A stretch of DNA of 50,080 nucleotides from the NCBI RefSeq assembly GCF_004571065.1, contig NZ_SPQN01000020.1, positions 1 through 50,080 of the forward strand, read 5' to 3'. Below, piece by piece: positions 1 to 50,080 of the stretch. How positions within the stretch are numbered: position 1 is the stretch's first letter; each line of letters starts with the position of its first letter. The position numbers and the translations under genes were made by a program. This stretch comes from Geodermatophilus sp. DF01-2. GTDB taxonomy: Bacteria > Actinomycetota > Actinomycetes > Mycobacteriales > Geodermatophilaceae. The notes under the pieces were generated by a model. It saw only the letters and a list, made by a program, of their open reading frames with translations. It was not told the origin of the DNA and did no database searches.

Positions 1-1478
1 AACCGCGCGGCGTGCACCGCGGCCCCGGCGTCGTCCACCGCGCGGTCGGCGGCCGCCCACCAACCATCCGACGGTGGCCGGTCGGCATCTGGCGGTGGCG
101 GCCCGGCCGCGTGCGGCGGCGGGTCGGCGTCCGGGGATGCGGCCTGCGGTGGCGGCCCGGCGTGCGGAGGTCGAGCCGGGATCGCCGGCTGGAGGTCCAG
201 GCTCCACTCCAACTCCTGCCCGGCGGCGATCCACTCCGCCCGCTCGACCGGATCGGTGACCCAGTCCGGCGGGTGGATGGTCTCCGACCGGTACGGCTCG
301 CCGGGTTCGACCGCATCCCCGAGGAACGCCGACCAGCCGGGCAGCCCGGCGCCGGAGAAGTCACCGGCGGCGATCCGGCGTTCGGCCTCGGCCCACCACG
401 CCGGATCGTCGAACCAGTCGCTCGGCCCGGTCGGCACGGCCTCGGCGCCCGGGCCGACCGGGTGCTCGTCCGGGGCGTTCACCGGCTCATCGGCCTTACC
501 GCCCGAGCCGGCCGGCTCCTCCTCCGGCGCGCCGACCGGCTCGCCGGCCTCGGCGCCCAGACCGGCCGGGTCCTCCTCCGAGGCGTCGACCGGCTCATCG
601 ACCCCAACGCCCGAACCGGCCGGAGCGGACTCGGCCGGGGCGGCCGGGTCGGCGGGCTCCGTCGGGTTCGCCGGATCGGCGGCGTCCGTCGCAGCAGGTG
701 TGGAAACCCGGCCCAGGCCGGCGAAGGCGCGCACCAGCTGGCGGGCCATCTCCGCGGGCACCAGCTCCCCATCCACCTCCGCCGGAGCGTCCCCACCCAG
801 CAGCGTGCCCACCGACGCCACGACGGACAGCAGCACCCGCACCGGCGGCAGGTCGGTCTCACCGGGGCGCAGCACCAGGTCCAGCAGCGCGTCGACCATC
901 TTCTGCCCCCGCGTCCGCACCGGCCCCTCCGACCCCTCCGGACCGTCCGGACCGTCGGGGTCGTCGGCCAGCGCGTCGGCGTACCGCACCAGCGCGGCGT
1001 GCAGCGCCCGCGCCTCGGGCATCGTGCACACCACGGTCAGCGCGGCCATCCCCTCGGCCCGCTCCGGCCGCAACGAGATCCCCCGCTCCGTCAGCGCCCG
1101 GGCCAACCGCCGCGCCGCCGCGGCCGCGTCGCGCTGGGCGACGATCCGGCGGGCCTTGTCCCCCAGCTGCGCCGGCGAGGTGACCGTCTGCCGCCGGCCC
1201 ATCCAGGCGATCAGCTCGGCCTCGACCTCCGCCCGCACCACGTCGTCGGCGACCGGGGCGACCTTGTCGATCAGATGCCACAGATGCCCGGCGTGCAGCA
1301 CCCCGGCCTCCAGCGCCGCCAGCGTCGCCGGCAGCCGGTGCACCAGGATCAGCGACTCGGCCAGCAGCCGCTCGGCGCCCTGCCGGGTCAGGTTCAGCGC
1401 GATCGCCACCTCCGGCGTGGCCCACTCCGAGATCGGGCGCAACACCTCGGCCCGCGCCGCCCACCGCTCGGCACTCAT
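1..1478 (-). CDS. DUF222-like domain protein, 3'-partial. The N-terminal ~250 aa are DUF222-like (MSAERWAARAEVLRPISEWATPEVAIALNLTRQ...PAQLGDKARRIV). A Pro/Glu/Asp-rich repetitive tail follows and runs off the window start.
   Basis: Manual minus-strand translation from the ATG near 1478 gives a continuous, protein-like sequence to position 1. It is absent from the ORF track only because its stop lies outside the window. The plus-strand ORFs covering it (12..1583, 256..2151) have a low-complexity R/P/G composition typical of antisense artefacts. Start coordinate may be off by 1. Confidence 0.45.
   Translation of the reverse strand, partial: MSAERWAARAEVLRPISEWATPEVAIALNLTRQGAERLLAESLILVHRLPATLAALEAGVLHAGHLWHLIDKVAPVADDVVRAEVEAELIAWMGRRQTVTSPAQLGDKARRIVAQRDAAAAARRLARALTERGISLRPERAEGMAALTVVCTMPEARALHAALVRYADALADDPDGPDGPEGSEGPVRTRGQKMVDALLDLVLRPGETDLPPVRVLLSVVASVGTLLGGDAPAEVDGELVPAEMARQLVRAFAGLGRVSTPAATDAADPANPTEPADPAAPAESAPAGSGVGVDEPVDASEEDPAGLGAEAGEPVGAPEEEPAGSGGKADEPVNAPDEHPVGPGAEAVPTGPSDWFDDPAWWAEAERRIAAGDFSGAGLPGWSAFLGDAVEPGEPYRSETIHPPDWVTDPVERAEWIAAGQELEWSLDLQPAIPARPPHAGPPPQAASPDADPPPHAAGPPPPDADRPPSDGWWAAADRAVDDAGAAVHAAR
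481..642 (-). repeat. Three tandem copies of a ~54-bp unit (accggctc[at]cg...ccggccgg.tcctcctccg...) inside the partial gene. They encode the acidic Pro-rich repeats (DEPV.A.EE.PAG.G...).
   Basis: Direct reading of the sequence at 481-534, 535-588 and 589-642. Confidence 0.5.
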
Positions 1479-1867
1479 CGCACCGCGCTCACCCTGCGCC
1501 CGATCCGCCGACGCCGGCCGGGAGGCGGCGAACTCCGCCACCGCCCGCGCCCGCACCGCCGTGGCCCGGGCGATCTCCCGTGACGCGGCCTGCACCACCC
1601 CCAGCGGCCCCGACGCCCACCCCACGGCAGGCGCGCCAGCACCCGGAGTGCCGGTCTGCGTCCCGCCGTCCATGCCCTCGATCATACGTTCGAGCGACGA
1701 CAGTCGCAAGCCGCGCGGCGGAGAACGGGCTGGTCACCGGCACGAGCCGGGTGCACGAGAGGGAGCCGAACCGGGCACCCGGCTCGAGATGGGGGCGGGT
1801 AACGGCTCGAGGCCGGTGCTCGGGACGGAAGTACCGGTCTCGAGCACCGGGCTACGCGGGAGGGACG

Positions 1868-2569
1868 TCAGCGGCTCGTGGCCGCCAGCGAGGCCGACAG
1901 GGTCAGCCGGTAGGCATCGGGCACCTCGGCCGCCGGGCGACGCGGGGTGGGCATCAGGTCGATCACCATCCGGGTCGGCGCGAAGGCCTCGGCGTAACCG
2001 ATCCGCGCCTGTGCACCCCAGTGCCTCGCCGAGGCCACCACCGCGTCCGGCTCCACCATCGCCGACATCTCCACCTGCGAGGCGTGCGCGCCCAGCGCCG
2101 CCAACTTCCCCGACAGATACGCCGTCACGTCCACGAACGTCGTCGGGGTGAAGGTCAGCGTCGACGGGCTCTGGTAGTGCATGACTCGCGACAGTCGGCG
2201 CGCCGCCGACAACGTCGCCGCCGCCACCGCCCGGTGGTCCTGATGACTGTCCTCCGGTGCATGCACGTACACCACGTCGGCGTCGGTCTCCCGCAGCGCG
2301 CGCTCCACCACCGCGACCGTCGCCGCATCCGGAACGACCGTGCAGTCCCGCAGCCCGCCCCAGAGCAGCCGGGCGCCCAGCGTCCGCGCCGCCTGCTCCT
2401 GCTCGACCCGGCGACCCACGACCGCGGCGTCGTCCCCCGGGCCGTTCTCGCCGCCGGTCATCACGAGCATCGTCACCGCGTCCCCGGCCGCGGCGTGCGC
2501 GAGCAGAGTGGCGCCACACCCCAGCTCGATGTCGTCGGGGTGCGCCCCGACCGCCAGGACCCTACGCAT
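1868..2569 (-). CDS. PIG-L (LmbE/MshB-like) family N-acetylglucosaminyl deacetylase.
   Basis: Translation MRRVLAVGAHPDDIELGCGATLLAHAAAGDAVTMLVMTGGENG...DSHQDHRAVAAATL carries the PIG-L signature (AHPDDE-like block, HxDH). The start was set at the internal Met rather than the ORF-track start at 2752. This Met lies 8 nt before the stop of the upstream gene. Confidence 0.75.
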   Translation of the reverse strand: MRRVLAVGAHPDDIELGCGATLLAHAAAGDAVTMLVMTGGENGPGDDAAVVGRRVEQEQAARTLGARLLWGGLRDCTVVPDAATVAVVERALRETDADVVYVHAPEDSHQDHRAVAAATLSAARRLSRVMHYQSPSTLTFTPTTFVDVTAYLSGKLAALGAHASQVEMSAMVEPDAVVASARHWGAQARIGYAEAFAPTRMVIDLMPTPRRPAAEVPDAYRLTLSASLAATSR

Positions 2570-3125
2570 CGGAGCGGCCCGCCCCAGCCAGCGCACGAGC
2601 CCGCCGGTTCGCCCGGTGCACCAGCACCGCGCCGACCATCCCAGCCGCCACCAGCCCGATCGCCGGCCCGGTCCCGTTGCCCTCCTCCGGCAGCTCCGTC
2701 GACGAGGGGCAGGCCGGGGAGGTGCCGGAGGCGGCCGCGAAGTCGAGGACATAGCCGTCGAGTTCCCACCGCGCCCCCGCGCCGAGCTCGGCCGCGGTCA
2801 CGCGAACCGTGAAGGCGCCGTGCACGGTGCCCGATTCGAAGACGGTCGGCTGCACGCCCTGGAGCCGCGACGGGAACAGGCCGTTCTTCTTGCCGTGCTG
2901 GATGCGCCACCCGTCCCTGGTGTAGCTCGTGTATCCGACGACGAGCGTCCGGGAGCCGTCCTGGTTCTCCACGTGGCAGTCCAGGATCGGCTGCACCTTC
3001 CAGTTGGCCGACGCCGTGCCGGGTGCGGCGAGCAGCCCCACCGCGGCGATGACCGCGACCAGCGCGGCACGGGTGACACGCGCGCCAGCGCGCCGTGCCC
3101 TCGAAGACCTCTTGCGGCCGTCCAT
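2562..3125 (-). CDS. Small secreted protein with a C-terminal tripartite sorting-signal-like tail (candidate exosortase-type substrate).
   Basis: N-terminal signal peptide (RRAGARVTRAALVAVIAAVGLLAAPGTASA), a ~120-aa mature domain with two Cys, then ...ACPSSTELPEEGNGTGP + hydrophobic helix AIGLVAAGMVGAVLV + basic tail HRANRRARALAG. Overlaps the PIG-L start by 8 nt. Confidence 0.6.
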   Translation of the reverse strand: MDGRKRSSRARRAGARVTRAALVAVIAAVGLLAAPGTASANWKVQPILDCHVENQDGSRTLVVGYTSYTRDGWRIQHGKKNGLFPSRLQGVQPTVFESGTVHGAFTVRVTAAELGAGARWELDGYVLDFAAASGTSPACPSSTELPEEGNGTGPAIGLVAAGMVGAVLVHRANRRARALAGAGRSDA

Positions 3126-3234
3126 GACATGCGTCCTCGTGTCCGGGGCGGCCGATCCGCCCGTCGGGGACGCATCGGCATCCCCGGGCTCGCGCTGTAG
3201 AACCGACAGCGCGATCTCCCCCGGAGGGGTGAGG

Positions 3235-3960
3235 TCATCCCGGAGACAGCGCCGCCGCGTCGGCCCCGAGCAGACCCAGGGCGAGCTCGGCCGCGGCGGG
3301 GAAGGTGTCGGTGACCGCCCAGGCGCGCGGCTCGTCGGGGGCGGTGGCGTACTCGCCCTGCCGGATGCGGACGGCGCGGGCGCCGACGGCGGCCGCCACG
3401 GCGACGTCCTTGCCCGGGCGGTCGCCGATCACCAGCAGCCGGTCGGGCGGCAGTCCCAGCCGCGCGGCGACGGCGACGAGGCCGGTCGGGTGCGGCTTGC
3501 GGACGGCGCGCCCGCCGAGGGCGTCGGTGACGACGACGACCGGCAGCAGGCGCCCCAGGCCGGTCGCGGCCACCTTCGCCGCCTGGATGGCCGGGTTGCC
3601 GTCGGTGAGACAGGCCAGCGGTGCGGCCGCGGCCAGCGCGCACAGCGCCTCCTCGGCGCCCGGGTACGGCGACAGCCGCGGTGGCGTGTGCTGTGTGAAC
3701 GCCGCCACCAGCGGTGGCACCAGGGCGGACAGGGACGACGCCGGCACGCCCACCGCGAGCAGCGCCCGGTCGATCGTGCCCCCGGCGTCCGACCCCGCGG
3801 CGAGCTCCTTCCGCAGCGCGGCGTGCACGGCCGCGCCGTCCAGCCCCGCGTGGCCCGCCGCGACCCCGACCGCGGCAGCGGCGGAGGCGAGGTAGTCGGC
3901 CTGCGGGTAGAGCGTGTCGTCGAGGTCGACGACCACACCCAGCGGCGCGGGTCCCGTCAC
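3235..3960 (-). CDS. HAD-superfamily hydrolase (phosphatase-like).
   Basis: Motif I VVVDLDDTLY and motif IV VIGDRPGKD. The GTG start at 3960 forms a GTGA overlap with the stop of the epimerase gene; the long N-terminal extension in the ORF track is Arg-rich junk. Confidence 0.65.
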   Translation of the reverse strand: MTGPAPLGVVVDLDDTLYPQADYLASAAAAVGVAAGHAGLDGAAVHAALRKELAAGSDAGGTIDRALLAVGVPASSLSALVPPLVAAFTQHTPPRLSPYPGAEEALCALAAAAPLACLTDGNPAIQAAKVAATGLGRLLPVVVVTDALGGRAVRKPHPTGLVAVAARLGLPPDRLLVIGDRPGKDVAVAAAVGARAVRIRQGEYATAPDEPRAWAVTDTFPAAAELALGLLGADAAALSPG

Positions 3961-5138
3961 CACGGCAGCCGACCGTCGGTGAAGTCCGGCTCGTCGAGGG
4001 CCAGCAGAGCGTCGGTGCGCTCGTCGGCGAGGACGGCGGCCACCTGCGGCCCGGTCGTGCCGTCGCCGTACGGGCACGGCGCCGTCGCGGCCCGCTCCTG
4101 CCCCTCCGGGCTGGTGTGCCCGGCCGCGGCGGACAGCACCGCGGCCGCCGCCCGGTCGTCGGCCAGCGAGGCGAGGGTCGTCGTCCCCGCCTCCACCCCC
4201 TCCCAGCGCGGCGTCGAGCCGCGCAGCACCACCACTGGGACGCCGAGGTAGGCGGCCTCCTCCTGGATGCCGCCCGAGTCGGTGACCGCCAACCGCGCCG
4301 TGGCCAGCGCGGCCAGGAGGACGTCGTACGAGACGGGGCCGGTCAGCCTCACGCCCGGGTGCTCCAGCTGCGTACCGAGGCCGGTGTCCGACAGGCGGGC
4401 CGCCGTGCGGGGGTGCACCGGGAAGGTCACCGGCCCCACCTGCTCGGCCAGCGCCCGCACCACGCCGACGAGACGGGCCAGGCGGACCGGGTCGTCGACG
4501 TTGGTCGGCCGGTGCGCGGTGACCAGCACGCCGGACCGCTCGGCGAGCGGCACCCGACGGACGCCACGGGCGACGAGCGTGTCGATGACCGGGTTGCCGA
4601 CGACGAAGACGCGCTCCGCGGCGACCCCCTCGTCGGCCAGGAAGGCCGCGGCGCGCTTGGTCGGCGCGAAGTGCAGCTGGGCGACCGCGGCGGCGACCCG
4701 GCGGTTGACCTCCTCGACGCTGCGCGGGTTGAGGCTGCGCAGCCCGGCCTCGAGGTGGGCGAAGGGCACCCCCGCGGCTCGGGCGGCCAGCGCGTAGGCC
4801 GGCACGGTGTTGGTGTCGCCGAGGGCGAGCACCAGGTCGGGAGCGAACAGGCGGAACGCCCGGAACGCGTCGGCGTGCAGGGCGCCGGTCCGGCCGGCCG
4901 GGTCGGTCGGCAGCCCGAAGCGGTGCCCGGGGACGAGGCCGAGCGCAGCCTGCAGCTGCGCGCCCATCTCCGGGTCGGTGTGCTGGCCGGTGTCGACGAC
5001 GCTCACCCGGTGACCGGCGCTCCGCAGGGCGGCGACGACCGGGGCCAGCTTGACCACCTCGGGCCGGGTGCCGAACGGCACCAGGACGTGCCGGCTGCGG
5101 CTGCCCTGCCCGTTCCGTGACCTCGCGAGCTCGGTCAC
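3957..5138 (-). CDS. wecB: UDP-N-acetylglucosamine 2-epimerase (non-hydrolysing, WecB/MnaA family).
   Basis: HVLVPFGTRPEVVKLAPVVAAL...HLEAGLRS...NPVIDTL is diagnostic of this family. GTG start at 5138 in a GTGA overlap with the upstream stop (5135-5137). 393 aa. Confidence 0.8.
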   Translation of the reverse strand: MTELARSRNGQGSRSRHVLVPFGTRPEVVKLAPVVAALRSAGHRVSVVDTGQHTDPEMGAQLQAALGLVPGHRFGLPTDPAGRTGALHADAFRAFRLFAPDLVLALGDTNTVPAYALAARAAGVPFAHLEAGLRSLNPRSVEEVNRRVAAAVAQLHFAPTKRAAAFLADEGVAAERVFVVGNPVIDTLVARGVRRVPLAERSGVLVTAHRPTNVDDPVRLARLVGVVRALAEQVGPVTFPVHPRTAARLSDTGLGTQLEHPGVRLTGPVSYDVLLAALATARLAVTDSGGIQEEAAYLGVPVVVLRGSTPRWEGVEAGTTTLASLADDRAAAAVLSAAAGHTSPEGQERAATAPCPYGDGTTGPQVAAVLADERTDALLALDEPDFTDGRLPW

Positions 5139-6190
5139 GCGGTCACCGCCGCGGGCGCGCAGGGGTCGACGACGGGGCTGCCGTCGTCGCTGGTGTAGGT
5201 CTCGGCGAAGTAGCGGCTCATCGCCACGCCCGGCCGGAAGGACAGCTCCGGTACCGGGGCGCCACGGACACCGGACAGGTACGCGCCGACGACGTCCGCC
5301 CCGGCCGCGAGCGTGAGCGGCAGGCCTCCGGAGAAGCGCGGATTGATCTCCACGACGGTTGCGGCGCCGTCGTCGGCGACGAAGCCCTGCACGTTGGCCG
5401 GCCCGGTGAGCCCGACGGCGGCCAGCGCCGCGGCGACGACGTCGGTCACCGCCCGGGACTCGAAGGTGCGGCCCTTCACCGAGATCCCGGCCTTGGTCTC
5501 CTCCCGCCACCGCGGCACGGCCGCGCGCAGCGCGCCGTCCCGGTCCACCAGGGCATCGGCGGTGAACTCGCGGCCCGCGAGGCGGGTCTGGGCGATGAGA
5601 CCGGCGTCCTCGCAGAGCGCGGCGACCACCGTGTCCCGGTCGTCGAGCAGCCGGACGCCGCGGCTGCCCCGGCCGGCCAGCGGCTTGACCACCCACGGGC
5701 CGGGGACGCCGGCGACCTCGGCGGCGCAAGTGGCGGTCGCCGGGTGCGGCACGCCGGCGGCCGCCATGGCCCGGGCGAAGGCCGCCTTGTCGCAACACAG
5801 GGCCACCGCGGCCACGGGGGGCAGCCAGGTGGCGACGCCGGCCGCGGTCAGCCGGCCGGCGCCGGCGGCCAGGTACGGCAGCTCCTCGGCGACCGTGCCG
5901 ACCAGCGCGTCGACCCCGGAGTCGGTGCAGACCGCGATGAGCGCGTCGACGAAGCGGGGGTGGTCGCCGCGGGGCACGGTGACGCGCACGTGCGCGAGCG
6001 CTCCCCCGGCGGCGGCGGGATCGGCGTCGGCGGCGACGACCCGGTGGCCGAGGGCGACCAGCCGGCGGACCACCGCCACGCCGGCCGGGCCACCGGCGCC
6101 GGTCACGAGCACGGCGGGACCGTCGGTCGGGTCGGCGAGCGGCGGCGGAGCAGCCGCGGGCGGGCGGGGCTGGGGCAGGGAGGGGGTCAT
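5135..6190 (-). CDS. ATP-grasp domain protein (carboxylate-amine ligase, CPSase-L/PylC-like).
   Basis: 351 aa from MTPSLPQP...; VLVTGAGG...WVVKPLAGRGSRGVRLL...VVEINPRFSGG ATP-grasp blocks. The ATG at 6190 overlaps the upstream stop (ATGA). Confidence 0.65.
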   Translation of the reverse strand: MTPSLPQPRPPAAAPPPLADPTDGPAVLVTGAGGPAGVAVVRRLVALGHRVVAADADPAAAGGALAHVRVTVPRGDHPRFVDALIAVCTDSGVDALVGTVAEELPYLAAGAGRLTAAGVATWLPPVAAVALCCDKAAFARAMAAAGVPHPATATCAAEVAGVPGPWVVKPLAGRGSRGVRLLDDRDTVVAALCEDAGLIAQTRLAGREFTADALVDRDGALRAAVPRWREETKAGISVKGRTFESRAVTDVVAAALAAVGLTGPANVQGFVADDGAATVVEINPRFSGGLPLTLAAGADVVGAYLSGVRGAPVPELSFRPGVAMSRYFAETYTSDDGSPVVDPCAPAAVTA

Positions 6191-7344
6191 CGGTCGTCCT
6201 GGGTCGTCGGGGCGGGGGTGGGGGCGGAGCTGCGCGGCCGGGGGGTCGGCGGTCGGAGGGCGGGGCGGACGGCGGTGGGCGGCAGCCGGTCGGTGGCCGG
6301 CTCGGGCGCCGCGACGGCGGGTCCGGGGGCGGCGTCCCGCTCCGAGCGCTGCAACAGCCAGCCCCGCGCCCACAGCCGCAGGGCGCCCACCCGGTGGTTG
6401 GTCACCGGCTCCCACTGCCGGGCCGCGATCGCCTCGGCGAGGGCATCGAGCACGGCCGGGTCGTCGTCGTAGGTCGCCACCGCCACCAGGGAGGCGGCGT
6501 GTGCGCCCAGCCCGTCGCCGGCCAGCGCCCGGACCCGTGCGGCCCGCTCGACGGGAGGCAGGTGCCCGATCCGGTAGTCGATGCGCCCCGCCTCCCGGCG
6601 CGCCCCCATCCACCGGGAGACCCGGCGCGGGAGCACGTAGCGGTGCATCAGGCCGGCGAGGTTGACCCGACGGGAGACGACGCGCACGTCGCCGTCCGCC
6701 AGCCGGTAGCCCAGGCCGGGCCGCGCCCAGCTGTCGGGACGGCGGGCCGTGTGCCGGCCGGCGACGTCCTGCTCGGCCCGCTCCGCGGTCGGCAGCGTGA
6801 TGCAGACCATGAGCAGGAAGCCGCCGAGGGTGGCCGCCAGGTTCCAGACGGTGCCCACCCAGTCGTGGAAGAGGACCAGCGCGGGGGTGCCCCACACCAG
6901 GCCGGCGACGGTGCTGCCGGCCAGCCGGACGTGGTTGAGCACCAGCAGGGCGGCGACGGCGACGACGAGCCCGGCGACCGCGTGCTGGCGCCGGCCGCGC
7001 AGGACGACGGCGGTCAGCGCGGTGAGACCCAGGACCGACAGGATCGACGAGCAGGACTCGGTGACCTCGGCCAGGATGATCTCGCCGTCGGGGCGGAACA
7101 CCAGGACGTGCCGTTCCAGGGACGCCGACACCGAGTCCACGCCGAGGAACATCAGCACGTTCGCGACCCACCGGGCCTCGTGCACCTGCAGGAACCCGGC
7201 GCCGTATCGGAAGCCGACGGCGCAGATGACCACCGCCAGGCCCAGGTCCAGCAGCACCGGGACGAGGCGCCGGCCACTGCGCCGGGGACGGCGGTACCGG
7301 TGCCGGCCGCGCGGGAGCGGGGCCACGGCGACGGCGGTCGCCAT
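6187..7344 (-). CDS. Polytopic membrane protein with exosortase/archaeosortase-family-like core plus a ~190-aa cytoplasmic C-terminal extension.
   Basis: 385 aa with 6 or more predicted TM helices. The block DGEIILAEVTESCSSILSVLGLTAL resembles the exosortase active-site region (recalled signature ...IEVAE-ACSG-IRSL...). A conserved-looking N..R follows in the next helix (LVLNHVRL). The ATG at 7344 overlaps the GT2 stop by 1 nt. Assignment is by recalled motif only; no search was run. Confidence 0.45.
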   Translation of the reverse strand: MATAVAVAPLPRGRHRYRRPRRSGRRLVPVLLDLGLAVVICAVGFRYGAGFLQVHEARWVANVLMFLGVDSVSASLERHVLVFRPDGEIILAEVTESCSSILSVLGLTALTAVVLRGRRQHAVAGLVVAVAALLVLNHVRLAGSTVAGLVWGTPALVLFHDWVGTVWNLAATLGGFLLMVCITLPTAERAEQDVAGRHTARRPDSWARPGLGYRLADGDVRVVSRRVNLAGLMHRYVLPRRVSRWMGARREAGRIDYRIGHLPPVERAARVRALAGDGLGAHAASLVAVATYDDDPAVLDALAEAIAARQWEPVTNHRVGALRLWARGWLLQRSERDAAPGPAVAAPEPATDRLPPTAVRPALRPPTPRPRSSAPTPAPTTQDDR

Positions 7345-8822
7345 CAGGACGCCGTCCCGGCGGGCGCGACCACCGGCGGGTCCACCGTGACCGTGGACGT
7401 CGCGCCCGACCGGGAGGTCTTCACCCAGGTGTAGGGGCGGCCGAGCATGCCGTCGACGTAGGCGCGGGTGGTGATCCAGATGGACAGCGCGAACGCGGGC
7501 AGGAAGCCGAGCAGCCGCCAGGCGGCCCGCCGCTCCACCCGGCCGATGAGCAGCCCCACGGACAGCTCGGCCAGGGGGCCGACGAAGAGCAGCATCGACA
7601 ACGGCAGCAGCGCGACGATCGGCAGGTCGCCGATGCCGAAGGCGCGCAGCACGGTCAGCAGCAGGCCGATCCCGCTGAGCAGCGGCACGTGGTAGACGAG
7701 CAGGAAGAGCGTCGTCTCGACCTTCTCGACCAGCGACAGGTGCGGGCACCGCATCAGCGGGCGCCAGTAGTCGCGGAAGCACTTCTGGTGGCCCCGGGCC
7801 CAGCGGTACCGCTGCTTCCAGAAGCGCTGGGCGCTGACCACCGCCTCCTCGAAGTCGACGGCGGAGAGGTCGTACCGGACGCGCTGGCCGGCCAGCAGCA
7901 CCCGCAGCGTCAGGTCGGTGTCCTCGGTGACCGTGTGCGGGTTCCACCCGCCGAGCGCGCGGAGCGTGGACATCCGCACCGCGCAGTTGGCCCCGCCGTA
8001 CGCGGGCAGCTCGAACAGCGCCTGCCGGCCGTACTCGTTGACCAGGTAGCCGGAGAGGAAGTCGACGAAGACCGTCGAGGCCATCTGCGAGTCGCGGCCG
8101 TTGCGGATGACGCAGCGCCCCATCACCGCGCCGACGACCGGGTCGCGGAAGTGGCGGACGAGACGGCGCAGCGCCGTCGGCTCCGGCTCGTGGTCGGCAT
8201 CGAAGACCACGGCGACCTCGGCGTCCACCAGGTGGAGGGCGTCGTTGAGCGCGCCGGACTTCCCGCCGCCGGAGCCCGGCGGCCGGTGCAGCACCCGCAG
8301 CCGCGGCTCGCGGGCGGCCCACGCGTCCAGCCGGGCGCCGGTGCTGTCGTCCGAGCCGTCGTCGACGACGACGAGGGTGAGCCGGTCGGCCGGGTAGTCG
8401 AGCGCGAGCAGCGCGGTGACCATCCCGTCGACGACGAGCTCCTCGTTCTTGCAGCCGACGAAGACCGCGACCGTGGGCGTGTAGGTGGACAGCCCGACGT
8501 CGGCGGCCAGCATGTCCCGCTCGGCCCAGCGGGCGGCGGCCACCGCGAACCCGAGGTGCCGGCAGAAGTAGATGCCGAAGACGACGTTGAGCACGCCGGC
8601 GACGACACCGAGGGTCTCGTCGAGACCGTGGAAGAGGGCCACCATGGCGAAGCCGCAGGCGTAGGCGAGCAACACCAGTGGCCGGCCCTCGGGCCGGCCG
8701 GCGTGGGGGTCCCCGGCGGGCGCGCCGCCTCCTGGGGGGACGGCAGCCGGGGGGACGTCGGCCGCAGGCGGGGGCCCGGGGCCGAGCGTCGACGGTCCGC
8801 GGACCACGGCCTCCCCTCCCAC
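7344..8822 (-). CDS. Processive family-2 glycosyltransferase (PgaC/IcaA/NodC/cellulose-synthase-like), membrane-embedded.
   Basis: VVDDGSDDST, DADHEP (D,D,D motifs), TEDTDLTLR and QRYRWARG (QxxRW) followed by C-terminal TM helices. First gene of the operon. The start may be the internal Met (MVALFHG, ~8648) rather than 8822. Confidence 0.75.
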   Translation of the reverse strand: MGGEAVVRGPSTLGPGPPPAADVPPAAVPPGGGAPAGDPHAGRPEGRPLVLLAYACGFAMVALFHGLDETLGVVAGVLNVVFGIYFCRHLGFAVAAARWAERDMLAADVGLSTYTPTVAVFVGCKNEELVVDGMVTALLALDYPADRLTLVVVDDGSDDSTGARLDAWAAREPRLRVLHRPPGSGGGKSGALNDALHLVDAEVAVVFDADHEPEPTALRRLVRHFRDPVVGAVMGRCVIRNGRDSQMASTVFVDFLSGYLVNEYGRQALFELPAYGGANCAVRMSTLRALGGWNPHTVTEDTDLTLRVLLAGQRVRYDLSAVDFEEAVVSAQRFWKQRYRWARGHQKCFRDYWRPLMRCPHLSLVEKVETTLFLLVYHVPLLSGIGLLLTVLRAFGIGDLPIVALLPLSMLLFVGPLAELSVGLLIGRVERRAAWRLLGFLPAFALSIWITTRAYVDGMLGRPYTWVKTSRSGATSTVTVDPPVVAPAGTAS

Positions 8823-9062
8823 CCTCGGCGGCCTGTGGCGGAGCGCGGACTCCGCCGTTGTGCGTCATCGGCACGGAGCGGACGTGGCTCAAGTCGAAGC
8901 CCCCGGCACCCGGGCAGCTGGGCCGCCCGGAGGGAGCGGCACGCCACCTGCTGACCCCGGCGGGGGAACCGGCCGTCCCGCCGGCTCAAGTCCTCCTCCG
9001 TTCGTGCCGTCGGGGAAGCGGGACGTGCGCGGGGACGGACGTCCGCGATCAGGGAGGAAGCC

Positions 9063-10673
9063 GTGGGCATGCCGACGCCGGGCAACCGGCCGGAGACACT
9101 CACCGGGCTGCGGTCGGCCGTGGCCCGCGAGGCGGCCGTGGTGGCGCTGCTCACGCTCGTCGTCGCGGTGGCGAGTGGGCTGTGGGACCTGCCCGGACGG
9201 GTCTGGGCCTGGTCGCGGTCGACCGTCGGCCCGCTGGACGACGTCGTCCTGCTGCTGGCCGTCTCGCACCTGTTCATGGTCTTCTTCGGGAAGCGGCGCG
9301 CCGCCGACCTCAAGGCCGAGTGCGTCCGTCGGGAGCAGGCCGAGCGGGACCTGCGCGAGCGAGCGCGCACGGACCCGCTGACCGGCCTGCTCAACCGGGC
9401 CGGACTGGCCGAGGAGCTCGCCGCAGCGGTCGACGACGTGGCCTCCGGCGGCCGGGAACTGGCCGTCGTCATGCTGGACCTCGACCGGTTCAAGGAGGTC
9501 AACGACACCCTGGGACACGCCGTCGGGGACGCGTTGCTGCGCGCCGTCGCCGACCGGCTGGCCGGCGAGCTGCGCCAGGACGACGTGCTCGCGCGGCTGG
9601 GTGGTGACGAGTTCGTGGTGCTGCTCCGCGGCGCCGCCCCCGACGCCGTCCATCGCAGCACCGGCCGGCTGCTCGACGCGCTCCGGCTCCCCTTCGAGGT
9701 CGACGGCCTCGCCCTGGAGGTCGACGGCAGCCTGGGCGTGGCCACCTCCGGTGCCGACCCGGCCGAGCTCCTGCGCGCCGCGGACGTGGCCATGTACGCC
9801 GCCAAGGCCGACCGGCGCGGGGTCGTCGTCCACTCGCCGGAACTGGACCGGCACGACCCGGCCCAGCTGCGCGTCTTCGGCGACCTGCGCCGCGGCATCC
9901 GCGACGGTGAGCTGCGCGTCCACTACCAGCCCAAGGCCGCCCTGCTCGACGGGCAGGTGCGGGGCGTGGAGGCCCTGGTCCGGTGGGAGCACCCGGAGCG
10001 GGGCCTGCTCCCCCCGGCGGAGTTCATCGGCCTGGCCGAGGCCACCGGGCTCATCCGTCCGCTGACCGACGTCGTCCTCGCCCGGGCGCTGGCCGACTGC
10101 CGCCGCTGGCGCGCCGAGGGCCGGGCGCTCACCGTCGCGGTGAACCTGTCCGCCCGGGTCCTGCTCGACACGGCGCTGCCCGAACGGATCGCCGGGCTGT
10201 TGTCCGACCACGACCTGCCGGCGGCCTGCCTGGAGCTGGAGGTCACCGAGAGCGCGGCGATGCAGGACCCCACCCAGGCGCTCGACGTCCTGCACCGGCT
10301 GCGCGCGCTCGGCGTGACGCTGTCCGTGGACGACTACGGCACCGGGCACGCGTCGCTGTCCTACCTGAGCCGCCTGCCGGTCAGCACGCTCAAGATCGAC
10401 CGCTCCTTCGTCTCCACCATGGAACTCGACGACGACGGGCAGGTCATCGTCCGCAGCACCATCGAGCTGGCGCACGCCCTCGGGCTGCGGGTGGTCGCCG
10501 AGGGGGTCGAGACCCGACGGACGTGGGAGCGGCTGGTCGCGTTCGGCTGCGACGAGGCCCAGGGGTACTGGCTGGGCCGGCCGGGTCCGGCCGAGGAGGT
10601 GGTCGCGCAGGTGGCCGCGATCGAGTCCTCGACCACCGGGTCCGGCCCGGCGCCGGCGGCGCTGCGCTCCTGA
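9063..10673 (+). CDS. Membrane-anchored GGDEF-EAL protein (diguanylate cyclase/phosphodiesterase).
   Basis: Two N-terminal TM helices; RLGGDEFVVLL (GGDEF); EAL-domain blocks (YQPKA...EALVRWEHPERGLL, ELEVTESAA, DDYGTGH). RBS GGGAGGA lies before the GTG at 9063 (ATG at 9069 is an alternative). Confidence 0.85.
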   Translation: MGMPTPGNRPETLTGLRSAVAREAAVVALLTLVVAVASGLWDLPGRVWAWSRSTVGPLDDVVLLLAVSHLFMVFFGKRRAADLKAECVRREQAERDLRERARTDPLTGLLNRAGLAEELAAAVDDVASGGRELAVVMLDLDRFKEVNDTLGHAVGDALLRAVADRLAGELRQDDVLARLGGDEFVVLLRGAAPDAVHRSTGRLLDALRLPFEVDGLALEVDGSLGVATSGADPAELLRAADVAMYAAKADRRGVVVHSPELDRHDPAQLRVFGDLRRGIRDGELRVHYQPKAALLDGQVRGVEALVRWEHPERGLLPPAEFIGLAEATGLIRPLTDVVLARALADCRRWRAEGRALTVAVNLSARVLLDTALPERIAGLLSDHDLPAACLELEVTESAAMQDPTQALDVLHRLRALGVTLSVDDYGTGHASLSYLSRLPVSTLKIDRSFVSTMELDDDGQVIVRSTIELAHALGLRVVAEGVETRRTWERLVAFGCDEAQGYWLGRPGPAEEVVAQVAAIESSTTGSGPAPAALRS

Positions 10674-10697
10674 GTCGACGGGGTCGGCCGGCCGCCG

Positions 10698-11117
10698 TCA
10701 GACCGGAGCGCCGCGGACCGGGACCTCCAGCTCGGCCAGCAGCCCGCGGATCCGGAACCCGATCTCGTCCCGGATGGGGCGCACCGACTCGACGCCCTTG
10801 CCGGCCGGGTCCTCCAGCGCCCAGTCCAGGTAGCGCTTCCCCGGGAGGACCGGGCAGGCGTCACCGCAACCCATGGTGATCACCACGTCGGAGGCCTCGA
10901 CCGCCGCAGGAGTGAGCACCTTCGGCTGCTGGCCGGTGATGTCGATGCCGACCTCGGCCATCGCCTCGACCGCCGCGGGGTTGACCCGGTCGGCGGGCAG
11001 GGAGCCGGCCGAGCGGACCTCGACGGCGTCCCCCGCGAGGGAGCGCAGCCAGCCGGCGGCCATCTGGGAGCGGCCGGCGTTGTGCACGCAGACGAACAGG
11101 ACGCTGGGCTTGCTCAC
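10698..11117 (-). CDS. arsC: Arsenate reductase, low-molecular-weight phosphatase family (ArsC).
   Basis: 139 aa; VLFVCVHNAGRSQMAAGW P-loop and ...DVVITMGCGDACP. GTG start in a GTGA overlap with the acr3 stop. Confidence 0.8.
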   Translation of the reverse strand: MSKPSVLFVCVHNAGRSQMAAGWLRSLAGDAVEVRSAGSLPADRVNPAAVEAMAEVGIDITGQQPKVLTPAAVEASDVVITMGCGDACPVLPGKRYLDWALEDPAGKGVESVRPIRDEIGFRIRGLLAELEVPVRGAPV

Positions 11118-12232
11118 GGAGTGCTCCTGACGGGAACGGTCGGGTCGCCGGGGAAGAAGCGGCGGGCGGCCCACAGGGCCACGTGGACCAGCGCGACCAG
11201 GACCGGCACCTCGATCAGCGGGCCGACGACGCCGGCGAGAGCCTGGCCGCTGGCGACGCCGAAGGTGCCGATGGCCACGGCGATGGCCAGCTCGAAGTTG
11301 TTGCCGGCGGCGGTGAAGGCCAGCGTCGAGGTCTTCGCGTAGCCCAGGCGCAGGCGCATCCCGAGCAGGAACGAGCCGCCGAACACGAGCGCGAAGTAGG
11401 CCAGCAGCGGCAGCGCGATCCGGACGACGTCCCAGGGCCGCGAGGTGATCGTCTCGCCCTGCAGCGCGAAGAGCACCACGATCGTGAACAGCAGGCCGTG
11501 GAGGGCGATCGGCCCGATCCTGGGCAGGAATCGGCTCTCGTACCAGGCACGGCCCCCCGTGCGCTCCCCGACCGTGCGGGTGAGGAAGCCGGCGAGCAGC
11601 GGGATGCCCAGGAAGACCAGGACCGAGAGCACGATCGCCCCGACGCTGAACTCGGCCGACGTCGTCGGCAGGCCGAGCCAACCGGGCAGCACCTGGAGGT
11701 AGAACCAGCCCAGCGCCGCGAAGGCGGCGATCTGGAAGACCGAGTTGATCGCGACCAGCACCGCGGCGGCCTCCCGGTCGCCGCAGGACAGGTCGTTCCA
11801 GACGAGGACCATGGCGATGCACCGGGCCAGGCCGACGATGATCAGCCCGGTGCGGTACTCGGGCAGGTCGGGCAACAGCAGCCAGGCCAGGGCGAACATC
11901 AGCGCCGGGCCGACCACCCAGTTGAGCACCAGGCTGGCGACCAGCAGCCTCCGGTCACCGGTCACCCGGCCCAGCTCGGAGTACCGGACCTTCGCCAGCA
12001 CCGGGTACATCATCAGCAGCAGGCCGACGGCGATCGGCAGGCTGACGTTGCCGACCTCGACCGCGGACAGGACGTCGCCCAGGGCGGGGACCCAGCGGCC
12101 CAGCGCCAGGCCGAGCGCCATCGCGGCGACGATCCAGACCGGCAGGAAGCGGTCCAGGGTCGACAGCCGCGCGAGGACCGGCGTCTCGACGTCGGTGGCC
12201 GGGCGTGGGGTCTCGGCGACGGTGTCGCTCAT
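11114..12232 (-). CDS. acr3: Arsenite efflux transporter, ACR3 family.
   Basis: 372 aa, ~10 TM helices, with characteristic ACR3 blocks (LLMMYPVLAKV, VLNWVVGP, TAAGNNFELAIAVAI). Confidence 0.85.
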   Translation of the reverse strand: MSDTVAETPRPATDVETPVLARLSTLDRFLPVWIVAAMALGLALGRWVPALGDVLSAVEVGNVSLPIAVGLLLMMYPVLAKVRYSELGRVTGDRRLLVASLVLNWVVGPALMFALAWLLLPDLPEYRTGLIIVGLARCIAMVLVWNDLSCGDREAAAVLVAINSVFQIAAFAALGWFYLQVLPGWLGLPTTSAEFSVGAIVLSVLVFLGIPLLAGFLTRTVGERTGGRAWYESRFLPRIGPIALHGLLFTIVVLFALQGETITSRPWDVVRIALPLLAYFALVFGGSFLLGMRLRLGYAKTSTLAFTAAGNNFELAIAVAIGTFGVASGQALAGVVGPLIEVPVLVALVHVALWAARRFFPGDPTVPVRSTP

Positions 12233-12344
12233 GGGACGGCACGGTCCTTCCGGACGGGGGAGCTCGGGCGGGCATCGACCCGCATCGATCCCTCAGCCTG
12301 CCCGGCGCATCGACGCCCGTCAATCTCGTCGGCATACTGGTCCC

Positions 12345-12719
12345 GTGAGCGTCGACGCCACTCCCCCGCCGGCCGCCGTCTGCTGCGCCCCGCTGGTTCG
12401 CCGTCCACTCTCGACCGAGGAGGCCACCGACCTCTCCCGGCTGCTCAAGGCGATCGCCGACCCCGCCCGGCTGCGGCTGCTCTCCCTGGTCGCCGCCCAC
12501 ACCGGCGGCGAGGCCTGTGCCTGCGACCTCACCGAGCCGCTCGGCCTGTCCCAGCCGACGGTGTCGCACCACCTCAAGGTGCTCGTGGACGCCGGGCTGC
12601 TCACCCGGGACAAGCGCGGCGTCTGGGCGTACTACGCGCTCGTCCCGGGGGCCCTCGACGCCTTGGCCGGGGTGCTCAGCACCGCCGACGCCGGGAGCCT
12701 GCCCCCGTCCGCCTGCTGA
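12345..12719 (+). CDS. arsR: ArsR/SmtB-family metalloregulator.
   Basis: 124 aa from the GTG at 12345. LLKAIADPARLRLLSLV...CACDL...LSQPTVSHHLKVLVDAGL (HTH and metal-binding Cys). Divergent from acr3-arsC. Confidence 0.8.
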   Translation: MSVDATPPPAAVCCAPLVRRPLSTEEATDLSRLLKAIADPARLRLLSLVAAHTGGEACACDLTEPLGLSQPTVSHHLKVLVDAGLLTRDKRGVWAYYALVPGALDALAGVLSTADAGSLPPSAC

Positions 12720-12904
12720 CGTCTCGCCGGAACCGCCGGCGTACCGGAAAATCCCGTGGCGCCCGCACCGTGAGCATCGGCCGATTCTCGATGTCGACGA
12801 GTAGGTCCCCGGCCGATCACCCACCCAGGACGGCGCAGCGAGGCCGAGACCGGGATCTGTCGGCCCGGCCGTGCCACCTGCAGGCCCGCATCGATCACTC
12901 CTCG

Positions 12905-12923
12905 GATCACCCCTTGGGTGATC
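12905..12923. promoter_or_regulatory. Perfect inverted repeat gatcaccc-ctt-gggtgatc, ~70 bp upstream of the Panacea-domain gene; an extra GATCAC half-site lies just upstream.
   Basis: Read directly from the sequence. Position fits an autoregulatory operator of the downstream TA-like pair. Confidence 0.35.
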
Positions 12924-12995
12924 GCGACCCGCGCATCCGGATCCAGCGGTACAGCCGGGCGGGACTCATCACACCCGAGCTGTAGCATCGAACGC

Positions 12996-13613
12996 ATGTT
13001 CGATGCGGCGAGGCCCACACACCCCCGAGGCGAAACTGGCTACTCTCCGGGCGTGGCCTTCGTCAGCGCGCACGTGATCGCGGAAGAGTTGCGCCGCAGG
13101 CTCCCCGGACTTGGCAAGAAGAAGCAGCACAAGCTGCTGTACTACTGCCAGGGTCACCACCTCGCCACATTCGGTGAGCCGATGTTCCGAGAGACCATCT
13201 CCGCTTGGGACATGGGACCAGTGGTCGGGCAGCTCTGGTACGAGGAGCGGACCGGAGAGGTCCCCATGAACCTCGAAGAACTCGATGAAGCCACGCTCAA
13301 CACGATTGGCTATGTCATCAGCCGCTACGGCGCGTTGTCGGGGGCCGATCTGGAGCACTTGACCCACAGCGAGGCCCCCTGGCGCGAGGCCAATCGAAGT
13401 CGGCGCCCCGGCGAGAGCGTCAGGATCCCGAACGAATCCATCCGCTCCTACTTCGAGGTTGCGGACGAGGACGAGGGCGACAGTCAGACGCCCCCACCCG
13501 ACTCCCACGCGGTGACCACTTGGCTGAAAGATGTCAATCCCCGCCATGCCCAACAGTCGCGGCCTCGGGATTCCATCGAAGCCTTGCGCCGTTTCCTGTC
13601 GGCCGGTGACTAG
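12996..13613 (+). CDS. Panacea (DUF4065, SocA-like) domain protein; putative antitoxin.
   Basis: KLLYYCQGHHLATFGEPMFRETISAWDMGPVV matches the DUF4065/Panacea core. Local GC is noticeably lower than the flanking DNA. The start was set at the internal ATG (MFDAARP). Confidence 0.65.
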   Translation: MFDAARPTHPRGETGYSPGVAFVSAHVIAEELRRRLPGLGKKKQHKLLYYCQGHHLATFGEPMFRETISAWDMGPVVGQLWYEERTGEVPMNLEELDEATLNTIGYVISRYGALSGADLEHLTHSEAPWREANRSRRPGESVRIPNESIRSYFEVADEDEGDSQTPPPDSHAVTTWLKDVNPRHAQQSRPRDSIEALRRFLSAGD

Positions 13614-13905
13614 CTCCGGGCTCCCATGGATTTCTGAAGGCTTCGATGAATGCCTCCAGACCTGGGATGAACTCGAGCGCCCGCCGGACGATCTCCGTTC
13701 ATGGGTCGTCGAATGGATCTTCACGCGCCTGGACGATCCATACCAGGGCGTCAAGCGAGAACCTGGCTTTCCCAACCTGTGGTGGGGCGTCGTGCCCGGC
13801 ACGCTGCACCGCGACGGCATGGTGGTGGTCTGTAGCTACTGGGTCGTCGAGTTGGCTCACATTGTCCGCTGCGAGAGCCTCGCCAGTCTCAGCTGGCCGG
13901 TGTAG
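13606..13905 (+). CDS. Small ParE/RelE-superfamily-like protein; putative toxin partner.
   Basis: 99 aa from a GTG overlapping the upstream stop by 8 nt. The C-terminal pattern ...GFPNLWWGVVPGTLHRDGMVVVCSYWVVELAHIVRCESL resembles the RelE/ParE fold consensus (G..r.R.g.yRiiY.v.d....V..v.hR). Fold assignment is by eye. Confidence 0.45.
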   Translation: MTSSGLPWISEGFDECLQTWDELERPPDDLRSWVVEWIFTRLDDPYQGVKREPGFPNLWWGVVPGTLHRDGMVVVCSYWVVELAHIVRCESLASLSWPV

Positions 13906-14173
13906 GCAGGGAGCTCGGCAGCCCGCGAGGACCTGAGGTCGGCGGCTCGATCGAGTGACGTTCAGCAGTAGCCGAAGTCGCGTTTCGCGAGGCGGCCGAG
14001 GTCCATGGCTCGCTCGGCGACGCTCCGCGTCGGGCGGTGAACGCCTGTCCCATGCGCCCGCGCCGGCGGAACGGTCTCTCCGCCCGGCCTGCCGGCATCC
14101 GTCAACACCCCGCACGGGGTGCTGACGGATCCGCGGCGGTGATGCGTGCCCTTGGCTGCTCCGCGCTGATCGC

Positions 14174-14853
14174 TCAGCCTGCGGGCCGGACGCCCGGCTC
14201 CGCGCCGTGGGTGGTCGAGAGCACGACGGTCGCCCCGCGCCGGCCTCCACGGCCTGCAGCGTGCGGAGCTGGAGCAGCGCGGGCTGCTCGGCCACCATCC
14301 GGGCGGCGTTGGCCAGCGCCCTGGTGGCCGCCACCTCCGAGCGCGCCCGCTCCAGCGCGGCCTGCCCCTGCGCGCGGGCGGTCGCGACCTCGGCGGCTGC
14401 CCGCCGCAGCTCGGCGGGGACCATCACGTCGCGCAGGAAGAGGCTCTCGACGACCACGCCGACCGCCTCGGCCGCCGTCCCGACCCGCTCCCGCACGTCC
14501 TGCGGGACGGTGTCCCGCGCGGTCAGCAGCTCGTCGAGCGTCCGGCCGGCCACCGCCTCGCGCAGAGCGACCTGCAGTGCCGCGTAGACGAAGGCATCGG
14601 TGTCCTCCACGACCTCGTACCAGCGCCGCGGGTCGGCCGTCCGGCAGGCGACGGTGAGACTGACCTTAACCGACAGGCCGTCGGCGGTGAGGACCTCCTG
14701 GCCGGGGACGGCGAGCAGCCGGGGCCGGACGACCACGCGGACGCGGCGGCGCCGCCATCGCAGCCGGCGGTGCCGGCCCGGCTCGAGCGTCTCCTCGAAC
14801 CGGCCGTCCCGGTAGAGCAGCACGCGTTCCCACTGCTGCACCACGATCCGCAT
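14174..14853 (-). CDS. SPFH/band-7 domain protein with an apparent frameshift near 14229-14242.
   Basis: MRIVVQQWERVLLYRDGRFEETLEPGRH...AQGQAALERARSEVAATRALANAARMVAEQPALLQLRTLQAVEAGAG is SPFH-like. After GAGAG the annotated frame degenerates into R/S/P-rich junk that continues to 13699. A frame shifted at the CCCCG run instead gives the family-typical ending ATVVLSTTHGAEPGVRPAG and a stop near 14174. RBS GAGGAGGG before the ATG at 14853. Confidence 0.5.
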
Positions 14854-15144
14854 CCCGCTGCCCTCCTCTCGGTCGTCCCGCGCGCGGTGACCGCCCGGCG
14901 CACCGTCGGGCGCCGGCGAGGAGCGCACGGGTCGCTGCAGACCGCCGGAACCGGGATGACCGCGCGTCGGACGGCCTCGGGAGTCGAACCCGCGCGTCGG
15001 ACAGACGCTCGACCATCTGGCACGCCGTGACCGACCCGCAGGACCCGCGGCGGCGATGCCGCCCGGCTGCTGGTCACGGGCGAGCGGGACGGTAGCCGCG
15101 GACGGCGGTCGGGCCCGCCCTCTCTTCCCGGCGACCGGGGCACG

Positions 15145-15909
15145 TCAGGAGGTCGACGCCGACTGCTCGGAGGCCACCAGGTGGCACCCGGACGTCCCGA
15201 CGGGTGTGACAGGGAAACCCATCTGTGCCAGGACGTCGGCGACCGCGGCGTTCATCGTCCGCTGCACCGCCGTCTCCAGCGCAGCACCGTGGACGTGGTC
15301 GACGCTCATCCGGTCGTGCTGGCGCCAGGTGACCAGGATGCCGCCGCCTCCGGGTTCGGGGATCAGGCACACGCCGCCGGCCGCGCTGTCCTCGGCGCAG
15401 TCGTAGAGGGCGAGTCCGGCCTCGACCAGCGCCGCGCTCACCTCCACCAGGAGCGTGGTCAACTCGTCGGTGTCCGTCAGCCGCTCGTCCCAGTCGGTGG
15501 ACAGCCGGTCCAGCTGACCGCCGAGCTCGGCGAGCCAGGCACGCTCCTGGGGCGACTGCCGCCGGCCCAGTACGCCGTCGGCCTGCCGCACGCCGTAGAC
15601 GGCGTGCGCCGAGGCGGGCAGCGCGCCGGAGAGCGCGGCCCAGTCGGCCGCGATCCGGTCCGGGAAGGGGCCGGCCAGGACCCGGGCGCCCGACCGGTCC
15701 TCCGCCTGCCCGTCGGCCAGCCACCAGCCCGCACGCTGACGGGTACGCCGCCCGGCGGGATGGGTCACGGCGACCTCGGACTGCTGCTGCGGTGCCTGCG
15801 CCTGGGCGCGCTCGGCCTCGTACCGGGCGGTCGAGCTCCTGCCCAGCACGACGACCAGCCCGAGCAGCCCGAGGAAGGCCAGCACGGTCACGACCGGCTC
15901 ACCAGGCAC
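15145..15909 (-). CDS. Hypothetical protein with a single N-terminal TM anchor.
   Basis: 254 aa with varied, protein-like composition; GTG start overlapping the upstream small ORF. Confidence 0.4.
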   Translation of the reverse strand: MPGEPVVTVLAFLGLLGLVVVLGRSSTARYEAERAQAQAPQQQSEVAVTHPAGRRTRQRAGWWLADGQAEDRSGARVLAGPFPDRIAADWAALSGALPASAHAVYGVRQADGVLGRRQSPQERAWLAELGGQLDRLSTDWDERLTDTDELTTLLVEVSAALVEAGLALYDCAEDSAAGGVCLIPEPGGGGILVTWRQHDRMSVDHVHGAALETAVQRTMNAAVADVLAQMGFPVTPVGTSGCHLVASEQSASTS

Positions 15910-16117
15910 GCCAGGCCCCCTCGGGACCGGCGCCCCAGGCGGCCGCGCGACGCACCCACCGCTGCACCCGGGCCCTCAGCTCGAACCGGTGCCAGTCGGC
16001 CGGACGACCCGAGCGCGCCTCCGTGGAGGGCTCGACCGCGAACAGGTCCATCAGCAGGCTCAGCCCCTCGTCCGTCGCTCTCGAGAAGCGGAGGAGGGAT
16101 ACAGAAGGCGCGCTCAC
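15899..16117 (-). CDS. Small hypothetical protein (72 aa), translationally coupled to the downstream membrane protein.
   Basis: Overlaps the next start by 11 nt. Composition is plausible but there is no recognisable motif. Confidence 0.3.
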   Translation of the reverse strand: MSAPSVSLLRFSRATDEGLSLLMDLFAVEPSTEARSGRPADWHRFELRARVQRWVRRAAAWGAGPEGAWRAW

Positions 16118-16613
16118 GCAGGTCTCCTCAGGCGTGTCCCGTCGCGGCTGGGAAGTGCCGCGGACAGCCGGAAACGTAGGTCCCGTCCAGCCGTGACCGG
16201 CCCCGTCGGCGGAGGTCAGGGAGGCCCCGTCACTGGATCGTTGTGTGGGCCCCGATCAGCGGCCGACGACCCGCTCTTGCGCGCACTGCCTTGTCGACTT
16301 GCCACCCTCTGCCGAGCGTGGAACGGCTCCCGGCGGCACCCGGTCACGCCTCGCCCCGGCGGACCACCGGCGAGTCGTACCGGCGGATCGGCGCAGCGGC
16401 CGCTGGTGCGGCGAGCCGACGACGAGACGTGACGGCACACGAAGCCCCGTGGCCACCCTGTCCGGAGCCCGTGACCGCCGGCGCTCGGACAGGGCCGAGG
16501 GCAGGGCCGGCCGCGTCGGCCGGGCTCGAGGGGAGTCCTTCCCGAACGGCTCGCGCCTGTGGTGTGCTCAGCCCCGTCCTCCCCTCCCGCCACCGACCAG
16601 CGATGGAGACGCC

Positions 16614-17447
16614 GTGACCCCACCCACCACGCACCCGCAGCGGACCGTCCGGGTCGGCGACATCGCCGTCGCGGTCCAGGAGTACGGCGAGGGGGAACCG
16701 CTGCTGATCGTCAACGGGACGACCCAGTCCCTGGGCTTCTGGGCAGAGCCCGCGCCGGTCCTGGCCAGCCGCCACCGCGTGGTCACGTACGACCTGCGCG
16801 GCATGGGCGGGTCCGAGCGAGGCTCGGGAGACATCAGCGTCGCTTCGCTGGCGTCGGACGCCCTGGGGCTGCTCGAGGCGCTCGACATCGAGCGGGCACA
16901 CGTCCTGGGCTACTCCCTGGGCAGCGCCATCGCGCAGGAGCTCGCCCTGGCCGCTCCGGAGCGGGTGGCCTCGCTCGTCCTCTACTGCACCTGGGCCCGC
17001 ACCGACGGCTTCCAGCGCGCGGTGATCACAGGGCTCGCGCACCCCTGGCGCACCGGCGACCTCGAGGCCGCGCTCGGAGCCCTCGGGATCGCCTTCTCAC
17101 CCCAGCTGCTCGACAGCCCGCAGTTCGGCGAGCTGGTCGAGCAGCTGCTGCCGCTGTTCCCCAGCACCGAGCAGCAGGTCCGGACCACCGTGGAGCAGTG
17201 GGACGCCGACATGGCCCACGACACGCTGGACCGGCTCGGCGGCATCACGACGCCCACACTGGTCATCGCCGGCGAGCAGGACCTGCTCACCCCGCCGTGG
17301 CACGGCCGGCAGGTGGCCGAGTCCATCCCCGGCGCGAAGCTGCACCTGTTCACCGGCCCGGGCTCCAGCCATGCCCTCGGCGTCGAGCGCGCCGAGGAGT
17401 TCCTCCCTCTGGTGCAGGACTTCCTCGCGGAGCACCCGCTCTCCTGA
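16614..17447 (+). CDS. Alpha/beta-fold hydrolase (esterase/lipase-like), paralogue 1.
   Basis: 277 aa from a GTG. GYSLGSAIAQ nucleophile elbow (GxSxG); Asp and His blocks downstream. Near-identical in length and sequence to 38618..39451. Confidence 0.8.
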   Translation: MTPPTTHPQRTVRVGDIAVAVQEYGEGEPLLIVNGTTQSLGFWAEPAPVLASRHRVVTYDLRGMGGSERGSGDISVASLASDALGLLEALDIERAHVLGYSLGSAIAQELALAAPERVASLVLYCTWARTDGFQRAVITGLAHPWRTGDLEAALGALGIAFSPQLLDSPQFGELVEQLLPLFPSTEQQVRTTVEQWDADMAHDTLDRLGGITTPTLVIAGEQDLLTPPWHGRQVAESIPGAKLHLFTGPGSSHALGVERAEEFLPLVQDFLAEHPLS

Positions 17448-17658
17448 CGAGCGACGGAGGAGTTTCGCCGGCCCGCGGGAGCCGGTCGCCGTGGGCCGTG
17501 GCCGACCGGTCCACGGTGGGACCGGGCGGAATCCCGTCTCTGCGGGGCGGTACGGCGCGGGTTCGCCGCGAGGACGGGGTGGGGCTTCGCTCCTCAGGGC
17601 GCTCGCGTCGGGCATTAGTGTGGTCTGCGTCACTCCGCGCGCACTGGAGGTCCCAGTC

Positions 17659-19176
17659 ATGACGACGACCACCGAACCGGCGACCGCCCGGGAGCCACGC
17701 AGCGACAGGTCCCAGACGGAGCACGTCGATGTCCTCATCGTCGGGGCGGGGGTCTCCGGGATCGGCGCCGCCCACCACCTGCAGGAGCAGTTCCCCGACC
17801 GGTCCTTCGTCATCCTGGACGCACAGGACAACCGAGGCGGCACCTGGTGGACCCACCGGTACCCGGGCGTGCGCTCCGACAGCGACCTGTTCACGTACGG
17901 CTACCGGTTCAAGCCCTGGCGCGGCCCGTCGATCGCCGCGGGGGAAGAGATCCTCAACTACCTCGACGAGGTCATCGACGAGGACGACCTCGGCCGCCAC
18001 ATCCGCTACCACCACCGGGTCACCGCGGCCAGCTGGTCCACCGAGGACCGCCGGTGGACCGTGGAGGTCACGCGCGGCGACACCGGCGAGCAGCTGCAGT
18101 TCACCACCGACTTCCTGTGGATGTGCCAGGGCTACTACAACCACACCAAGCCCTACCAGCCGCAGTGGGAGGGCATGGACCGGTTCGAGGGACTGCTCGT
18201 GCACCCGCAGCAGTGGCCCCAGGACCTCGACCTCGCCGGCAAGCGCGTCGTCGTCATCGGCTCCGGGTCCACGGCCGCCACGCTGATCCCGGCGATCGCG
18301 CAGGAGGCGGCGCACGTGACGATGCTGCAGCGCTCCCCCTCCTACTTCCTGGCCCCGCCCCTGACCCACGAGCTCGCCGTGACGCTGCGCCAGCTGGACA
18401 TCCCCGAGGACTGGACGCACGAGATTCTCCGCCGGGCCTACGCCGCCCAGTTCAACGAGCTGGCGCGCATGTCGCACGAGGCGCCCGACGAGCTGCACGT
18501 GTTCCTCATGGAGTCCTTGAAGCCGCTGCTGCCCGAGGGCTTCGACGTCGAGAAGCACTTCACCCCTCGCTACCGCCCGTGGCAGCAGCGCATCGCGATC
18601 GTCCCGGAGGGCGACCTGTTCGCGGCGCTGCGGGAGGGGAAGGCCTCGATCGTCACCGACACCATCGAGACGTTCACCGAGAAAGGGATCCGCGTCAGCT
18701 CCGGCGAGGAGCTCGAGGCCGACGTCGTCGTCACCGCCACGGGGTTCAACCTGTCGGTCCTCGGCGACGTCGCCTTCACCGTGGACGGCGAACCGGTCGA
18801 CTTCCCGCAGCGGGTCACCTGGCGCGGCATCATGATCAGCGGGGTGCCGAACATGGCCTACGTGTTCGGCTACTTCCGGCACAGCTGGACGCTGCGTGCC
18901 GACCTCGTCAGCGACCTGGTCTGCCGGCTGTTCGAGACGATGAAGGCGAAGGGCACCACCATGGTCGTCTCGACCCTCCGGCCGGAGGACGCCGACATGC
19001 AGATCCGGCCGTGGTCCGACCCGGAGAACTTCAACGCCGGATACGTCATGCGCTCGCAGCACGTGCTGTTCAAGCAGGGCGACCGGGAGCCCTGGACCCA
19101 CATGATGGAGCACGCGCAGGAGATGGAGGTCCTGCCGAAGGCCGACCTCGACGACGGGACCCTCGTCTACCGCTGA
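17659..19176 (+). CDS. Baeyer-Villiger-type flavin monooxygenase (FAD/NADPH-dependent).
   Basis: 505 aa. GAGVSG (FAD), BVMO fingerprint FEGLLVHPQQWP (FxGxxxHxxxWP), GSGSTA (NADP). RBS GGAGG before the ATG. Confidence 0.85.
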   Translation: MTTTTEPATAREPRSDRSQTEHVDVLIVGAGVSGIGAAHHLQEQFPDRSFVILDAQDNRGGTWWTHRYPGVRSDSDLFTYGYRFKPWRGPSIAAGEEILNYLDEVIDEDDLGRHIRYHHRVTAASWSTEDRRWTVEVTRGDTGEQLQFTTDFLWMCQGYYNHTKPYQPQWEGMDRFEGLLVHPQQWPQDLDLAGKRVVVIGSGSTAATLIPAIAQEAAHVTMLQRSPSYFLAPPLTHELAVTLRQLDIPEDWTHEILRRAYAAQFNELARMSHEAPDELHVFLMESLKPLLPEGFDVEKHFTPRYRPWQQRIAIVPEGDLFAALREGKASIVTDTIETFTEKGIRVSSGEELEADVVVTATGFNLSVLGDVAFTVDGEPVDFPQRVTWRGIMISGVPNMAYVFGYFRHSWTLRADLVSDLVCRLFETMKAKGTTMVVSTLRPEDADMQIRPWSDPENFNAGYVMRSQHVLFKQGDREPWTHMMEHAQEMEVLPKADLDDGTLVYR

Positions 19177-19307
19177 GCCGGCTGCCGGAGGGGCGGGTGG
19201 GTGTGGGACTCCACCCACTCCACGACCCCGGCGAGGAGGTCACGGGGGGCGGACCCCAGTTCGAGTCAGCAAGGATGGCCATGGCGCGGGACCCCGGGAG
19301 GTCAGCG

Positions 19308-19380
19308 AGCTTCAGGGTGGGCCCCCGGGGGATCGAACCCCGAACCCGCTGATTAAAAGTCAGCTGCTCTGCCGGTTGAG
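19308..19380 (-). tRNA. tRNA-Lys (anticodon TTT).
   Basis: Hand-folded cloverleaf: acceptor GGGCCTC/GGGGCCC (one G-U pair), D-stem GCTC/GAGC, anticodon stem GCTGA/TCAGC with loop CTTTTAA, T-arm CGGGG-TTCGATC-CCCCG, discriminator A. Confidence 0.85.
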
Positions 19381-19754
19381 CTAGAGGCCCCGTGTCAGGC
19401 CGAGGCTACCCGGGTGACCGCCGCCGCTCAGATGACGTCGAACAGCAGCAGGACCAGCAGGGTCAGCAGCGCGGAGATGGCCAGCGAGCCGAGACAGCCG
19501 AGCCGGTTGGAGAAGAAGAAGAACACGAGCGCGGCAGTGCCCCGACGGATCGCCGGCGAACCCGAACCTCACGGTCCGTGCTCTTCACCACGGCGTTTCA
19601 CCTGCTCAGGTGATGACTGGAGACCCTCAAGTCACCTACCGTCGCGTCCGCCCGGTTGCCGCAGACCCCGGGCGCGCGCCCCGAGCGGCGCCCCCAGGCC
19701 CCGGCCCGGTCGTCGCGTTCCCCCCGTGACGGCCGGGCCGGACCCATCCCCGGA

Positions 19755-20600
19755 TCAGCACATCCGGTCCAGCAGGCCCCAGAGCAGGACCTCCTGCGCC
19801 GCGTCGACCGGCAGGGGCAGCGGCACCGGCTCGGCGTTCCCCACCGCGACGGCCAGCGGGAAGACGAACGGCTGCTTGGTCTCGGCCAGCACGTGCGGCT
19901 CGCAGGACGCCGCGGTGAACTCCACCTCCGCCGCCGTCCGCTCCTCCCCCGGCTCGAGCTCCATCGGCAGTCCGTCGACGGCGACGTCCAGGACGATGCT
20001 GCGCCGGGCGTCGACCACCGTGACGGCGCGGTCGTCGTCCCCGACCCGGGTGAGGACGACCGTCCCGGTGACCGACTCGGCCGTCGCGGCCAGCCCGGTG
20101 AGGCCGACCTCGGCGGCGGCGCGCAGCGAGGCGACCGCGCACTCCTCCCGGTGGACGGCGTCCAGGTCGTCGCCGGCCAACGGCACGCGCACCTCCTCCA
20201 CCGTGCCATCGGGCCGGATCAGGGTCAGCCACGCGGCGACCGGCCCGACCTCCGCGGCGCAGACCGGCTCGCCGTAGGAGGTGCGCAGGTCGATGGCCCG
20301 GCCGGGCTCGAACGCGGCGGTCAGCGCGCTCGGCGGCAGCGGAGCGAATCCCGGCGAGTCGATCGCCACCCCGGTCACCGTGAACGGCTCCTCACCGGTG
20401 CCGGTCACCCGCACGTGCACCTGCCCGTCGACCACGGCGTCGGTGCGCAGGCGCACCACCTCCGCCGCGATCCCGGGCACGGCCGGCAGCGCCGGCGTCG
20501 CGGACGTCGTCCCCGCAGCGGACCGCGGCACGGCCCCGCCCTCCGCGCCGGAGCAGGCGGCGCACAGCAGCGCGACCGCCACCAGCGCCGTCCGCCGCAT
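19755..20600 (-). CDS. Putative lipoprotein / secreted protein of unknown function.
   Basis: N-terminus MRRTALVAVALLCAACSG (signal peptide plus Cys lipobox-like); 281 aa. Confidence 0.55.
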   Translation of the reverse strand: MRRTALVAVALLCAACSGAEGGAVPRSAAGTTSATPALPAVPGIAAEVVRLRTDAVVDGQVHVRVTGTGEEPFTVTGVAIDSPGFAPLPPSALTAAFEPGRAIDLRTSYGEPVCAAEVGPVAAWLTLIRPDGTVEEVRVPLAGDDLDAVHREECAVASLRAAAEVGLTGLAATAESVTGTVVLTRVGDDDRAVTVVDARRSIVLDVAVDGLPMELEPGEERTAAEVEFTAASCEPHVLAETKQPFVFPLAVAVGNAEPVPLPLPVDAAQEVLLWGLLDRMC

Positions 20601-20639
20601 GGCCCCGCAGCGTAGGGACGGCGGCGCCCGCCGTGGGCC

Positions 20640-21521
20640 CTACCGGTCGCGGCCGGGGAGCCGGGCCATGACCCGCCCGGCCTGCATGCGGATCTCGAGC
20701 TTGTCCTGCGGGTTGGCCGCCGGGCCGCGCCGCGGCTGGCCGTCGTCCAGGTCGAACGCCGAGCCGTGCCACGGGCAGACCAGGCAGTCCGTGCCGCGCA
20801 CCTGCTGCACGGTCCCCTCGTAGAGGGGCCCGGACAGGTGTGAGCAGGCCCCGACGAAGGCGTCGACCCGCGTCCCGCGGCGGACGACGACCAGCGGGAC
20901 GTCGACGCTCGCGCCCTGGCCCTTGCGCAGCGCCGGCCGCCCCTCGGGCAGGTCGTCGAGCGGCCCGCAGTCGATCCAGTCCGAGCTCAGCGCGCGGGCC
21001 GCCGTCGCCGCGTGGGAGGCGCCGGAGGACTGCGCGTAGGACATGTGCCCACCGATGGCCGCCGCCCCGGTCGCCAGGCCCAGCCCGCCGTAGGAGAGCA
21101 CCCGCCCCAGCCCGCCGCGCCCCTTCGCGCGGGCGACGAGCGAGCCGACGTAGAGACCGAGCGCGACCGTGTTGCCCATGGCGTGGATCGCGCCGAGCCG
21201 CCGGACGCCGATGCCCTGCTCCGACCAGTCGGCCGCGCCGGACAGCGCCGCGGGGACGGCGGCGACCACCCCGGTCCCGATCAGGGCGGTGGCGGCCGGC
21301 CGCAGAGGTGGGATCGCGTCGAGCAGGCCGGCCGACGTCCAGGTCCCCACGGGGAGCTGGACGAGGACCGGATGCAGCGGGTGCCCCAGCCACGTGCCGT
21401 GCAGCAGGTCCTTGAACGTCTGTGGCTTGAGGGCGGCCTGCACGGCGCGCCGGGCCGGCTCGATCGCCTTGTCGAAGGTCGCCGTGTCCGCGACCCGGTC
21501 GAGGATCCCCATGAGGCTCAT
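20640..21521 (-). CDS. DUF2231-like membrane domain fused to a Rieske [2Fe-2S] domain.
   Basis: CSHLSGPL...CLVCPWHGSAF (CxH...CxxH Rieske ligands) in the C-terminal domain; N-terminal TM segments. Confidence 0.7.
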   Translation of the reverse strand: MSLMGILDRVADTATFDKAIEPARRAVQAALKPQTFKDLLHGTWLGHPLHPVLVQLPVGTWTSAGLLDAIPPLRPAATALIGTGVVAAVPAALSGAADWSEQGIGVRRLGAIHAMGNTVALGLYVGSLVARAKGRGGLGRVLSYGGLGLATGAAAIGGHMSYAQSSGASHAATAARALSSDWIDCGPLDDLPEGRPALRKGQGASVDVPLVVVRRGTRVDAFVGACSHLSGPLYEGTVQQVRGTDCLVCPWHGSAFDLDDGQPRRGPAANPQDKLEIRMQAGRVMARLPGRDR

Positions 21522-21713
21522 GGCGGCGTCCTACCCCCGTCGACCGGCGGCGATGCCGTCTCCGGTCGGCAGTAGCGGGAAACGATCCGACAGTGACGGC
21601 CACGCCGAAGGCTCGGCGAGTGGTGATCGACTCCACAGCGCTTCTTTCCCTTCCCAGTGCGATAACCACTGGTGCGCAGCCGACTTCCAGGTGGACCGTG
21701 CACAAAGGAGCAC

Positions 21714-22214
21714 GTGACCACCCGAGGAGACCTCGTGACCTGCCCGTCGATGCTGTCCCGCCGCCCGGCGGTCGGCGACGCCGTGGGCAGCTTCGCGACC
21801 CGGGTCCGGGCGGAGGACACCCTGGGGCAGTTCGTCCGCTTCGTCCTCGTCGGCGGGGCGACGACCCTCCTCTACGCCGCGATCTTCACCGTTCTCGAGG
21901 GGCTGGGCTACCTGCCGGCGCACGTCGTCGCCACGGCCGCCTCGACCGTGCTGGCCAACGAGATGCACCGCCGGCTCACCTTCCACGCCGGCGAGCGGGT
22001 GCACTGGTTCACCGCCCAGTGGGAGGCCGGCGGCGTCACGGTCATCGGCCTGCTGGCGACCAGCGCCGCGCTCGGCATCCTCGACTCGACGGTCCCCGAC
22101 GCGACCGTCGTCGTCCAGGTCTCCCTCGTCGCCGCGGTGACCGGTCTGATCGGCCTGATGCGATTCGTGGCGCTGCGCTGGCTGTTCCGTCCGCGGATGG
22201 CCGAGGCCGCCTGA
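21714..22214 (+). CDS. GtrA-family membrane protein.
   Basis: FVRFVLVGGATTLLYAAIFTVL... 4-TM GtrA pattern. The start is ambiguous (GTG 21714 after AAAGGAG, or ATG 21750). Confidence 0.65.
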   Translation: MTTRGDLVTCPSMLSRRPAVGDAVGSFATRVRAEDTLGQFVRFVLVGGATTLLYAAIFTVLEGLGYLPAHVVATAASTVLANEMHRRLTFHAGERVHWFTAQWEAGGVTVIGLLATSAALGILDSTVPDATVVVQVSLVAAVTGLIGLMRFVALRWLFRPRMAEAA

Positions 22215-22368
22215 CGACAGCCGCGGGAGCATCACAGCGAGCTCTGCGAGCGAGGAGCGGACCGGGGGCGCGGATGGGGGCACCTCCCGCGTGCGGGGGA
22301 CAGGCCATGGACATCGCCGGTGTCCCGTCGGCGTGTTTGAGCCACGCGCCGGTTGAGCACACGACCAC

Positions 22369-22388
22369 TGCACGTGGTTGAACGTGCA
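22369..22388. promoter_or_regulatory. Inverted repeat TGCACGT-N6-ACGTGCA, ~20 bp upstream of the wrbA start.
   Basis: Read directly; a candidate operator. Confidence 0.3.
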
Positions 22389-22408
22389 ACCAGGAACGGA
22401 GGCTCCTC

Positions 22409-23011
22409 GTGTCGAACATCGCTGTCGTCTACTACTCGTCCACCGGGAACACCCACCAGCTCGCCGCCGCGGTGGCCGACGGTGCCCGCGAGGCCGGGGC
22501 GGAGGTGCGCCTGCGCCGGGTCCCGGAGCTCGCGCCGCAGGAGGCCATCGACTCCAACCCGCTGTGGCGGGCCCACGTCGACGCCACGGCCGGCGAGGTG
22601 GAGGAGGCCACGCCGGCGGACATGGAGTGGGCCGACGGCTACGCCCTCGGGACGCCGACCCGCTTCGGCACCCCGGCCGCCCAGATGAAGCAGTTCATCG
22701 ACACCCTCGGCGGTCTGTGGTTCACCGGGAAGCTGGCGAACAAGGGCGCGACCGCGTTCACCAGCGCCCAGAACGTCCACGGCGGGAACGAGTCGACGAT
22801 CCTCACGCTGTTCAACGTCTTCTCGCACTTCGGCGCCGTGATCGTGCCGCCCGGTTACACCGACCCGCTGTTGTTCGAGGCCGGTGGCAATCCCTACGGC
22901 GTCTCCAACGCCTCCGGCGGCAAGTCCGCCACCGCCAGCGAGGCCGAGCTGACCGCCGCGCGCTACCAGGGCCGCCGGCTGGCCGAGGTGACCGCCAAGC
23001 TCGTGGCGTGA
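22409..23011 (+). CDS. wrbA: NAD(P)H:quinone oxidoreductase, WrbA type (flavodoxin-like).
   Basis: MSNIAVVYYSSTGNTHQLA...; 200 aa. RBS GGAGG before the GTG. Confidence 0.85.
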   Translation: MSNIAVVYYSSTGNTHQLAAAVADGAREAGAEVRLRRVPELAPQEAIDSNPLWRAHVDATAGEVEEATPADMEWADGYALGTPTRFGTPAAQMKQFIDTLGGLWFTGKLANKGATAFTSAQNVHGGNESTILTLFNVFSHFGAVIVPPGYTDPLLFEAGGNPYGVSNASGGKSATASEAELTAARYQGRRLAEVTAKLVA

Positions 23012-23098
23012 CACCGGCGCCCCGCGACGGCCGGCCGGGACACGCCCGCCACCGGCCGTCGCGCCGCGCCGCCCCGCCCCGCCGTTAGGTTGGCGCGG

Positions 23099-24604
23099 AT
23101 GAGCGAGCCGAGCACCGCGGGACCCTCGGCCCGCTCCGCCGTCCTGCGCGACGTGGGTCGGTGGGCGACCCGCCTGTCCGTGGTCGTGGCCGGAGCGTGG
23201 CTGGGCGTCCTGCTGCTCGGCCGGGTGGCCGCGCCGATCGGACCGTTCGACGCGACGGTGGCGTTCCGGCCCTTCGGCGGCGGGGCCGCCCTCGACATCC
23301 CTCCGCTGGGCGCCCTCCAGGTCGACGCCTACGACGGGCCGCTGCGGCTGGAGATCCAGCTCAGCCGGGTCGACGAGATCCGGGCGACGGCGCTGGCCAC
23401 CGACCCGGCCCGGCTCGACGGCCTCGTCGACCGGGTGAGCGACGACCTGCGCGACGCCGTCGAGCGGCTGGCGTGGCTGACCGCGCTCGCCGCGGTCGGC
23501 GGGGCGACGACGACGTCCCTGCTGGTGCTGCGGCGACGCCGGGAGCCGCTGATCGCCCTCGGCCTGTCCACCGCGCTGGTCGCCGGGATCGGCGGCCTGG
23601 CCGGAGCCACGTGGCGCCCCGAGGCGCTGTCGCAGCCGACCTACACCGGGCTGCTGGTCAACGCGAACAGCCTGATCGGCAGCGCGCAGGACATCGCGGC
23701 CCGCTTCGACGCCTACCGCTCCTCCCTCGAGGACCTGGTGTCGAACGTCAGCACGCTGTACTCGACGCTGTCCACGCTGCCCCCGCCCGGCGGCGCCGAC
23801 GACAGCGTGGCCCTGCTGCACGTCTCCGACGTCCACCTCAACCCCGCCGGCTTCGACCTGGTGCGGCAGGTGGTCACCCAGTTCGACGTGGACGGCGTCC
23901 TCGACACCGGGGACCTCACCGACTGGGGCAGCTCCCCGGAGAACAACCTGATCAGCTCGGTCGGCACCCTCGGCGTGCCCTACGTCTTCATCCGCGGCAA
24001 CCACGACTCCGCCGTCACCGCCGGCCTGGTCGCCGCACAGCCGAACGCCACCGTGCTGGACGACTCCGCCGTGACGGTGGCCGGCATCCAGGTCGTCGGC
24101 ACACCGGACCCCCGCTTCACCCCCGACCCGGACGCCGACGACGGCGCCGAGACGCTCGAGGAGACCGGCGAGGGCCTCGCCGAGTTCGTCGAGACGCTGC
24201 CCGAGCCGCCGGCGATCGCGATGGTGCACGACCCCGGGCAGGCGACGCCGCTGGACGGCGCCGTCCCCCTGGTCCTGGCCGGGCACACCCACGAGCGGAA
24301 GGTCACCCGGCTCGACGAGGGCACGCTGCTGATGGTGCAGGGCTCGACCGGCGGGGCCGGGCTGCGTGCCCTGCAGGGTGAGTTCCCCGAGCCGCTGACC
24401 TGCACGGTGCTCTACCTCGACCCGACCTCCGGCGAGCTCACCGCCTACGACGAGATCACCCTCGGGGGCCTCGGACAGACCGAGGTGACCATCGAGCGGG
24501 AGGTCGTCGCCGCGGCGGACGTCGGCGAGGCGGACGGCGCCCCGTCGACCCCCGCCCCCTCGACGCCGGCCCGGACGACGGCCCCCGCCTCCCCGACGGG
24601 GTGA
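23099..24604 (+). CDS. Membrane-anchored calcineurin-like metallophosphoesterase.
   Basis: N-terminal TM helices, then LHVSDVHLN, GDLTDWG, IRGNHD, AGHTHE metallophosphatase motifs. Confidence 0.75.
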   Translation: MSEPSTAGPSARSAVLRDVGRWATRLSVVVAGAWLGVLLLGRVAAPIGPFDATVAFRPFGGGAALDIPPLGALQVDAYDGPLRLEIQLSRVDEIRATALATDPARLDGLVDRVSDDLRDAVERLAWLTALAAVGGATTTSLLVLRRRREPLIALGLSTALVAGIGGLAGATWRPEALSQPTYTGLLVNANSLIGSAQDIAARFDAYRSSLEDLVSNVSTLYSTLSTLPPPGGADDSVALLHVSDVHLNPAGFDLVRQVVTQFDVDGVLDTGDLTDWGSSPENNLISSVGTLGVPYVFIRGNHDSAVTAGLVAAQPNATVLDDSAVTVAGIQVVGTPDPRFTPDPDADDGAETLEETGEGLAEFVETLPEPPAIAMVHDPGQATPLDGAVPLVLAGHTHERKVTRLDEGTLLMVQGSTGGAGLRALQGEFPEPLTCTVLYLDPTSGELTAYDEITLGGLGQTEVTIEREVVAAADVGEADGAPSTPAPSTPARTTAPASPTG

Positions 24605-24963
24605 CCCGGCGGACCTACCCTCGGCGCATGCCCACGACGACCTCGCGTGCCGCCCGGCTCGCTGCCGGAGCCCTCGCCGGCGGCCTCACGCTGCTGCCAC
24701 TGACCGCCTGCTCGTTCAGCACGGACAACCTCTCCTGCAGCGGCAGCGAGTGCTCGGTGACGCTGTCCGGCGACGCGCCGGAGGTCGAGATCCTCGGGAC
24801 GTCGCTGTCCTTCGACGGCGTCCAGGACGGACGCGCGTCCCTCGGCGTGGGCAACGCCGGCGTCTCCTGCGCCGAGGGCGAGACGGTGAGCGCCGGGCCC
24901 CTGACCCTGGAGTGCACCACCGTCGAGGCGGACTCCGTGGAGCTGACCGCCTCGCTGGGCTGA
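24601..24963 (+). CDS. Small lipoprotein of unknown function.
   Basis: Signal peptide ...LAAGALAGGLTLLPLTAC (lipobox LTAC). The GTG at 24601 forms a GTGA overlap with the upstream stop (ATG at 24628 is an alternative). Confidence 0.5.
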   Translation: MTRRTYPRRMPTTTSRAARLAAGALAGGLTLLPLTACSFSTDNLSCSGSECSVTLSGDAPEVEILGTSLSFDGVQDGRASLGVGNAGVSCAEGETVSAGPLTLECTTVEADSVELTASLG

Positions 24964-24973
24964 GGCCCCGGGC

Positions 24974-25312
24974 ATGGCCCTGCCGCAGCTGCTGCTCCGG
25001 CTGGTCGACCCGGCACAGGCGTACCTGGACCGGCACTCCCCGACCGCTCGGCGGTGGGGACCGCTGCTCGAACGAGCCGTGGACGAGCTCTTCGGAAACG
25101 GCAGCACGACGCTGCACCTGGCCGATCGGACGGTGGAGGCGCGGGTCGTCCGGTTCCGGCGCGAGGACTCCCTCGTGCACACCGTGCCCCCGGGCCCGGA
25201 CGGCGGCGGGCAGTCGCTCTCGCGCATCAGGCGAGATCCGGGTCGCGCCCGTCCCGACGTCCTCGAGCGCGTCACCGCGGCCGCAGGACCGAGGTACGAC
25301 ATCCGGCGCTGA
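24974..25312 (+). CDS. Hypothetical protein (112 aa).
   Basis: ORF with varied composition and no motif recognised. Confidence 0.3.
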   Translation: MALPQLLLRLVDPAQAYLDRHSPTARRWGPLLERAVDELFGNGSTTLHLADRTVEARVVRFRREDSLVHTVPPGPDGGGQSLSRIRRDPGRARPDVLERVTAAAGPRYDIRR

Positions 25313-25430
25313 CCAGGGAGAACGGCGAGCGCGAGGGGCACCGAAGCGGCGGTGGCGAGGGACACGGGCCCCCCGCGCCGAGCGCGCTCCACGAAGCATG
25401 TAGAGTTCTCGCTGCCCCCGGCGAACACGA

Positions 25431-25503
25431 GCCCCCATCGTCTAGCGGTCCAGGACGCCGCCCTTTCAAGGCGGTAGCACGGGTTCGAACCCCGTTGGGG
25501 GCA
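25431..25503 (+). tRNA. tRNA-Glu (anticodon TTC).
   Basis: GCCCCCATCGTCTAGCGGT... with anticodon loop CTTTCAA and T-arm ACGGG-TTCGAAC-CCCGT. Confidence 0.85.
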
Positions 25504-25517
25504 CAGCACCACAGCAA

Positions 25518-25591
25518 GGCCCTGTAGCGCAGTTGGTTAGCGCGCCGCCCTGTCACGGCGGAGGTCGCGGGTTCGAGTCCCGTCAGGGTCG
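25518..25591 (+). tRNA. tRNA-Asp (anticodon GTC).
   Basis: GGCCCTGTAGCGCAGTTGGTTAGCGCG... with anticodon loop CTGTCAC and T-arm GCGGG-TTCGAGT-CCCGT. Confidence 0.85.
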
Positions 25592-25614
25592 CTCTCCGGT
25601 GGAGACACCGGGAG

Positions 25615-25688
25615 GGGCAGGTAGCTCAGTCGGTACGAGCGCTCGCCTGAAAAGCGAGAGGTCGGCGGTTCGACCCCGCCCCTGCCCA
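25615..25688 (+). tRNA. tRNA-Phe (anticodon GAA).
   Basis: GGGCAGGTAGCTCAGTCGGTACGAGCG... with anticodon loop CTGAAAA and T-arm GGCGG-TTCGACC-CCGCC. Confidence 0.85.
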
Positions 25689-25770
25689 CACATCCCCCGC
25701 GCAGGCCACCGCACCGGCCGGGCAGACTGCCGGGGTGACCGAACTCCCCACCACGCTCGCCCCCGGCGGC

Positions 25771-26213
25771 ATGGCCGTCGGACTGCGGCGGGCGACGACG
25801 GACGACGTCCCCGTGGCCCCCTCCAGGGCACCGCCCCGAGCTTGCGAGGGGTGGGGAGGAGGGGGTCCTTCTGCTACCGCCGGGCCTTCGCCGCGATCGA
25901 CGCCGATCCCGCCCAGCTGCTGCTCGCCGTCACGTACGGCCAGGACGTCGTCGGCACGATGCAGCTGACCGAGATCCCAGGGCTGTCCCGGGGCGGGGCG
26001 ACGCGGCTGGAGGTCGAGGCCGTGCGGGTGCGGTCCGACCTCCGTGGGCGCGGCATCGGCGCGGCCGTCCTCGGCTGGACCCGCGACGAGGCCCGCCGGC
26101 GCGGCTGCGGCCTCGTCCAGCTCACCACCGACACCCGGCGTCCGGAGGCGCACCGCTTCTACGAGCGGCTGGGGTTCACCGCCTCGCACGTGGGGTTCAA
26201 GCTGCAGCTGTGA
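25771..26213 (+). pseudogene. GNAT-family N-acetyltransferase with an apparent frame break at an embedded ~64-bp repeat.
   Basis: A GNAT-like N-terminus MAVGLRRATTDDVPVA is in one frame (25771 onward). The GNAT core and C-terminus (LLLAVTYGQDVVGTMQL...RGRGIGAAVLGW...HRFYERLGF) is in another frame ending at 26213. The frames switch inside 25807-25870. Confidence 0.4.
25807..25870. repeat. Copy A of a ~64-bp GC-rich dispersed repeat (gtccccgtggccccctccagggcaccgccccgagcttgcgaggggtggggaggagggggtcctt).
   Basis: Matches 48835-48898 at about 85% over 64 bp; the 40-bp core matches at 37 of 40 positions. Confidence 0.55.
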
Positions 26214-26220
26214 GCGGGTG

Positions 26221-27225
26221 TCAGCCCGACGACAGCCGGTCGGCGGCCACCTGGGCGTACACCTGCTCGTGCACGGCCCGGACGGCGGCGCGCTGTTCGT
26301 CCCGCCAGGCCCGGTCGGCCGGCCGGGGCACCGGCCGGGTGAGCGCCGCGGCGACCGCGGCGTCCAGCGACACGGGATCCAGGCCGCGCTCCTCGTCGTT
26401 GTCGTAGGTCACGACGTCGGACCACTGGTCGGCGAACCAGCCGCAGCTGGGCGCCACCACCCGGGTGCCGACGTCCCGGCAGACCTCCAGGTCCCGGGAG
26501 TGCGTGCCGCAGCACTCGGGCAGGACGACGGCGTGCAGCTCCTGCAGCTGCGCCGCCCAGGAGTCCGCCTTCCGCGGCAGGTACTCCAGGGTGTCCCCGG
26601 CCGCGAAGACCGGTGGCGGCTCGACGTCGTCGTCGAGGAAGACCCGCAACCGCCCGCCGCCGTTCACCGCGCCCGACAGCGCCGCGCGCACCAGGCCCGC
26701 GGGGTCGGGCAGCGCGGAGCACGGGGCGCGCAGCGGCAGTCCGACCAGGCCTCGCTCGGCGCCCAGCTCGGGCAGCGGTTCGACGATCGTGGGGTGCGCC
26801 ACCACGATCGCCGTCCGGCCGAAGCGGGCGGCGATCTCGTCGGCCGCGCCCGGGGTGAGCGTGAAGACCACCTCCGCCGTCGACAGCAGCGCCTCCAGGT
26901 GGGCGTCGTGCCGGCGCCGGGTCGACTGCTCCGGGTCCCGCAGCTGGTGCACGGTCAGGACCAGCGGGACGTCGTTCCGGCGCAGCGTCTCCGCCCAGCT
27001 CACGACCTCGTCCTCCGGCAGGTGCCCGAAACCGGAGTGCAGGTGCACCACGTCCACGCCGTCGGCGTGCGCGGTGAGGTAGGCCGGGTCCAGCCAGGGG
27101 CTGGGGCCCTGCGTCGGCCCCACCCGGACGACGCCCGCCGGCAGCACGGCGTCGACGTAGGGATCCGAGTACGGGACCGCCACCACCCGGATCCCGGGAC
27201 CCTCCGGGGCTTCGGCGGGGTTCAC
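26221..27225 (-). CDS. Hypothetical protein (possibly glycosyltransferase-like; function uncertain).
   Basis: 334 aa from a GTG after AGGAGG; ...IRVVAVPYSDPYVDAVLPAGVVRVGPT...VDVVHLHSGFGHLP... No confident family call. Confidence 0.45.
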   Translation of the reverse strand: MNPAEAPEGPGIRVVAVPYSDPYVDAVLPAGVVRVGPTQGPSPWLDPAYLTAHADGVDVVHLHSGFGHLPEDEVVSWAETLRRNDVPLVLTVHQLRDPEQSTRRRHDAHLEALLSTAEVVFTLTPGAADEIAARFGRTAIVVAHPTIVEPLPELGAERGLVGLPLRAPCSALPDPAGLVRAALSGAVNGGGRLRVFLDDDVEPPPVFAAGDTLEYLPRKADSWAAQLQELHAVVLPECCGTHSRDLEVCRDVGTRVVAPSCGWFADQWSDVVTYDNDEERGLDPVSLDAAVAAALTRPVPRPADRAWRDEQRAAVRAVHEQVYAQVAADRLSSG

Positions 27226-27445
27226 GCGGCGGTACTCCTCCTGCGGCCGCGCACTGCGACGGCAGGGGCGGGACTCCGACGGAACTGGCTCGTGCTGGTG
27301 TACTACCCACCGGCCTCCCATCCAACCCGTGCGGTCACCCGGAGTGCACATGGCCACCCGAACGGGTCACGTCCGGGGAGCCGACCCGGCCGGGCGGTCA
27401 GCCGGAGTCGGCGGCCGCGGACTCCCGGCGCGCGGCCCGGCGCGG

Positions 27446-28147
27446 TCATCCCGCGGCCTCGCGAGCGTCGCGCGCCTCGCGTGCCGCCGCGTAGGCCGGC
27501 GCCCGGAACCGGGCCATCGGCCCGTCGGGGACCAGGTCCGGCGGCGGGTTCCGGACGGCGTCGAAGCGCAGGTCGGGGTCGACCCCGGGGACCGGGCCGT
27601 GCAGCCGCAGCCGGCCGAACGGCTGCCAGGCCCCTGTCCCGCGGGCCGCGGCGAGGGTGTAGGCGAGCCGGCCGGCGCGCGCCGCCGCCACCACCGGCCC
27701 CGGTTCTGCGGTCACCGGCCCGGACGCGGGCCCGGGCAGGGCCGCGAGGAACACCGGCCCGGCGGCCGAGCGGTAGCCCATGATCGAGGTGAACGTGGCG
27801 GCGGCGTCCCTGCGGAGCACCGGGACCCAGCGGGTCAGCCGGCCCCGTCCGGAGGTCGAGAGCAGCAGGTCCACGGGGCTCTGCGGCCCGGGCAGGCGGA
27901 CGGCGAGGCCCAGCAGGTCCGGCAGCGGCGCGGGCAGCCCCGCCCCGCGCGAGAGCCGCACGAGCGCCTCCTGCTCGCCGGCGCCCGCCAGCCAGGGCAC
28001 CCCCCACCCGGCCGGCCCACCGGAGCGCTCCAGCACCGCCTCGAGGACCACGCCCCGCGGGTGCATCGGCTTGCCGCGACGCCACCGGGCCAGCGCACCG
28101 AGTGGGACGGCGACGGCGCGCCCGGCCGTCGCGAGCAGGTCGCTCAC
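27446..28147 (-). CDS. Hypothetical protein (233 aa).
   Basis: GTG start preceded by AGGAGG (VSDLLATAGRAVAVPLGALARW...); varied composition; no family recognised. Confidence 0.45.
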   Translation of the reverse strand: MSDLLATAGRAVAVPLGALARWRRGKPMHPRGVVLEAVLERSGGPAGWGVPWLAGAGEQEALVRLSRGAGLPAPLPDLLGLAVRLPGPQSPVDLLLSTSGRGRLTRWVPVLRRDAAATFTSIMGYRSAAGPVFLAALPGPASGPVTAEPGPVVAAARAGRLAYTLAAARGTGAWQPFGRLRLHGPVPGVDPDLRFDAVRNPPPDLVPDGPMARFRAPAYAAAREARDAREAAG

Positions 28148-28335
28148 GGGCGTCCTCCTGTCGACGGGATGCCGGGCCCATACCCAGTCCGGCGAGCCTG
28201 CGTCCAGCGGTGCCGATCCGCCTGGGACGGATGTGGCGGGTGAGACCGAGTCCGCAGAACATGGCCAACTCCGGCCCCGTGCTCGGTGGACTTCCGCCAC
28301 GTGACACGGAAGAGCCCGGCGCCTACGTTCAGTAC

Positions 28336-28524
28336 ATGCTCACGACGTTCCTGGTGATCGGTGGTGTCCTCGTCGGGCTCGTCGGCCTGCTCGCCCTCAT
28401 CGTGGCGCTGAGCGCCCGCCCGGCTCCCCGGTCGCGCACCGGCAACGGCTGGGTCGCCGACACCGGCCGCCGCCACCCCGACGCCTGGTCCGCGCCGACG
28501 TCGGAGCTCCCGGCCGCCCCCTGA
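28336..28524 (+). CDS. Small single-TM protein (62 aa).
   Basis: MLTTFLVIGGVLVGLVGLLALIVALSARPAP...; locally AT-richer start region; followed by a strong hairpin. Confidence 0.3.
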   Translation: MLTTFLVIGGVLVGLVGLLALIVALSARPAPRSRTGNGWVADTGRRHPDAWSAPTSELPAAP

Positions 28525-28544
28525 TCCGGCGCCCCCTGGTCCGG

Positions 28545-28580
28545 CGTCCCGGCGGCTGCGGGCAGCGCGCCGCCGGGACG
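28545..28580 (+). terminator. GC-rich hairpin (11-bp arms cgtcccggcgg / ccgccgggacg) downstream of the small ORF.
   Basis: Perfect inverted repeat read from the sequence; no clear U-tract. Confidence 0.35.
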
Positions 28581-28688
28581 CTCCGACACCTCCGAGACCG
28601 TTCCCCTGTCCCGGGTCGTCGCCCTGCGCGATGATCGGACCGCGGCCTACCACTTCCCCCGGGTGGCCCCAGGCGCGGCGAGGACGAC

Positions 28689-30725
28689 ATGGCACGGTCG
28701 GACAGGTCAGGCCATCCCCACCCCCGGCTGCGCGCGGCCGGAGGGCTGCTGCTGGCCCTGCCGCTGACCGGGGCGCTGCTCGCCGCCCTGCTGGTGCCCT
28801 GGGTGGTCGGACCGGGCCTGGCCGCCAGCAGCTCGGCCGCGCTGCTCGCCCCGCTCCCGGTCGAGCTGACCGACGCCACCCCGCCCGGCAACACCGCCGT
28901 CCTGGCCGCCGACGGGTCGGTGATCACGTACTTCTACCGGAACAGCCGCACGCCGGTGGGTGCCGACCGGATCGCCGACGTCATGGAACAGGCGCTGGTC
29001 TCGATCGAGGACGAGCGCTTCCACGAGCACAACGGCCTCGACGTCCAGGGCACGCTACGGGCGCTGGTGCGCAACGTCAGCTCCGGCTCCGTCGAGGAAG
29101 GCGGCTCGACGATCACCCAGCAGCTGGTCAAGCAGACGCTGCTGCAGACCGCCGTCACCCCCGAGGAGCGGCAGGCGGCCACCGAGCAGAGCCTGACCCG
29201 CAAGCTGCGCGAGGCGCGGCTGGCCCTCGCGCTCGAGGAGGAGTACTCGAAGGAGGAGATCCTCACCCGGTACCTCAACGTCGTGTACTTCGGCGAGGGT
29301 GCGTACGGCGTGCAGGCCGCCGCGCAGGCCTACTTCGGCGTCGATGCCGCCGACCTCACCCTGCCGCAGGCGGCGATGCTCGCCGGGCTGGTGCGGACGC
29401 CGGCGTCGGACAGCCCGCTGGCCGACCCCGAGCGCGCCCAGGAGCGGCGCAACGTGGTGCTCGAGCGGATGCACGCCCACGGCCACATCACCGACCAGGA
29501 GCTCGCCGAGGTCTCGGCCCGGCCGGTCGAGACCTCCCCGGCCCCCGCGCCGCCCAACGGCTGCGCCGGGGCCGCGCTCGGCGGCTTCTTCTGCGACTTC
29601 CTGCAGCAGTACCTCATCGGGACGCTCGGCCTCACCCAGGAACAGCTTGAGGACGGCGGGCTGACCATCCGCACCACCCTGCGGCCGGACCTGCAGCGCG
29701 CCGGTGACGCGGCCGTGCTCGCCAGCCTGCCGATGGGCGACCCGGTGGCGGTGACGTTCACCGCGGTCGAGCCCGGCACCGGAAACGTGCAGGCGATGAG
29801 CGTCAACCGGGTGTTCGGCTACGACGCCGACGACCCGGCGCAGGAGTCGGTGAACCTGAACGTGGCCGCCAGCAAGGGCGCCGGCTCGACCTACAAGGTG
29901 TTCGTGGCCACCGCGGCGCTGGAGCGCGGCCTGCCGCCCTGGCACACGATCACCACCAGCGATCCCTACACCTCGCGCGTCTACCGGAACGGCACCGATC
30001 CCTACACGGTCTCCAACGTCGGGGACGGCATCCCGCCGACCCTTTCCATGCACGAGGCGATCGTCCGTTCCTCCAACACCTACGTCGTGGCCCTGACGGA
30101 CGAGCTGGGCAGCGTCGAGGGACCGGTCCGCGCCGCCCAGCGGATGGGCCTGTTCTCCCTCGACCCGGTCGCCGACCAGGTCGTCGCCGAGCAGCGCGGG
30201 TCCTTTCCGCTCGGTCCGGAGGCGACCAGCCCGCTCGCGCTGGCCGGCGCCTACTCCACCCTCGCCGCCAACGGAACGCAGTGCGACCCCGTCCCGGTGA
30301 CCGAGGTGCTCGACCGGCACGGGCAGCCGCTGACCCGGCAGGACGGCAGCCCGGTGGGCACCGGCGCCTCGTGCACGCCGGAGGCGGTGTCGCCGCAGAT
30401 CGCGACGACGCTCAACCAGATGCTCGTCGGCGGCACGACCCTGCCCTTCGGCACGGGGCTGCGGGCCGCGATCCCCGGCCACCAGGTCGCGTCCAAGACC
30501 GGCACCAGCCAGGACCGCTTCTCCGTCGCCTTCGTCGGCTACACGCCGCAGTACGCCGCCAGCGTGATGCTGTTCCACCCGACGGCGAACGTGGACGTCG
30601 GCGGGTTCGGCGGCGGGCTGGGCGGCCAGGTCTGGCACGACGCGATGCTGCCGGTCCTCTCGGCCCAGCCGCCGGCGCTCTTCCCACCACCCGGCATCCC
30701 GCTCGACCCGCCGCCGCCCGCCTGA
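28689..30725 (+). CDS. Class A penicillin-binding protein (bifunctional glycosyltransferase GT51 / transpeptidase).
   Basis: SIEDERFHEHNG and TITQQL (GT51); STYK, SSN, KTGT (transpeptidase); N-terminal TM anchor; 678 aa. Confidence 0.85.
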   Translation: MARSDRSGHPHPRLRAAGGLLLALPLTGALLAALLVPWVVGPGLAASSSAALLAPLPVELTDATPPGNTAVLAADGSVITYFYRNSRTPVGADRIADVMEQALVSIEDERFHEHNGLDVQGTLRALVRNVSSGSVEEGGSTITQQLVKQTLLQTAVTPEERQAATEQSLTRKLREARLALALEEEYSKEEILTRYLNVVYFGEGAYGVQAAAQAYFGVDAADLTLPQAAMLAGLVRTPASDSPLADPERAQERRNVVLERMHAHGHITDQELAEVSARPVETSPAPAPPNGCAGAALGGFFCDFLQQYLIGTLGLTQEQLEDGGLTIRTTLRPDLQRAGDAAVLASLPMGDPVAVTFTAVEPGTGNVQAMSVNRVFGYDADDPAQESVNLNVAASKGAGSTYKVFVATAALERGLPPWHTITTSDPYTSRVYRNGTDPYTVSNVGDGIPPTLSMHEAIVRSSNTYVVALTDELGSVEGPVRAAQRMGLFSLDPVADQVVAEQRGSFPLGPEATSPLALAGAYSTLAANGTQCDPVPVTEVLDRHGQPLTRQDGSPVGTGASCTPEAVSPQIATTLNQMLVGGTTLPFGTGLRAAIPGHQVASKTGTSQDRFSVAFVGYTPQYAASVMLFHPTANVDVGGFGGGLGGQVWHDAMLPVLSAQPPALFPPPGIPLDPPPPA

Positions 30726-30738
30726 CCGCCGGGGACGG

Positions 30739-32247
30739 TCACCGCAGGGGCGCGCCCCACTCCGTCTCCCGGCGCAGCACCGGCTTGAGCACCTTGCCGC
30801 CGGGGTTGCGGGGCAGCACCTCCGTGCGGACCGCGACGTACTGGGGGACCTTGAAGTCCGCCAGGTGGGCGCGGGCGTGCTCGAGGACGGCCGCGACGTC
30901 GACGTCGGCCCCCGGCGTGGGGACGACGACGCAGCCGACCTTCTCCCCCATCATCGAGTCCGGCACACCGACCACCGCGACCTCGAAGACGCCGGGTGCC
31001 GCGGCGAGGACGTTCTCGACCTCGACGCAGTACACGTTCTCCCCGCCGCGGTTGATCATGTCCTTGGCCCGGTCGACGATGTAGGTGAAGCCGTCGGCGT
31101 CGATGCGGGCCAGGTCGCCCGTGCGCAACCAGCCCCCCGCGAACGCCTGCTCGGTGGCCTCCGGCTTGTTCCAGTAGCCCTGCACCACGTGGGCGCCCCG
31201 GATGAGCAGCTCTCCCACGCCGGTGGACGGGTCGACGTCGGCCAGGTCGAGGTCGACGACGGGGGCGGGGAAACCGACCGAGTCCGCGTGGGTGTCGGCG
31301 TACTCGTGCGGCAGGAAGGTGGAGATGGAGGAGGTCTCCGACAGCCCGAACCCGTTGCCGACCCGCGCCGACGGGAAGCTGCGCTTGATCGCCTGGACCA
31401 GGTCCGGGGCGATCGGCGCGCCGCCGTAGGTCGCGTACCGGACGCCGCTGACGTCGACGGAGGAGAACTCCTCCTGGCCGATCGCCAGCCAGAAGATCGC
31501 CGGCACGGTCGTGACGACGGCGATCCGCTCCTCCGGGATGACCCGCAGGAACCGCCCGACCTCGAACACCGGCATGACCACCGCCGCCGCGCCGGCCTGC
31601 AGGGTGGGCAGCAACTGGCTGTTGCAACCGGTGACGTGGAACAGCGGGACCGAGATGAGATTGCGCAGCGTCGGGTCCTCGTGCGGCAGCCCCACCACCC
31701 GGCGCGCGTTCTCCACGTTGGTCAGGAAGTTCTCGTGGCTGGTCATCGCCCCCTTGGGGAACCCGGTCGTGCCCGAGGTGTAGAAGATCGCCGCCAGGTC
31801 GCCGCGCCCCAGCCCCTCCTCCACGGTGGGCGCCCCGTCCGGCAGGGACGAGCCCGGCTCGAGCACCACCCGGGCGCCGCTGTCCTCGACGACGTAGCGG
31901 GCCTCCTCGTCGGTGAACCGGGTGTTGACCGGGACAGCGACGCCGCCGGCCATCAGGGTGCCGAGGAACCCGAGCACCCAGTCGACGCCGTTGCCGAGCC
32001 GGATCGCGACCCGGTCGCCACGACCGACCCCGGCCTCGCGCAGCCCGCCGGCCACCCGGGCGGCGGCGTCCCACAGCTCCCGGTAGGTCAGCCGCGGACC
32101 GTCGACCTCGACGACGGCCTCCGCCTCCGGATCCCGCTCGACCGACGTCCGCACCATCGCGACGACGGAGTCGGGGAGGTCGACGTAGCGCTTGACCCCC
32201 GCCGCGTCGCGCTCGATCCCCGCCTCGTCGAAGGGCCGCAGCACCAT
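30739..32247 (-). CDS. AMP-dependent synthetase/ligase (acyl-CoA synthetase).
   Basis: 502 aa; FYTSGTTGFPKGAM (AMP-binding motif), TGDLARIDADGFTYIVDRAKD. The ATG overlaps the upstream stop by 1 nt. Confidence 0.85.
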   Translation of the reverse strand: MVLRPFDEAGIERDAAGVKRYVDLPDSVVAMVRTSVERDPEAEAVVEVDGPRLTYRELWDAAARVAGGLREAGVGRGDRVAIRLGNGVDWVLGFLGTLMAGGVAVPVNTRFTDEEARYVVEDSGARVVLEPGSSLPDGAPTVEEGLGRGDLAAIFYTSGTTGFPKGAMTSHENFLTNVENARRVVGLPHEDPTLRNLISVPLFHVTGCNSQLLPTLQAGAAAVVMPVFEVGRFLRVIPEERIAVVTTVPAIFWLAIGQEEFSSVDVSGVRYATYGGAPIAPDLVQAIKRSFPSARVGNGFGLSETSSISTFLPHEYADTHADSVGFPAPVVDLDLADVDPSTGVGELLIRGAHVVQGYWNKPEATEQAFAGGWLRTGDLARIDADGFTYIVDRAKDMINRGGENVYCVEVENVLAAAPGVFEVAVVGVPDSMMGEKVGCVVVPTPGADVDVAAVLEHARAHLADFKVPQYVAVRTEVLPRNPGGKVLKPVLRRETEWGAPLR

Positions 32248-33233
32248 CAGTACGCCCCCACGTTCTCGAAGTAGCGCCGCGGGTTGGCCACCAGCATGGT
32301 CTCGATCTGCTCCTCGGTGACCCCGTGCTGTCGTAGGTACGGGAGCACCTCCTCGTGGATGTGCGTGTAGTGCCACTGCGGGAGCAGGTCCATGACCCCC
32401 GGCGCGAGCCAGTCGATGTAGCAGGAGGCGTCCTGCGACAGCACCATCTGCTCCGCGTACCCCCGGCGGCACATCTCCACGACGATGTCGGCCCGCGCCT
32501 CGAACGTGGTGTCCAGGTTGATGCCGAACCGGTCCATCCCCAGGACGAAGCCCGCCTCGGCCAGCTCCGAGAGGTGGTCGGCGTCGGTGGTGTCGCCGCT
32601 GTGACCCAGGACGACGCGCCGCGGGTCGACGCCCTCGTCGTCGAGGACCTCCTTGGCCGCCAGCCCCTGCCGGCTGCCGGGGTGCGTGTGCACGGTGATC
32701 GGGACCCCGGTCGCGCGGTGCGCCTTGGCGACGGCGCGCATCACCCGCTCGACACCGGCGGTCATGCCCTGGTGGTCGATGGCGCACTTGAGGACGCCGG
32801 CCCGCACTCCTGTGCCGGCGATGCCGTTCTCGATGTCGCCCACGAACATGTCGACCATCGGGTCGGGCACCTCGGCGCCGACGGCCTCGTTCAGCGCCGG
32901 GCCCCGGTAGTGGAAGAAGAACGGGACGTCGTCGTATGTGTAGCAGCCGGTGGCCACGACGATGTTGAGGTCGACCTGCTCGGCGATCCGCTGGATCCGG
33001 GGGATGTAGCGACCCAGCCCGATGACCGTCGGGTCGACGATCGTCCGGACGCCCGTGCCGGCCAGCTTGCTGAGTTTCGCCACCGCGTCGGCGACCCGGT
33101 CGTCCTCGCTGCCCCACTCCTCCGGGTAGTTCTGCTGCACGTCGGCGTTGAGCACGAAGACGTGCTCGTGCATGAGGGTCTGGCCGAGCTCGGCGGTGTC
33201 GACGGGGCCCTTGACGGTCTGGACCTGGGGCAC
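32247..33233 (-). CDS. Phosphotriesterase-family (PTE/PHP-like) metal-dependent hydrolase.
   Basis: 328 aa from a GTG after AGGAGG; TLMHEHV (His-x-His), ...VHTHPG..., ...LGHSGD... characteristic of the PTE family. Confidence 0.8.
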   Translation of the reverse strand: MPQVQTVKGPVDTAELGQTLMHEHVFVLNADVQQNYPEEWGSEDDRVADAVAKLSKLAGTGVRTIVDPTVIGLGRYIPRIQRIAEQVDLNIVVATGCYTYDDVPFFFHYRGPALNEAVGAEVPDPMVDMFVGDIENGIAGTGVRAGVLKCAIDHQGMTAGVERVMRAVAKAHRATGVPITVHTHPGSRQGLAAKEVLDDEGVDPRRVVLGHSGDTTDADHLSELAEAGFVLGMDRFGINLDTTFEARADIVVEMCRRGYAEQMVLSQDASCYIDWLAPGVMDLLPQWHYTHIHEEVLPYLRQHGVTEEQIETMLVANPRRYFENVGAY

Positions 33234-33250
33234 GGTTCTCCTCCTGGGGG

Positions 33251-34312
33251 TCAGCGGCCGGCGCGGCGCCGGGCGATCGCGGTGGACAGCGCGACGGCGA
33301 TGATGAGCGCCGCGCCGTTGAACGTAGGCTGCACCCAGTCCGCTGCCCCCGCCAGCACCAGGCCGTTGACGCTGACGGCGACGAAGAGCACCCCCAGCAG
33401 GGTGCCGACCACGTTGAAGGTGCCGGGCTTGATCGCCGTCGCCCCCAGGAACGCGGCGGACAGGGCGGCCAGTGTGAACCCGGGTCCCACCGCCGGATTG
33501 GCCGTGCCAGCCCGGGCCAGCAGCAGGACGCCGGCGACCCCGGCCAGGCCGCCGGACAGCACGAAGCTCGACAGGACGTACCGGTCGACCCGCAGGCCGA
33601 CCAGCCGGGCCGAGCCCGGGCTGACCCCGACCGAGGTCAGGTAGCGACCGTACGGGGTCTGCGTGAGGACGTACCAGACGGCGAACGCGACGACGGCGAG
33701 CGTGAAGACCGTCCGCGGCAGCCCGAGCCAGGTACCCGAACCGAGCGCCGTGATGCTCTCGGGGATGCCGATGCTGATGACCTGGTTGGCGGTGTAGAGG
33801 GAGATCAGCCCGGCGACCAGCGTGGCCGTGCCCAGCGTCGCGATGAGCGCGTTGACCCCGATCCGCGCGACGAGCACGCCGTTGAAGAGCCCGACCAGGC
33901 AGCCGGAGAGGACGCCGAGGCCGATCGCCACAGCGACCGGCAGGTCGTGCTCGGCGGCCGCACTCGCGGTGACGATCGAGGAGAGCCCCACCACGGACCC
34001 GACGGACAGGTCGAACTGCCCGCAGGTGAGCGGGATGATCGAGGCGAGCGCGGTGATCGCGATGACCGCCTCGTTGCCGAGGATGTTGCGCCAGTTGGCC
34101 GAGCTCGCGAACGTGCCGCTCGTCGGCTCGTAGACGCTGAAGAACAGGCACAGCAGCAGGAACAGGATCAGCAGCGCGTACCGCTCGACGAACGGCATGG
34201 CCCGGGCGGTCCACGGTGCGGGTGGCCCGGTGACCGGGGTCTCCGACCGGATGGCGTCGCTGTCGGTGGCCGGGACCTGCTCCGAGGTCTCCTGGGTGGA
34301 GCCGGTCGTCAT
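33251..34312 (-). CDS. Sugar ABC transporter permease (ribose/xylose-type, CUT2).
   Basis: 353 aa, ~9 TM helices; the ATG overlaps the ATPase stop (ATGA). Confidence 0.8.
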   Translation of the reverse strand: MTTGSTQETSEQVPATDSDAIRSETPVTGPPAPWTARAMPFVERYALLILFLLLCLFFSVYEPTSGTFASSANWRNILGNEAVIAITALASIIPLTCGQFDLSVGSVVGLSSIVTASAAAEHDLPVAVAIGLGVLSGCLVGLFNGVLVARIGVNALIATLGTATLVAGLISLYTANQVISIGIPESITALGSGTWLGLPRTVFTLAVVAFAVWYVLTQTPYGRYLTSVGVSPGSARLVGLRVDRYVLSSFVLSGGLAGVAGVLLLARAGTANPAVGPGFTLAALSAAFLGATAIKPGTFNVVGTLLGVLFVAVSVNGLVLAGAADWVQPTFNGAALIIAVALSTAIARRRAGR

Positions 34313-35835
34313 GCGGGGACCTCCGCGGTCAGGTAGGAGAGCTCGGTGAGACGGTCAGCGGTGATGTCGGGAGCACGCAGCTCGGCGGCCACCCGACCCT
34401 CGCGCAGGACGACGACCCGGTCGGCGACGTGCGCCATCTCCTCGAAGTCCGAGGTCACGAGCAGGACGGCGGTGCCGCGGTCGGCCGCGGCCCGCACGTG
34501 GGTGTAGATGTCCGCGCGGGCGTTGACGTCGACGCCCTGGGTCGGCTCGTCGAGCAGCAGGACCGCGGGCTCGCGGCGCAGCCAGCGGCCCAGGACGACC
34601 TTCTGCTGGTTGCCGCCGGACAGCGTGCCGGCCGGCGGCAGGTCGCTGGCCGGCTTGACCCCGTAGCGGTGCACGAGCCGGCGGGCGTCGTCGCGCTCGG
34701 CGCGGTGCCGGAGCCGCCCGCGGCGCCAGTAGGAGGGGACGACGGTGGCCGACAGGTTCGCGCGCACAGACATGCCGGCGAACAACCCCTCCGCCCCCCG
34801 GTCCTCGGGGACGAGGGCGAGCCCGGCCCGCATCGCCTCGCGCGGCCCGCGGACCCGCAGCGGCCGGCCGTCCAGCAGGAGCTCGCCGGAGGTCGTGGGG
34901 AGGTCACCGAACAGTGCGTGCAGCAGCTCGGTGCGCCCGGACCCCAGCAGACCGGCGACGCCGAGCACCTCCCCGCGGTGCAGCTCCAGGTCGACGCCCC
35001 GCAGTGGCCCGGCAACCAGACCGCGCACCGACAGCGCAACCTCGCCCGGCGGTGCGGTACGCGGCTCCGGGAAGACCCGGTCCAGCGGTCGCCCGACGAT
35101 CATCTCGACCAGCCCGGACTCGGTCATCCCGGACACCGCGCGCGACCCGACCACGTGCCCGTCGCGCAGCACGGTGACCGTGTCCGCCAGGCCGAGGACC
35201 TCGCCCAGCCGGTGGCTGACGTACACGATGGTCTGGCCGGCCTCCGCATAGCGGCGCAGCGCCGTGAGCAGGACCTCGACCTCCCAGGCGGGGAGCGAGG
35301 CGGTGGGCTCGTCCAGCACGAGGACGCCGTCGTGGGCGTCCTCCTGGTCCTGCAGCGCGCGGGCGATGGCCACCATGACCCGGTCGGCCGGCCGCAGGGC
35401 CGCCACCGGCATGTCCGGCGTCGCCGGGATGGAGAAGCGCTCCAGCACCTCGGCAGTGCGCCGGCGGGTCGCCCTCCGGTCGATGCGGCCGGTCCGGCCG
35501 GTCACGAACCCGTGCCCGATGGCGATGTTCTCCGCGACGCTGAGCGCAGGGAAGACCGCCGGGTCCTGGTGCACGAAGTGCAGCCCGTGCTGCCTGGCCA
35601 CCTCGGCCGACCAGCGCTCGGCCGGCGTCGACGCCCCTCCGACGGAGATCGTGCCGCCCGGGTCGGCCCGGTGGACGCCGGCGAGCAGCTTGACCAGCGT
35701 CGACTTCCCCGATCCGTTCCCGCCGAGCAGCGCGTGCACCTCGCCCCGGCCGACCGCGAGCGAGGCGTCGGTGAGGACCGTCGTCGGGCCGAAGGTCTTG
35801 CTCAGCCCGGAGGCGTGCAGGACGACGTCCGGCAC
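34309..35835 (-). CDS. Sugar ABC transporter ATP-binding protein with tandem ABC domains.
   Basis: Two Walker A sites (GGNGSGKST; LLGSGRTE), signature LSGGNQQK, Walker B LLLDEPT. The start was set at the GTG giving MPDVVLHASGLSKTFG; the ORF-track N-terminal extension overlaps the binding-protein gene. Confidence 0.75.
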   Translation of the reverse strand: MPDVVLHASGLSKTFGPTTVLTDASLAVGRGEVHALLGGNGSGKSTLVKLLAGVHRADPGGTISVGGASTPAERWSAEVARQHGLHFVHQDPAVFPALSVAENIAIGHGFVTGRTGRIDRRATRRRTAEVLERFSIPATPDMPVAALRPADRVMVAIARALQDQEDAHDGVLVLDEPTASLPAWEVEVLLTALRRYAEAGQTIVYVSHRLGEVLGLADTVTVLRDGHVVGSRAVSGMTESGLVEMIVGRPLDRVFPEPRTAPPGEVALSVRGLVAGPLRGVDLELHRGEVLGVAGLLGSGRTELLHALFGDLPTTSGELLLDGRPLRVRGPREAMRAGLALVPEDRGAEGLFAGMSVRANLSATVVPSYWRRGRLRHRAERDDARRLVHRYGVKPASDLPPAGTLSGGNQQKVVLGRWLRREPAVLLLDEPTQGVDVNARADIYTHVRAAADRGTAVLLVTSDFEEMAHVADRVVVLREGRVAAELRAPDITADRLTELSYLTAEVPA

Positions 35836-35852
35836 GCCTCCGCTGCCAGCGG

Positions 35853-37067
35853 TCAGGACAGGCCCCAGATGCGCCGGTAGTTGGCCTCGTAGTCCTGCGT
35901 CGGCTTGCCCTCCTCGTCGATGTTGCCGTCGTAGAAGGTCGTCTCCGTCGGCAGGGAGGGGGAGGAGGTGTCGAGGGTCTGCAGGCCGATGCCTGGGTCG
36001 ACCTGCTCCTCGCCCTGCAGGAGCCGGTTCATGCCGTCGATCGCGGCCCAGCCGACCCAGCGGGCGGGGGCGCCGGCGATCATGTCCTGGCCCTTGCCCT
36101 CGCGGACGAACCCGATGTTGGGCGACAGCCCCTCGCCACCGGTGACCAGCAGCTCGTCGTCGCGGCCCGAGGCCGTCACGGCCTGCGCGATGCCGAGGGT
36201 CAGCGCCGCGTCGTAGGGGACGTAGACGACGTTGGCGTCCGGGTGCTGGGTCAGCGCGGCCGCGGCCTTGGCCCGCAGCTGCCCGGTGGCCAGGTCGGTC
36301 AGCGTGAAGGGGACCTGCGCGACGATCTCGCACCCGCCACACGGCTCGAGGTGACGCGCGAACCCCTTGTACAGGTGCTGGGCGACCAGGATGTCGTCCT
36401 CGATGAACTGGATGACCTTCGCCTGGCCGTCGGTCTCCGCGATCACGTAGTCCGCGACGCTCTTGGAGTAGACGTCCTCGACCTGCTCGGCGTAGGTGCG
36501 CCCCTCCTCGTACTGCAGTTCGGCGTCGAAGAGCGGCTCGCCGCCCTCGCCGAGCAGCGGGTCGTCGCAGTCGAGCGAGTAGAAGGCGTAGATCGGGATC
36601 CCCGCGGCCTTGGCCTCCTCGAGCGCGCTCTTGGCCGCGACGCAGTCGACGACGTCGAGGATGATCCCGTCGGCCTGGTCGGCGATCGCCGTGCGGATAC
36701 CTTCGGCGAATCCGTCCGGGGTGCCCTTGCCGTCGAAGACGGTCACGTCCCAGCCGAGCGCCTCGCCCGCCTCCTTGGCTCCGGCAGCGGGTGCCGAGCA
36801 CCCCTCACCGGCCTCCAGGCACGAGATGACCCAGATGTTCTGGTCGGGGAGGGGAGCCGGGGAGCTGTCGGGCAGGGCGCGGTCGGTGCCGCGACGGTTC
36901 TGCTCGACGGCGGCCTGGGCTTCGGCGACGATCTCGCTGTCGGTGCCGGAACCCTCCGCGCCGGCGCCGGCCTCGGCGTCGGCTTCGGAGCCACCGCAGG
37001 CCGCGACGAGTGAGAGAGAGGCCACGGCGGCGAGAGCCGCGAGACGGGACCGTGGGGATCGGGACAC
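35853..37067 (-). CDS. Sugar ABC transporter substrate-binding lipoprotein.
   Basis: Signal peptide with lipobox (SLSLVAACGG); periplasmic-binding-fold composition. GTG start after GAGGAGGAG. Confidence 0.8.
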   Translation of the reverse strand: MSRSPRSRLAALAAVASLSLVAACGGSEADAEAGAGAEGSGTDSEIVAEAQAAVEQNRRGTDRALPDSSPAPLPDQNIWVISCLEAGEGCSAPAAGAKEAGEALGWDVTVFDGKGTPDGFAEGIRTAIADQADGIILDVVDCVAAKSALEEAKAAGIPIYAFYSLDCDDPLLGEGGEPLFDAELQYEEGRTYAEQVEDVYSKSVADYVIAETDGQAKVIQFIEDDILVAQHLYKGFARHLEPCGGCEIVAQVPFTLTDLATGQLRAKAAAALTQHPDANVVYVPYDAALTLGIAQAVTASGRDDELLVTGGEGLSPNIGFVREGKGQDMIAGAPARWVGWAAIDGMNRLLQGEEQVDPGIGLQTLDTSSPSLPTETTFYDGNIDEEGKPTQDYEANYRRIWGLS

Positions 37068-37231
37068 AGACTCCTCCTCGACGCAGCACGACCGGCCGCG
37101 AGTGGCACGAGTGTGTCCAGGACCACTCCGAGGGGGCAGGGGTTGTGCTCCTACCCTTGAGGACGCGACTGTGTGAGGGGTCACACTGGACGGGTGACGA
37201 TCCGCCGCTCCCACCGCCAGCCGAGGAGACC

Positions 37232-38509
37232 GTGAGCAGCCTCTCCCCGGTCCTGTCGCCGTCGCCCCCACCCCCGCCGCCCGACCTGGTGCAGGCCGTC
37301 TACCGCCGGCTGGGTGAGGCAGTGCGGCGCATGCTCACCGGGTTCGTCGAGGAGATCCCCTTCTACCGCCGGCTGCCCGAGGAGCAGCTCCGCGGCGAGA
37401 TCGCGCAGGTGTGCCGGGACAACATGGCGGCCTTCGTGCGCTGCTGCCGCGAGGATCGGCTGCCTGCGCACGGCGAGCTCACCGCGGCCTCGGCAGGCGC
37501 GGCCCGCCGGGCCGAGGAGGGGGTGCCGCTAGACGCCGTCCTGATGGCGTACGTGATCGGCAACCGGGTGACGTGGCAGATGCTCGTCGAGCAGGTTCCC
37601 CGTGGGTGCGAGGCGCAGGTGGCGGGCTTCACCGAGTACCTCCAGCGCTACCTGCAGGCGATGCTGCAGGCGGTCACCGAGGCCTACATGGAGGAGCGAC
37701 GGTCCATCGAGCACCACGAGGGTTCGGCCTGGCGCAGCCTCGTACAGGACGTGCTCGACGGCCGGACGCCGGCCGCACTCGCGCAGCGGCTGGGCGTCGT
37801 GATCGCCGAGGCCTACCTCGTGGTGTCGCTCCACGTGGGAGCGACCGACGACGAACGCGACGAGGCCGTCGACCCCGAGGTGGCCGGACGGCGGAAGGTC
37901 CGGCGGGTGCAGGCGGTGGTCGACCGGCTGCCCGGGCGTGCGGCCACCTTGTCGTCGCTGTCCCCGGCCGGCGGTCTGGTGCTCCTGCCCGGCACGGCGA
38001 CACACCTGCCCGGCCCCGCGGAGACCGCGCAGGTGGTGCAGCTGCTCGGCCGGGCGGCAGGAGCGCAACCCACGGCCGTCGCCGTGCCGGCGACGTCCCT
38101 GACCGCGCTGCCCGCTGCGGCAGGCCAGGCCCGCGAGCTGCTGCACCTGGTCCGGCTCCTCGGCCGTCCGGCCGGCCTGTACTCCTCCGACGACCTCGTC
38201 CTGGAGCACCAGTACGCCCAGCCCGGACCGGCCCGCGAGCGGTTGGCCGCGCTGCTCGAACCGTTGACCGCACACCCCGAGCTGCTCACCACGGCCCGGT
38301 GCTGGCTGGCACACGAGCGCAGCCGGCGGGACACTGCCGAGGCGCTCCACGTCCACCCCAACACCCTGGACAAGCGACTGGACCGGATCGTGGCCCTGAC
38401 CGGCGTCCAGCTCTCGACCAGCCGGGGGGTGGGGCTGCTGCAGGCGGGGCTGGTCGCCCTGCAGATGCAGCAGGTGGACGGCGGGACGCTCCCGGGCCTC
38501 GAGGTCTGA
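37232..38509 (+). CDS. PucR/CdaR-family transcriptional regulator.
   Basis: C-terminal PucR-type HTH (ARCWLAHERSRRDTAEALHVHPNTLDKRLDRI). The start is uncertain (GTG after GGAGA). Confidence 0.7.
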   Translation: MSSLSPVLSPSPPPPPPDLVQAVYRRLGEAVRRMLTGFVEEIPFYRRLPEEQLRGEIAQVCRDNMAAFVRCCREDRLPAHGELTAASAGAARRAEEGVPLDAVLMAYVIGNRVTWQMLVEQVPRGCEAQVAGFTEYLQRYLQAMLQAVTEAYMEERRSIEHHEGSAWRSLVQDVLDGRTPAALAQRLGVVIAEAYLVVSLHVGATDDERDEAVDPEVAGRRKVRRVQAVVDRLPGRAATLSSLSPAGGLVLLPGTATHLPGPAETAQVVQLLGRAAGAQPTAVAVPATSLTALPAAAGQARELLHLVRLLGRPAGLYSSDDLVLEHQYAQPGPARERLAALLEPLTAHPELLTTARCWLAHERSRRDTAEALHVHPNTLDKRLDRIVALTGVQLSTSRGVGLLQAGLVALQMQQVDGGTLPGLEV

Positions 38510-38617
38510 CCGAGCTGTGCGGTCGCCATCCGGGGCTGGCTCCGGGACCCCGGATGTGGTGGAGTGCGCCACACCGTCCGCCGTAACAGAACGGCGGAGC
38601 GTTGCAGGGGAGGCCCG

Positions 38618-39451
38618 TTGAGCGCACCGACCGTCCACGACGCCCGCACCGTCCAGGTCGGCGACATCGCCGTCGCCGTGCAGGAGTACGGAGACGGAGA
38701 CCCGCTGCTCATCGTCAACGGCACCAGCCAGTCGCTGGGCTTCTGGACCGAGACCGCTCAGGTCTGGGCGAGCAGCCACCGGGTCATCACCTACGACCTG
38801 CGGGGCATGGGTGGCTCCGAGCGCGGCGCGGGCGAGATCAGCGTCAGCACGTTGGCCGCCGATGCGCAGGGGCTGCTCGAGGCGCTGGGCATCGAGCGGG
38901 CGCACGTCCTCGGTTACTCCCTGGGCAGCGCCGTCGCCCAGGAGCTCGCCCTCACCGCGCCGGAGCGGGTGGCCTCGCTGGTCCTGCTGTGCACCTGGGG
39001 ACGGACCGACGGCCTGCAGCGGTCGGTGTTCACCGCGCTGGCCCATCCCTGGCGCACCGGCGACCTCGAGGCCGCCCTCGGGGCGCTGGGGATGGCGTTC
39101 TCCCCGCAGCTGCTCGACAGCCCGGAGTTCGGGGCGCTGGTCGAGCAGCTCCTGCCGCTGTTCCCGAGCACGGAGGCCCAGATGGCCACGACCGCCGAGC
39201 AGTGGGATGCCGACATCGCCCACGACACCCAGGACCGGCTCGGGAGGATCGCCGCCCCGACCCTCGTCGTGGCCGGCGAGCAGGACCTGCTGACCCCGCC
39301 GTGGCAGGGACAGCGCGTCGCCGAGCAGATCCCGGGAGCGCGGCTGGAGATGTTCACCGGCCCGGGGTCCAGCCACGCCCTCGGCGTCGAGCGTGCCGAG
39401 GAGTTCGTCCCCATGGTGCTCGAGTTCCTCGGCCAGCACCGCCTCTCCTGA
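38618..39451 (+). CDS. Alpha/beta-fold hydrolase, paralogue 2.
   Basis: 277 aa from a TTG after GGGGAGG; GYSLGSAVAQ. Roughly four of five residues are identical to 16614..17447 by eye over the full length, with similarly high nucleotide identity. Confidence 0.8.
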   Translation: MSAPTVHDARTVQVGDIAVAVQEYGDGDPLLIVNGTSQSLGFWTETAQVWASSHRVITYDLRGMGGSERGAGEISVSTLAADAQGLLEALGIERAHVLGYSLGSAVAQELALTAPERVASLVLLCTWGRTDGLQRSVFTALAHPWRTGDLEAALGALGMAFSPQLLDSPEFGALVEQLLPLFPSTEAQMATTAEQWDADIAHDTQDRLGRIAAPTLVVAGEQDLLTPPWQGQRVAEQIPGARLEMFTGPGSSHALGVERAEEFVPMVLEFLGQHRLS

Positions 39452-39512
39452 CCCGCCGCCGCTCCTGACCCTGCGCCGTAGCCCCGGAGTGCTCCCGGAC
39501 TACGGCGCAGGG

Positions 39513-40448
39513 TCAGCCCTCGGCGAGGAACTCCAGGGCGCGCGGGATGCCCGAGGGGCCGGCAACCGTGGACAACCGCGCTCCGGACGCCGCGGCGAAG
39601 GCCCGGGCCTCCACCGCGTCGTCCGCCGGTGCCACGACGACGAGTTCCTCGAGTCGGCGCGCGTAGGGAACCGGGTCGGGGCCGCTCGTCGGCCGGCCGT
39701 CCGACAGCAGGACGGTCAGCCGGCGAGGTGCCACCGACCGCTCGAGCTGGGCCCGTGCGGTGTCCAGCGCGTGCGCGAGGTCGGTGAGCCCGTGTCCGCG
39801 CAACTGCAGCAGGTCGTCGACCACGGCTGCGGCCGGCCGGGGCCGGTCCTGGGATTTGACCACGATCGCCCGGTCGCTGAACGCCACGACGCTGTAGTCG
39901 TCCGGGGCGCGCAGCGCCACGGCCGCCGCGGCCAGCGACGCCGCTGCCAGGCGTGCACCGCCCACCGACCCGCTGCGGTCCACGAGCAGGCACAGGGCGG
40001 TCGCCGGCCTCGCCCACGCGGTGCCGCGCAGGTCCTCCACCGCTGGCGGCTGCCCGCTCGCGGCCGCCGTGAGCAGCGCGTCGAGACTGCCCTCGACGTC
40101 GAGGTCCCCGCCCGGCTCCAGCCGGATCCGGCGCAACCTCCCGATGCCGCGCTGCCGCGCCGGCCCCCGGCGCCCCAACCGCACCGCCACCCGGCCGGCG
40201 AGCCGGCGGGCCAGGGCGCGCAGCCGCGGGTCAGTGGCTCCGGCCATGTCGGCGAGCAGACCGAGGGCCGCGTCGGGGTCCGCAGCCAGCGCGTCCTCGA
40301 AGGCCGTCTCGTCGAGCTCCCCGAGCCGCGGGGACAGCTGCTCGAACACCGGCGCCCGCGCCAGATCCCGGCGGGAGGTCGTGCGACGCCCGGCCTCGGC
40401 GATCTCGGCCTGTGCGTCCTCGCCCTCGAGGGTCAGGTCGGGGCGCTG
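39513..40448 (-). CDS. von Willebrand factor A (VWA) domain protein.
   Basis: MIDAS-like LLVDRSGSVGG; partner of the upstream MoxR ATPase. The start was set at an internal GTG (VQRPDLTLEG) overlapping the MoxR 3' end. Confidence 0.65.
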   Translation of the reverse strand, partial: QRPDLTLEGEDAQAEIAEAGRRTTSRRDLARAPVFEQLSPRLGELDETAFEDALAADPDAALGLLADMAGATDPRLRALARRLAGRVAVRLGRRGPARQRGIGRLRRIRLEPGGDLDVEGSLDALLTAAASGQPPAVEDLRGTAWARPATALCLLVDRSGSVGGARLAAASLAAAAVALRAPDDYSVVAFSDRAIVVKSQDRPRPAAAVVDDLLQLRGHGLTDLAHALDTARAQLERSVAPRRLTVLLSDGRPTSGPDPVPYARRLEELVVVAPADDAVEARAFAAASGARLSTVAGPSGIPRALEFLAEG

Positions 40449-41431
40449 CACCCCGGTGGGGTCTGGGCCGGCCGGGCCCGGCGGTACGCCGGGCCCGGCC
40501 GGCGGGCTTCCCCCGGGGCCTCGTCCTCCTCCGCGCCCGGCGGGGGCGGCCCGAAGACCTGGGCCCACAGCTCCCGGACGACGTCCTCGGCGGTGCGGGA
40601 CGACCCTTCCTGCATCCGGAGGCGTCCAGAAAGGGCAGTGAGGGCCGCGTCGAGCGAGACGGCCGGGTCGACCGGCGCGGCCTTCCGCAGCCCGGCCAGT
40701 GCGGCGGCCACCAGGACCAGGTCGATGGCCCCGCGCACGGAGGAGCCGACCCGCACGTCCGGGTGCGACCGCGTGCGGCGGACCAGGTCCACCACCTGTG
40801 CCCGAAACCCGTCGTCCACCGCCACCCGCGCGGCGTTGCGACGGACGATCTCCGTCTCGTCCTCGGCGTCCTGGTAGTCCATCCGGACGCGGCAGGTCCG
40901 GTCGTAGATGGCCGAGGCGATCCGGGCGGTGCCGACGGCATCGAACGGGTTCATGGCCGCAACCAGCCGGAACCCGTCGGCCGCGACGAGCCGCCCCAGC
41001 CGCGGCACGTGCAGCTCCCCCTCGCTCATCACCGTGATCAGGACGTTGAGCGTCTCCTCCGGAACGCGGTTGATCTCCTCCACGTACAGCAGGGCGCCAC
41101 TGCGCATGGCCGCGCTGAGCGGCCCGTCGACGAAGACCTCCTCGGCGTAGCCCTCGCTCATGACCCTCGAGGGGTCGTGGTGGCCCACCAGCCGGGCGGG
41201 TGTCAGCTCGGCGTTGCCCTCGACGAACTCGAACGGCAACCCTGCCGCCTGCGCCAGCCCGCGCAGCAACGTGGACTTGCCCGTGCCCGGCGGCCCCTCC
41301 AGGAGCATGTGCCGGCCGGCCAGCAGCGCGGCGAGGACCAGCTCGACCTCGCGGCGCCGTCCGACCACCTGCTCCCGCAGGCGGTCGGACAGCGCGGCGT
41401 CGAGCCCGACGCCGCCCTCCGGAGCGGTCAG
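40433..41431 (-). CDS. MoxR-family AAA+ ATPase.
   Basis: VVGRRREVELVLAALLAGRHMLLEGPPGTGKS (Walker A), ALLYVEEINRVPEETLN (Walker B region), AAMNP sensor. The exact start is unclear: the in-frame candidates are a CTG at 41431 after GAGGAGG, or a GTG at 41368. Confidence 0.7.
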   Translation of the reverse strand: MTAPEGGVGLDAALSDRLREQVVGRRREVELVLAALLAGRHMLLEGPPGTGKSTLLRGLAQAAGLPFEFVEGNAELTPARLVGHHDPSRVMSEGYAEEVFVDGPLSAAMRSGALLYVEEINRVPEETLNVLITVMSEGELHVPRLGRLVAADGFRLVAAMNPFDAVGTARIASAIYDRTCRVRMDYQDAEDETEIVRRNAARVAVDDGFRAQVVDLVRRTRSHPDVRVGSSVRGAIDLVLVAAALAGLRKAAPVDPAVSLDAALTALSGRLRMQEGSSRTAEDVVRELWAQVFGPPPPGAEEDEAPGEARRPGPAYRRARPAQTPPGCSAPT

Positions 41432-42564
41432 TAGTCCTCCTCGCCGTACATGATCACGCCGCGGACGTTCTTGCCGGCGAGCATGTCGGCGTAGCCCTGG
41501 TTGATGTCCTCGAGGCGGTAGGTCTTGGTGATCAGCTCGTCGAGCTTGAGCTGACCCTCCTGGTAGAGCCCCAGCAGCTTGGGGATGTCGAAGCGGGGGT
41601 TGGCGCTGCCGAAGATCGAGCCCTGCAGCCGCTTCTGCATCATCGCCAGGTCGAACAGGCTCAGGCTGACGTCCGAGGCGGTCATGTCGCCCATGCCGGT
41701 CACGACCCCGGTGCCGTTCTTCTTGATCAAGGCCATCATCTCGGCGATCTGGGCGCCCTCGATCCGGCCGACGGTGATGATGGCCTTGTCCGCCATCTTC
41801 CCGCGGGTGAGCTCCCGCAGCGGTTCCACGGCCTCCTCCATGCTGGCGAAGGTGTGGGTCGCCCCGAGCGCCATGGCCTGCTCGCGCTTGAACTCCACCG
41901 GGTCGATGGCGACGACCCGCTTGGCGCCGGCCAGGGCGGCGCCCTGCACGGCGTTGGACCCGACGCCGCCGATGCCGATGACCACGACGGTGTCCCCGGC
42001 CTCGACTTGGGCGGCGTAGACCGCCGAGCCCCATCCGGTCGTCACGCCACAGCCGACCAGCGCCGCCTTGTCCAGCGGGATGTCCTCGTCGATCTTGATG
42101 ACCGACGACTCGTGGGCCACCACGTACGGCGAGAAGGTGCCGAGCAGGCACATGGTGGCGGCGTCCTTGCCGTTGACGTGCGCCCGGTAACCGCCGTCGG
42201 CGATCATCTGGCCGGTGATCAGCGTGGCCCCGTTGTCACACAGGTTCTGGTGCCCGGTCGAGCAGGACTCGCAGCGGCCACACGCCGGGATGAAGCCGAG
42301 GACGACGTGGTCGCCCTCTTTCAGGCTGGTCACCCCGGGGCCGACCTTGTCGATGATGCCGGCGCCCTCGTGCCCGCCGATGAACGGGAAATCGCCGGGC
42401 GGGAGGATTTGGATGTCCCCCTCCCGGATGTGCTCGTCGGAGTGGCACATCCCCGAGGCGGCCAGCTTGATCCGCACCTCCCCGGCCACCGGGTCGTCGA
42501 GCTCGACCTCCTCGATCTGCCAGTCCTGGTGCGTTCCCCAGAGCACTGCGGCCTTCGTCTTCAC
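41428..42564 (-). CDS. Zinc-dependent alcohol dehydrogenase (NDMA-dependent / class III-like).
   Basis: MKTKAAVLWG...GMCHSDEH...GHEGAGII (catalytic Zn), CGRCESCSTGHQNLC (structural Zn), GIGGVG (Rossmann). 378 aa. Confidence 0.85.
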   Translation of the reverse strand: MKTKAAVLWGTHQDWQIEEVELDDPVAGEVRIKLAASGMCHSDEHIREGDIQILPPGDFPFIGGHEGAGIIDKVGPGVTSLKEGDHVVLGFIPACGRCESCSTGHQNLCDNGATLITGQMIADGGYRAHVNGKDAATMCLLGTFSPYVVAHESSVIKIDEDIPLDKAALVGCGVTTGWGSAVYAAQVEAGDTVVVIGIGGVGSNAVQGAALAGAKRVVAIDPVEFKREQAMALGATHTFASMEEAVEPLRELTRGKMADKAIITVGRIEGAQIAEMMALIKKNGTGVVTGMGDMTASDVSLSLFDLAMMQKRLQGSIFGSANPRFDIPKLLGLYQEGQLKLDELITKTYRLEDINQGYADMLAGKNVRGVIMYGEEDY

Positions 42565-42684
42565 CGGTTCTCCTCACGGACGGGGTGAGTCTCCTCACAT
42601 CGTCGGCGACGGTAACCAGAGCGCGCCGGCTAGACAACGGCACCCCGTTGCGAGGGCCGGACGCACCACACCGGGACCGACCGG

Positions 42685-43287
42685 TCAGGACGGTCCCTCG
42701 ATGAGCGCCCGCTGCAGCCGGTTGGCGGTGTCGACATCGGGCACCCGGTTGGCGAGGACGTCGGCATAGAGGAACGACTCGCCGATGCGGACGAGCGCGA
42801 ACGCGAGCGCACCGGGCTCGGCGAGGAGGGGCAGGCCGGCGTCCTCCGCATCGCGCCGAAGCAGCGCCTCCACCGCGGCGACGACGCCGGACTGGATCGC
42901 GCCCCTCGGGTCGGTCAGCACGCGGATGGTCAGCGCGGGCTCCTGGTCCAGGAGCCGGCGTAGAGCCGGGGCCGACGAGACAGCCTCGTTGAACATCCGG
43001 ATGACGCCGACCGAGCGCAGCCCGCCGTCGGGTGCGAGGTCCCACTGCCGCTCCGCCGCGGCGAAGGTCCGCCGGGTGAGCAGCCACAACGCCGCACCGA
43101 GCACGGCCTCGCGGCCCCCTGCGTGCCGGAAGAGGGTCACCCGCGAGATCCCGAGCTCGGCCGCGAGCGCCTGCATATCCAGCCGCCGACCGTGGACGAG
43201 CCACTCGGCAGCCAGCTCGTGCGCTCGCGCGGCGAGAGCGCCTGAAACAGAGTCCTTGACTGTTTCAGGCCTCTCGGGCAGCGTCAT
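42685..43287 (-). CDS. TetR/AcrR-family transcriptional regulator.
   Basis: N-terminal HTH (LAAELGISRVTLFRHAG); divergent from the flavin monooxygenase at 43420. Confidence 0.75.
   Translation of the reverse strand: MTLPERPETVKDSVSGALAARAHELAAEWLVHGRRLDMQALAAELGISRVTLFRHAGGREAVLGAALWLLTRRTFAAAERQWDLAPDGGLRSVGVIRMFNEAVSSAPALRRLLDQEPALTIRVLTDPRGAIQSGVVAAVEALLRRDAEDAGLPLLAEPGALAFALVRIGESFLYADVLANRVPDVDTANRLQRALIEGPS
43241..43269. promoter_or_regulatory. Perfect palindrome cctgaaacag-N9-ctgtttcagg, lower GC than its surroundings, 18-46 nt inside the annotated 5' end of the TetR gene.
   Basis: Read directly from the sequence; likely the TetR operator. Confidence 0.4.
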
Positions 43288-43419
43288 GGCACAGATCACA
43301 CTTCCGGTCGTTCGCGGGGCCGCAGCCGGTCATCGACGACCTCAGCAGCCGGCGCGCCCCGTCGGCAAGACCGTCTCTCCCCGGGCGGCAGGCCAGGGGA
43401 CCCTTCCCCGAGGAGTGTC

Positions 43420-44892
43420 ATGAGCGACGAGTACAAGGTGGCGATCCTGGGCGCCGGCATCGGAGGCCTCGGCATGGCCGCCCGGCTCCGGATGGAGGGC
43501 GAGACGTCCTTCGTGATCCTGGAGAAGGCCGACGCCATCGGAGGCACGTGGCGGGAGAACACCTACCCCGGCGCCGCCTGCGACGTGCAGTCGCACCTGT
43601 ACTGGTACGCCTTCGACGACGAGCAGCCCAACTGGAGCCGGCTCTACGGGCAGCAGCCCGAGATCCGGGCGAACATCGACTCCTTCGTGGAGCGCCACGG
43701 GCTGGCCGAGCACATCCGGCTCGACGCCGAGGTGAGTCGGGCCACCTGGGACGACGCCGGCGGCGCGTGGGTGATCGAGACGGTCTCGGGCGAGCAGATC
43801 CGCGCCGAGCTCTTCATCGGGGCCTGGGGCCAGCTCAACCGTCCCTCCTTCAAGGGCATCCCCGGCCGGGAGAGCTTCCGCGGGGAAGCCTTCCACTCGG
43901 CGCAGTGGCGGCACGACGTGGACCTCACCGGCAAGCGGGTCGCCGTCGTGGGCAACGGCGCCAGTGCCGTGCAGATCGTCCCCGAGATCGCCGAGCAGGT
44001 CGCCTCCCTCACGGTCTTCCAGCGCTCGGCGAACTACCACGTGCCCCGGATGGACCGGCCCTACGACCCCGAGGAGCTGCGGACCTTCAGCGACCCCGCC
44101 CGCCTCCGGGAGAGCCGCGAGGCCTTCTACGCAGAGCACGAGAGCTGGGTCGGCGCGATGCAGCTCGAGAGCAACCCGGTGCTCGACGAGTTCTACCGGA
44201 TCGCCCGCGAGCTGCTGGACACACAGGTCCCCGATCCGGTGCTCCGGGAGAAGCTGTGGCCGGACTACCCGTTGGGCTGCAAGCGCGTCCTGGTCGCCGA
44301 CACCTACTACCCCGCGCTGATGCGGGACGACGTCGAGCTGGTCACCGACCGCATCGCCGAGGTCGTGCCGGAGGGCATCCGGACCCAGGACGGCACCGTC
44401 CACGAGTTCGACGTCGTCGTCTTCGCCACCGGGTTCGAGACGCTCTCCTTCCTCGGCAGTCTCGAGATCACCGGGCGCGACGGACGGTCACTGCGGGACA
44501 TCTGGCAGGACGGCGCGCACGCCTACCTGGGCATAACCGTGAATGGCTTCCCCAACTTCTTCCTGCTCTACGGGCCCAACACCAACCTGGGGCACAACTC
44601 GATCATCCTCATGCTGGAGTGCCAGTACGACTACGTCCTCCAGGCACTGCGTGCCCGCGAGGCTCACTCCGCGGTCGCCCTCGACGTCCGCGCCGACGCG
44701 ATGCAGCGGTACAACGACCAGCTGCAGGAGCAGCTCCGCAGCACCGCCTTCGCCGGCGGCTGCAACAGCTGGTACAAGACCGCGGAGGGCCACATCACCA
44801 ACAACTGGTCGGGCAGCGTGGACGACTACCGCCAGGCGACCCGACAGCTGCAGGTCGAGGACTACGAGATGCTCCAGTCCGCCACGGCCTGA
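43420..44892 (+). CDS. Flavin-containing / Baeyer-Villiger-type monooxygenase (second copy, different subfamily).
   Basis: GAGIGG (FAD), FRGEAFHSAQW (FxGxxxHxxxW), GNGASA (NADP); 490 aa. Confidence 0.85.
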   Translation: MSDEYKVAILGAGIGGLGMAARLRMEGETSFVILEKADAIGGTWRENTYPGAACDVQSHLYWYAFDDEQPNWSRLYGQQPEIRANIDSFVERHGLAEHIRLDAEVSRATWDDAGGAWVIETVSGEQIRAELFIGAWGQLNRPSFKGIPGRESFRGEAFHSAQWRHDVDLTGKRVAVVGNGASAVQIVPEIAEQVASLTVFQRSANYHVPRMDRPYDPEELRTFSDPARLRESREAFYAEHESWVGAMQLESNPVLDEFYRIARELLDTQVPDPVLREKLWPDYPLGCKRVLVADTYYPALMRDDVELVTDRIAEVVPEGIRTQDGTVHEFDVVVFATGFETLSFLGSLEITGRDGRSLRDIWQDGAHAYLGITVNGFPNFFLLYGPNTNLGHNSIILMLECQYDYVLQALRAREAHSAVALDVRADAMQRYNDQLQEQLRSTAFAGGCNSWYKTAEGHITNNWSGSVDDYRQATRQLQVEDYEMLQSATA

Positions 44893-44933
44893 CCGGGCGC
44901 TGGCGCCCGTCCGCCCCGCGCCAGGGACGGGCG

Positions 44934-46556
44934 TCAGGTCCCGGTCATCAGCTCCGCGGCCCGCTCACCGAGCATCACCGCGGTCGCCGCCGGGCCGCGT
45001 GAGGTGACCGTGGGCATGACGGAGGTGTCCACGACCCGCAGCCCCTGGACCCCGCGGACCCGCAGGTGCTGGTCGACCACGGCCCCGGGGTCGGAGTCCG
45101 GCCCCATCCGCGCCGTCCCCGCCAGGTGCACCGCGGTGGCCAGGGAGCGGCGGATCCAACGGTCCAGCTCCCGGTCGGAGGCGAGGACGTCGTCGGGCAG
45201 GCCGGTCCGCCCGGCGACCAGCGGGGCCATCGCCACCGTCCGCAGCAACTCGGCCGCCAGCCGCACCCCCTGCCGCATCCGCCGCCGGTCGGAGTCGGTC
45301 GTGAGGTAGCGGTACTCGATCCGCGGCTGGACCCGCGGGTCGGTGCCGGTCAGCGTCAGCCGGCCGCGGCTGTCCTCCCGCTGCAGCGCGACGCCGAGGA
45401 ACAGGTCGTCGCGACGCCGCGCGGTGTCGAGCAGCCGGTGCAGCGAGGCGCCGCGCAGCGCCCGCAGCGTGGCACCCGGCCGGCGCAGCACCCGCGCGAC
45501 CCCGGCGGAGGTCCGCGCCACCATCACCCGGCTGAACGGCTTGAGCCAGGGCAGCACCTCCAGGTCGCCGGGCACCGTCGAACCGTCGGCGGTGGCGTTG
45601 AGGACGCTGTGCAGCGGATGCAGGTCCCGGGGCATCGGCAGCCGCCGGGCCGGGCGCCAGGTGACGTAGACGTCCGGGTGGTCGGTGAAGTCCCTCCCCA
45701 CCCCGGGGACGTCGGCCACCACGTCGATGCCCAGGGCGCGGAGCTCGTCGGCCGGCCCGATGCCCGAGCGCAGCAGCAGCGCCGGCGACCCGACCGCGCC
45801 GGCGGCGAGCACCACCTCGGCGGCGCGGACGACGCCGTCCGCCGTCTCGACGCCCACCGCGCGGCCGGACTCGACGACCACCCTGCGCACGTGCACGCCG
45901 CCGCGCACGGTCAGCCCGGGGTTCCCGCGGCGCGGCGAGAGGTAGGCCATGGCGGTGTTCACCCGGACCCCGCCGGCCACGTTGAGCGGAACCGGTCCCC
46001 AGCCGGGCGGCCCGCCGGCGTTCTTGTCCGGCTCCGCGGGGAAGCCCAGCTCGGCGGCGGCGGCGCCGAGCGCGTCGGACAGCGGGTGGTCGTGCTCCGG
46101 TCGCTGCACCGGGACCGGGCCGGACGCGCCGTGGCCGGGCCGGTCGCCGTACTCCCGGTCGGCCTCCAGCCGGACGAACGCCGGCAGCACCGCGTCGGCC
46201 GACCACAGGTCGTTGCCGGCGGCGGCCCAGCCGTCGAAGTCGGCCCGGGTGCCGCGGACGAAGTAGCCGCCGTTGAGCGCGCTGGACCCGCCGGCCACCC
46301 GGCCGCGCGGCACCGGGAAGGTCACCTCCTCGGTGAGCACCCCGGTGAGGTCCCAGTTGGCCGGGTGCCCGGGGACTGCCGCGCCCATCCGGGCGGCGTC
46401 GGTGAACACGTGCGGGAACTCGACGTGGTCCGCGCCGGCCTCCAGCACCAGCACCCGCCGTCCGGCGTCGGCCAATCGCGCGGCCAGCGGAGCGCCGGAC
46501 GTGCCGGCCCCCACCACGACGACGTCCTCCCCGTCGACGTCCCACCCGCCCGTCAC
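44934..46556 (-). CDS. GMC-family oxidoreductase (choline/alcohol dehydrogenase-like).
   Basis: 540 aa from a GTG in a GTGA overlap with the ligase stop; VVVVGAGTSGAPLAARLA (FAD), GGSSALNGGY, C-terminal GMC block ...HLAGTARMG...VDTSVMP. Confidence 0.85.
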   Translation of the reverse strand: MTGGWDVDGEDVVVVGAGTSGAPLAARLADAGRRVLVLEAGADHVEFPHVFTDAARMGAAVPGHPANWDLTGVLTEEVTFPVPRGRVAGGSSALNGGYFVRGTRADFDGWAAAGNDLWSADAVLPAFVRLEADREYGDRPGHGASGPVPVQRPEHDHPLSDALGAAAAELGFPAEPDKNAGGPPGWGPVPLNVAGGVRVNTAMAYLSPRRGNPGLTVRGGVHVRRVVVESGRAVGVETADGVVRAAEVVLAAGAVGSPALLLRSGIGPADELRALGIDVVADVPGVGRDFTDHPDVYVTWRPARRLPMPRDLHPLHSVLNATADGSTVPGDLEVLPWLKPFSRVMVARTSAGVARVLRRPGATLRALRGASLHRLLDTARRRDDLFLGVALQREDSRGRLTLTGTDPRVQPRIEYRYLTTDSDRRRMRQGVRLAAELLRTVAMAPLVAGRTGLPDDVLASDRELDRWIRRSLATAVHLAGTARMGPDSDPGAVVDQHLRVRGVQGLRVVDTSVMPTVTSRGPAATAVMLGERAAELMTGT

Positions 46557-47869
46557 AGCCCCAGCGCCTCCGGCAGGTCCAGCCGGCGCACCTTGCCGGT
46601 CGAGGTGCGGGGCAGCTCGCCGAGCGGGTGCAGGCTCTTGGGCCGCTTGACCGGGCTCAGCCGCTCCCGGGCCCAGGCGGCGAGGTCGTCCGGGGCGGCG
46701 GTGCCCACGTAGGCGGCGACGACCCGCTGCCCCCACTGCTCGTCGGGGACGCCGACGACGGCGCTCTCCACGACACCGGGGTGCGCGTCGAGCACCGCCT
46801 CCACCTCGGCCGGGTAGACGTTCACCCCGCCGGAGATCACCAGGTCCTCGCGGCGGCCGTCCAGCCACACCGTCCCGTCGCCGTCCACCCGGCCCAGGTC
46901 GCCGACGGTCACCAGGTCGCCGCGCCGGGCCGCCGCGGTCTTCTCCGGCGCCCGCCAGTACTCGAACCGGGCCCAGCGCGGCACCGCGCACCACAGCTGC
47001 CCGCGCTCGTCGGTCACCAGCCGCCGCCCCGGCCGCGCCCGGCCGACGCTGCCGGGGTGGGCCAGCCAGTCCTCCGGCGAGCAGACGGTGAACTGGGCCT
47101 CGGTGGACCCGTAGAACTCCCACACGCTGCCCTCGGGCAGCGCGGCGAGCACCGCCCGCTTCAGCGGCTCCGGACAGGGCGCCCCGGCGTGCACGAGCCG
47201 CCGGAACGACGACCAGTCGACGCCGCCGTGCGCGAGGAGGCGCTGCAGGTGGGTGGGCACGCAGAACGTGGTGGTGGGTCGCTCCGTGGTGATGACCTCC
47301 GCCGCGCCAACGGCGTCGAACGGGCCGGGCAGCAGCACCTCCCCGCCGGCCAGCAGCGTGGAGACGGCGAACCGCAGCGGCGCCGAGTGGTGCAGCGGGG
47401 AGAGCACCAGGTGCCGGTCGGCCGGGCCGAAGCCCCACAGCTCGATCTCCTCGGCAGCCAGCGCGCGGGCGTCGTCGGCGGCCAGCACCCCGGACCACAC
47501 GCCCTTGCGGCGACCGGTCGTGCCGGAGGTGTAGTGCATCGGCCGGGCCAGCGGGACGTCGGCCAGCTCGGCCTCGTCGTCCCCGCTCAGCAGCCGCGCC
47601 GGGTCGCTGCCGGCGTCGAGGGCCGGGTCGGCGTCCTCGGCGAGCGCGGCCCGTTCTGCGGCGGGCAGCGCAGGGTCGAGCACCACCGGGACGACGCCGG
47701 TGCGCAGCGCGCCCAGCACGACGGCCAGCAATGCGGGGGAGGCGGCGGCCGAGACGAGCAGCCGGTCGCCCGGACCCAGCCCGGCCGTCCGCAGCGCGGC
47801 CGCCGCCCGCCGCTGGTCGCGCTCGCTCCCGGCCGCGCGGACCACCGCGACGTCCCTCACGGCGCCCAT
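46553..47869 (-). CDS. AMP-dependent synthetase/ligase (short acyl-/aryl-CoA ligase type).
   Basis: 438 aa; YTSGTTGRRKGV, ...TGDLGRVDGDGTVWLDGRRED..., ...TSTGKVRR. Confidence 0.8.
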   Translation of the reverse strand: MGAVRDVAVVRAAGSERDQRRAAAALRTAGLGPGDRLLVSAAASPALLAVVLGALRTGVVPVVLDPALPAAERAALAEDADPALDAGSDPARLLSGDDEAELADVPLARPMHYTSGTTGRRKGVWSGVLAADDARALAAEEIELWGFGPADRHLVLSPLHHSAPLRFAVSTLLAGGEVLLPGPFDAVGAAEVITTERPTTTFCVPTHLQRLLAHGGVDWSSFRRLVHAGAPCPEPLKRAVLAALPEGSVWEFYGSTEAQFTVCSPEDWLAHPGSVGRARPGRRLVTDERGQLWCAVPRWARFEYWRAPEKTAAARRGDLVTVGDLGRVDGDGTVWLDGRREDLVISGGVNVYPAEVEAVLDAHPGVVESAVVGVPDEQWGQRVVAAYVGTAAPDDLAAWARERLSPVKRPKSLHPLGELPRTSTGKVRRLDLPEALGL

Positions 47870-47936
47870 GGTTCGCTCCCGCGGGGCGCTCCGCTCCTCG
47901 CTCCTTCCTCGCTGCGATGCTCACGCTCCTGCTCGC

Positions 47937-48749
47937 TCACGGGAGCCGCACCCGGTCGCCGTCCAGCACGACGTGCCCCTCGGCGGCCAGCTTGTCCAGC
48001 GTCGCCCGGGTGGACTGCGCCGCGGCCGGCCACACCTCCCGCGGCACCTCGGCGTAGACGTCGGCCACCAGCTCGTCGACCGTCCGGGCACCGCGCACCA
48101 TCGCCGCGAGCAGCTGCCCCTCCCGGAACGCCCGGTGGGCCAGGTAGAAGTCCAGGACCGCGCCCGGGTCCTCGGTCAGCTCCGGTCCGTGCCCGCAGTA
48201 CAGCGCGCTCGGGCCCAGGTCGTGCACCCGCCGCAGGGACGCCAGGTAGGCCAGCACGTCGCCCTCCGGGTGGGTGACCACCGAGGTCCCCCGGCCCAGC
48301 ACGTGGTCGCCGACCAGCACCGCGCCGGACTCCAACCGGAAGGCCAGGTGATCGGCGGTGTGCCCGGGCGTGGGGACGACGGCGAGCGTCGTCCCGGCCA
48401 GTGCGAGCCGCTCCCCCGGCTCGAGCACCCGGCCGCCCGGCCCGGCCACCCGCGTGTCGGCGGCCGCCACCTGCGCGCCGAACCGCTCGCCCCACGGCAG
48501 CGCCGCCTCGGCGTGGTCGCCGTGGTGGTGGGTGACCAGGACGGCGACGCACCGGGCGTCCCGGGAGGCCAAGGCGGCCTCCACCGCGGCCAGGTGCGCC
48601 GGATCGTCGGGACCGGGGTCGACCAGCACGGCCTGCCCGCTGCCGGGGGCGCCCACCACGTAGGTGTTGGTGCCGTCGAGGGTCATCGGCGAGGGGTTCG
48701 GCGCCAGCACGCGGGTGACCAAGGGCTCCAGCCGCGCCGTCCGGAGCAT
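47937..48749 (-). CDS. MBL-fold metallo-hydrolase.
   Basis: VLVTHHHGDHAEAA (HxHxDH), downstream His/Asp ligands. The start is the ATG at 48749 (a GTG at 48803 is possible). Confidence 0.75.
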   Translation of the reverse strand: MLRTARLEPLVTRVLAPNPSPMTLDGTNTYVVGAPGSGQAVLVDPGPDDPAHLAAVEAALASRDARCVAVLVTHHHGDHAEAALPWGERFGAQVAAADTRVAGPGGRVLEPGERLALAGTTLAVVPTPGHTADHLAFRLESGAVLVGDHVLGRGTSVVTHPEGDVLAYLASLRRVHDLGPSALYCGHGPELTEDPGAVLDFYLAHRAFREGQLLAAMVRGARTVDELVADVYAEVPREVWPAAAQSTRATLDKLAAEGHVVLDGDRVRLP

Positions 48750-48834
48750 GGTCCCCGGCGCGGGGAGGTCCCAGGTGCTGCGCGGGTCGGCCGGGGTGCT
48801 CACGTTCGGCACGGTAGCCGCCGGCCCCCTGCAG

Positions 48835-48898
48835 GGTCCCCGGCCCCGTCCCGGGTCCCGCCCCGAGCCTGCGAGGGGTGGGGAGGACGGGGTCCTCT
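48835..48898. repeat. Copy B of the ~64-bp GC-rich dispersed repeat, followed by a degenerate second half-unit (48899-48930).
   Basis: gtccccggccccgtcccgggtcccgccccgagcctgcgaggggtggggaggacggggtcctctt matches 25807-25870. It sits in the divergent intergenic region between the MBL gene and the lipoprotein gene. Confidence 0.55.
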
Positions 48899-48959
48899 TA
48901 CGAGGGGCGGGGAGCAGGGGGCCCTCTTCCGGGGCGCGACCGGCGGATACCGTCGATGC

Positions 48960-49478
48960 ATGCGCTCCCCCGCCCCGCTGCTCCGCTCGGCCCTCGCGGG
49001 GGCCGTCGCCGTCGTCCTGCTCACCGCCTGCGGCGGGTCCGGAGACGACGAGCCGGCCGCTGCGTCCAGCACCTCCGCGCCGGCGACGTCGTCGTCCGCC
49101 GCGCCCAGCGGGACGACGGCCCCCGACCCCGCCGCCGAGACGTTCTGCACCGACATCACCAGCGCCTTCACCGAGCTGCAGAGCACGCTCGGCGCGACCG
49201 CCCCCGAGGAGGTGGCCGGCCGGCTGCCGGACGTCGTCGCCCGGCTGGAGCAGGTCGAGGCCCCGGCCGAGATCGCCCCCGACTGGGAAGCCCTGCTCGA
49301 CGCGTTCGGCCGGCTCTCCGACACGGCGGCCACCCTCGACCTCGGCACGCCGGCGGGACAGCAGGCCTACGCCGCGGCCGAGGCGGAGGTCAGCCAGGGC
49401 CTGGGACCGGCGCAAACCGCGCTGACCGAGTACGTCGTCGCCAACTGCGGCCTGACCTCGGCGGCGCCCACCGGCTGA
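48960..49478 (+). CDS. Lipoprotein of unknown function.
   Basis: MRSPAPLLRSALAGAVAVVLLTACGG (lipobox LTAC); Ala/Ser/Thr/Pro-rich linker, then a ~100-aa domain. Confidence 0.6.
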   Translation: MRSPAPLLRSALAGAVAVVLLTACGGSGDDEPAAASSTSAPATSSSAAPSGTTAPDPAAETFCTDITSAFTELQSTLGATAPEEVAGRLPDVVARLEQVEAPAEIAPDWEALLDAFGRLSDTAATLDLGTPAGQQAYAAAEAEVSQGLGPAQTALTEYVVANCGLTSAAPTG

Positions 49479-49485
49479 GAGAGGC

Positions 49486-49537
49486 CCCCCTGCCCCCGCC
49501 ACTCGCAGGCTCGCGGGTGGCGGGGACAGGGGGCCGC
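49486..49537. terminator. Long GC-rich hairpin between convergent genes (ggcccccctgcccccgccac ... gtggcggggacagggggcc).
   Basis: The arms are near-perfect reverse complements; likely a bidirectional terminator. Confidence 0.4.
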
Positions 49538-50080
49538 TCAGCAGCCGCCGATGCTCGCGCCGCGGGCACGCATCCACGGGACCGGGTCGACCTGACCGCC
49601 GTACATCGCGCCGCCGGGGTGGACCTCGAAGTGCAGGTGCGGTCCGGTGGACTGGCCCCGGTTGCCGACCTCGGCGATCTGCTCACCGGCGACGACCCGC
49701 TCGCCGGCACGGACGAAGTACTGGTTGACGTGCCCGTAGACGGTCACCGCGCCGTCGTCCCCGCGGATGTAGACGGCGTAGCCGAACCCGGTGGCCGTGC
49801 CGGCCCGCTGGACGATGCCGGAGTGCGCGGCATAGACCGGCGTCCCGATGGGCGCGGCGATGTCGACGCCGCCGTGCAGGGCGCCCCAGCGCCAGCCGAA
49901 GCAGCTGGAGGTGCGGCCCGAGGTCGGCTTGACGTAGGGCCCGGAGCCACCGGAGCCGCCCGCGCTCGCACCCGAACCCGAGCCCGAACCCGAACCCGAG
50001 CCCGAGCCCGAACCCGAGCCCGAGCCCGAGCTCGAGCTGCGGGCGGCCGCGCGGGCCGCGGCGGCCGCGGCGGCGAGATC
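49538..50080 (-). CDS. M23-family (LytM-domain) peptidase, C-terminal part. The gene start lies beyond the window end.
   Basis: In-frame translation from 50080: ...(S/G)n linker...YVKPTSGRTSSCFGWRWGALHGGVDIAAPIGTPVYAAHSGIV...VTVYGHVNQYFVRAGERVVAGEQIAEVGNRGQSTGPHLHFEV (HxxxD ... HxH metal ligands). Confidence 0.8.
   Translation of the reverse strand, partial: DLAAAAAAARAAARSSSSGSGSGSGSGSGSGSGSGSGASAGGSGGSGPYVKPTSGRTSSCFGWRWGALHGGVDIAAPIGTPVYAAHSGIVQRAGTATGFGYAVYIRGDDGAVTVYGHVNQYFVRAGERVVAGEQIAEVGNRGQSTGPHLHFEVHPGGAMYGGQVDPVPWMRARGASIGGC
49971..50030 (-). repeat. Hexanucleotide microsatellite (cccga[ag]) x ~10, coding an in-frame (Ser-Gly)n linker in the M23 peptidase.
   Basis: Read directly from the sequence. 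Confidence 0.6.

Follow-up and report, generated by a model that had tools for sequence, protein, structure and literature searches.

In this study, we analyzed a window of 50,080 nucleotides from Geodermatophilus sp. DF01-2 and suggest, on the basis of comparative genomics only, that two genes of one cassette encode a new exosortase/sorting-signal pair. The 187-amino-acid product of the gene at 2562..3125 (minus strand), hereafter the cargo, is probably the dedicated cargo of the exosortase-family membrane protein encoded at 6187..7344 (minus strand), hereafter the Xrt-like enzyme, and its last ∼45 residues would constitute a new type of tripartite sorting signal. The initial annotation had singled out the cargo as the candidate substrate of this enzyme, a proposal that is supported by the conservation of the tail and by two-way gene linkage. 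The cargo architecture, the selective conservation of its motif, the gene linkage in both directions and the conservation of catalytic-type enzyme residues were all computed here.

The cargo open reading frame is a real gene. It starts with ATG, carries GAGGA 8–12 nt upstream and has a GC3 of 0.915, compared with 0.92–0.98 in the adjoining genes. Its product, which comprises a signal peptide, a two-Cys Ig-like domain, LPxxGNGxG, a transmembrane (TM) helix and an Arg cluster, shows 100% identity with a Geodermatophilus sp. DF01-2 protein that PGAP names a ‘hypothetical protein’; the Xrt-like enzyme is named by PGAP at the family level only. Residues 1–40 (3006..3125, minus strand) were judged by eye to be a Sec-type signal peptide, which the initial annotation had also seen, with an Arg-bearing n-region, the h-region AALVAVIAAVGLLAAPG and then TASA|N within a conserved PGTASA. 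A Tat signal was rejected, also by eye, since the R-R pair is followed by AGAR and not by hydrophobic residues. The mature part (residues 41–139; 2709..3005, minus strand) is a beta-sandwich domain between the invariant C50 and C139; the two cysteines had been recognized earlier, but the domain is about 100 residues long instead of the ∼120 given then. It is followed on the same strand by the signature region P140–P154 (PSSTELPEEGNGTGP; 2664..2708), containing ELPEEGNGTGP with its core L145–G153 at 2667..2693, by the 15-residue hydrophobic TM segment A155–V169 (AIGLVAAGMVGAVLV; 2619..2663), by the basic cluster H170–R177 (HRANRRAR; 2595..2618), in which R171 is invariant and R175 is found in 111 of 116 sequences, and by 10 final residues. 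Kyte-Doolittle peaks fall at residues 22–32 and 160–165 and nowhere else, and the AF2 model shows a confident beta-sandwich (44–140), a low-confidence linker (144–158) and a helix (160–181). The previously described hydrophobic helix of ∼15 residues and its basic cluster were thus borne out by hydropathy, by the modeled helix and by the invariance of R171. The motif begins 43 residues before the C-terminus and the basic cluster stops 10 before it, likewise in homologues. The terminal ‘..DA-stop’ was rejected as a part of the signal, because it is due to the overlapping start codon of the PIG-L gene (GATGCGTAG) and is absent where the cargo and PIG-L genes do not overlap.

The signature of the tail is [LM]-P-x-x-G-N-G-x-G, then a TM helix, then R-x-x-R-R. 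It is kept in more than 120 homologues, a pattern far from chance, and the signature region is the best-conserved segment of the cargo, with 3.62 bits per column versus 2.54 for the mature domain. Tail identity exceeded mature-domain identity in 17 of 17 pairs, six of which were tandem paralogue pairs (e.g., 0.81 versus 0.37). Among 120 homologues, the fixed residues were L145 (118), P146 (119), G149 (117), N150 (119), G151 (120), and G153 (118), and L/M, P, G, N, G, and G were likewise fixed across the 50%-identity representatives. Positions 3 and 4 of the motif vary (A/E/G, then D/E/Q/T/I/L); the 120 close homologues have E (88) or A (26) at position 147 and E (85), Q (17), or D (13) at position 148. 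The PEE of the initial annotation is therefore not a conserved element and its analogy with PEP is superficial, and the statement that the motif has no TG was literally wrong, given G-N-G-T152-G153. The motif starts six residues past the domain-closing Cys in 58 of 69 family representatives. Its codons vary synonymously with the peptide unchanged, which argues against a nucleotide-level element behind the conservation.

The TM sequence is conserved inside Geodermatophilaceae (A161, G162, and G165), and elsewhere (Pilimelia and distant cassettes) hydrophobic character alone is kept. Such a well-conserved TM within Geodermatophilaceae could mean a lasting helix-helix contact. The basic cluster reads RRRR, RRR, or RNRR in distant homologues, with R174 and R175 conserved among the closer ones. 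In the Pilimelia cargo, the mature domain is 32–35% identical, yet SLPADGNGTGP, the TM segment and RRRR are retained, so that the tail is better conserved in orthologues than the rest of the cargo out to this genus; the earlier proposal had demanded that the tail be conserved in orthologues. Since distant cassettes keep the motif and the hydrophobic and basic nature of the tail but not the TM sequence, the pattern is that of a removable signal and not of a specific helix-helix contact.

No model in Pfam or NCBIfam (release 20) matched the cargo, and the isolated tail gave no NCBIfam match at E up to 10; a tail-only word-index search returned two fragments and nothing else, and our literature searches found no description of the tail, the cargo or the cassette system. 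When 185,579 species genomes were scanned for the exact motif, one locus per genome was identified. Twelve exact matches in genomes of non-relatives were set aside, as ∼10 are expected by chance according to a rough amino-acid-frequency estimate. The genome-wide set of cargos that the initial annotation had envisaged was not found with the exact motif; one or two paralogous genes inside the cassette are the only carriers.

The cassette comprises seven genes on the minus strand, in the order PgaC/IcaA-like family-2 glycosyltransferase (GT2; 7344..8822), the 385-amino-acid Xrt-like protein, which is the proposed processing enzyme, ATP-grasp ligase (5135..6190), UDP-GlcNAc 2-epimerase WecB (3957..5138; TIGR00236 at 235 bits, above the equivalog cutoff of 210), HAD-family phosphatase (3235..3960), cargo, and a PIG-L family de-N-acetylase closest to BshB1/MshB (1868..2569). 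The GT2 stop and the Xrt-like start share 1 nt, the ATP-grasp gene has an ATGA overlap with the Xrt-like stop, and 8 nt are shared by the PIG-L gene, from its ATG on, and the end of the cargo gene; the operon junctions include four overlapping ones, one 109-nt gap and this 8-nt overlap. The cargo is in the same operon as the enzyme gene, as had been stated, but the distance of 4 kb given for the two needs correction, the gap being 3.06 kb (4.2 kb from start to start), with the enzyme gene upstream. Each of the 20 loci with sufficiently long flanks, from 19 distinct genomes, contained all seven genes, so that the earlier expectation of a link between the tail and the exosortase-like gene held at every such locus; the genes flanking the cassette differ from genome to genome. 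Pilimelia, a member of another order, has the complete cassette with permuted gene order and an Xrt core 42–43% identical. In the direction from enzyme to cargo, a tail-bearing ORF was found in 4 of 4 genomes and in 7 of 7 enzyme-fetched metagenomic contigs reaching the cargo slot, down to 40% Xrt-core identity. Variant cargos with two repeats, with a discoidin domain plus a repeat, or with a literal LPATG occupy the same slot between the HAD and PIG-L genes, and variant cargos on short contigs showed cassette linkage in three of four cases; the tail-bearing P0281 has no cassette gene next to it on its contig of 4 kb. A cassette has a single cargo gene or, at most, two tandem paralogues; the window has one. 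The cassette contains no other secreted tripartite protein, no sortase gene and no myxosortase-type gene, and Rfam detected no riboswitch or other RNA near it.

The Xrt-like protein matched TIGR04178 with 34.8 bits (cutoff 23; residues 93–179) and PF09721 with 26.4 (cutoff 25.7), its core being short and its scores just above the Pfam and signature cutoffs. No model of a named exosortase subtype passed (XrtS 30.4 versus 145 and XrtR 23.6 versus 150, with no others listed), and PDB contained no sequence relative of the protein. An EpsI-type exosortase accessory protein was rejected, as no model matched. C98, N137, R140, and H160 are invariant, the first, third and fourth of them across 50 homologues and Pilimelia. 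This invariance matches the Cys/Arg/His stated as the putative triad of the exosortase/archaeosortase family, the assignment having been made from motif context (SCS, NxxRL, and FHDW) and the TIGR04178 region, not from residue-level alignment to a characterized enzyme. The AF2 model, with topology inferred, suggests that a short 4-TM core is joined to a conserved helical domain in the cytoplasm, and is compatible with a location of C98, R140, and H160 at the outer face and of the C-domain in the cytoplasm. The Xrt-like protein of Pilimelia is fused in frame to the ATP-grasp protein, which agrees with a cytoplasmic C-domain.

The Ig-like domain of the cargo represents a single copy of a repeat module that is widespread and has no family name. 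Among the best 150 matches, all tail carriers have a copy of this module immediately before the tail, and they differ in what is added at the N-terminus (a second repeat, F5/8 type C, AbfB, or low-complexity linkers). Relatives of the domain are found within large proteins of surface type that have different C-termini, and thousands of multi-repeat homologues end otherwise, for example with DUF11 and then ...PxFTG, or without a TM segment. Their internal repeats all share the C50/C139-like Cys pair; C139 was accordingly rejected as part of a MYXO-CTERM-like signal, the closing Cys being intrinsic to the repeat. When the attributes of tripartite signals set out by Haft (10.1101/2023.06.07.544157, section 5) were applied, the tail displayed attributes 1, 3, 4, 5, and 6, of which the TM (4) and the two to five basic residues (5) correspond to the 160–165 peak, the helix 160–181 and R171/R174/R175, and the signal peptide (6) was seen by eye. 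Attribute 8, homologues without the signal or with another C-terminus, was observed as well. Attribute 7, carriers that share the signal alone, is lacking since the same Ig-like module is present in all carriers seen, and attribute 2 is lacking with one locus per genome by exact motif and two tandem paralogues at most. The signal, seen on one domain family only, is therefore not formally separable from the conserved C-terminal region of that family. For dedicated systems, nearby enzyme and target genes can replace multi-copy occurrence and unrelated carriers (10.1101/2023.06.07.544157), and the enzyme-cargo linkage in 20 of 20 loci and 7 of 7 contigs provides this. The Xrt-like/cargo pair thus fits a dedicated system and not the many-cargo kind.

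Other explanations of the tail were weighed against this one. First, the cargo might be a permanent, uncleaved single-pass accessory subunit, e.g., for glycan binding or chain handling, of a complex of GT2 and the Xrt-like protein, in which the juxtamembrane motif and the small-residue TM would serve for docking and the Xrt-like protein would have another role or substrate. Exosortases do have non-substrate partners such as EpsI, and a subunit would suit the one or two copies per cassette with the same last domain throughout, the invariance of A161, G162, and G165 within the family Geodermatophilaceae and the carbohydrate-binding modules (F5/8 type C and AbfB) of some cargos. We nevertheless consider it unlikely, as it is the extracytoplasmic motif and not the TM sequence that is conserved in Pilimelia and distant cassettes, the motif sits in a predicted disordered linker, EpsI models show no similarity, and a protease-type enzyme with its Cys/Arg/His intact is strictly co-inherited in a cassette where the cargo is the sole tripartite protein.

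Second, E-G-N-G-T resembles a D/E-x-N-x-S/T sequon, and the glycan could be placed on Asn150, making the cargo a membrane-anchored primer or carrier of the cassette glycan, a role that may coexist with cleavage. The near-invariance of N150 and G151, the E, Q, or D at position 148 and the dominance of sugar enzymes in the cassette agree with such a glycosylation or priming site. It is improbable all the same: 16 of 120 homologues have L or A in place of T152, several cassette cargos read GNGLG, GNGAG, or GNGIG, distant variants have D for N (VPQVGD), and the cassette has no oligosaccharyltransferase.

Third, the idea of a degenerate LPXTG signal for a housekeeping (class E-like) sortase encoded elsewhere, with an Xrt-like linkage coincidental to the polysaccharide function, draws on the sortase format of L-P-x-x-G spacing, TM helix and basic tail and on the literal [LM]PxTG of 8 of 69 representatives (about 12%) and of P0313, but appears weakened by the sequence to the point of being very improbable, since D or E occupies position 4 in 44 of the 69 and T in 8, Thr is outside the top three at 148 in the 120 homologues, no NCBIfam LPXTG model matched at E up to 10, the most invariant residues N150 and G151 are irrelevant to sortases, and the LPATG variant still lies inside a cassette. 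To our knowledge, the known sortase motifs all but require Thr. The initial annotation had denied an LPXTG or LAXTG signal, and this stands as to the lack of Thr conservation at position 4, although the literal LPxTG of some representatives qualifies it. It seems that an unrelated family of enzymes has adopted an LPXTG-like motif.

Under the dedicated-cargo reading, export, cleavage, cleavage site, transpeptidation and acceptor identity are the steps that we infer. Sec would export the cargo, signal peptidase would take off residues 1–40, and the Ig-like domain would fold outside the cell, probably with a C50–C139 disulfide. The C-terminal helix and the Arg cluster would then anchor the cargo in the membrane, holding the flexible LPxxGNGxG at the outer face, which is also the face predicted for Cys98, Arg140, and His160 of the Xrt-like enzyme. 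The enzyme might cut inside or beside the motif, so that the helix is removed, and pass the new C-terminus to an acceptor, as proposed for other exosortases/archaeosortases. The most economical candidate for the acceptor would be what the five co-inherited enzymes produce: GT2, WecB, PIG-L, ATP-grasp, and HAD could together make an amine-bearing amino-sugar glycan or glycolipid. A more specific reading, which we put forward as speculative and rather doubtful, is that the seven genes form a self-contained bacterial GPI-type anchoring system, in which the five sugar-modifying enzymes would assemble the amino-sugar glycan or glycolipid in membrane-linked form and the Xrt-like enzyme would cut at LPxxG|NG and join the cargo C-terminus to an amine, free or aminoacylated, of this product. 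In some lineages the Xrt-like enzyme is fused to the ATP-grasp ligase.

Exosortases are widespread, but we know of no bacterial one for which the acceptor has been identified, and most of their systems are difficult to investigate, as a single enzyme acts on dozens of scattered cargos. In the present case, a single enzyme, the one or two cargos and the five enzymes that may build the acceptor are kept together in a unit of 7 kb, and the hosts (Geodermatophilus, Modestobacter, Blastococcus, and Pilimelia) are cultivable, Gram-positive and stress-tolerant; cleavage, its site and the acceptor are therefore directly testable. If the GPI-type reading were true, it would give the exosortase family its first chemically defined acceptor, and this in a small cassette that can be reconstituted. 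The proposed pair would also extend exosortase-type sorting to single-membrane (monoderm) Actinomycetota and would offer genome annotation a new signal and enzyme.

Compared with known systems, the pair shares with PEP-CTERM/exosortase (XrtA/EpsH) a tripartite C-terminal signal on a Sec-exported protein, the multi-pass enzyme family (TIGR04178, Cys/Arg/His) and a polysaccharide locus with a glycosyltransferase. In contrast, its motif is [LM]PxxGNGxG and not PEP, with no TIGR02595-type match; the characterized PEP-CTERM systems are Gram-negative and have dozens of scattered cargos, whereas the present host is a Gram-positive actinobacterium with one or two cargos in the same operon, and the enzyme has a short 4-TM core with a unique cytoplasmic domain and, sometimes, an ATP-grasp fusion. 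The dedicated one-to-one systems of Haft (10.1101/2023.06.07.544157) likewise have an enzyme with a single target nearby, but here neither the enzyme subtype nor the signal is modeled in NCBIfam release 20. As in the pairs XrtG with TIGR03111 and XrtP with NF053846, an exosortase-family gene adjoins a PgaC-like GT2; however, the window GT2 is only weakly similar to their partner families, with 89 bits against NF053846 (cutoff 520) and 47 bits against TIGR03111 (cutoff 364), the Xrt-like protein is no match to XrtG or XrtP, and the present operon includes a cargo whose signal is clear. The LPXTG/sortase system resembles ours in L-P-x-x-G, spacer, TM and basic tail, in its surface Ig-like cargo and in its Gram-positive host, and differs in that Thr is unconserved here, Asn-Gly is conserved after Gly, and the linked enzyme has an unrelated fold. 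As for eukaryotic GPI anchoring, which is an analogy only, the small-residue N-G-x-G before a C-terminal hydrophobic segment, the Cys-type transamidase-like enzyme and the PIG-L de-N-acetylase that would expose a sugar amine are similar, whereas the enzymes are non-homologous except for the PIG-L family and a basic cytoplasmic cluster is present here. The PGF-CTERM/archaeosortase A system differs from ours in being archaeal, in placing PGF at the helix start, in its prenyl-derived lipid anchor and in its many cargos, but it belongs to the same enzyme superfamily and is the sole case in which C-terminal helix removal together with membrane-anchor attachment has been shown experimentally, which makes it the best mechanistic precedent.

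Seven genes on the minus strand make up a compact cassette: a PgaC-like GT2 (8822-7344), an exosortase-family membrane protein (Xrt-like, 7344-6187), an ATP-grasp ligase (6190-5135), WecB (5138-3957), a HAD phosphatase (3960-3235), a small, probably exported protein (the cargo, 3125-2562) and a PIG-L de-N-acetylase (2569-1868). The cargo ORF was defined in this analysis, and the other genes were assigned by matches to family models, WecB exceeding its equivalog cutoff. The first four junctions all overlap, GT2/Xrt-like by 1 nt and the next three by 4 nt each; the cargo gene starts after a gap of 109 nt, and its end runs 8 nt into the PIG-L gene.

The cargo ORF starts with an ATG preceded by GAGGA, its GC3 of 0.915 is in line with neighbouring genes, and a homologue search matched its 187-aa product, at 100% identity, with a 'hypothetical protein' from Geodermatophilus sp. 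DF01-2. Direct reading revealed a signal peptide (residues 1-40, ending ...PGTASA and followed by N), a mature domain with C50 and C139 (residues 41-139), a motif segment (PSSTELPEEGNGTGP, residues 140-154), a hydrophobic segment of 15 residues (155-169) and a basic cluster, HRANRRAR (170-177). Hydropathy peaked only at the signal peptide and residues 160-165, and AlphaFold2 with 120 homologues predicted a confident beta-sandwich at residues 44-140, a low-confidence motif linker and a terminal helix. Because these three lines agree, the architecture proposed in the initial annotation stands, with three minor corrections: the domain has ~100 aa instead of ~120, a T-G said to be absent lies inside GNGTG, and the gene, placed 4 kb downstream of the Xrt-like gene, starts 3.06 kb past its end.

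Geodermatophilus, Modestobacter and metagenomes supplied 125 cargo homologues at E≤0.001. When 120 of them were aligned, information content averaged 3.62 bits per column in segment 137-155, 3.32 in the TM helix and 3.15 in the basic cluster versus 2.54 in the mature domain, and the tail was more identical than the domain in 17/17 comparisons, so that orthologues have kept the proposed signal. L145, P146, G149, N150, G151 and G153 were each ≥97% conserved. The 'PEE' formerly regarded as a motif element has to be abandoned, since neither position 147 (E 88, A 26) nor position 148 (E 85, Q 17, D 13) is conserved. The motif is encoded by synonymous codons that differ between genes (Pro, for instance, by CCG in 17 and CCC in 16; Gly by GGC/GGG/GGT), so selection acts at the peptide level. 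The conserved terminal 'DA-stop' of the cargo (GATGCGTAG, 2562-2569) was rejected as part of the signal; it is due to the overlapping PIG-L start codon and is lost in genomes without the cargo/PIG-L overlap.

A profile run exhaustively against 1.84 billion representatives (E≤0.001) identified 4,361 relatives of the cargo domain, many comprising 2-12 tandem copies of a ~95-aa module and the longest measuring 4,112 aa. This two-Cys beta-sandwich module (2709-3005(-)) is very widespread, and neither Pfam nor NCBIfam holds a model for it. The same two cysteines bracket every repeat of the multi-repeat relatives; C50 and C139, probably paired as a disulfide, therefore belong to the domain and lie outside the signal, which distinguishes the tail from the Cys-containing signals that Haft described in 2023. 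The tail was present in 69/86 small representatives, with the consensus [L46/M20]-P68-[A/G/E]-[D24/E20/T8]-G60-N66-G64-[T/A/L]-G61, and began 6 residues past the closing Cys in 58/69. Its carriers included two-repeat proteins and proteins joining a discoidin (F5/8 type C) domain, an AbfB domain or a low-complexity linker to the repeat; thus the payload varies, and the last repeat and tail are constant. Separately, the giant relatives P0245, P0250, P0253, P0254, P0266, P0272, P0294, P0326, P0359 and P0362 shared an N-terminal 'ICHATGNG...H..H..DIIPPF' module and a DUF11 domain. They terminated exactly at ...P-x-[FY]-T-G (PPFTG, PSFTG, PNYTG, PTYTG and similar) with no TM/basic tail beyond, representing either an LPXTG-like motif at the extreme C-terminus or ORFs shortened at a recoded stop codon.

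All seven genes were found together in 20/20 loci with enough flanking DNA (19 distinct genomes). The pairing of cargo and enzyme suggested initially was upheld; the exceptions, both on short contigs, were P0281 (4 kb, no adjoining cassette gene) and P0337 (locus L029, a PVPIVSD-type tail, 6.8 kb without a cassette). Genes flanking the cassette differ from genome to genome, so the unit is mobile or, at the least, autonomous. Scanning 185,579 species genomes for LP[EA][EQD]GNG[TL]GP gave 28 matches; 16 encode relatives, one locus per genome, distributed among Geodermatophilaceae (14) and Pilimelia (2, Micromonosporaceae). In Pilimelia, cargo and PIG-L come first, followed by GT2, an Xrt-like/ATP-grasp fusion, WecB and HAD, and the tail SLPADGNGTGP + TM + RRRR is retained at 42-43% identity in the Xrt core and 32-35% in the cargo mature domain. 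Eight loci (L008, L009, L011, L013, L015, L016, L018 and L064) carried two tandem diverged cargo paralogues, both with the tail, whose mature domains were 37-52% identical and whose tails were near-identical. In G. chilensis (L011), one copy is apparently truncated N-terminally.

Linkage was also recovered from the enzyme side. The 231 Xrt-like homologues have a wider host range than the cargo, adding Blastococcus and Trujillonella, and 4/4 such genomes contained a small tail ORF in the slot between HAD and PIG-L (LPADGNGLG, LPAIGNGTG, LPADGNGTG). An Xrt-seeded metagenome scan returned 38 contigs, and the 7 that extend to the slot all had tail ORFs (7/7); the linkage held at Xrt-core identity as low as 40%, with motif drift to VPADGNGAG, QMAMGSNG and KPVPQVGD. 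Three variant cargos, P0338, P0313 (whose motif is literally LPATG) and P0252, also filled the slot. Another type of tail, ST[KN]PVP[QI]V[GS]D + TM + R-rich, followed the same domain in P0337, whose contig lacks a cassette, and in L064 (~4200-4732), where it lies within a distant cassette beside the QMAMGSNG-type paralogue.

Next to the GT2 gene lies a divergent GGDEF-EAL gene (9063-10673(+)) with literal GGDEF and EVTE motifs, likewise adjoining GT2 in Geodermatophilus sp. DSM 44513 (L002 2445-4034) and absent from some genomes; with this neighbour, the cassette may be under c-di-GMP control. Elsewhere in the window, ORF translations judged by eye indicated a putative arsenic-resistance cluster (10698-12719), comprising a low-molecular-weight-phosphatase-type ArsC, an ACR3-like permease (11114-12232(-)) and a plus-strand ArsR-like regulator. 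Three tandem tRNA genes occupy 25431-25688(+), and an isolated one 19318-19390(-).

The Xrt-like protein passed two family models, TIGR04178, the exosortase/archaeosortase signature (34.8 bits vs a cutoff of 23), and PF09721 (26.4 vs 25.7). Against the closest named subtypes it fell far short of the thresholds, with XrtS at 30 vs 145 and XrtR at 24 vs 150. C98 (SCS), N137/R140 (NxxRL) and H160 (FHDW) were invariant in 50 homologues and Pilimelia; C98, R140 and H160 match the Cys, Arg and His suggested to form the catalytic triad of this family (Haft's 2023 study). In the AlphaFold2 model, four helices (24-66, 98-114, 119-151 and 153-183) and one small sheet (72-93) are followed by a helical domain that is well predicted (229-337). 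From it we infer an N-terminus inside the cell, four TM passes, the three putative catalytic residues at the outer membrane interface and a cytoplasmic C-domain. The last agrees with the finding that both Pilimelia genomes join the Xrt-like protein in frame to the ligase, an enzyme that requires ATP (L022 12575-~15000, L023 12596-~15000); in Geodermatophilus sp. DSM 44513 (L002 5703-7931), the two are called as one 742-aa product. Such fusion is a Rosetta-stone-type link from putative transpeptidase to ligase. Residues ~190-337 (6187-6760(-)) read ERAEQD..GRHTA.RP..WARPGLGYR ... AARQWEPVT ... LRLWAR.W, and between Geodermatophilus and Pilimelia the cytoplasmic domain is 56-61% conserved versus 42-43% for the exosortase core. 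No solved structure or fold neighbour was found for the enzyme, nor a family or fold match for this domain.

We favour, with moderate confidence, the model that the cargo is a dedicated substrate of the Xrt-like enzyme: Sec would export it, the membrane would retain it, and the enzyme would recognise [LM]PxxGNGxG, cleave the cargo and transfer it to an acceptor. Among Haft's eight attributes of tripartite C-terminal sorting signals (10.1101/2023.06.07.544157, section 5), the tail displays 1, 3, 4, 5, 6 and 8 and lacks 2 (many copies per genome) and 7 (unrelated carriers); Haft's alternative for dedicated one-to-one systems, enzyme and target regularly adjacent, applies strongly. In distant cassettes the TM sequence changes freely and the extracytoplasmic motif is held, which fits a signal recognised and then removed. 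Chief among the alternatives is an uncleaved accessory subunit of the synthase complex, since the signal occurs with one domain family only; we regard it as rather improbable. A sortase substrate is unlikely: 12% of representatives read LPxTG, but most members have an acidic residue at position 4, and it is Asn-Gly that has been conserved. E-G-N-G-T (E148-T152, 2676-2690(-)) fits the bacterial N-glycosylation sequon D/E-x-N-x-S/T, a reading undermined by GNGLG, GNGAG and VGD variants and by replacement of T152 with L or A in 16 of 120 aligned homologues (~13%).

Automated annotation already places the Xrt-like enzyme in its family. The signal, cargo family, subtype-specific cytoplasmic domain and seven-gene cassette have no model in Pfam or NCBIfam release 20 and went unmentioned in the literature searched. 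The proposed dedicated-substrate system offers a compact, testable model for the acceptor of exosortase cargo. Mycothiol and bacillithiol assembly follow the same logic as this set of glycosyltransferase, phosphatase, PIG-L de-N-acetylase and ATP-dependent ligase, and by analogy we speculate that the co-inherited enzymes could unmask or add an amine on some amino sugar, which would serve as acceptor.

Follow-up and report, generated by a model that had tools for sequence, protein, structure and literature searches.

Results

A hairpin repeat in a Geodermatophilus contig

The window, the whole stretch of DNA analyzed here, is a 50,080-bp contig of Geodermatophilus sp. DF01-2 with a G+C content of ~75% and a uniform composition along its entire length. 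It carries three full copies and one split copy of a short G+C-rich repeat (Table 1). Copy A interrupts a GNAT acetyltransferase gene 123 nt downstream of a tRNA-Phe gene, with no overlap between repeat and tRNA. Copy B lies, as originally predicted, between divergent genes, one for a metallo-beta-lactamase-fold protein on the minus strand and one for a lipoprotein on the plus strand. The lipoprotein and M23-peptidase genes converge, and copy C fills the 59 nt between their stop codons. A Pfam search of all genes found no transposase gene in the window.

Table 1. Copies of the repeat in the window and the two parts of the interrupted GNAT gene (CM, covariance model).
Feature	Position	Strand	Description
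GNAT N-terminal remnant	25735-25815	+	..TTLAPGGMAVGLRRATTDDVPV; alignable to residues 1-27 of P0003 and P0004, both intact 160-aa orthologues
Copy A	25812-25873	+	Type 1: GGCCCCCTCC AGGGCACCGCCCCGAGCTTGCGAGGGGTGGGGA GGAGGGGGTC CTTCT; inside GNAT gene; CM match 77.8 bits, E=8e-15
GNAT C-terminal part	25875-26213	+	YRRAFAAIDADP...GFKLQL*; Pfam Acetyltransf_1, E=2e-15
Outer copy, 5' half	48822-48840	+	CGGCCCCCTGCAGGGTCCC; split by copy B
Copy B	48841-48900 (CM match 48839-48900)	+	Type 1, nested in the outer split copy; CM match 78.3 bits, E=6e-15
Outer copy, 3' half	48901-48930	+	CGAGGGGCGGGGAGCAGGGGGCCCTCTTCC; stretch after copy B
Copy C	49477-49538	-	Type-2-like, near-perfect hairpin; CM match 46.8 bits, E=4e-8

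A repeat search within the window aligned positions 25815-25884 with 48842-48911 at 81% identity over 70 nt, and a 26-mer common to copies A and B (CCGCCCCGAGCYTGCGAGGGGTGGGG) occurred exactly twice, with no occurrence expected (0 of 100 shuffles). The original prediction of a G+C-rich repeat at these two places, 23,027 bp apart in direct orientation, was thus borne out. Its estimate of 37 matching positions in a 40-nt core caught the strong similarity and slightly understated it, as direct counting gave two differences over ~39-40 nt. Over 55 nt, copy A is also 100% identical to a copy from a different Geodermatophilus genome (L009), where the locus is unrelated.

The repeat had been described as present twice in the window, with a degenerate repeat of the 3' half of copy B lying next to it. 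The latter sequence is instead the 3' half of an outer copy; in the predicted fold it pairs with the 19 nt just 5' of copy B, and copy B was therefore inserted into another copy. Copy C, the third full copy, was first recognized because copy B aligned in inverted orientation with 49494-49536, and its predicted fold has an energy of -61.9 kcal/mol (z=-4.85). A covariance-model scan of the window returned the three full copies only (78.3, 77.8, and 46.8 bits); one plus-strand match of 20.7 bits was an echo of the palindromic copy C, and the remainder scored 12.5 bits or less.

Copy A replaced part of a GNAT gene

The two GNAT reading frames are out of register. The N-terminal frame (..DDVPV) stops at 25815 and the C-terminal frame (YRRAF..) begins at 25875, so that the frame switches at copy A, as had been proposed. 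Uninterrupted 160-aa orthologues exist in related strains: those of G. obscurus, G. poikilotrophus, Geodermatophilus sp. URMC 65, and many metagenomic sequences read ..DDVPALVALLTDDPLGRHRESPDLAPYRRAF.. and lack copy A. The C-terminal part of the window gene is 87-88% identical to these intact orthologues. When intact and window DNA are aligned, the flanks are 86-93% identical, and between GACGACGTCCCC and TACCGC there are 66 nt in the intact gene and 62 nt, corresponding to the element, in the window. As 66 nt gave way to 62, the downstream frame is shifted. The alignments show copy A to have overwritten part of the GNAT gene, leaving an apparent frameshifted pseudogene. The gene is disrupted, as first suggested, but by replacement of its sequence and not by simple addition.

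The same interruption was present in three metagenomic contigs (L117, L118, and L119). In L119, 68 nt lie between the two flanking motifs; this allele retains six more nucleotides of the gene at the left junction, which corresponds to replacement of ~56 nt of the gene by an element of ~58 nt. The junction at the GNAT site has a GG overlap and no target-site duplication, and 56-62 nt of the target are missing. Synonymous divergence (dS) between L117 or L118 and intact alleles is 0.02-0.08 vs 0.2 between L117 or L118 and the window, and the interrupted alleles are not one another's closest relatives. This pattern suggests that recombination spread the interrupted patch, that the polymorphism is long-standing, or that insertion occurred repeatedly. 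Between L117 and L118, the closest pair of interrupted alleles, there are one synonymous and eight non-synonymous changes, which is consistent with a decaying GNAT gene.

The repeat is a covarying hairpin

Position-wise frequencies in 116 instances showed conservation from ~22 nt before to ~15 nt after the core, giving an element of 58-62 nt with (N)CGGCCCC at its 5' end and GGGGTCCTTC at its 3' end. The type 1 consensus, which covers copies A and B, is GGCCCCGTCC AGGGCACCGCCCCGAGCYTGCGAGGGGTGGGGA GGACGGGGTCC; that of type 2 is GGCCCCCTGC AGGGTCCCGCCGCGAGCCTGCGAGTGGTGGGGG GCAGGGGGTCC; and further variants carry other inner stems. Every copy is predicted to fold as one long imperfect hairpin. 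Its outer stem of 10-11 bp pairs GGCCCC and a variable stretch of 3-5 bp with the complement of that stretch and GGGGTC, and has a G.T wobble that is conserved. It is followed by a short internal loop (AGGG), then a conserved inner stem of CCCGCC(N) with (N)GG(Y)GGG, an invariant apex (CGAGCYTGCGAG), and, after the helix, a pyrimidine-rich trailer, CTTC(N). The imperfect hairpin originally predicted, ccgcccc with ggggtgg, is therefore present but is far shorter than the actual one, in which it is enclosed by the outer stem (GGCCCC...GGGGTC). There is no U-tract, as the tail reads CCTTCNTCA, and for this reason a simple terminator scan made no call at copies A, B, or C.

The stems covary, as several measurements show. 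First, RNAalifold applied to 53 copies predicted an outer helix of 10 bp and an inner one of 7 bp, and in 9 of these 17 pairs both partners showed changes. Second, 97.4% of the alignment cells were paired, compared to 83.0% in shuffles (0/500 reached the observed value) and 46-59% when partners were slid by 1-3 columns; cells changed on both sides numbered 119, compared to 41.8 in shuffles and 5-19 after sliding by 1-3 columns. Third, in a comparison that does not depend on the alignment, the uninterrupted helix formed by the two arms of the same copy had a mean length of 9.2 (mode 11), compared to 6.5 for arms taken from different copies. Finally, 78 copies contained 45 distinct outer stems. 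Conservation is found at the stem base (GGCC/GGTC), in the internal AGGG, and in the apex, and the 3-5 bp in the middle of the outer stem vary (GTCC/GGAC, CTGC/GCAG, CTCGC/GCGAG, GCTGC/GCAGC, GGTGC/GCACC, and others). G.U pairs recur often at particular positions, and A.C oppositions are nearly absent; one strand, the one written here, is therefore the pairing strand.

The family is abundant in Geodermatophilaceae

We determined the range of the family with a 20-mer common to three cores of the window (CGAGCYTGCGAGKGGYGGGG), using one genome per species. The 20-mer was found in at least 115 genome blocks from dozens of Geodermatophilaceae genomes. Among the matches listed, nearly all came from Geodermatophilus, Blastococcus, Modestobacter, Klenkia, and Goekera, and several genomes gave 6-8 blocks each; the remaining listed blocks were from a few unclassified actinobacterial metagenome-assembled genomes (MAGs), one record labeled UNVERIFIED_ORG, and three Bacteroidales MAG blocks. 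In 2.9 million viral contigs the 20-mer occurred once only, within a helicase gene and without the hairpin, as a chance coding match. The family is abundant and, in the sample searched, confined to the Geodermatophilaceae lineage.

A covariance model (R1) found 157 copies in 735 kb of pattern-selected blocks, ~54 of them beyond its seeds. It also found three copies in 20.5 kb of Geodermatophilus sp. URMC 65 (L122), a stretch chosen by synteny and not by pattern. This stretch, together with the 3-4 copies in the 50-kb contig, gives a density of ~1 copy per 7-17 kb, which by extrapolation would amount to hundreds of copies per genome. In one instance, a copy at the end of a contig runs into adapter sequence. 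The original prediction had described a small dispersed repeat or miniature insertion element and not a coding feature, to be abandoned if the genome held no further copies; many were found across Geodermatophilaceae, and the 115 or more blocks and the model matches support that description.

In the window, only tRNAs passed the Rfam gathering thresholds. With E-values of up to 10 admitted, the matches were spurious ones to miRNA hairpins, far under threshold, and no terminator-type family matched at the elements. As a literature search found no described repeat of this kind in Geodermatophilaceae, the family has apparently not been described so far.

Copies lie mostly at the 3' ends of genes

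For 68 clean copies, we called the coding strands of the flanking genes from codon-position G+C. Left and right genes were -,- at 30 copies, +,- at 25, +,+ at nine, and -,+ at four, and the gene on the 3' side converged on the element in 55 of the 68 cases (81%). Copies thus lie overwhelmingly at the 3' ends of genes. A typical junction reads GGTCC-TTCN-TCAG. The converging stop codon was no more than 12 nt from the end of the helix in 41/68 copies and exactly 5 nt away in 26, was written TCA in 32 cases, CTA in five, and TTA in four, and was separated from the trailer by 0-6 nt. When copies were anchored at their GTCC end, YYYN-TCA followed in 39/112, and the next base was G in 38 of these 39, corresponding to CTGA on the coding strand; in element-free genes, C precedes TGA in 61% of 515 TGA-terminated reading frames. 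The TCAG beside the trailer could be an extension of the element consensus rather than a target.

On the 5' side, the stop codon of a same-strand gene is often directly next to the G that opens the helix or shares that base with it (TGA-GG, TA-GG). One subfamily has a conserved 5' leader, GGTGACGTGCTGGAAC, which, read in the direction of the flanking genes, lies between the hairpin and the next gene's ribosome-binding site and start codon. Orthologous proteins kept their C-termini whatever the subtype or orientation of the adjoining element, as seen for PWHV* (L002 and L089) and IGGC*/ISGC* (window and L122). Because C-termini are retained beside differing elements, it seems that the host, and not the element, supplies the stop codons. 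One C-terminus was a residue shorter where an element abutted it, reading ELMTG* in URMC 65 vs ELMTGT* in the window.

Between co-directional genes, the element was antisense to the genes in 30 of 39 pairs. Most of these mRNAs would carry the strand with A.C mismatches, and a simple function as an RNA hairpin therefore fails to explain the strand asymmetry. Orientation relative to local GC skew, a weak proxy, showed no bias (51 vs 57) and lends no support to a mechanism based on single-stranded DNA of the lagging strand.

Copies come and go, nest, and form arrays

Copies of the family come and go at orthologous sites. Filled and empty versions are known at the GNAT site, at site B, and at a PBP/GMC junction. 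Site B is empty in L122, L123, and L124, where the entire 48822-48930 block is absent and the intergenic region measures 51-58 nt; ~11-15 nt present in these three sequences are missing from the window, and there is no duplication. The duplication that the original prediction had suggested looking for is accordingly absent at both the GNAT site and site B, and target sequence has been lost at each. Site C, next to the M23-peptidase stop codon, was occupied in 5/5 genomes compared; the element points one way in the window, L123, and L125, which carry differing subtypes, and the other way in L122 and L124. Orthologous sites elsewhere differ in subtype (L002 vs L089) or in copy number. Flank-to-flank BLAST among the 115 or more blocks gave only pairs of filled sites that differed in subtype or copy number, and empty sites were obtained from orthologues of the window's own genes. 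The observation of target loss without duplication rests on few events, as only two clean comparisons of filled and empty sites define junctions.

Copies of the family also nest inside one another. Copies were found in the apex or loop of other copies in L015, L032, L035, L054, L056, L063, and L122 (6078-6171), the first six of which repeat the nested architecture of site B, and nested copies had the same orientation as the host copy. Most copies are single, and others form direct tandem arrays with periods of 49, 52, or 67 nt. Arm identity was 0.667 for copies within a genome vs 0.657 between genomes, near-identical pairs made up 0.8%, and no genome-specific subfamilies or bursts were seen among the copies compared. 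Since copies sharing a genome resemble one another no more than they resemble copies from other genomes, there is no sign of a recent burst or a dominant master copy, and the population is old and diverse.

Discussion

Relation to known systems

The copies make up a well-defined repeat family that is positioned with unusual precision relative to stop codons and that has clearly destroyed a gene in one case. Like an intrinsic (Rho-independent) terminator, the element is a G+C-rich hairpin just past genes and often between converging genes. Unlike such a terminator, it has no U-tract, its sequence is conserved across sites, and co-directional pairs mostly place the weaker (A.C) hairpin in the mRNA. 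MIRU elements are also actinobacterial intergenic repeats, of ~50-100 bp and often in tandem within operons; they have a set orientation with respect to the flanking genes and abut stop and start codons at their ends. MIRU elements are not long hairpins, however, and carry short reading frames, whereas the Geodermatophilaceae repeat is defined by a covarying hairpin and most of its copies are single.

By comparison of their descriptions, REP elements and mycobacterial TRIT would be the closest analogues, and we would class the repeat as a family of a known kind that belongs to neither REP-RAYT nor TRIT. It resembles the REP, BIME, and REPIN sequences of RAYT/TnpA-REP systems (Nunvar 2010; Bertels and Rainey 2011; Di Nocera 2013, PMC3733652) in being a high-copy extragenic imperfect palindrome with one strand marked by mismatches, in forming clusters, and in its long persistence in a lineage. 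REP ends often supply stop codons. The differences are several. The element has 58-62 nt and two stacked stems, compared to 20-40 nt for REP, and its position-wise frequencies contain no GTAG/CGTC tag (as defined in PMC3733652). Its direct tandem arrays and nested copies lack the alternation or inverted doublets of BIME and REPIN, and there is no dominant master sequence as in REPIN or MITE populations. Its host is actinobacterial, and the two REP surveys consulted make no mention of Geodermatophilaceae. Because it is roughly twice as long, lacks GTAG/CGTC, and is differently organized, we do not assign it to REP-RAYT.

TRIT, as described in the parts of the RNIE paper used here (Gardner et al., 2011; PMC3152330), is a conserved, Mycobacterium-restricted hairpin with 147 copies and a very narrow position relative to stop codons, for which a factor was suggested. 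The likeness to that description is considerable: both are hairpins restricted to an actinobacterial lineage, conserved in sequence and structure, largely palindromic, present in more than 100 copies, and tied to gene termini at a very narrow distance from the stop codon. The same description sets the two apart by host, Mycobacterium vs Geodermatophilaceae, and by position, as TRIT starts at about -8, inside the coding sequence, whereas the Geodermatophilaceae trailer ends 0-6 nt past the stop codon. Insertion polymorphism, nesting, and gene disruption, documented here, form no part of that account of TRIT.

A probable mobile hairpin

We consider it likely that copies A, B, and C and the split copy are members of a lineage-wide family of structured palindromic repeats that behaves as a non-autonomous insertion element. 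Such an element would be moved in trans. It would be recognized as a single-strand hairpin, on the wobble-carrying strand, and would have a preference for joining beside 5'-CTGA-3', a stop codon together with the C before it. Insertion would create no target duplication and would often remove some of the neighboring target DNA. We infer this route of spread because single-strand-hairpin insertion fits the preferred pairing strand, the presence/absence polymorphism, nesting in the apex, the lack of duplication at two sites, and the CTGA preference. At gene ends, the hairpin may persist as harmless or may be useful as a barrier at transcript ends, and insertions like copy A would be rare accidents. 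The opposite orientation in co-directional pairs could be selected against; it would put the stronger hairpin followed by UCCUUCUUCA into the mRNA and might terminate transcription within operons.

Searches for the machinery were limited in extent. Using E. coli RayT as a tblastn query against ~0.9 Mb of loci and the window, we found no match below E=0.38, in a sample far too small for exclusion. A search of ~0.9 Mb for an autonomous parent, with the two halves separated by kilobases, found only nested or variant copies, and a loose pattern for the 5' half mostly matched coding DNA.

A more specific proposal, which we regard as speculative and rather doubtful, is that the hairpin homes to the stop codon (5'-CTGA-3') in either orientation and replaces its target, with an enzyme reading the CGAGCYTGCGAG apex on one strand. 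If correct, this would be the first REP-like system in Actinomycetota with a tag and machinery of its own, and it would offer a mechanistic account of the narrow stop-codon spacing of TRIT.

Alternative explanations

There is a real possibility, although we would not favor it, that the repeat is a functional gene-end motif like TRIT, a conserved hairpin of RNA or DNA that serves to mark the 3' ends of transcripts or to bind a dedicated factor, is maintained by selection, and is copied from one gene end to another by recombination or gene conversion instead of transposition, with copy A as a by-product of recombination. This explanation and the insertion of a mobile hairpin overlap and are not exclusive; they differ in the route of spread and in the reason for retention. 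The narrow distribution relative to stop codons, which recalls that given for TRIT in the part of the RNIE paper cited above (PMC3152330), suits a gene-end motif, as do the invariant apex, the maintained pairing, and the lack of intragenomic bursts. Orthologous sites that stay filled while subtype and orientation switch are what conversion would give, and at the GNAT site sequence was replaced, not added. Conversion requires flanking homology, however, and the GNAT site has none. Termination lacks a U-tract and a call by the terminator scan at any copy, and selection for it predicts none of the copies in a divergent promoter (B), within a gene (A), nested, or in tandem. Moreover, TRIT predictions in M. 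tuberculosis overlap just 2-4% of mapped termination sites (10.1101/2022.06.01.494293), so that even TRIT lacks proof of function.

Descent from a DDE-type insertion sequence is improbable. Here, the repeat would be a classical MITE, a deletion derivative with terminal inverted repeats that is moved by the parental transposase with target-site duplication. The ends of a palindromic element are indeed inverted repeats. Many DDE elements have TG...CA termini, and the TGA...TCA that bounds many copies recalls them. The expected duplication, however, is missing from the GNAT site and from site B, where 56-62 nt and ~11-15 nt of target, respectively, have been lost; the ~0.9 Mb searched held no halves separated by a kilobase-scale insert; and the middle of the stem covaries, which binding of double-stranded ends by a transposase does not require.

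We rejected the reading of copies A and B as att-like direct repeats around a 23-kb island beside the tRNA-Glu/Asp/Phe cluster, which is very improbable. The direct orientation of the copies, the proximity of copy A to tRNA-Phe, and the absence of 30.7-44.9 kb of the interval from Geodermatophilus sp. URMC 65 would suit an island. Nevertheless, copies A and B do not flank the variable 14-kb segment, the genes between them are housekeeping or metabolic with no integrase, excisionase, or phage gene, Pfam found neither integrase nor transposase in the window, composition is uniform, the repeat and the tRNA do not overlap, and the same sequence is dispersed over many other loci throughout the family's range (at least 115 blocks; 157 copies in 735 kb).

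Finally, chance similarity in 75% G+C DNA, which inflates spurious repeats and accounts for most repeat families found in the window, and a peptide shared by copies A and B are both refuted, the former by 0/100 matching shuffles and covariance-model E-values of ~1e-14, and the latter, raised with the original prediction, because copies occur in both orientations, are mostly extragenic and non-coding, and have compensatory changes in their stems.

Significance

Short, conserved hairpins at gene ends are common, and their spread and function have been settled for very few families; TRIT, the closest actinobacterial analogue, is still without a demonstrated function. The Geodermatophilaceae family offers unusually clear material: its apex is sharply defined, its stem covaries, and its spacing to CTGA is exact; it occurs both nested and in tandem, and sequenced strains include filled as well as empty alleles. 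Its tandem arrays could serve as typing markers for desert- and stone-dwelling actinobacteria. The elements probably also break assemblies. Annotation is affected as well: at the GNAT locus, NCBI annotates a 120-aa product (P0001) whose start, by our reading, is the GTG at 25851, inside copy A, and similar 120-aa calls occur in other assemblies.

The interrupted GNAT alleles

In the source annotation, the interrupted GNAT gene of the window is represented by a 120-aa 'GNAT family N-acetyltransferase' (P0001; window 25851-26213), whose GTG start lies within the repeat and in which the fold is missing its first strand and helix. Equivalent 120-aa calls are present in three other assemblies (P0009, P0020, and P0023). 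For two other interrupted alleles, L117 and L118, dS in flanking coding sequence was 0.02-0.08 relative to intact alleles (L116 and L120) but 0.2 relative to the interrupted allele of the window, placing them nearer to the intact alleles. Judged from these sequence comparisons, the interruption would be either an old polymorphism that has been moved by recombination or a change with more than one independent origin. A tRNA cluster lies just upstream of the gene, and no sign of an integrated element was found at this cluster.

Locations of repeats and neighboring features in the window and in fetched genome blocks (L-numbers)
Feature	Location	Strand	Remarks
DUF222-domain protein	window 3-1709	-	
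Paralogous alpha/beta-hydrolase genes (two)	window 16245-17447 and 38564-39451		
tRNA-Glu(ttc), tRNA-Asp(gtc), tRNA-Phe(gaa) cluster	window 25431-25689		upstream of GNAT gene
Variable segment	window 30739-44900		acyl-CoA synthetase, phosphotriesterase-family protein, ABC transporter, PucR, alpha/beta hydrolase, VWA and MoxR proteins, alcohol dehydrogenase, TetR, one unknown protein
Hairpin GGCGCCCGTCC-GCCCCGCGCCAG-GGACGGGCGTC	window 44899-44936		adjoins GMC oxidoreductase stop codon
GAACCC/GAGCCC hexanucleotide run	window 49974-50038		contig end; in 5' part of M23 peptidase gene (-)
20-mer matches, Bacteroidales MAG Kf353_bin105	L020 3211-3230; L038 3391-3410; L060 3661-3680 and 7500-7519		
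Broken-off element copy, G. chilensis NODE_227	L112 ~6789-6850		runs on as ...CTTATACACATCTGACGCTGCCGACG
Partial element arrays	L016 2700-2910; L025 ~6990-7200		

A variable segment and a possible remnant hairpin

Geodermatophilus sp. URMC 65 lacks the variable segment (~14 kb) in its syntenic region; there, the GMC oxidoreductase gene directly follows the PBP gene, with a nested element pair in between (L122 6078-6171). Copies A and B do not border this segment. The hairpin beside the GMC oxidoreductase gene of the window scored only 10.7 bits with the covariance model of the element; because its arms are similar to the type-1 outer stem, it may be an element copy that has lost its former inner part.

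Broken and partial copies in other genomes

At the end of its contig, the G. chilensis copy breaks off into what we take to be Nextera adapter sequence, apparently an artefact of assembly, which suggests that element hairpins break assemblies. The arrays of L016 and L025 repeat the element's 5' half alone, together with the leader GGTGA(C/G)GTGCTGGAAC, ahead of one complete copy; these arrays are partial tandem duplications. The 20-mer core pattern also matched a Bacteroidales MAG, where it forms a small G+C-rich hairpin within AT-rich DNA, with a Flavo-1 RNA motif (RF01705) match immediately 5' of it in L038 and at the first of the L060 sites. This occurrence is probably coincidental, although the hairpin and the actinobacterial element have the same 12-nt apex.

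Other repeats in the window

DUF222 is the domain found in the actinobacterial multi-copy REP13E12/HNH-type family, and the DUF222-domain gene of the window contains three 54-nt tandem repeats (437-652). The alpha/beta-hydrolase paralogues share 79% identity over 300 nt at a separation of 22,004 bp.
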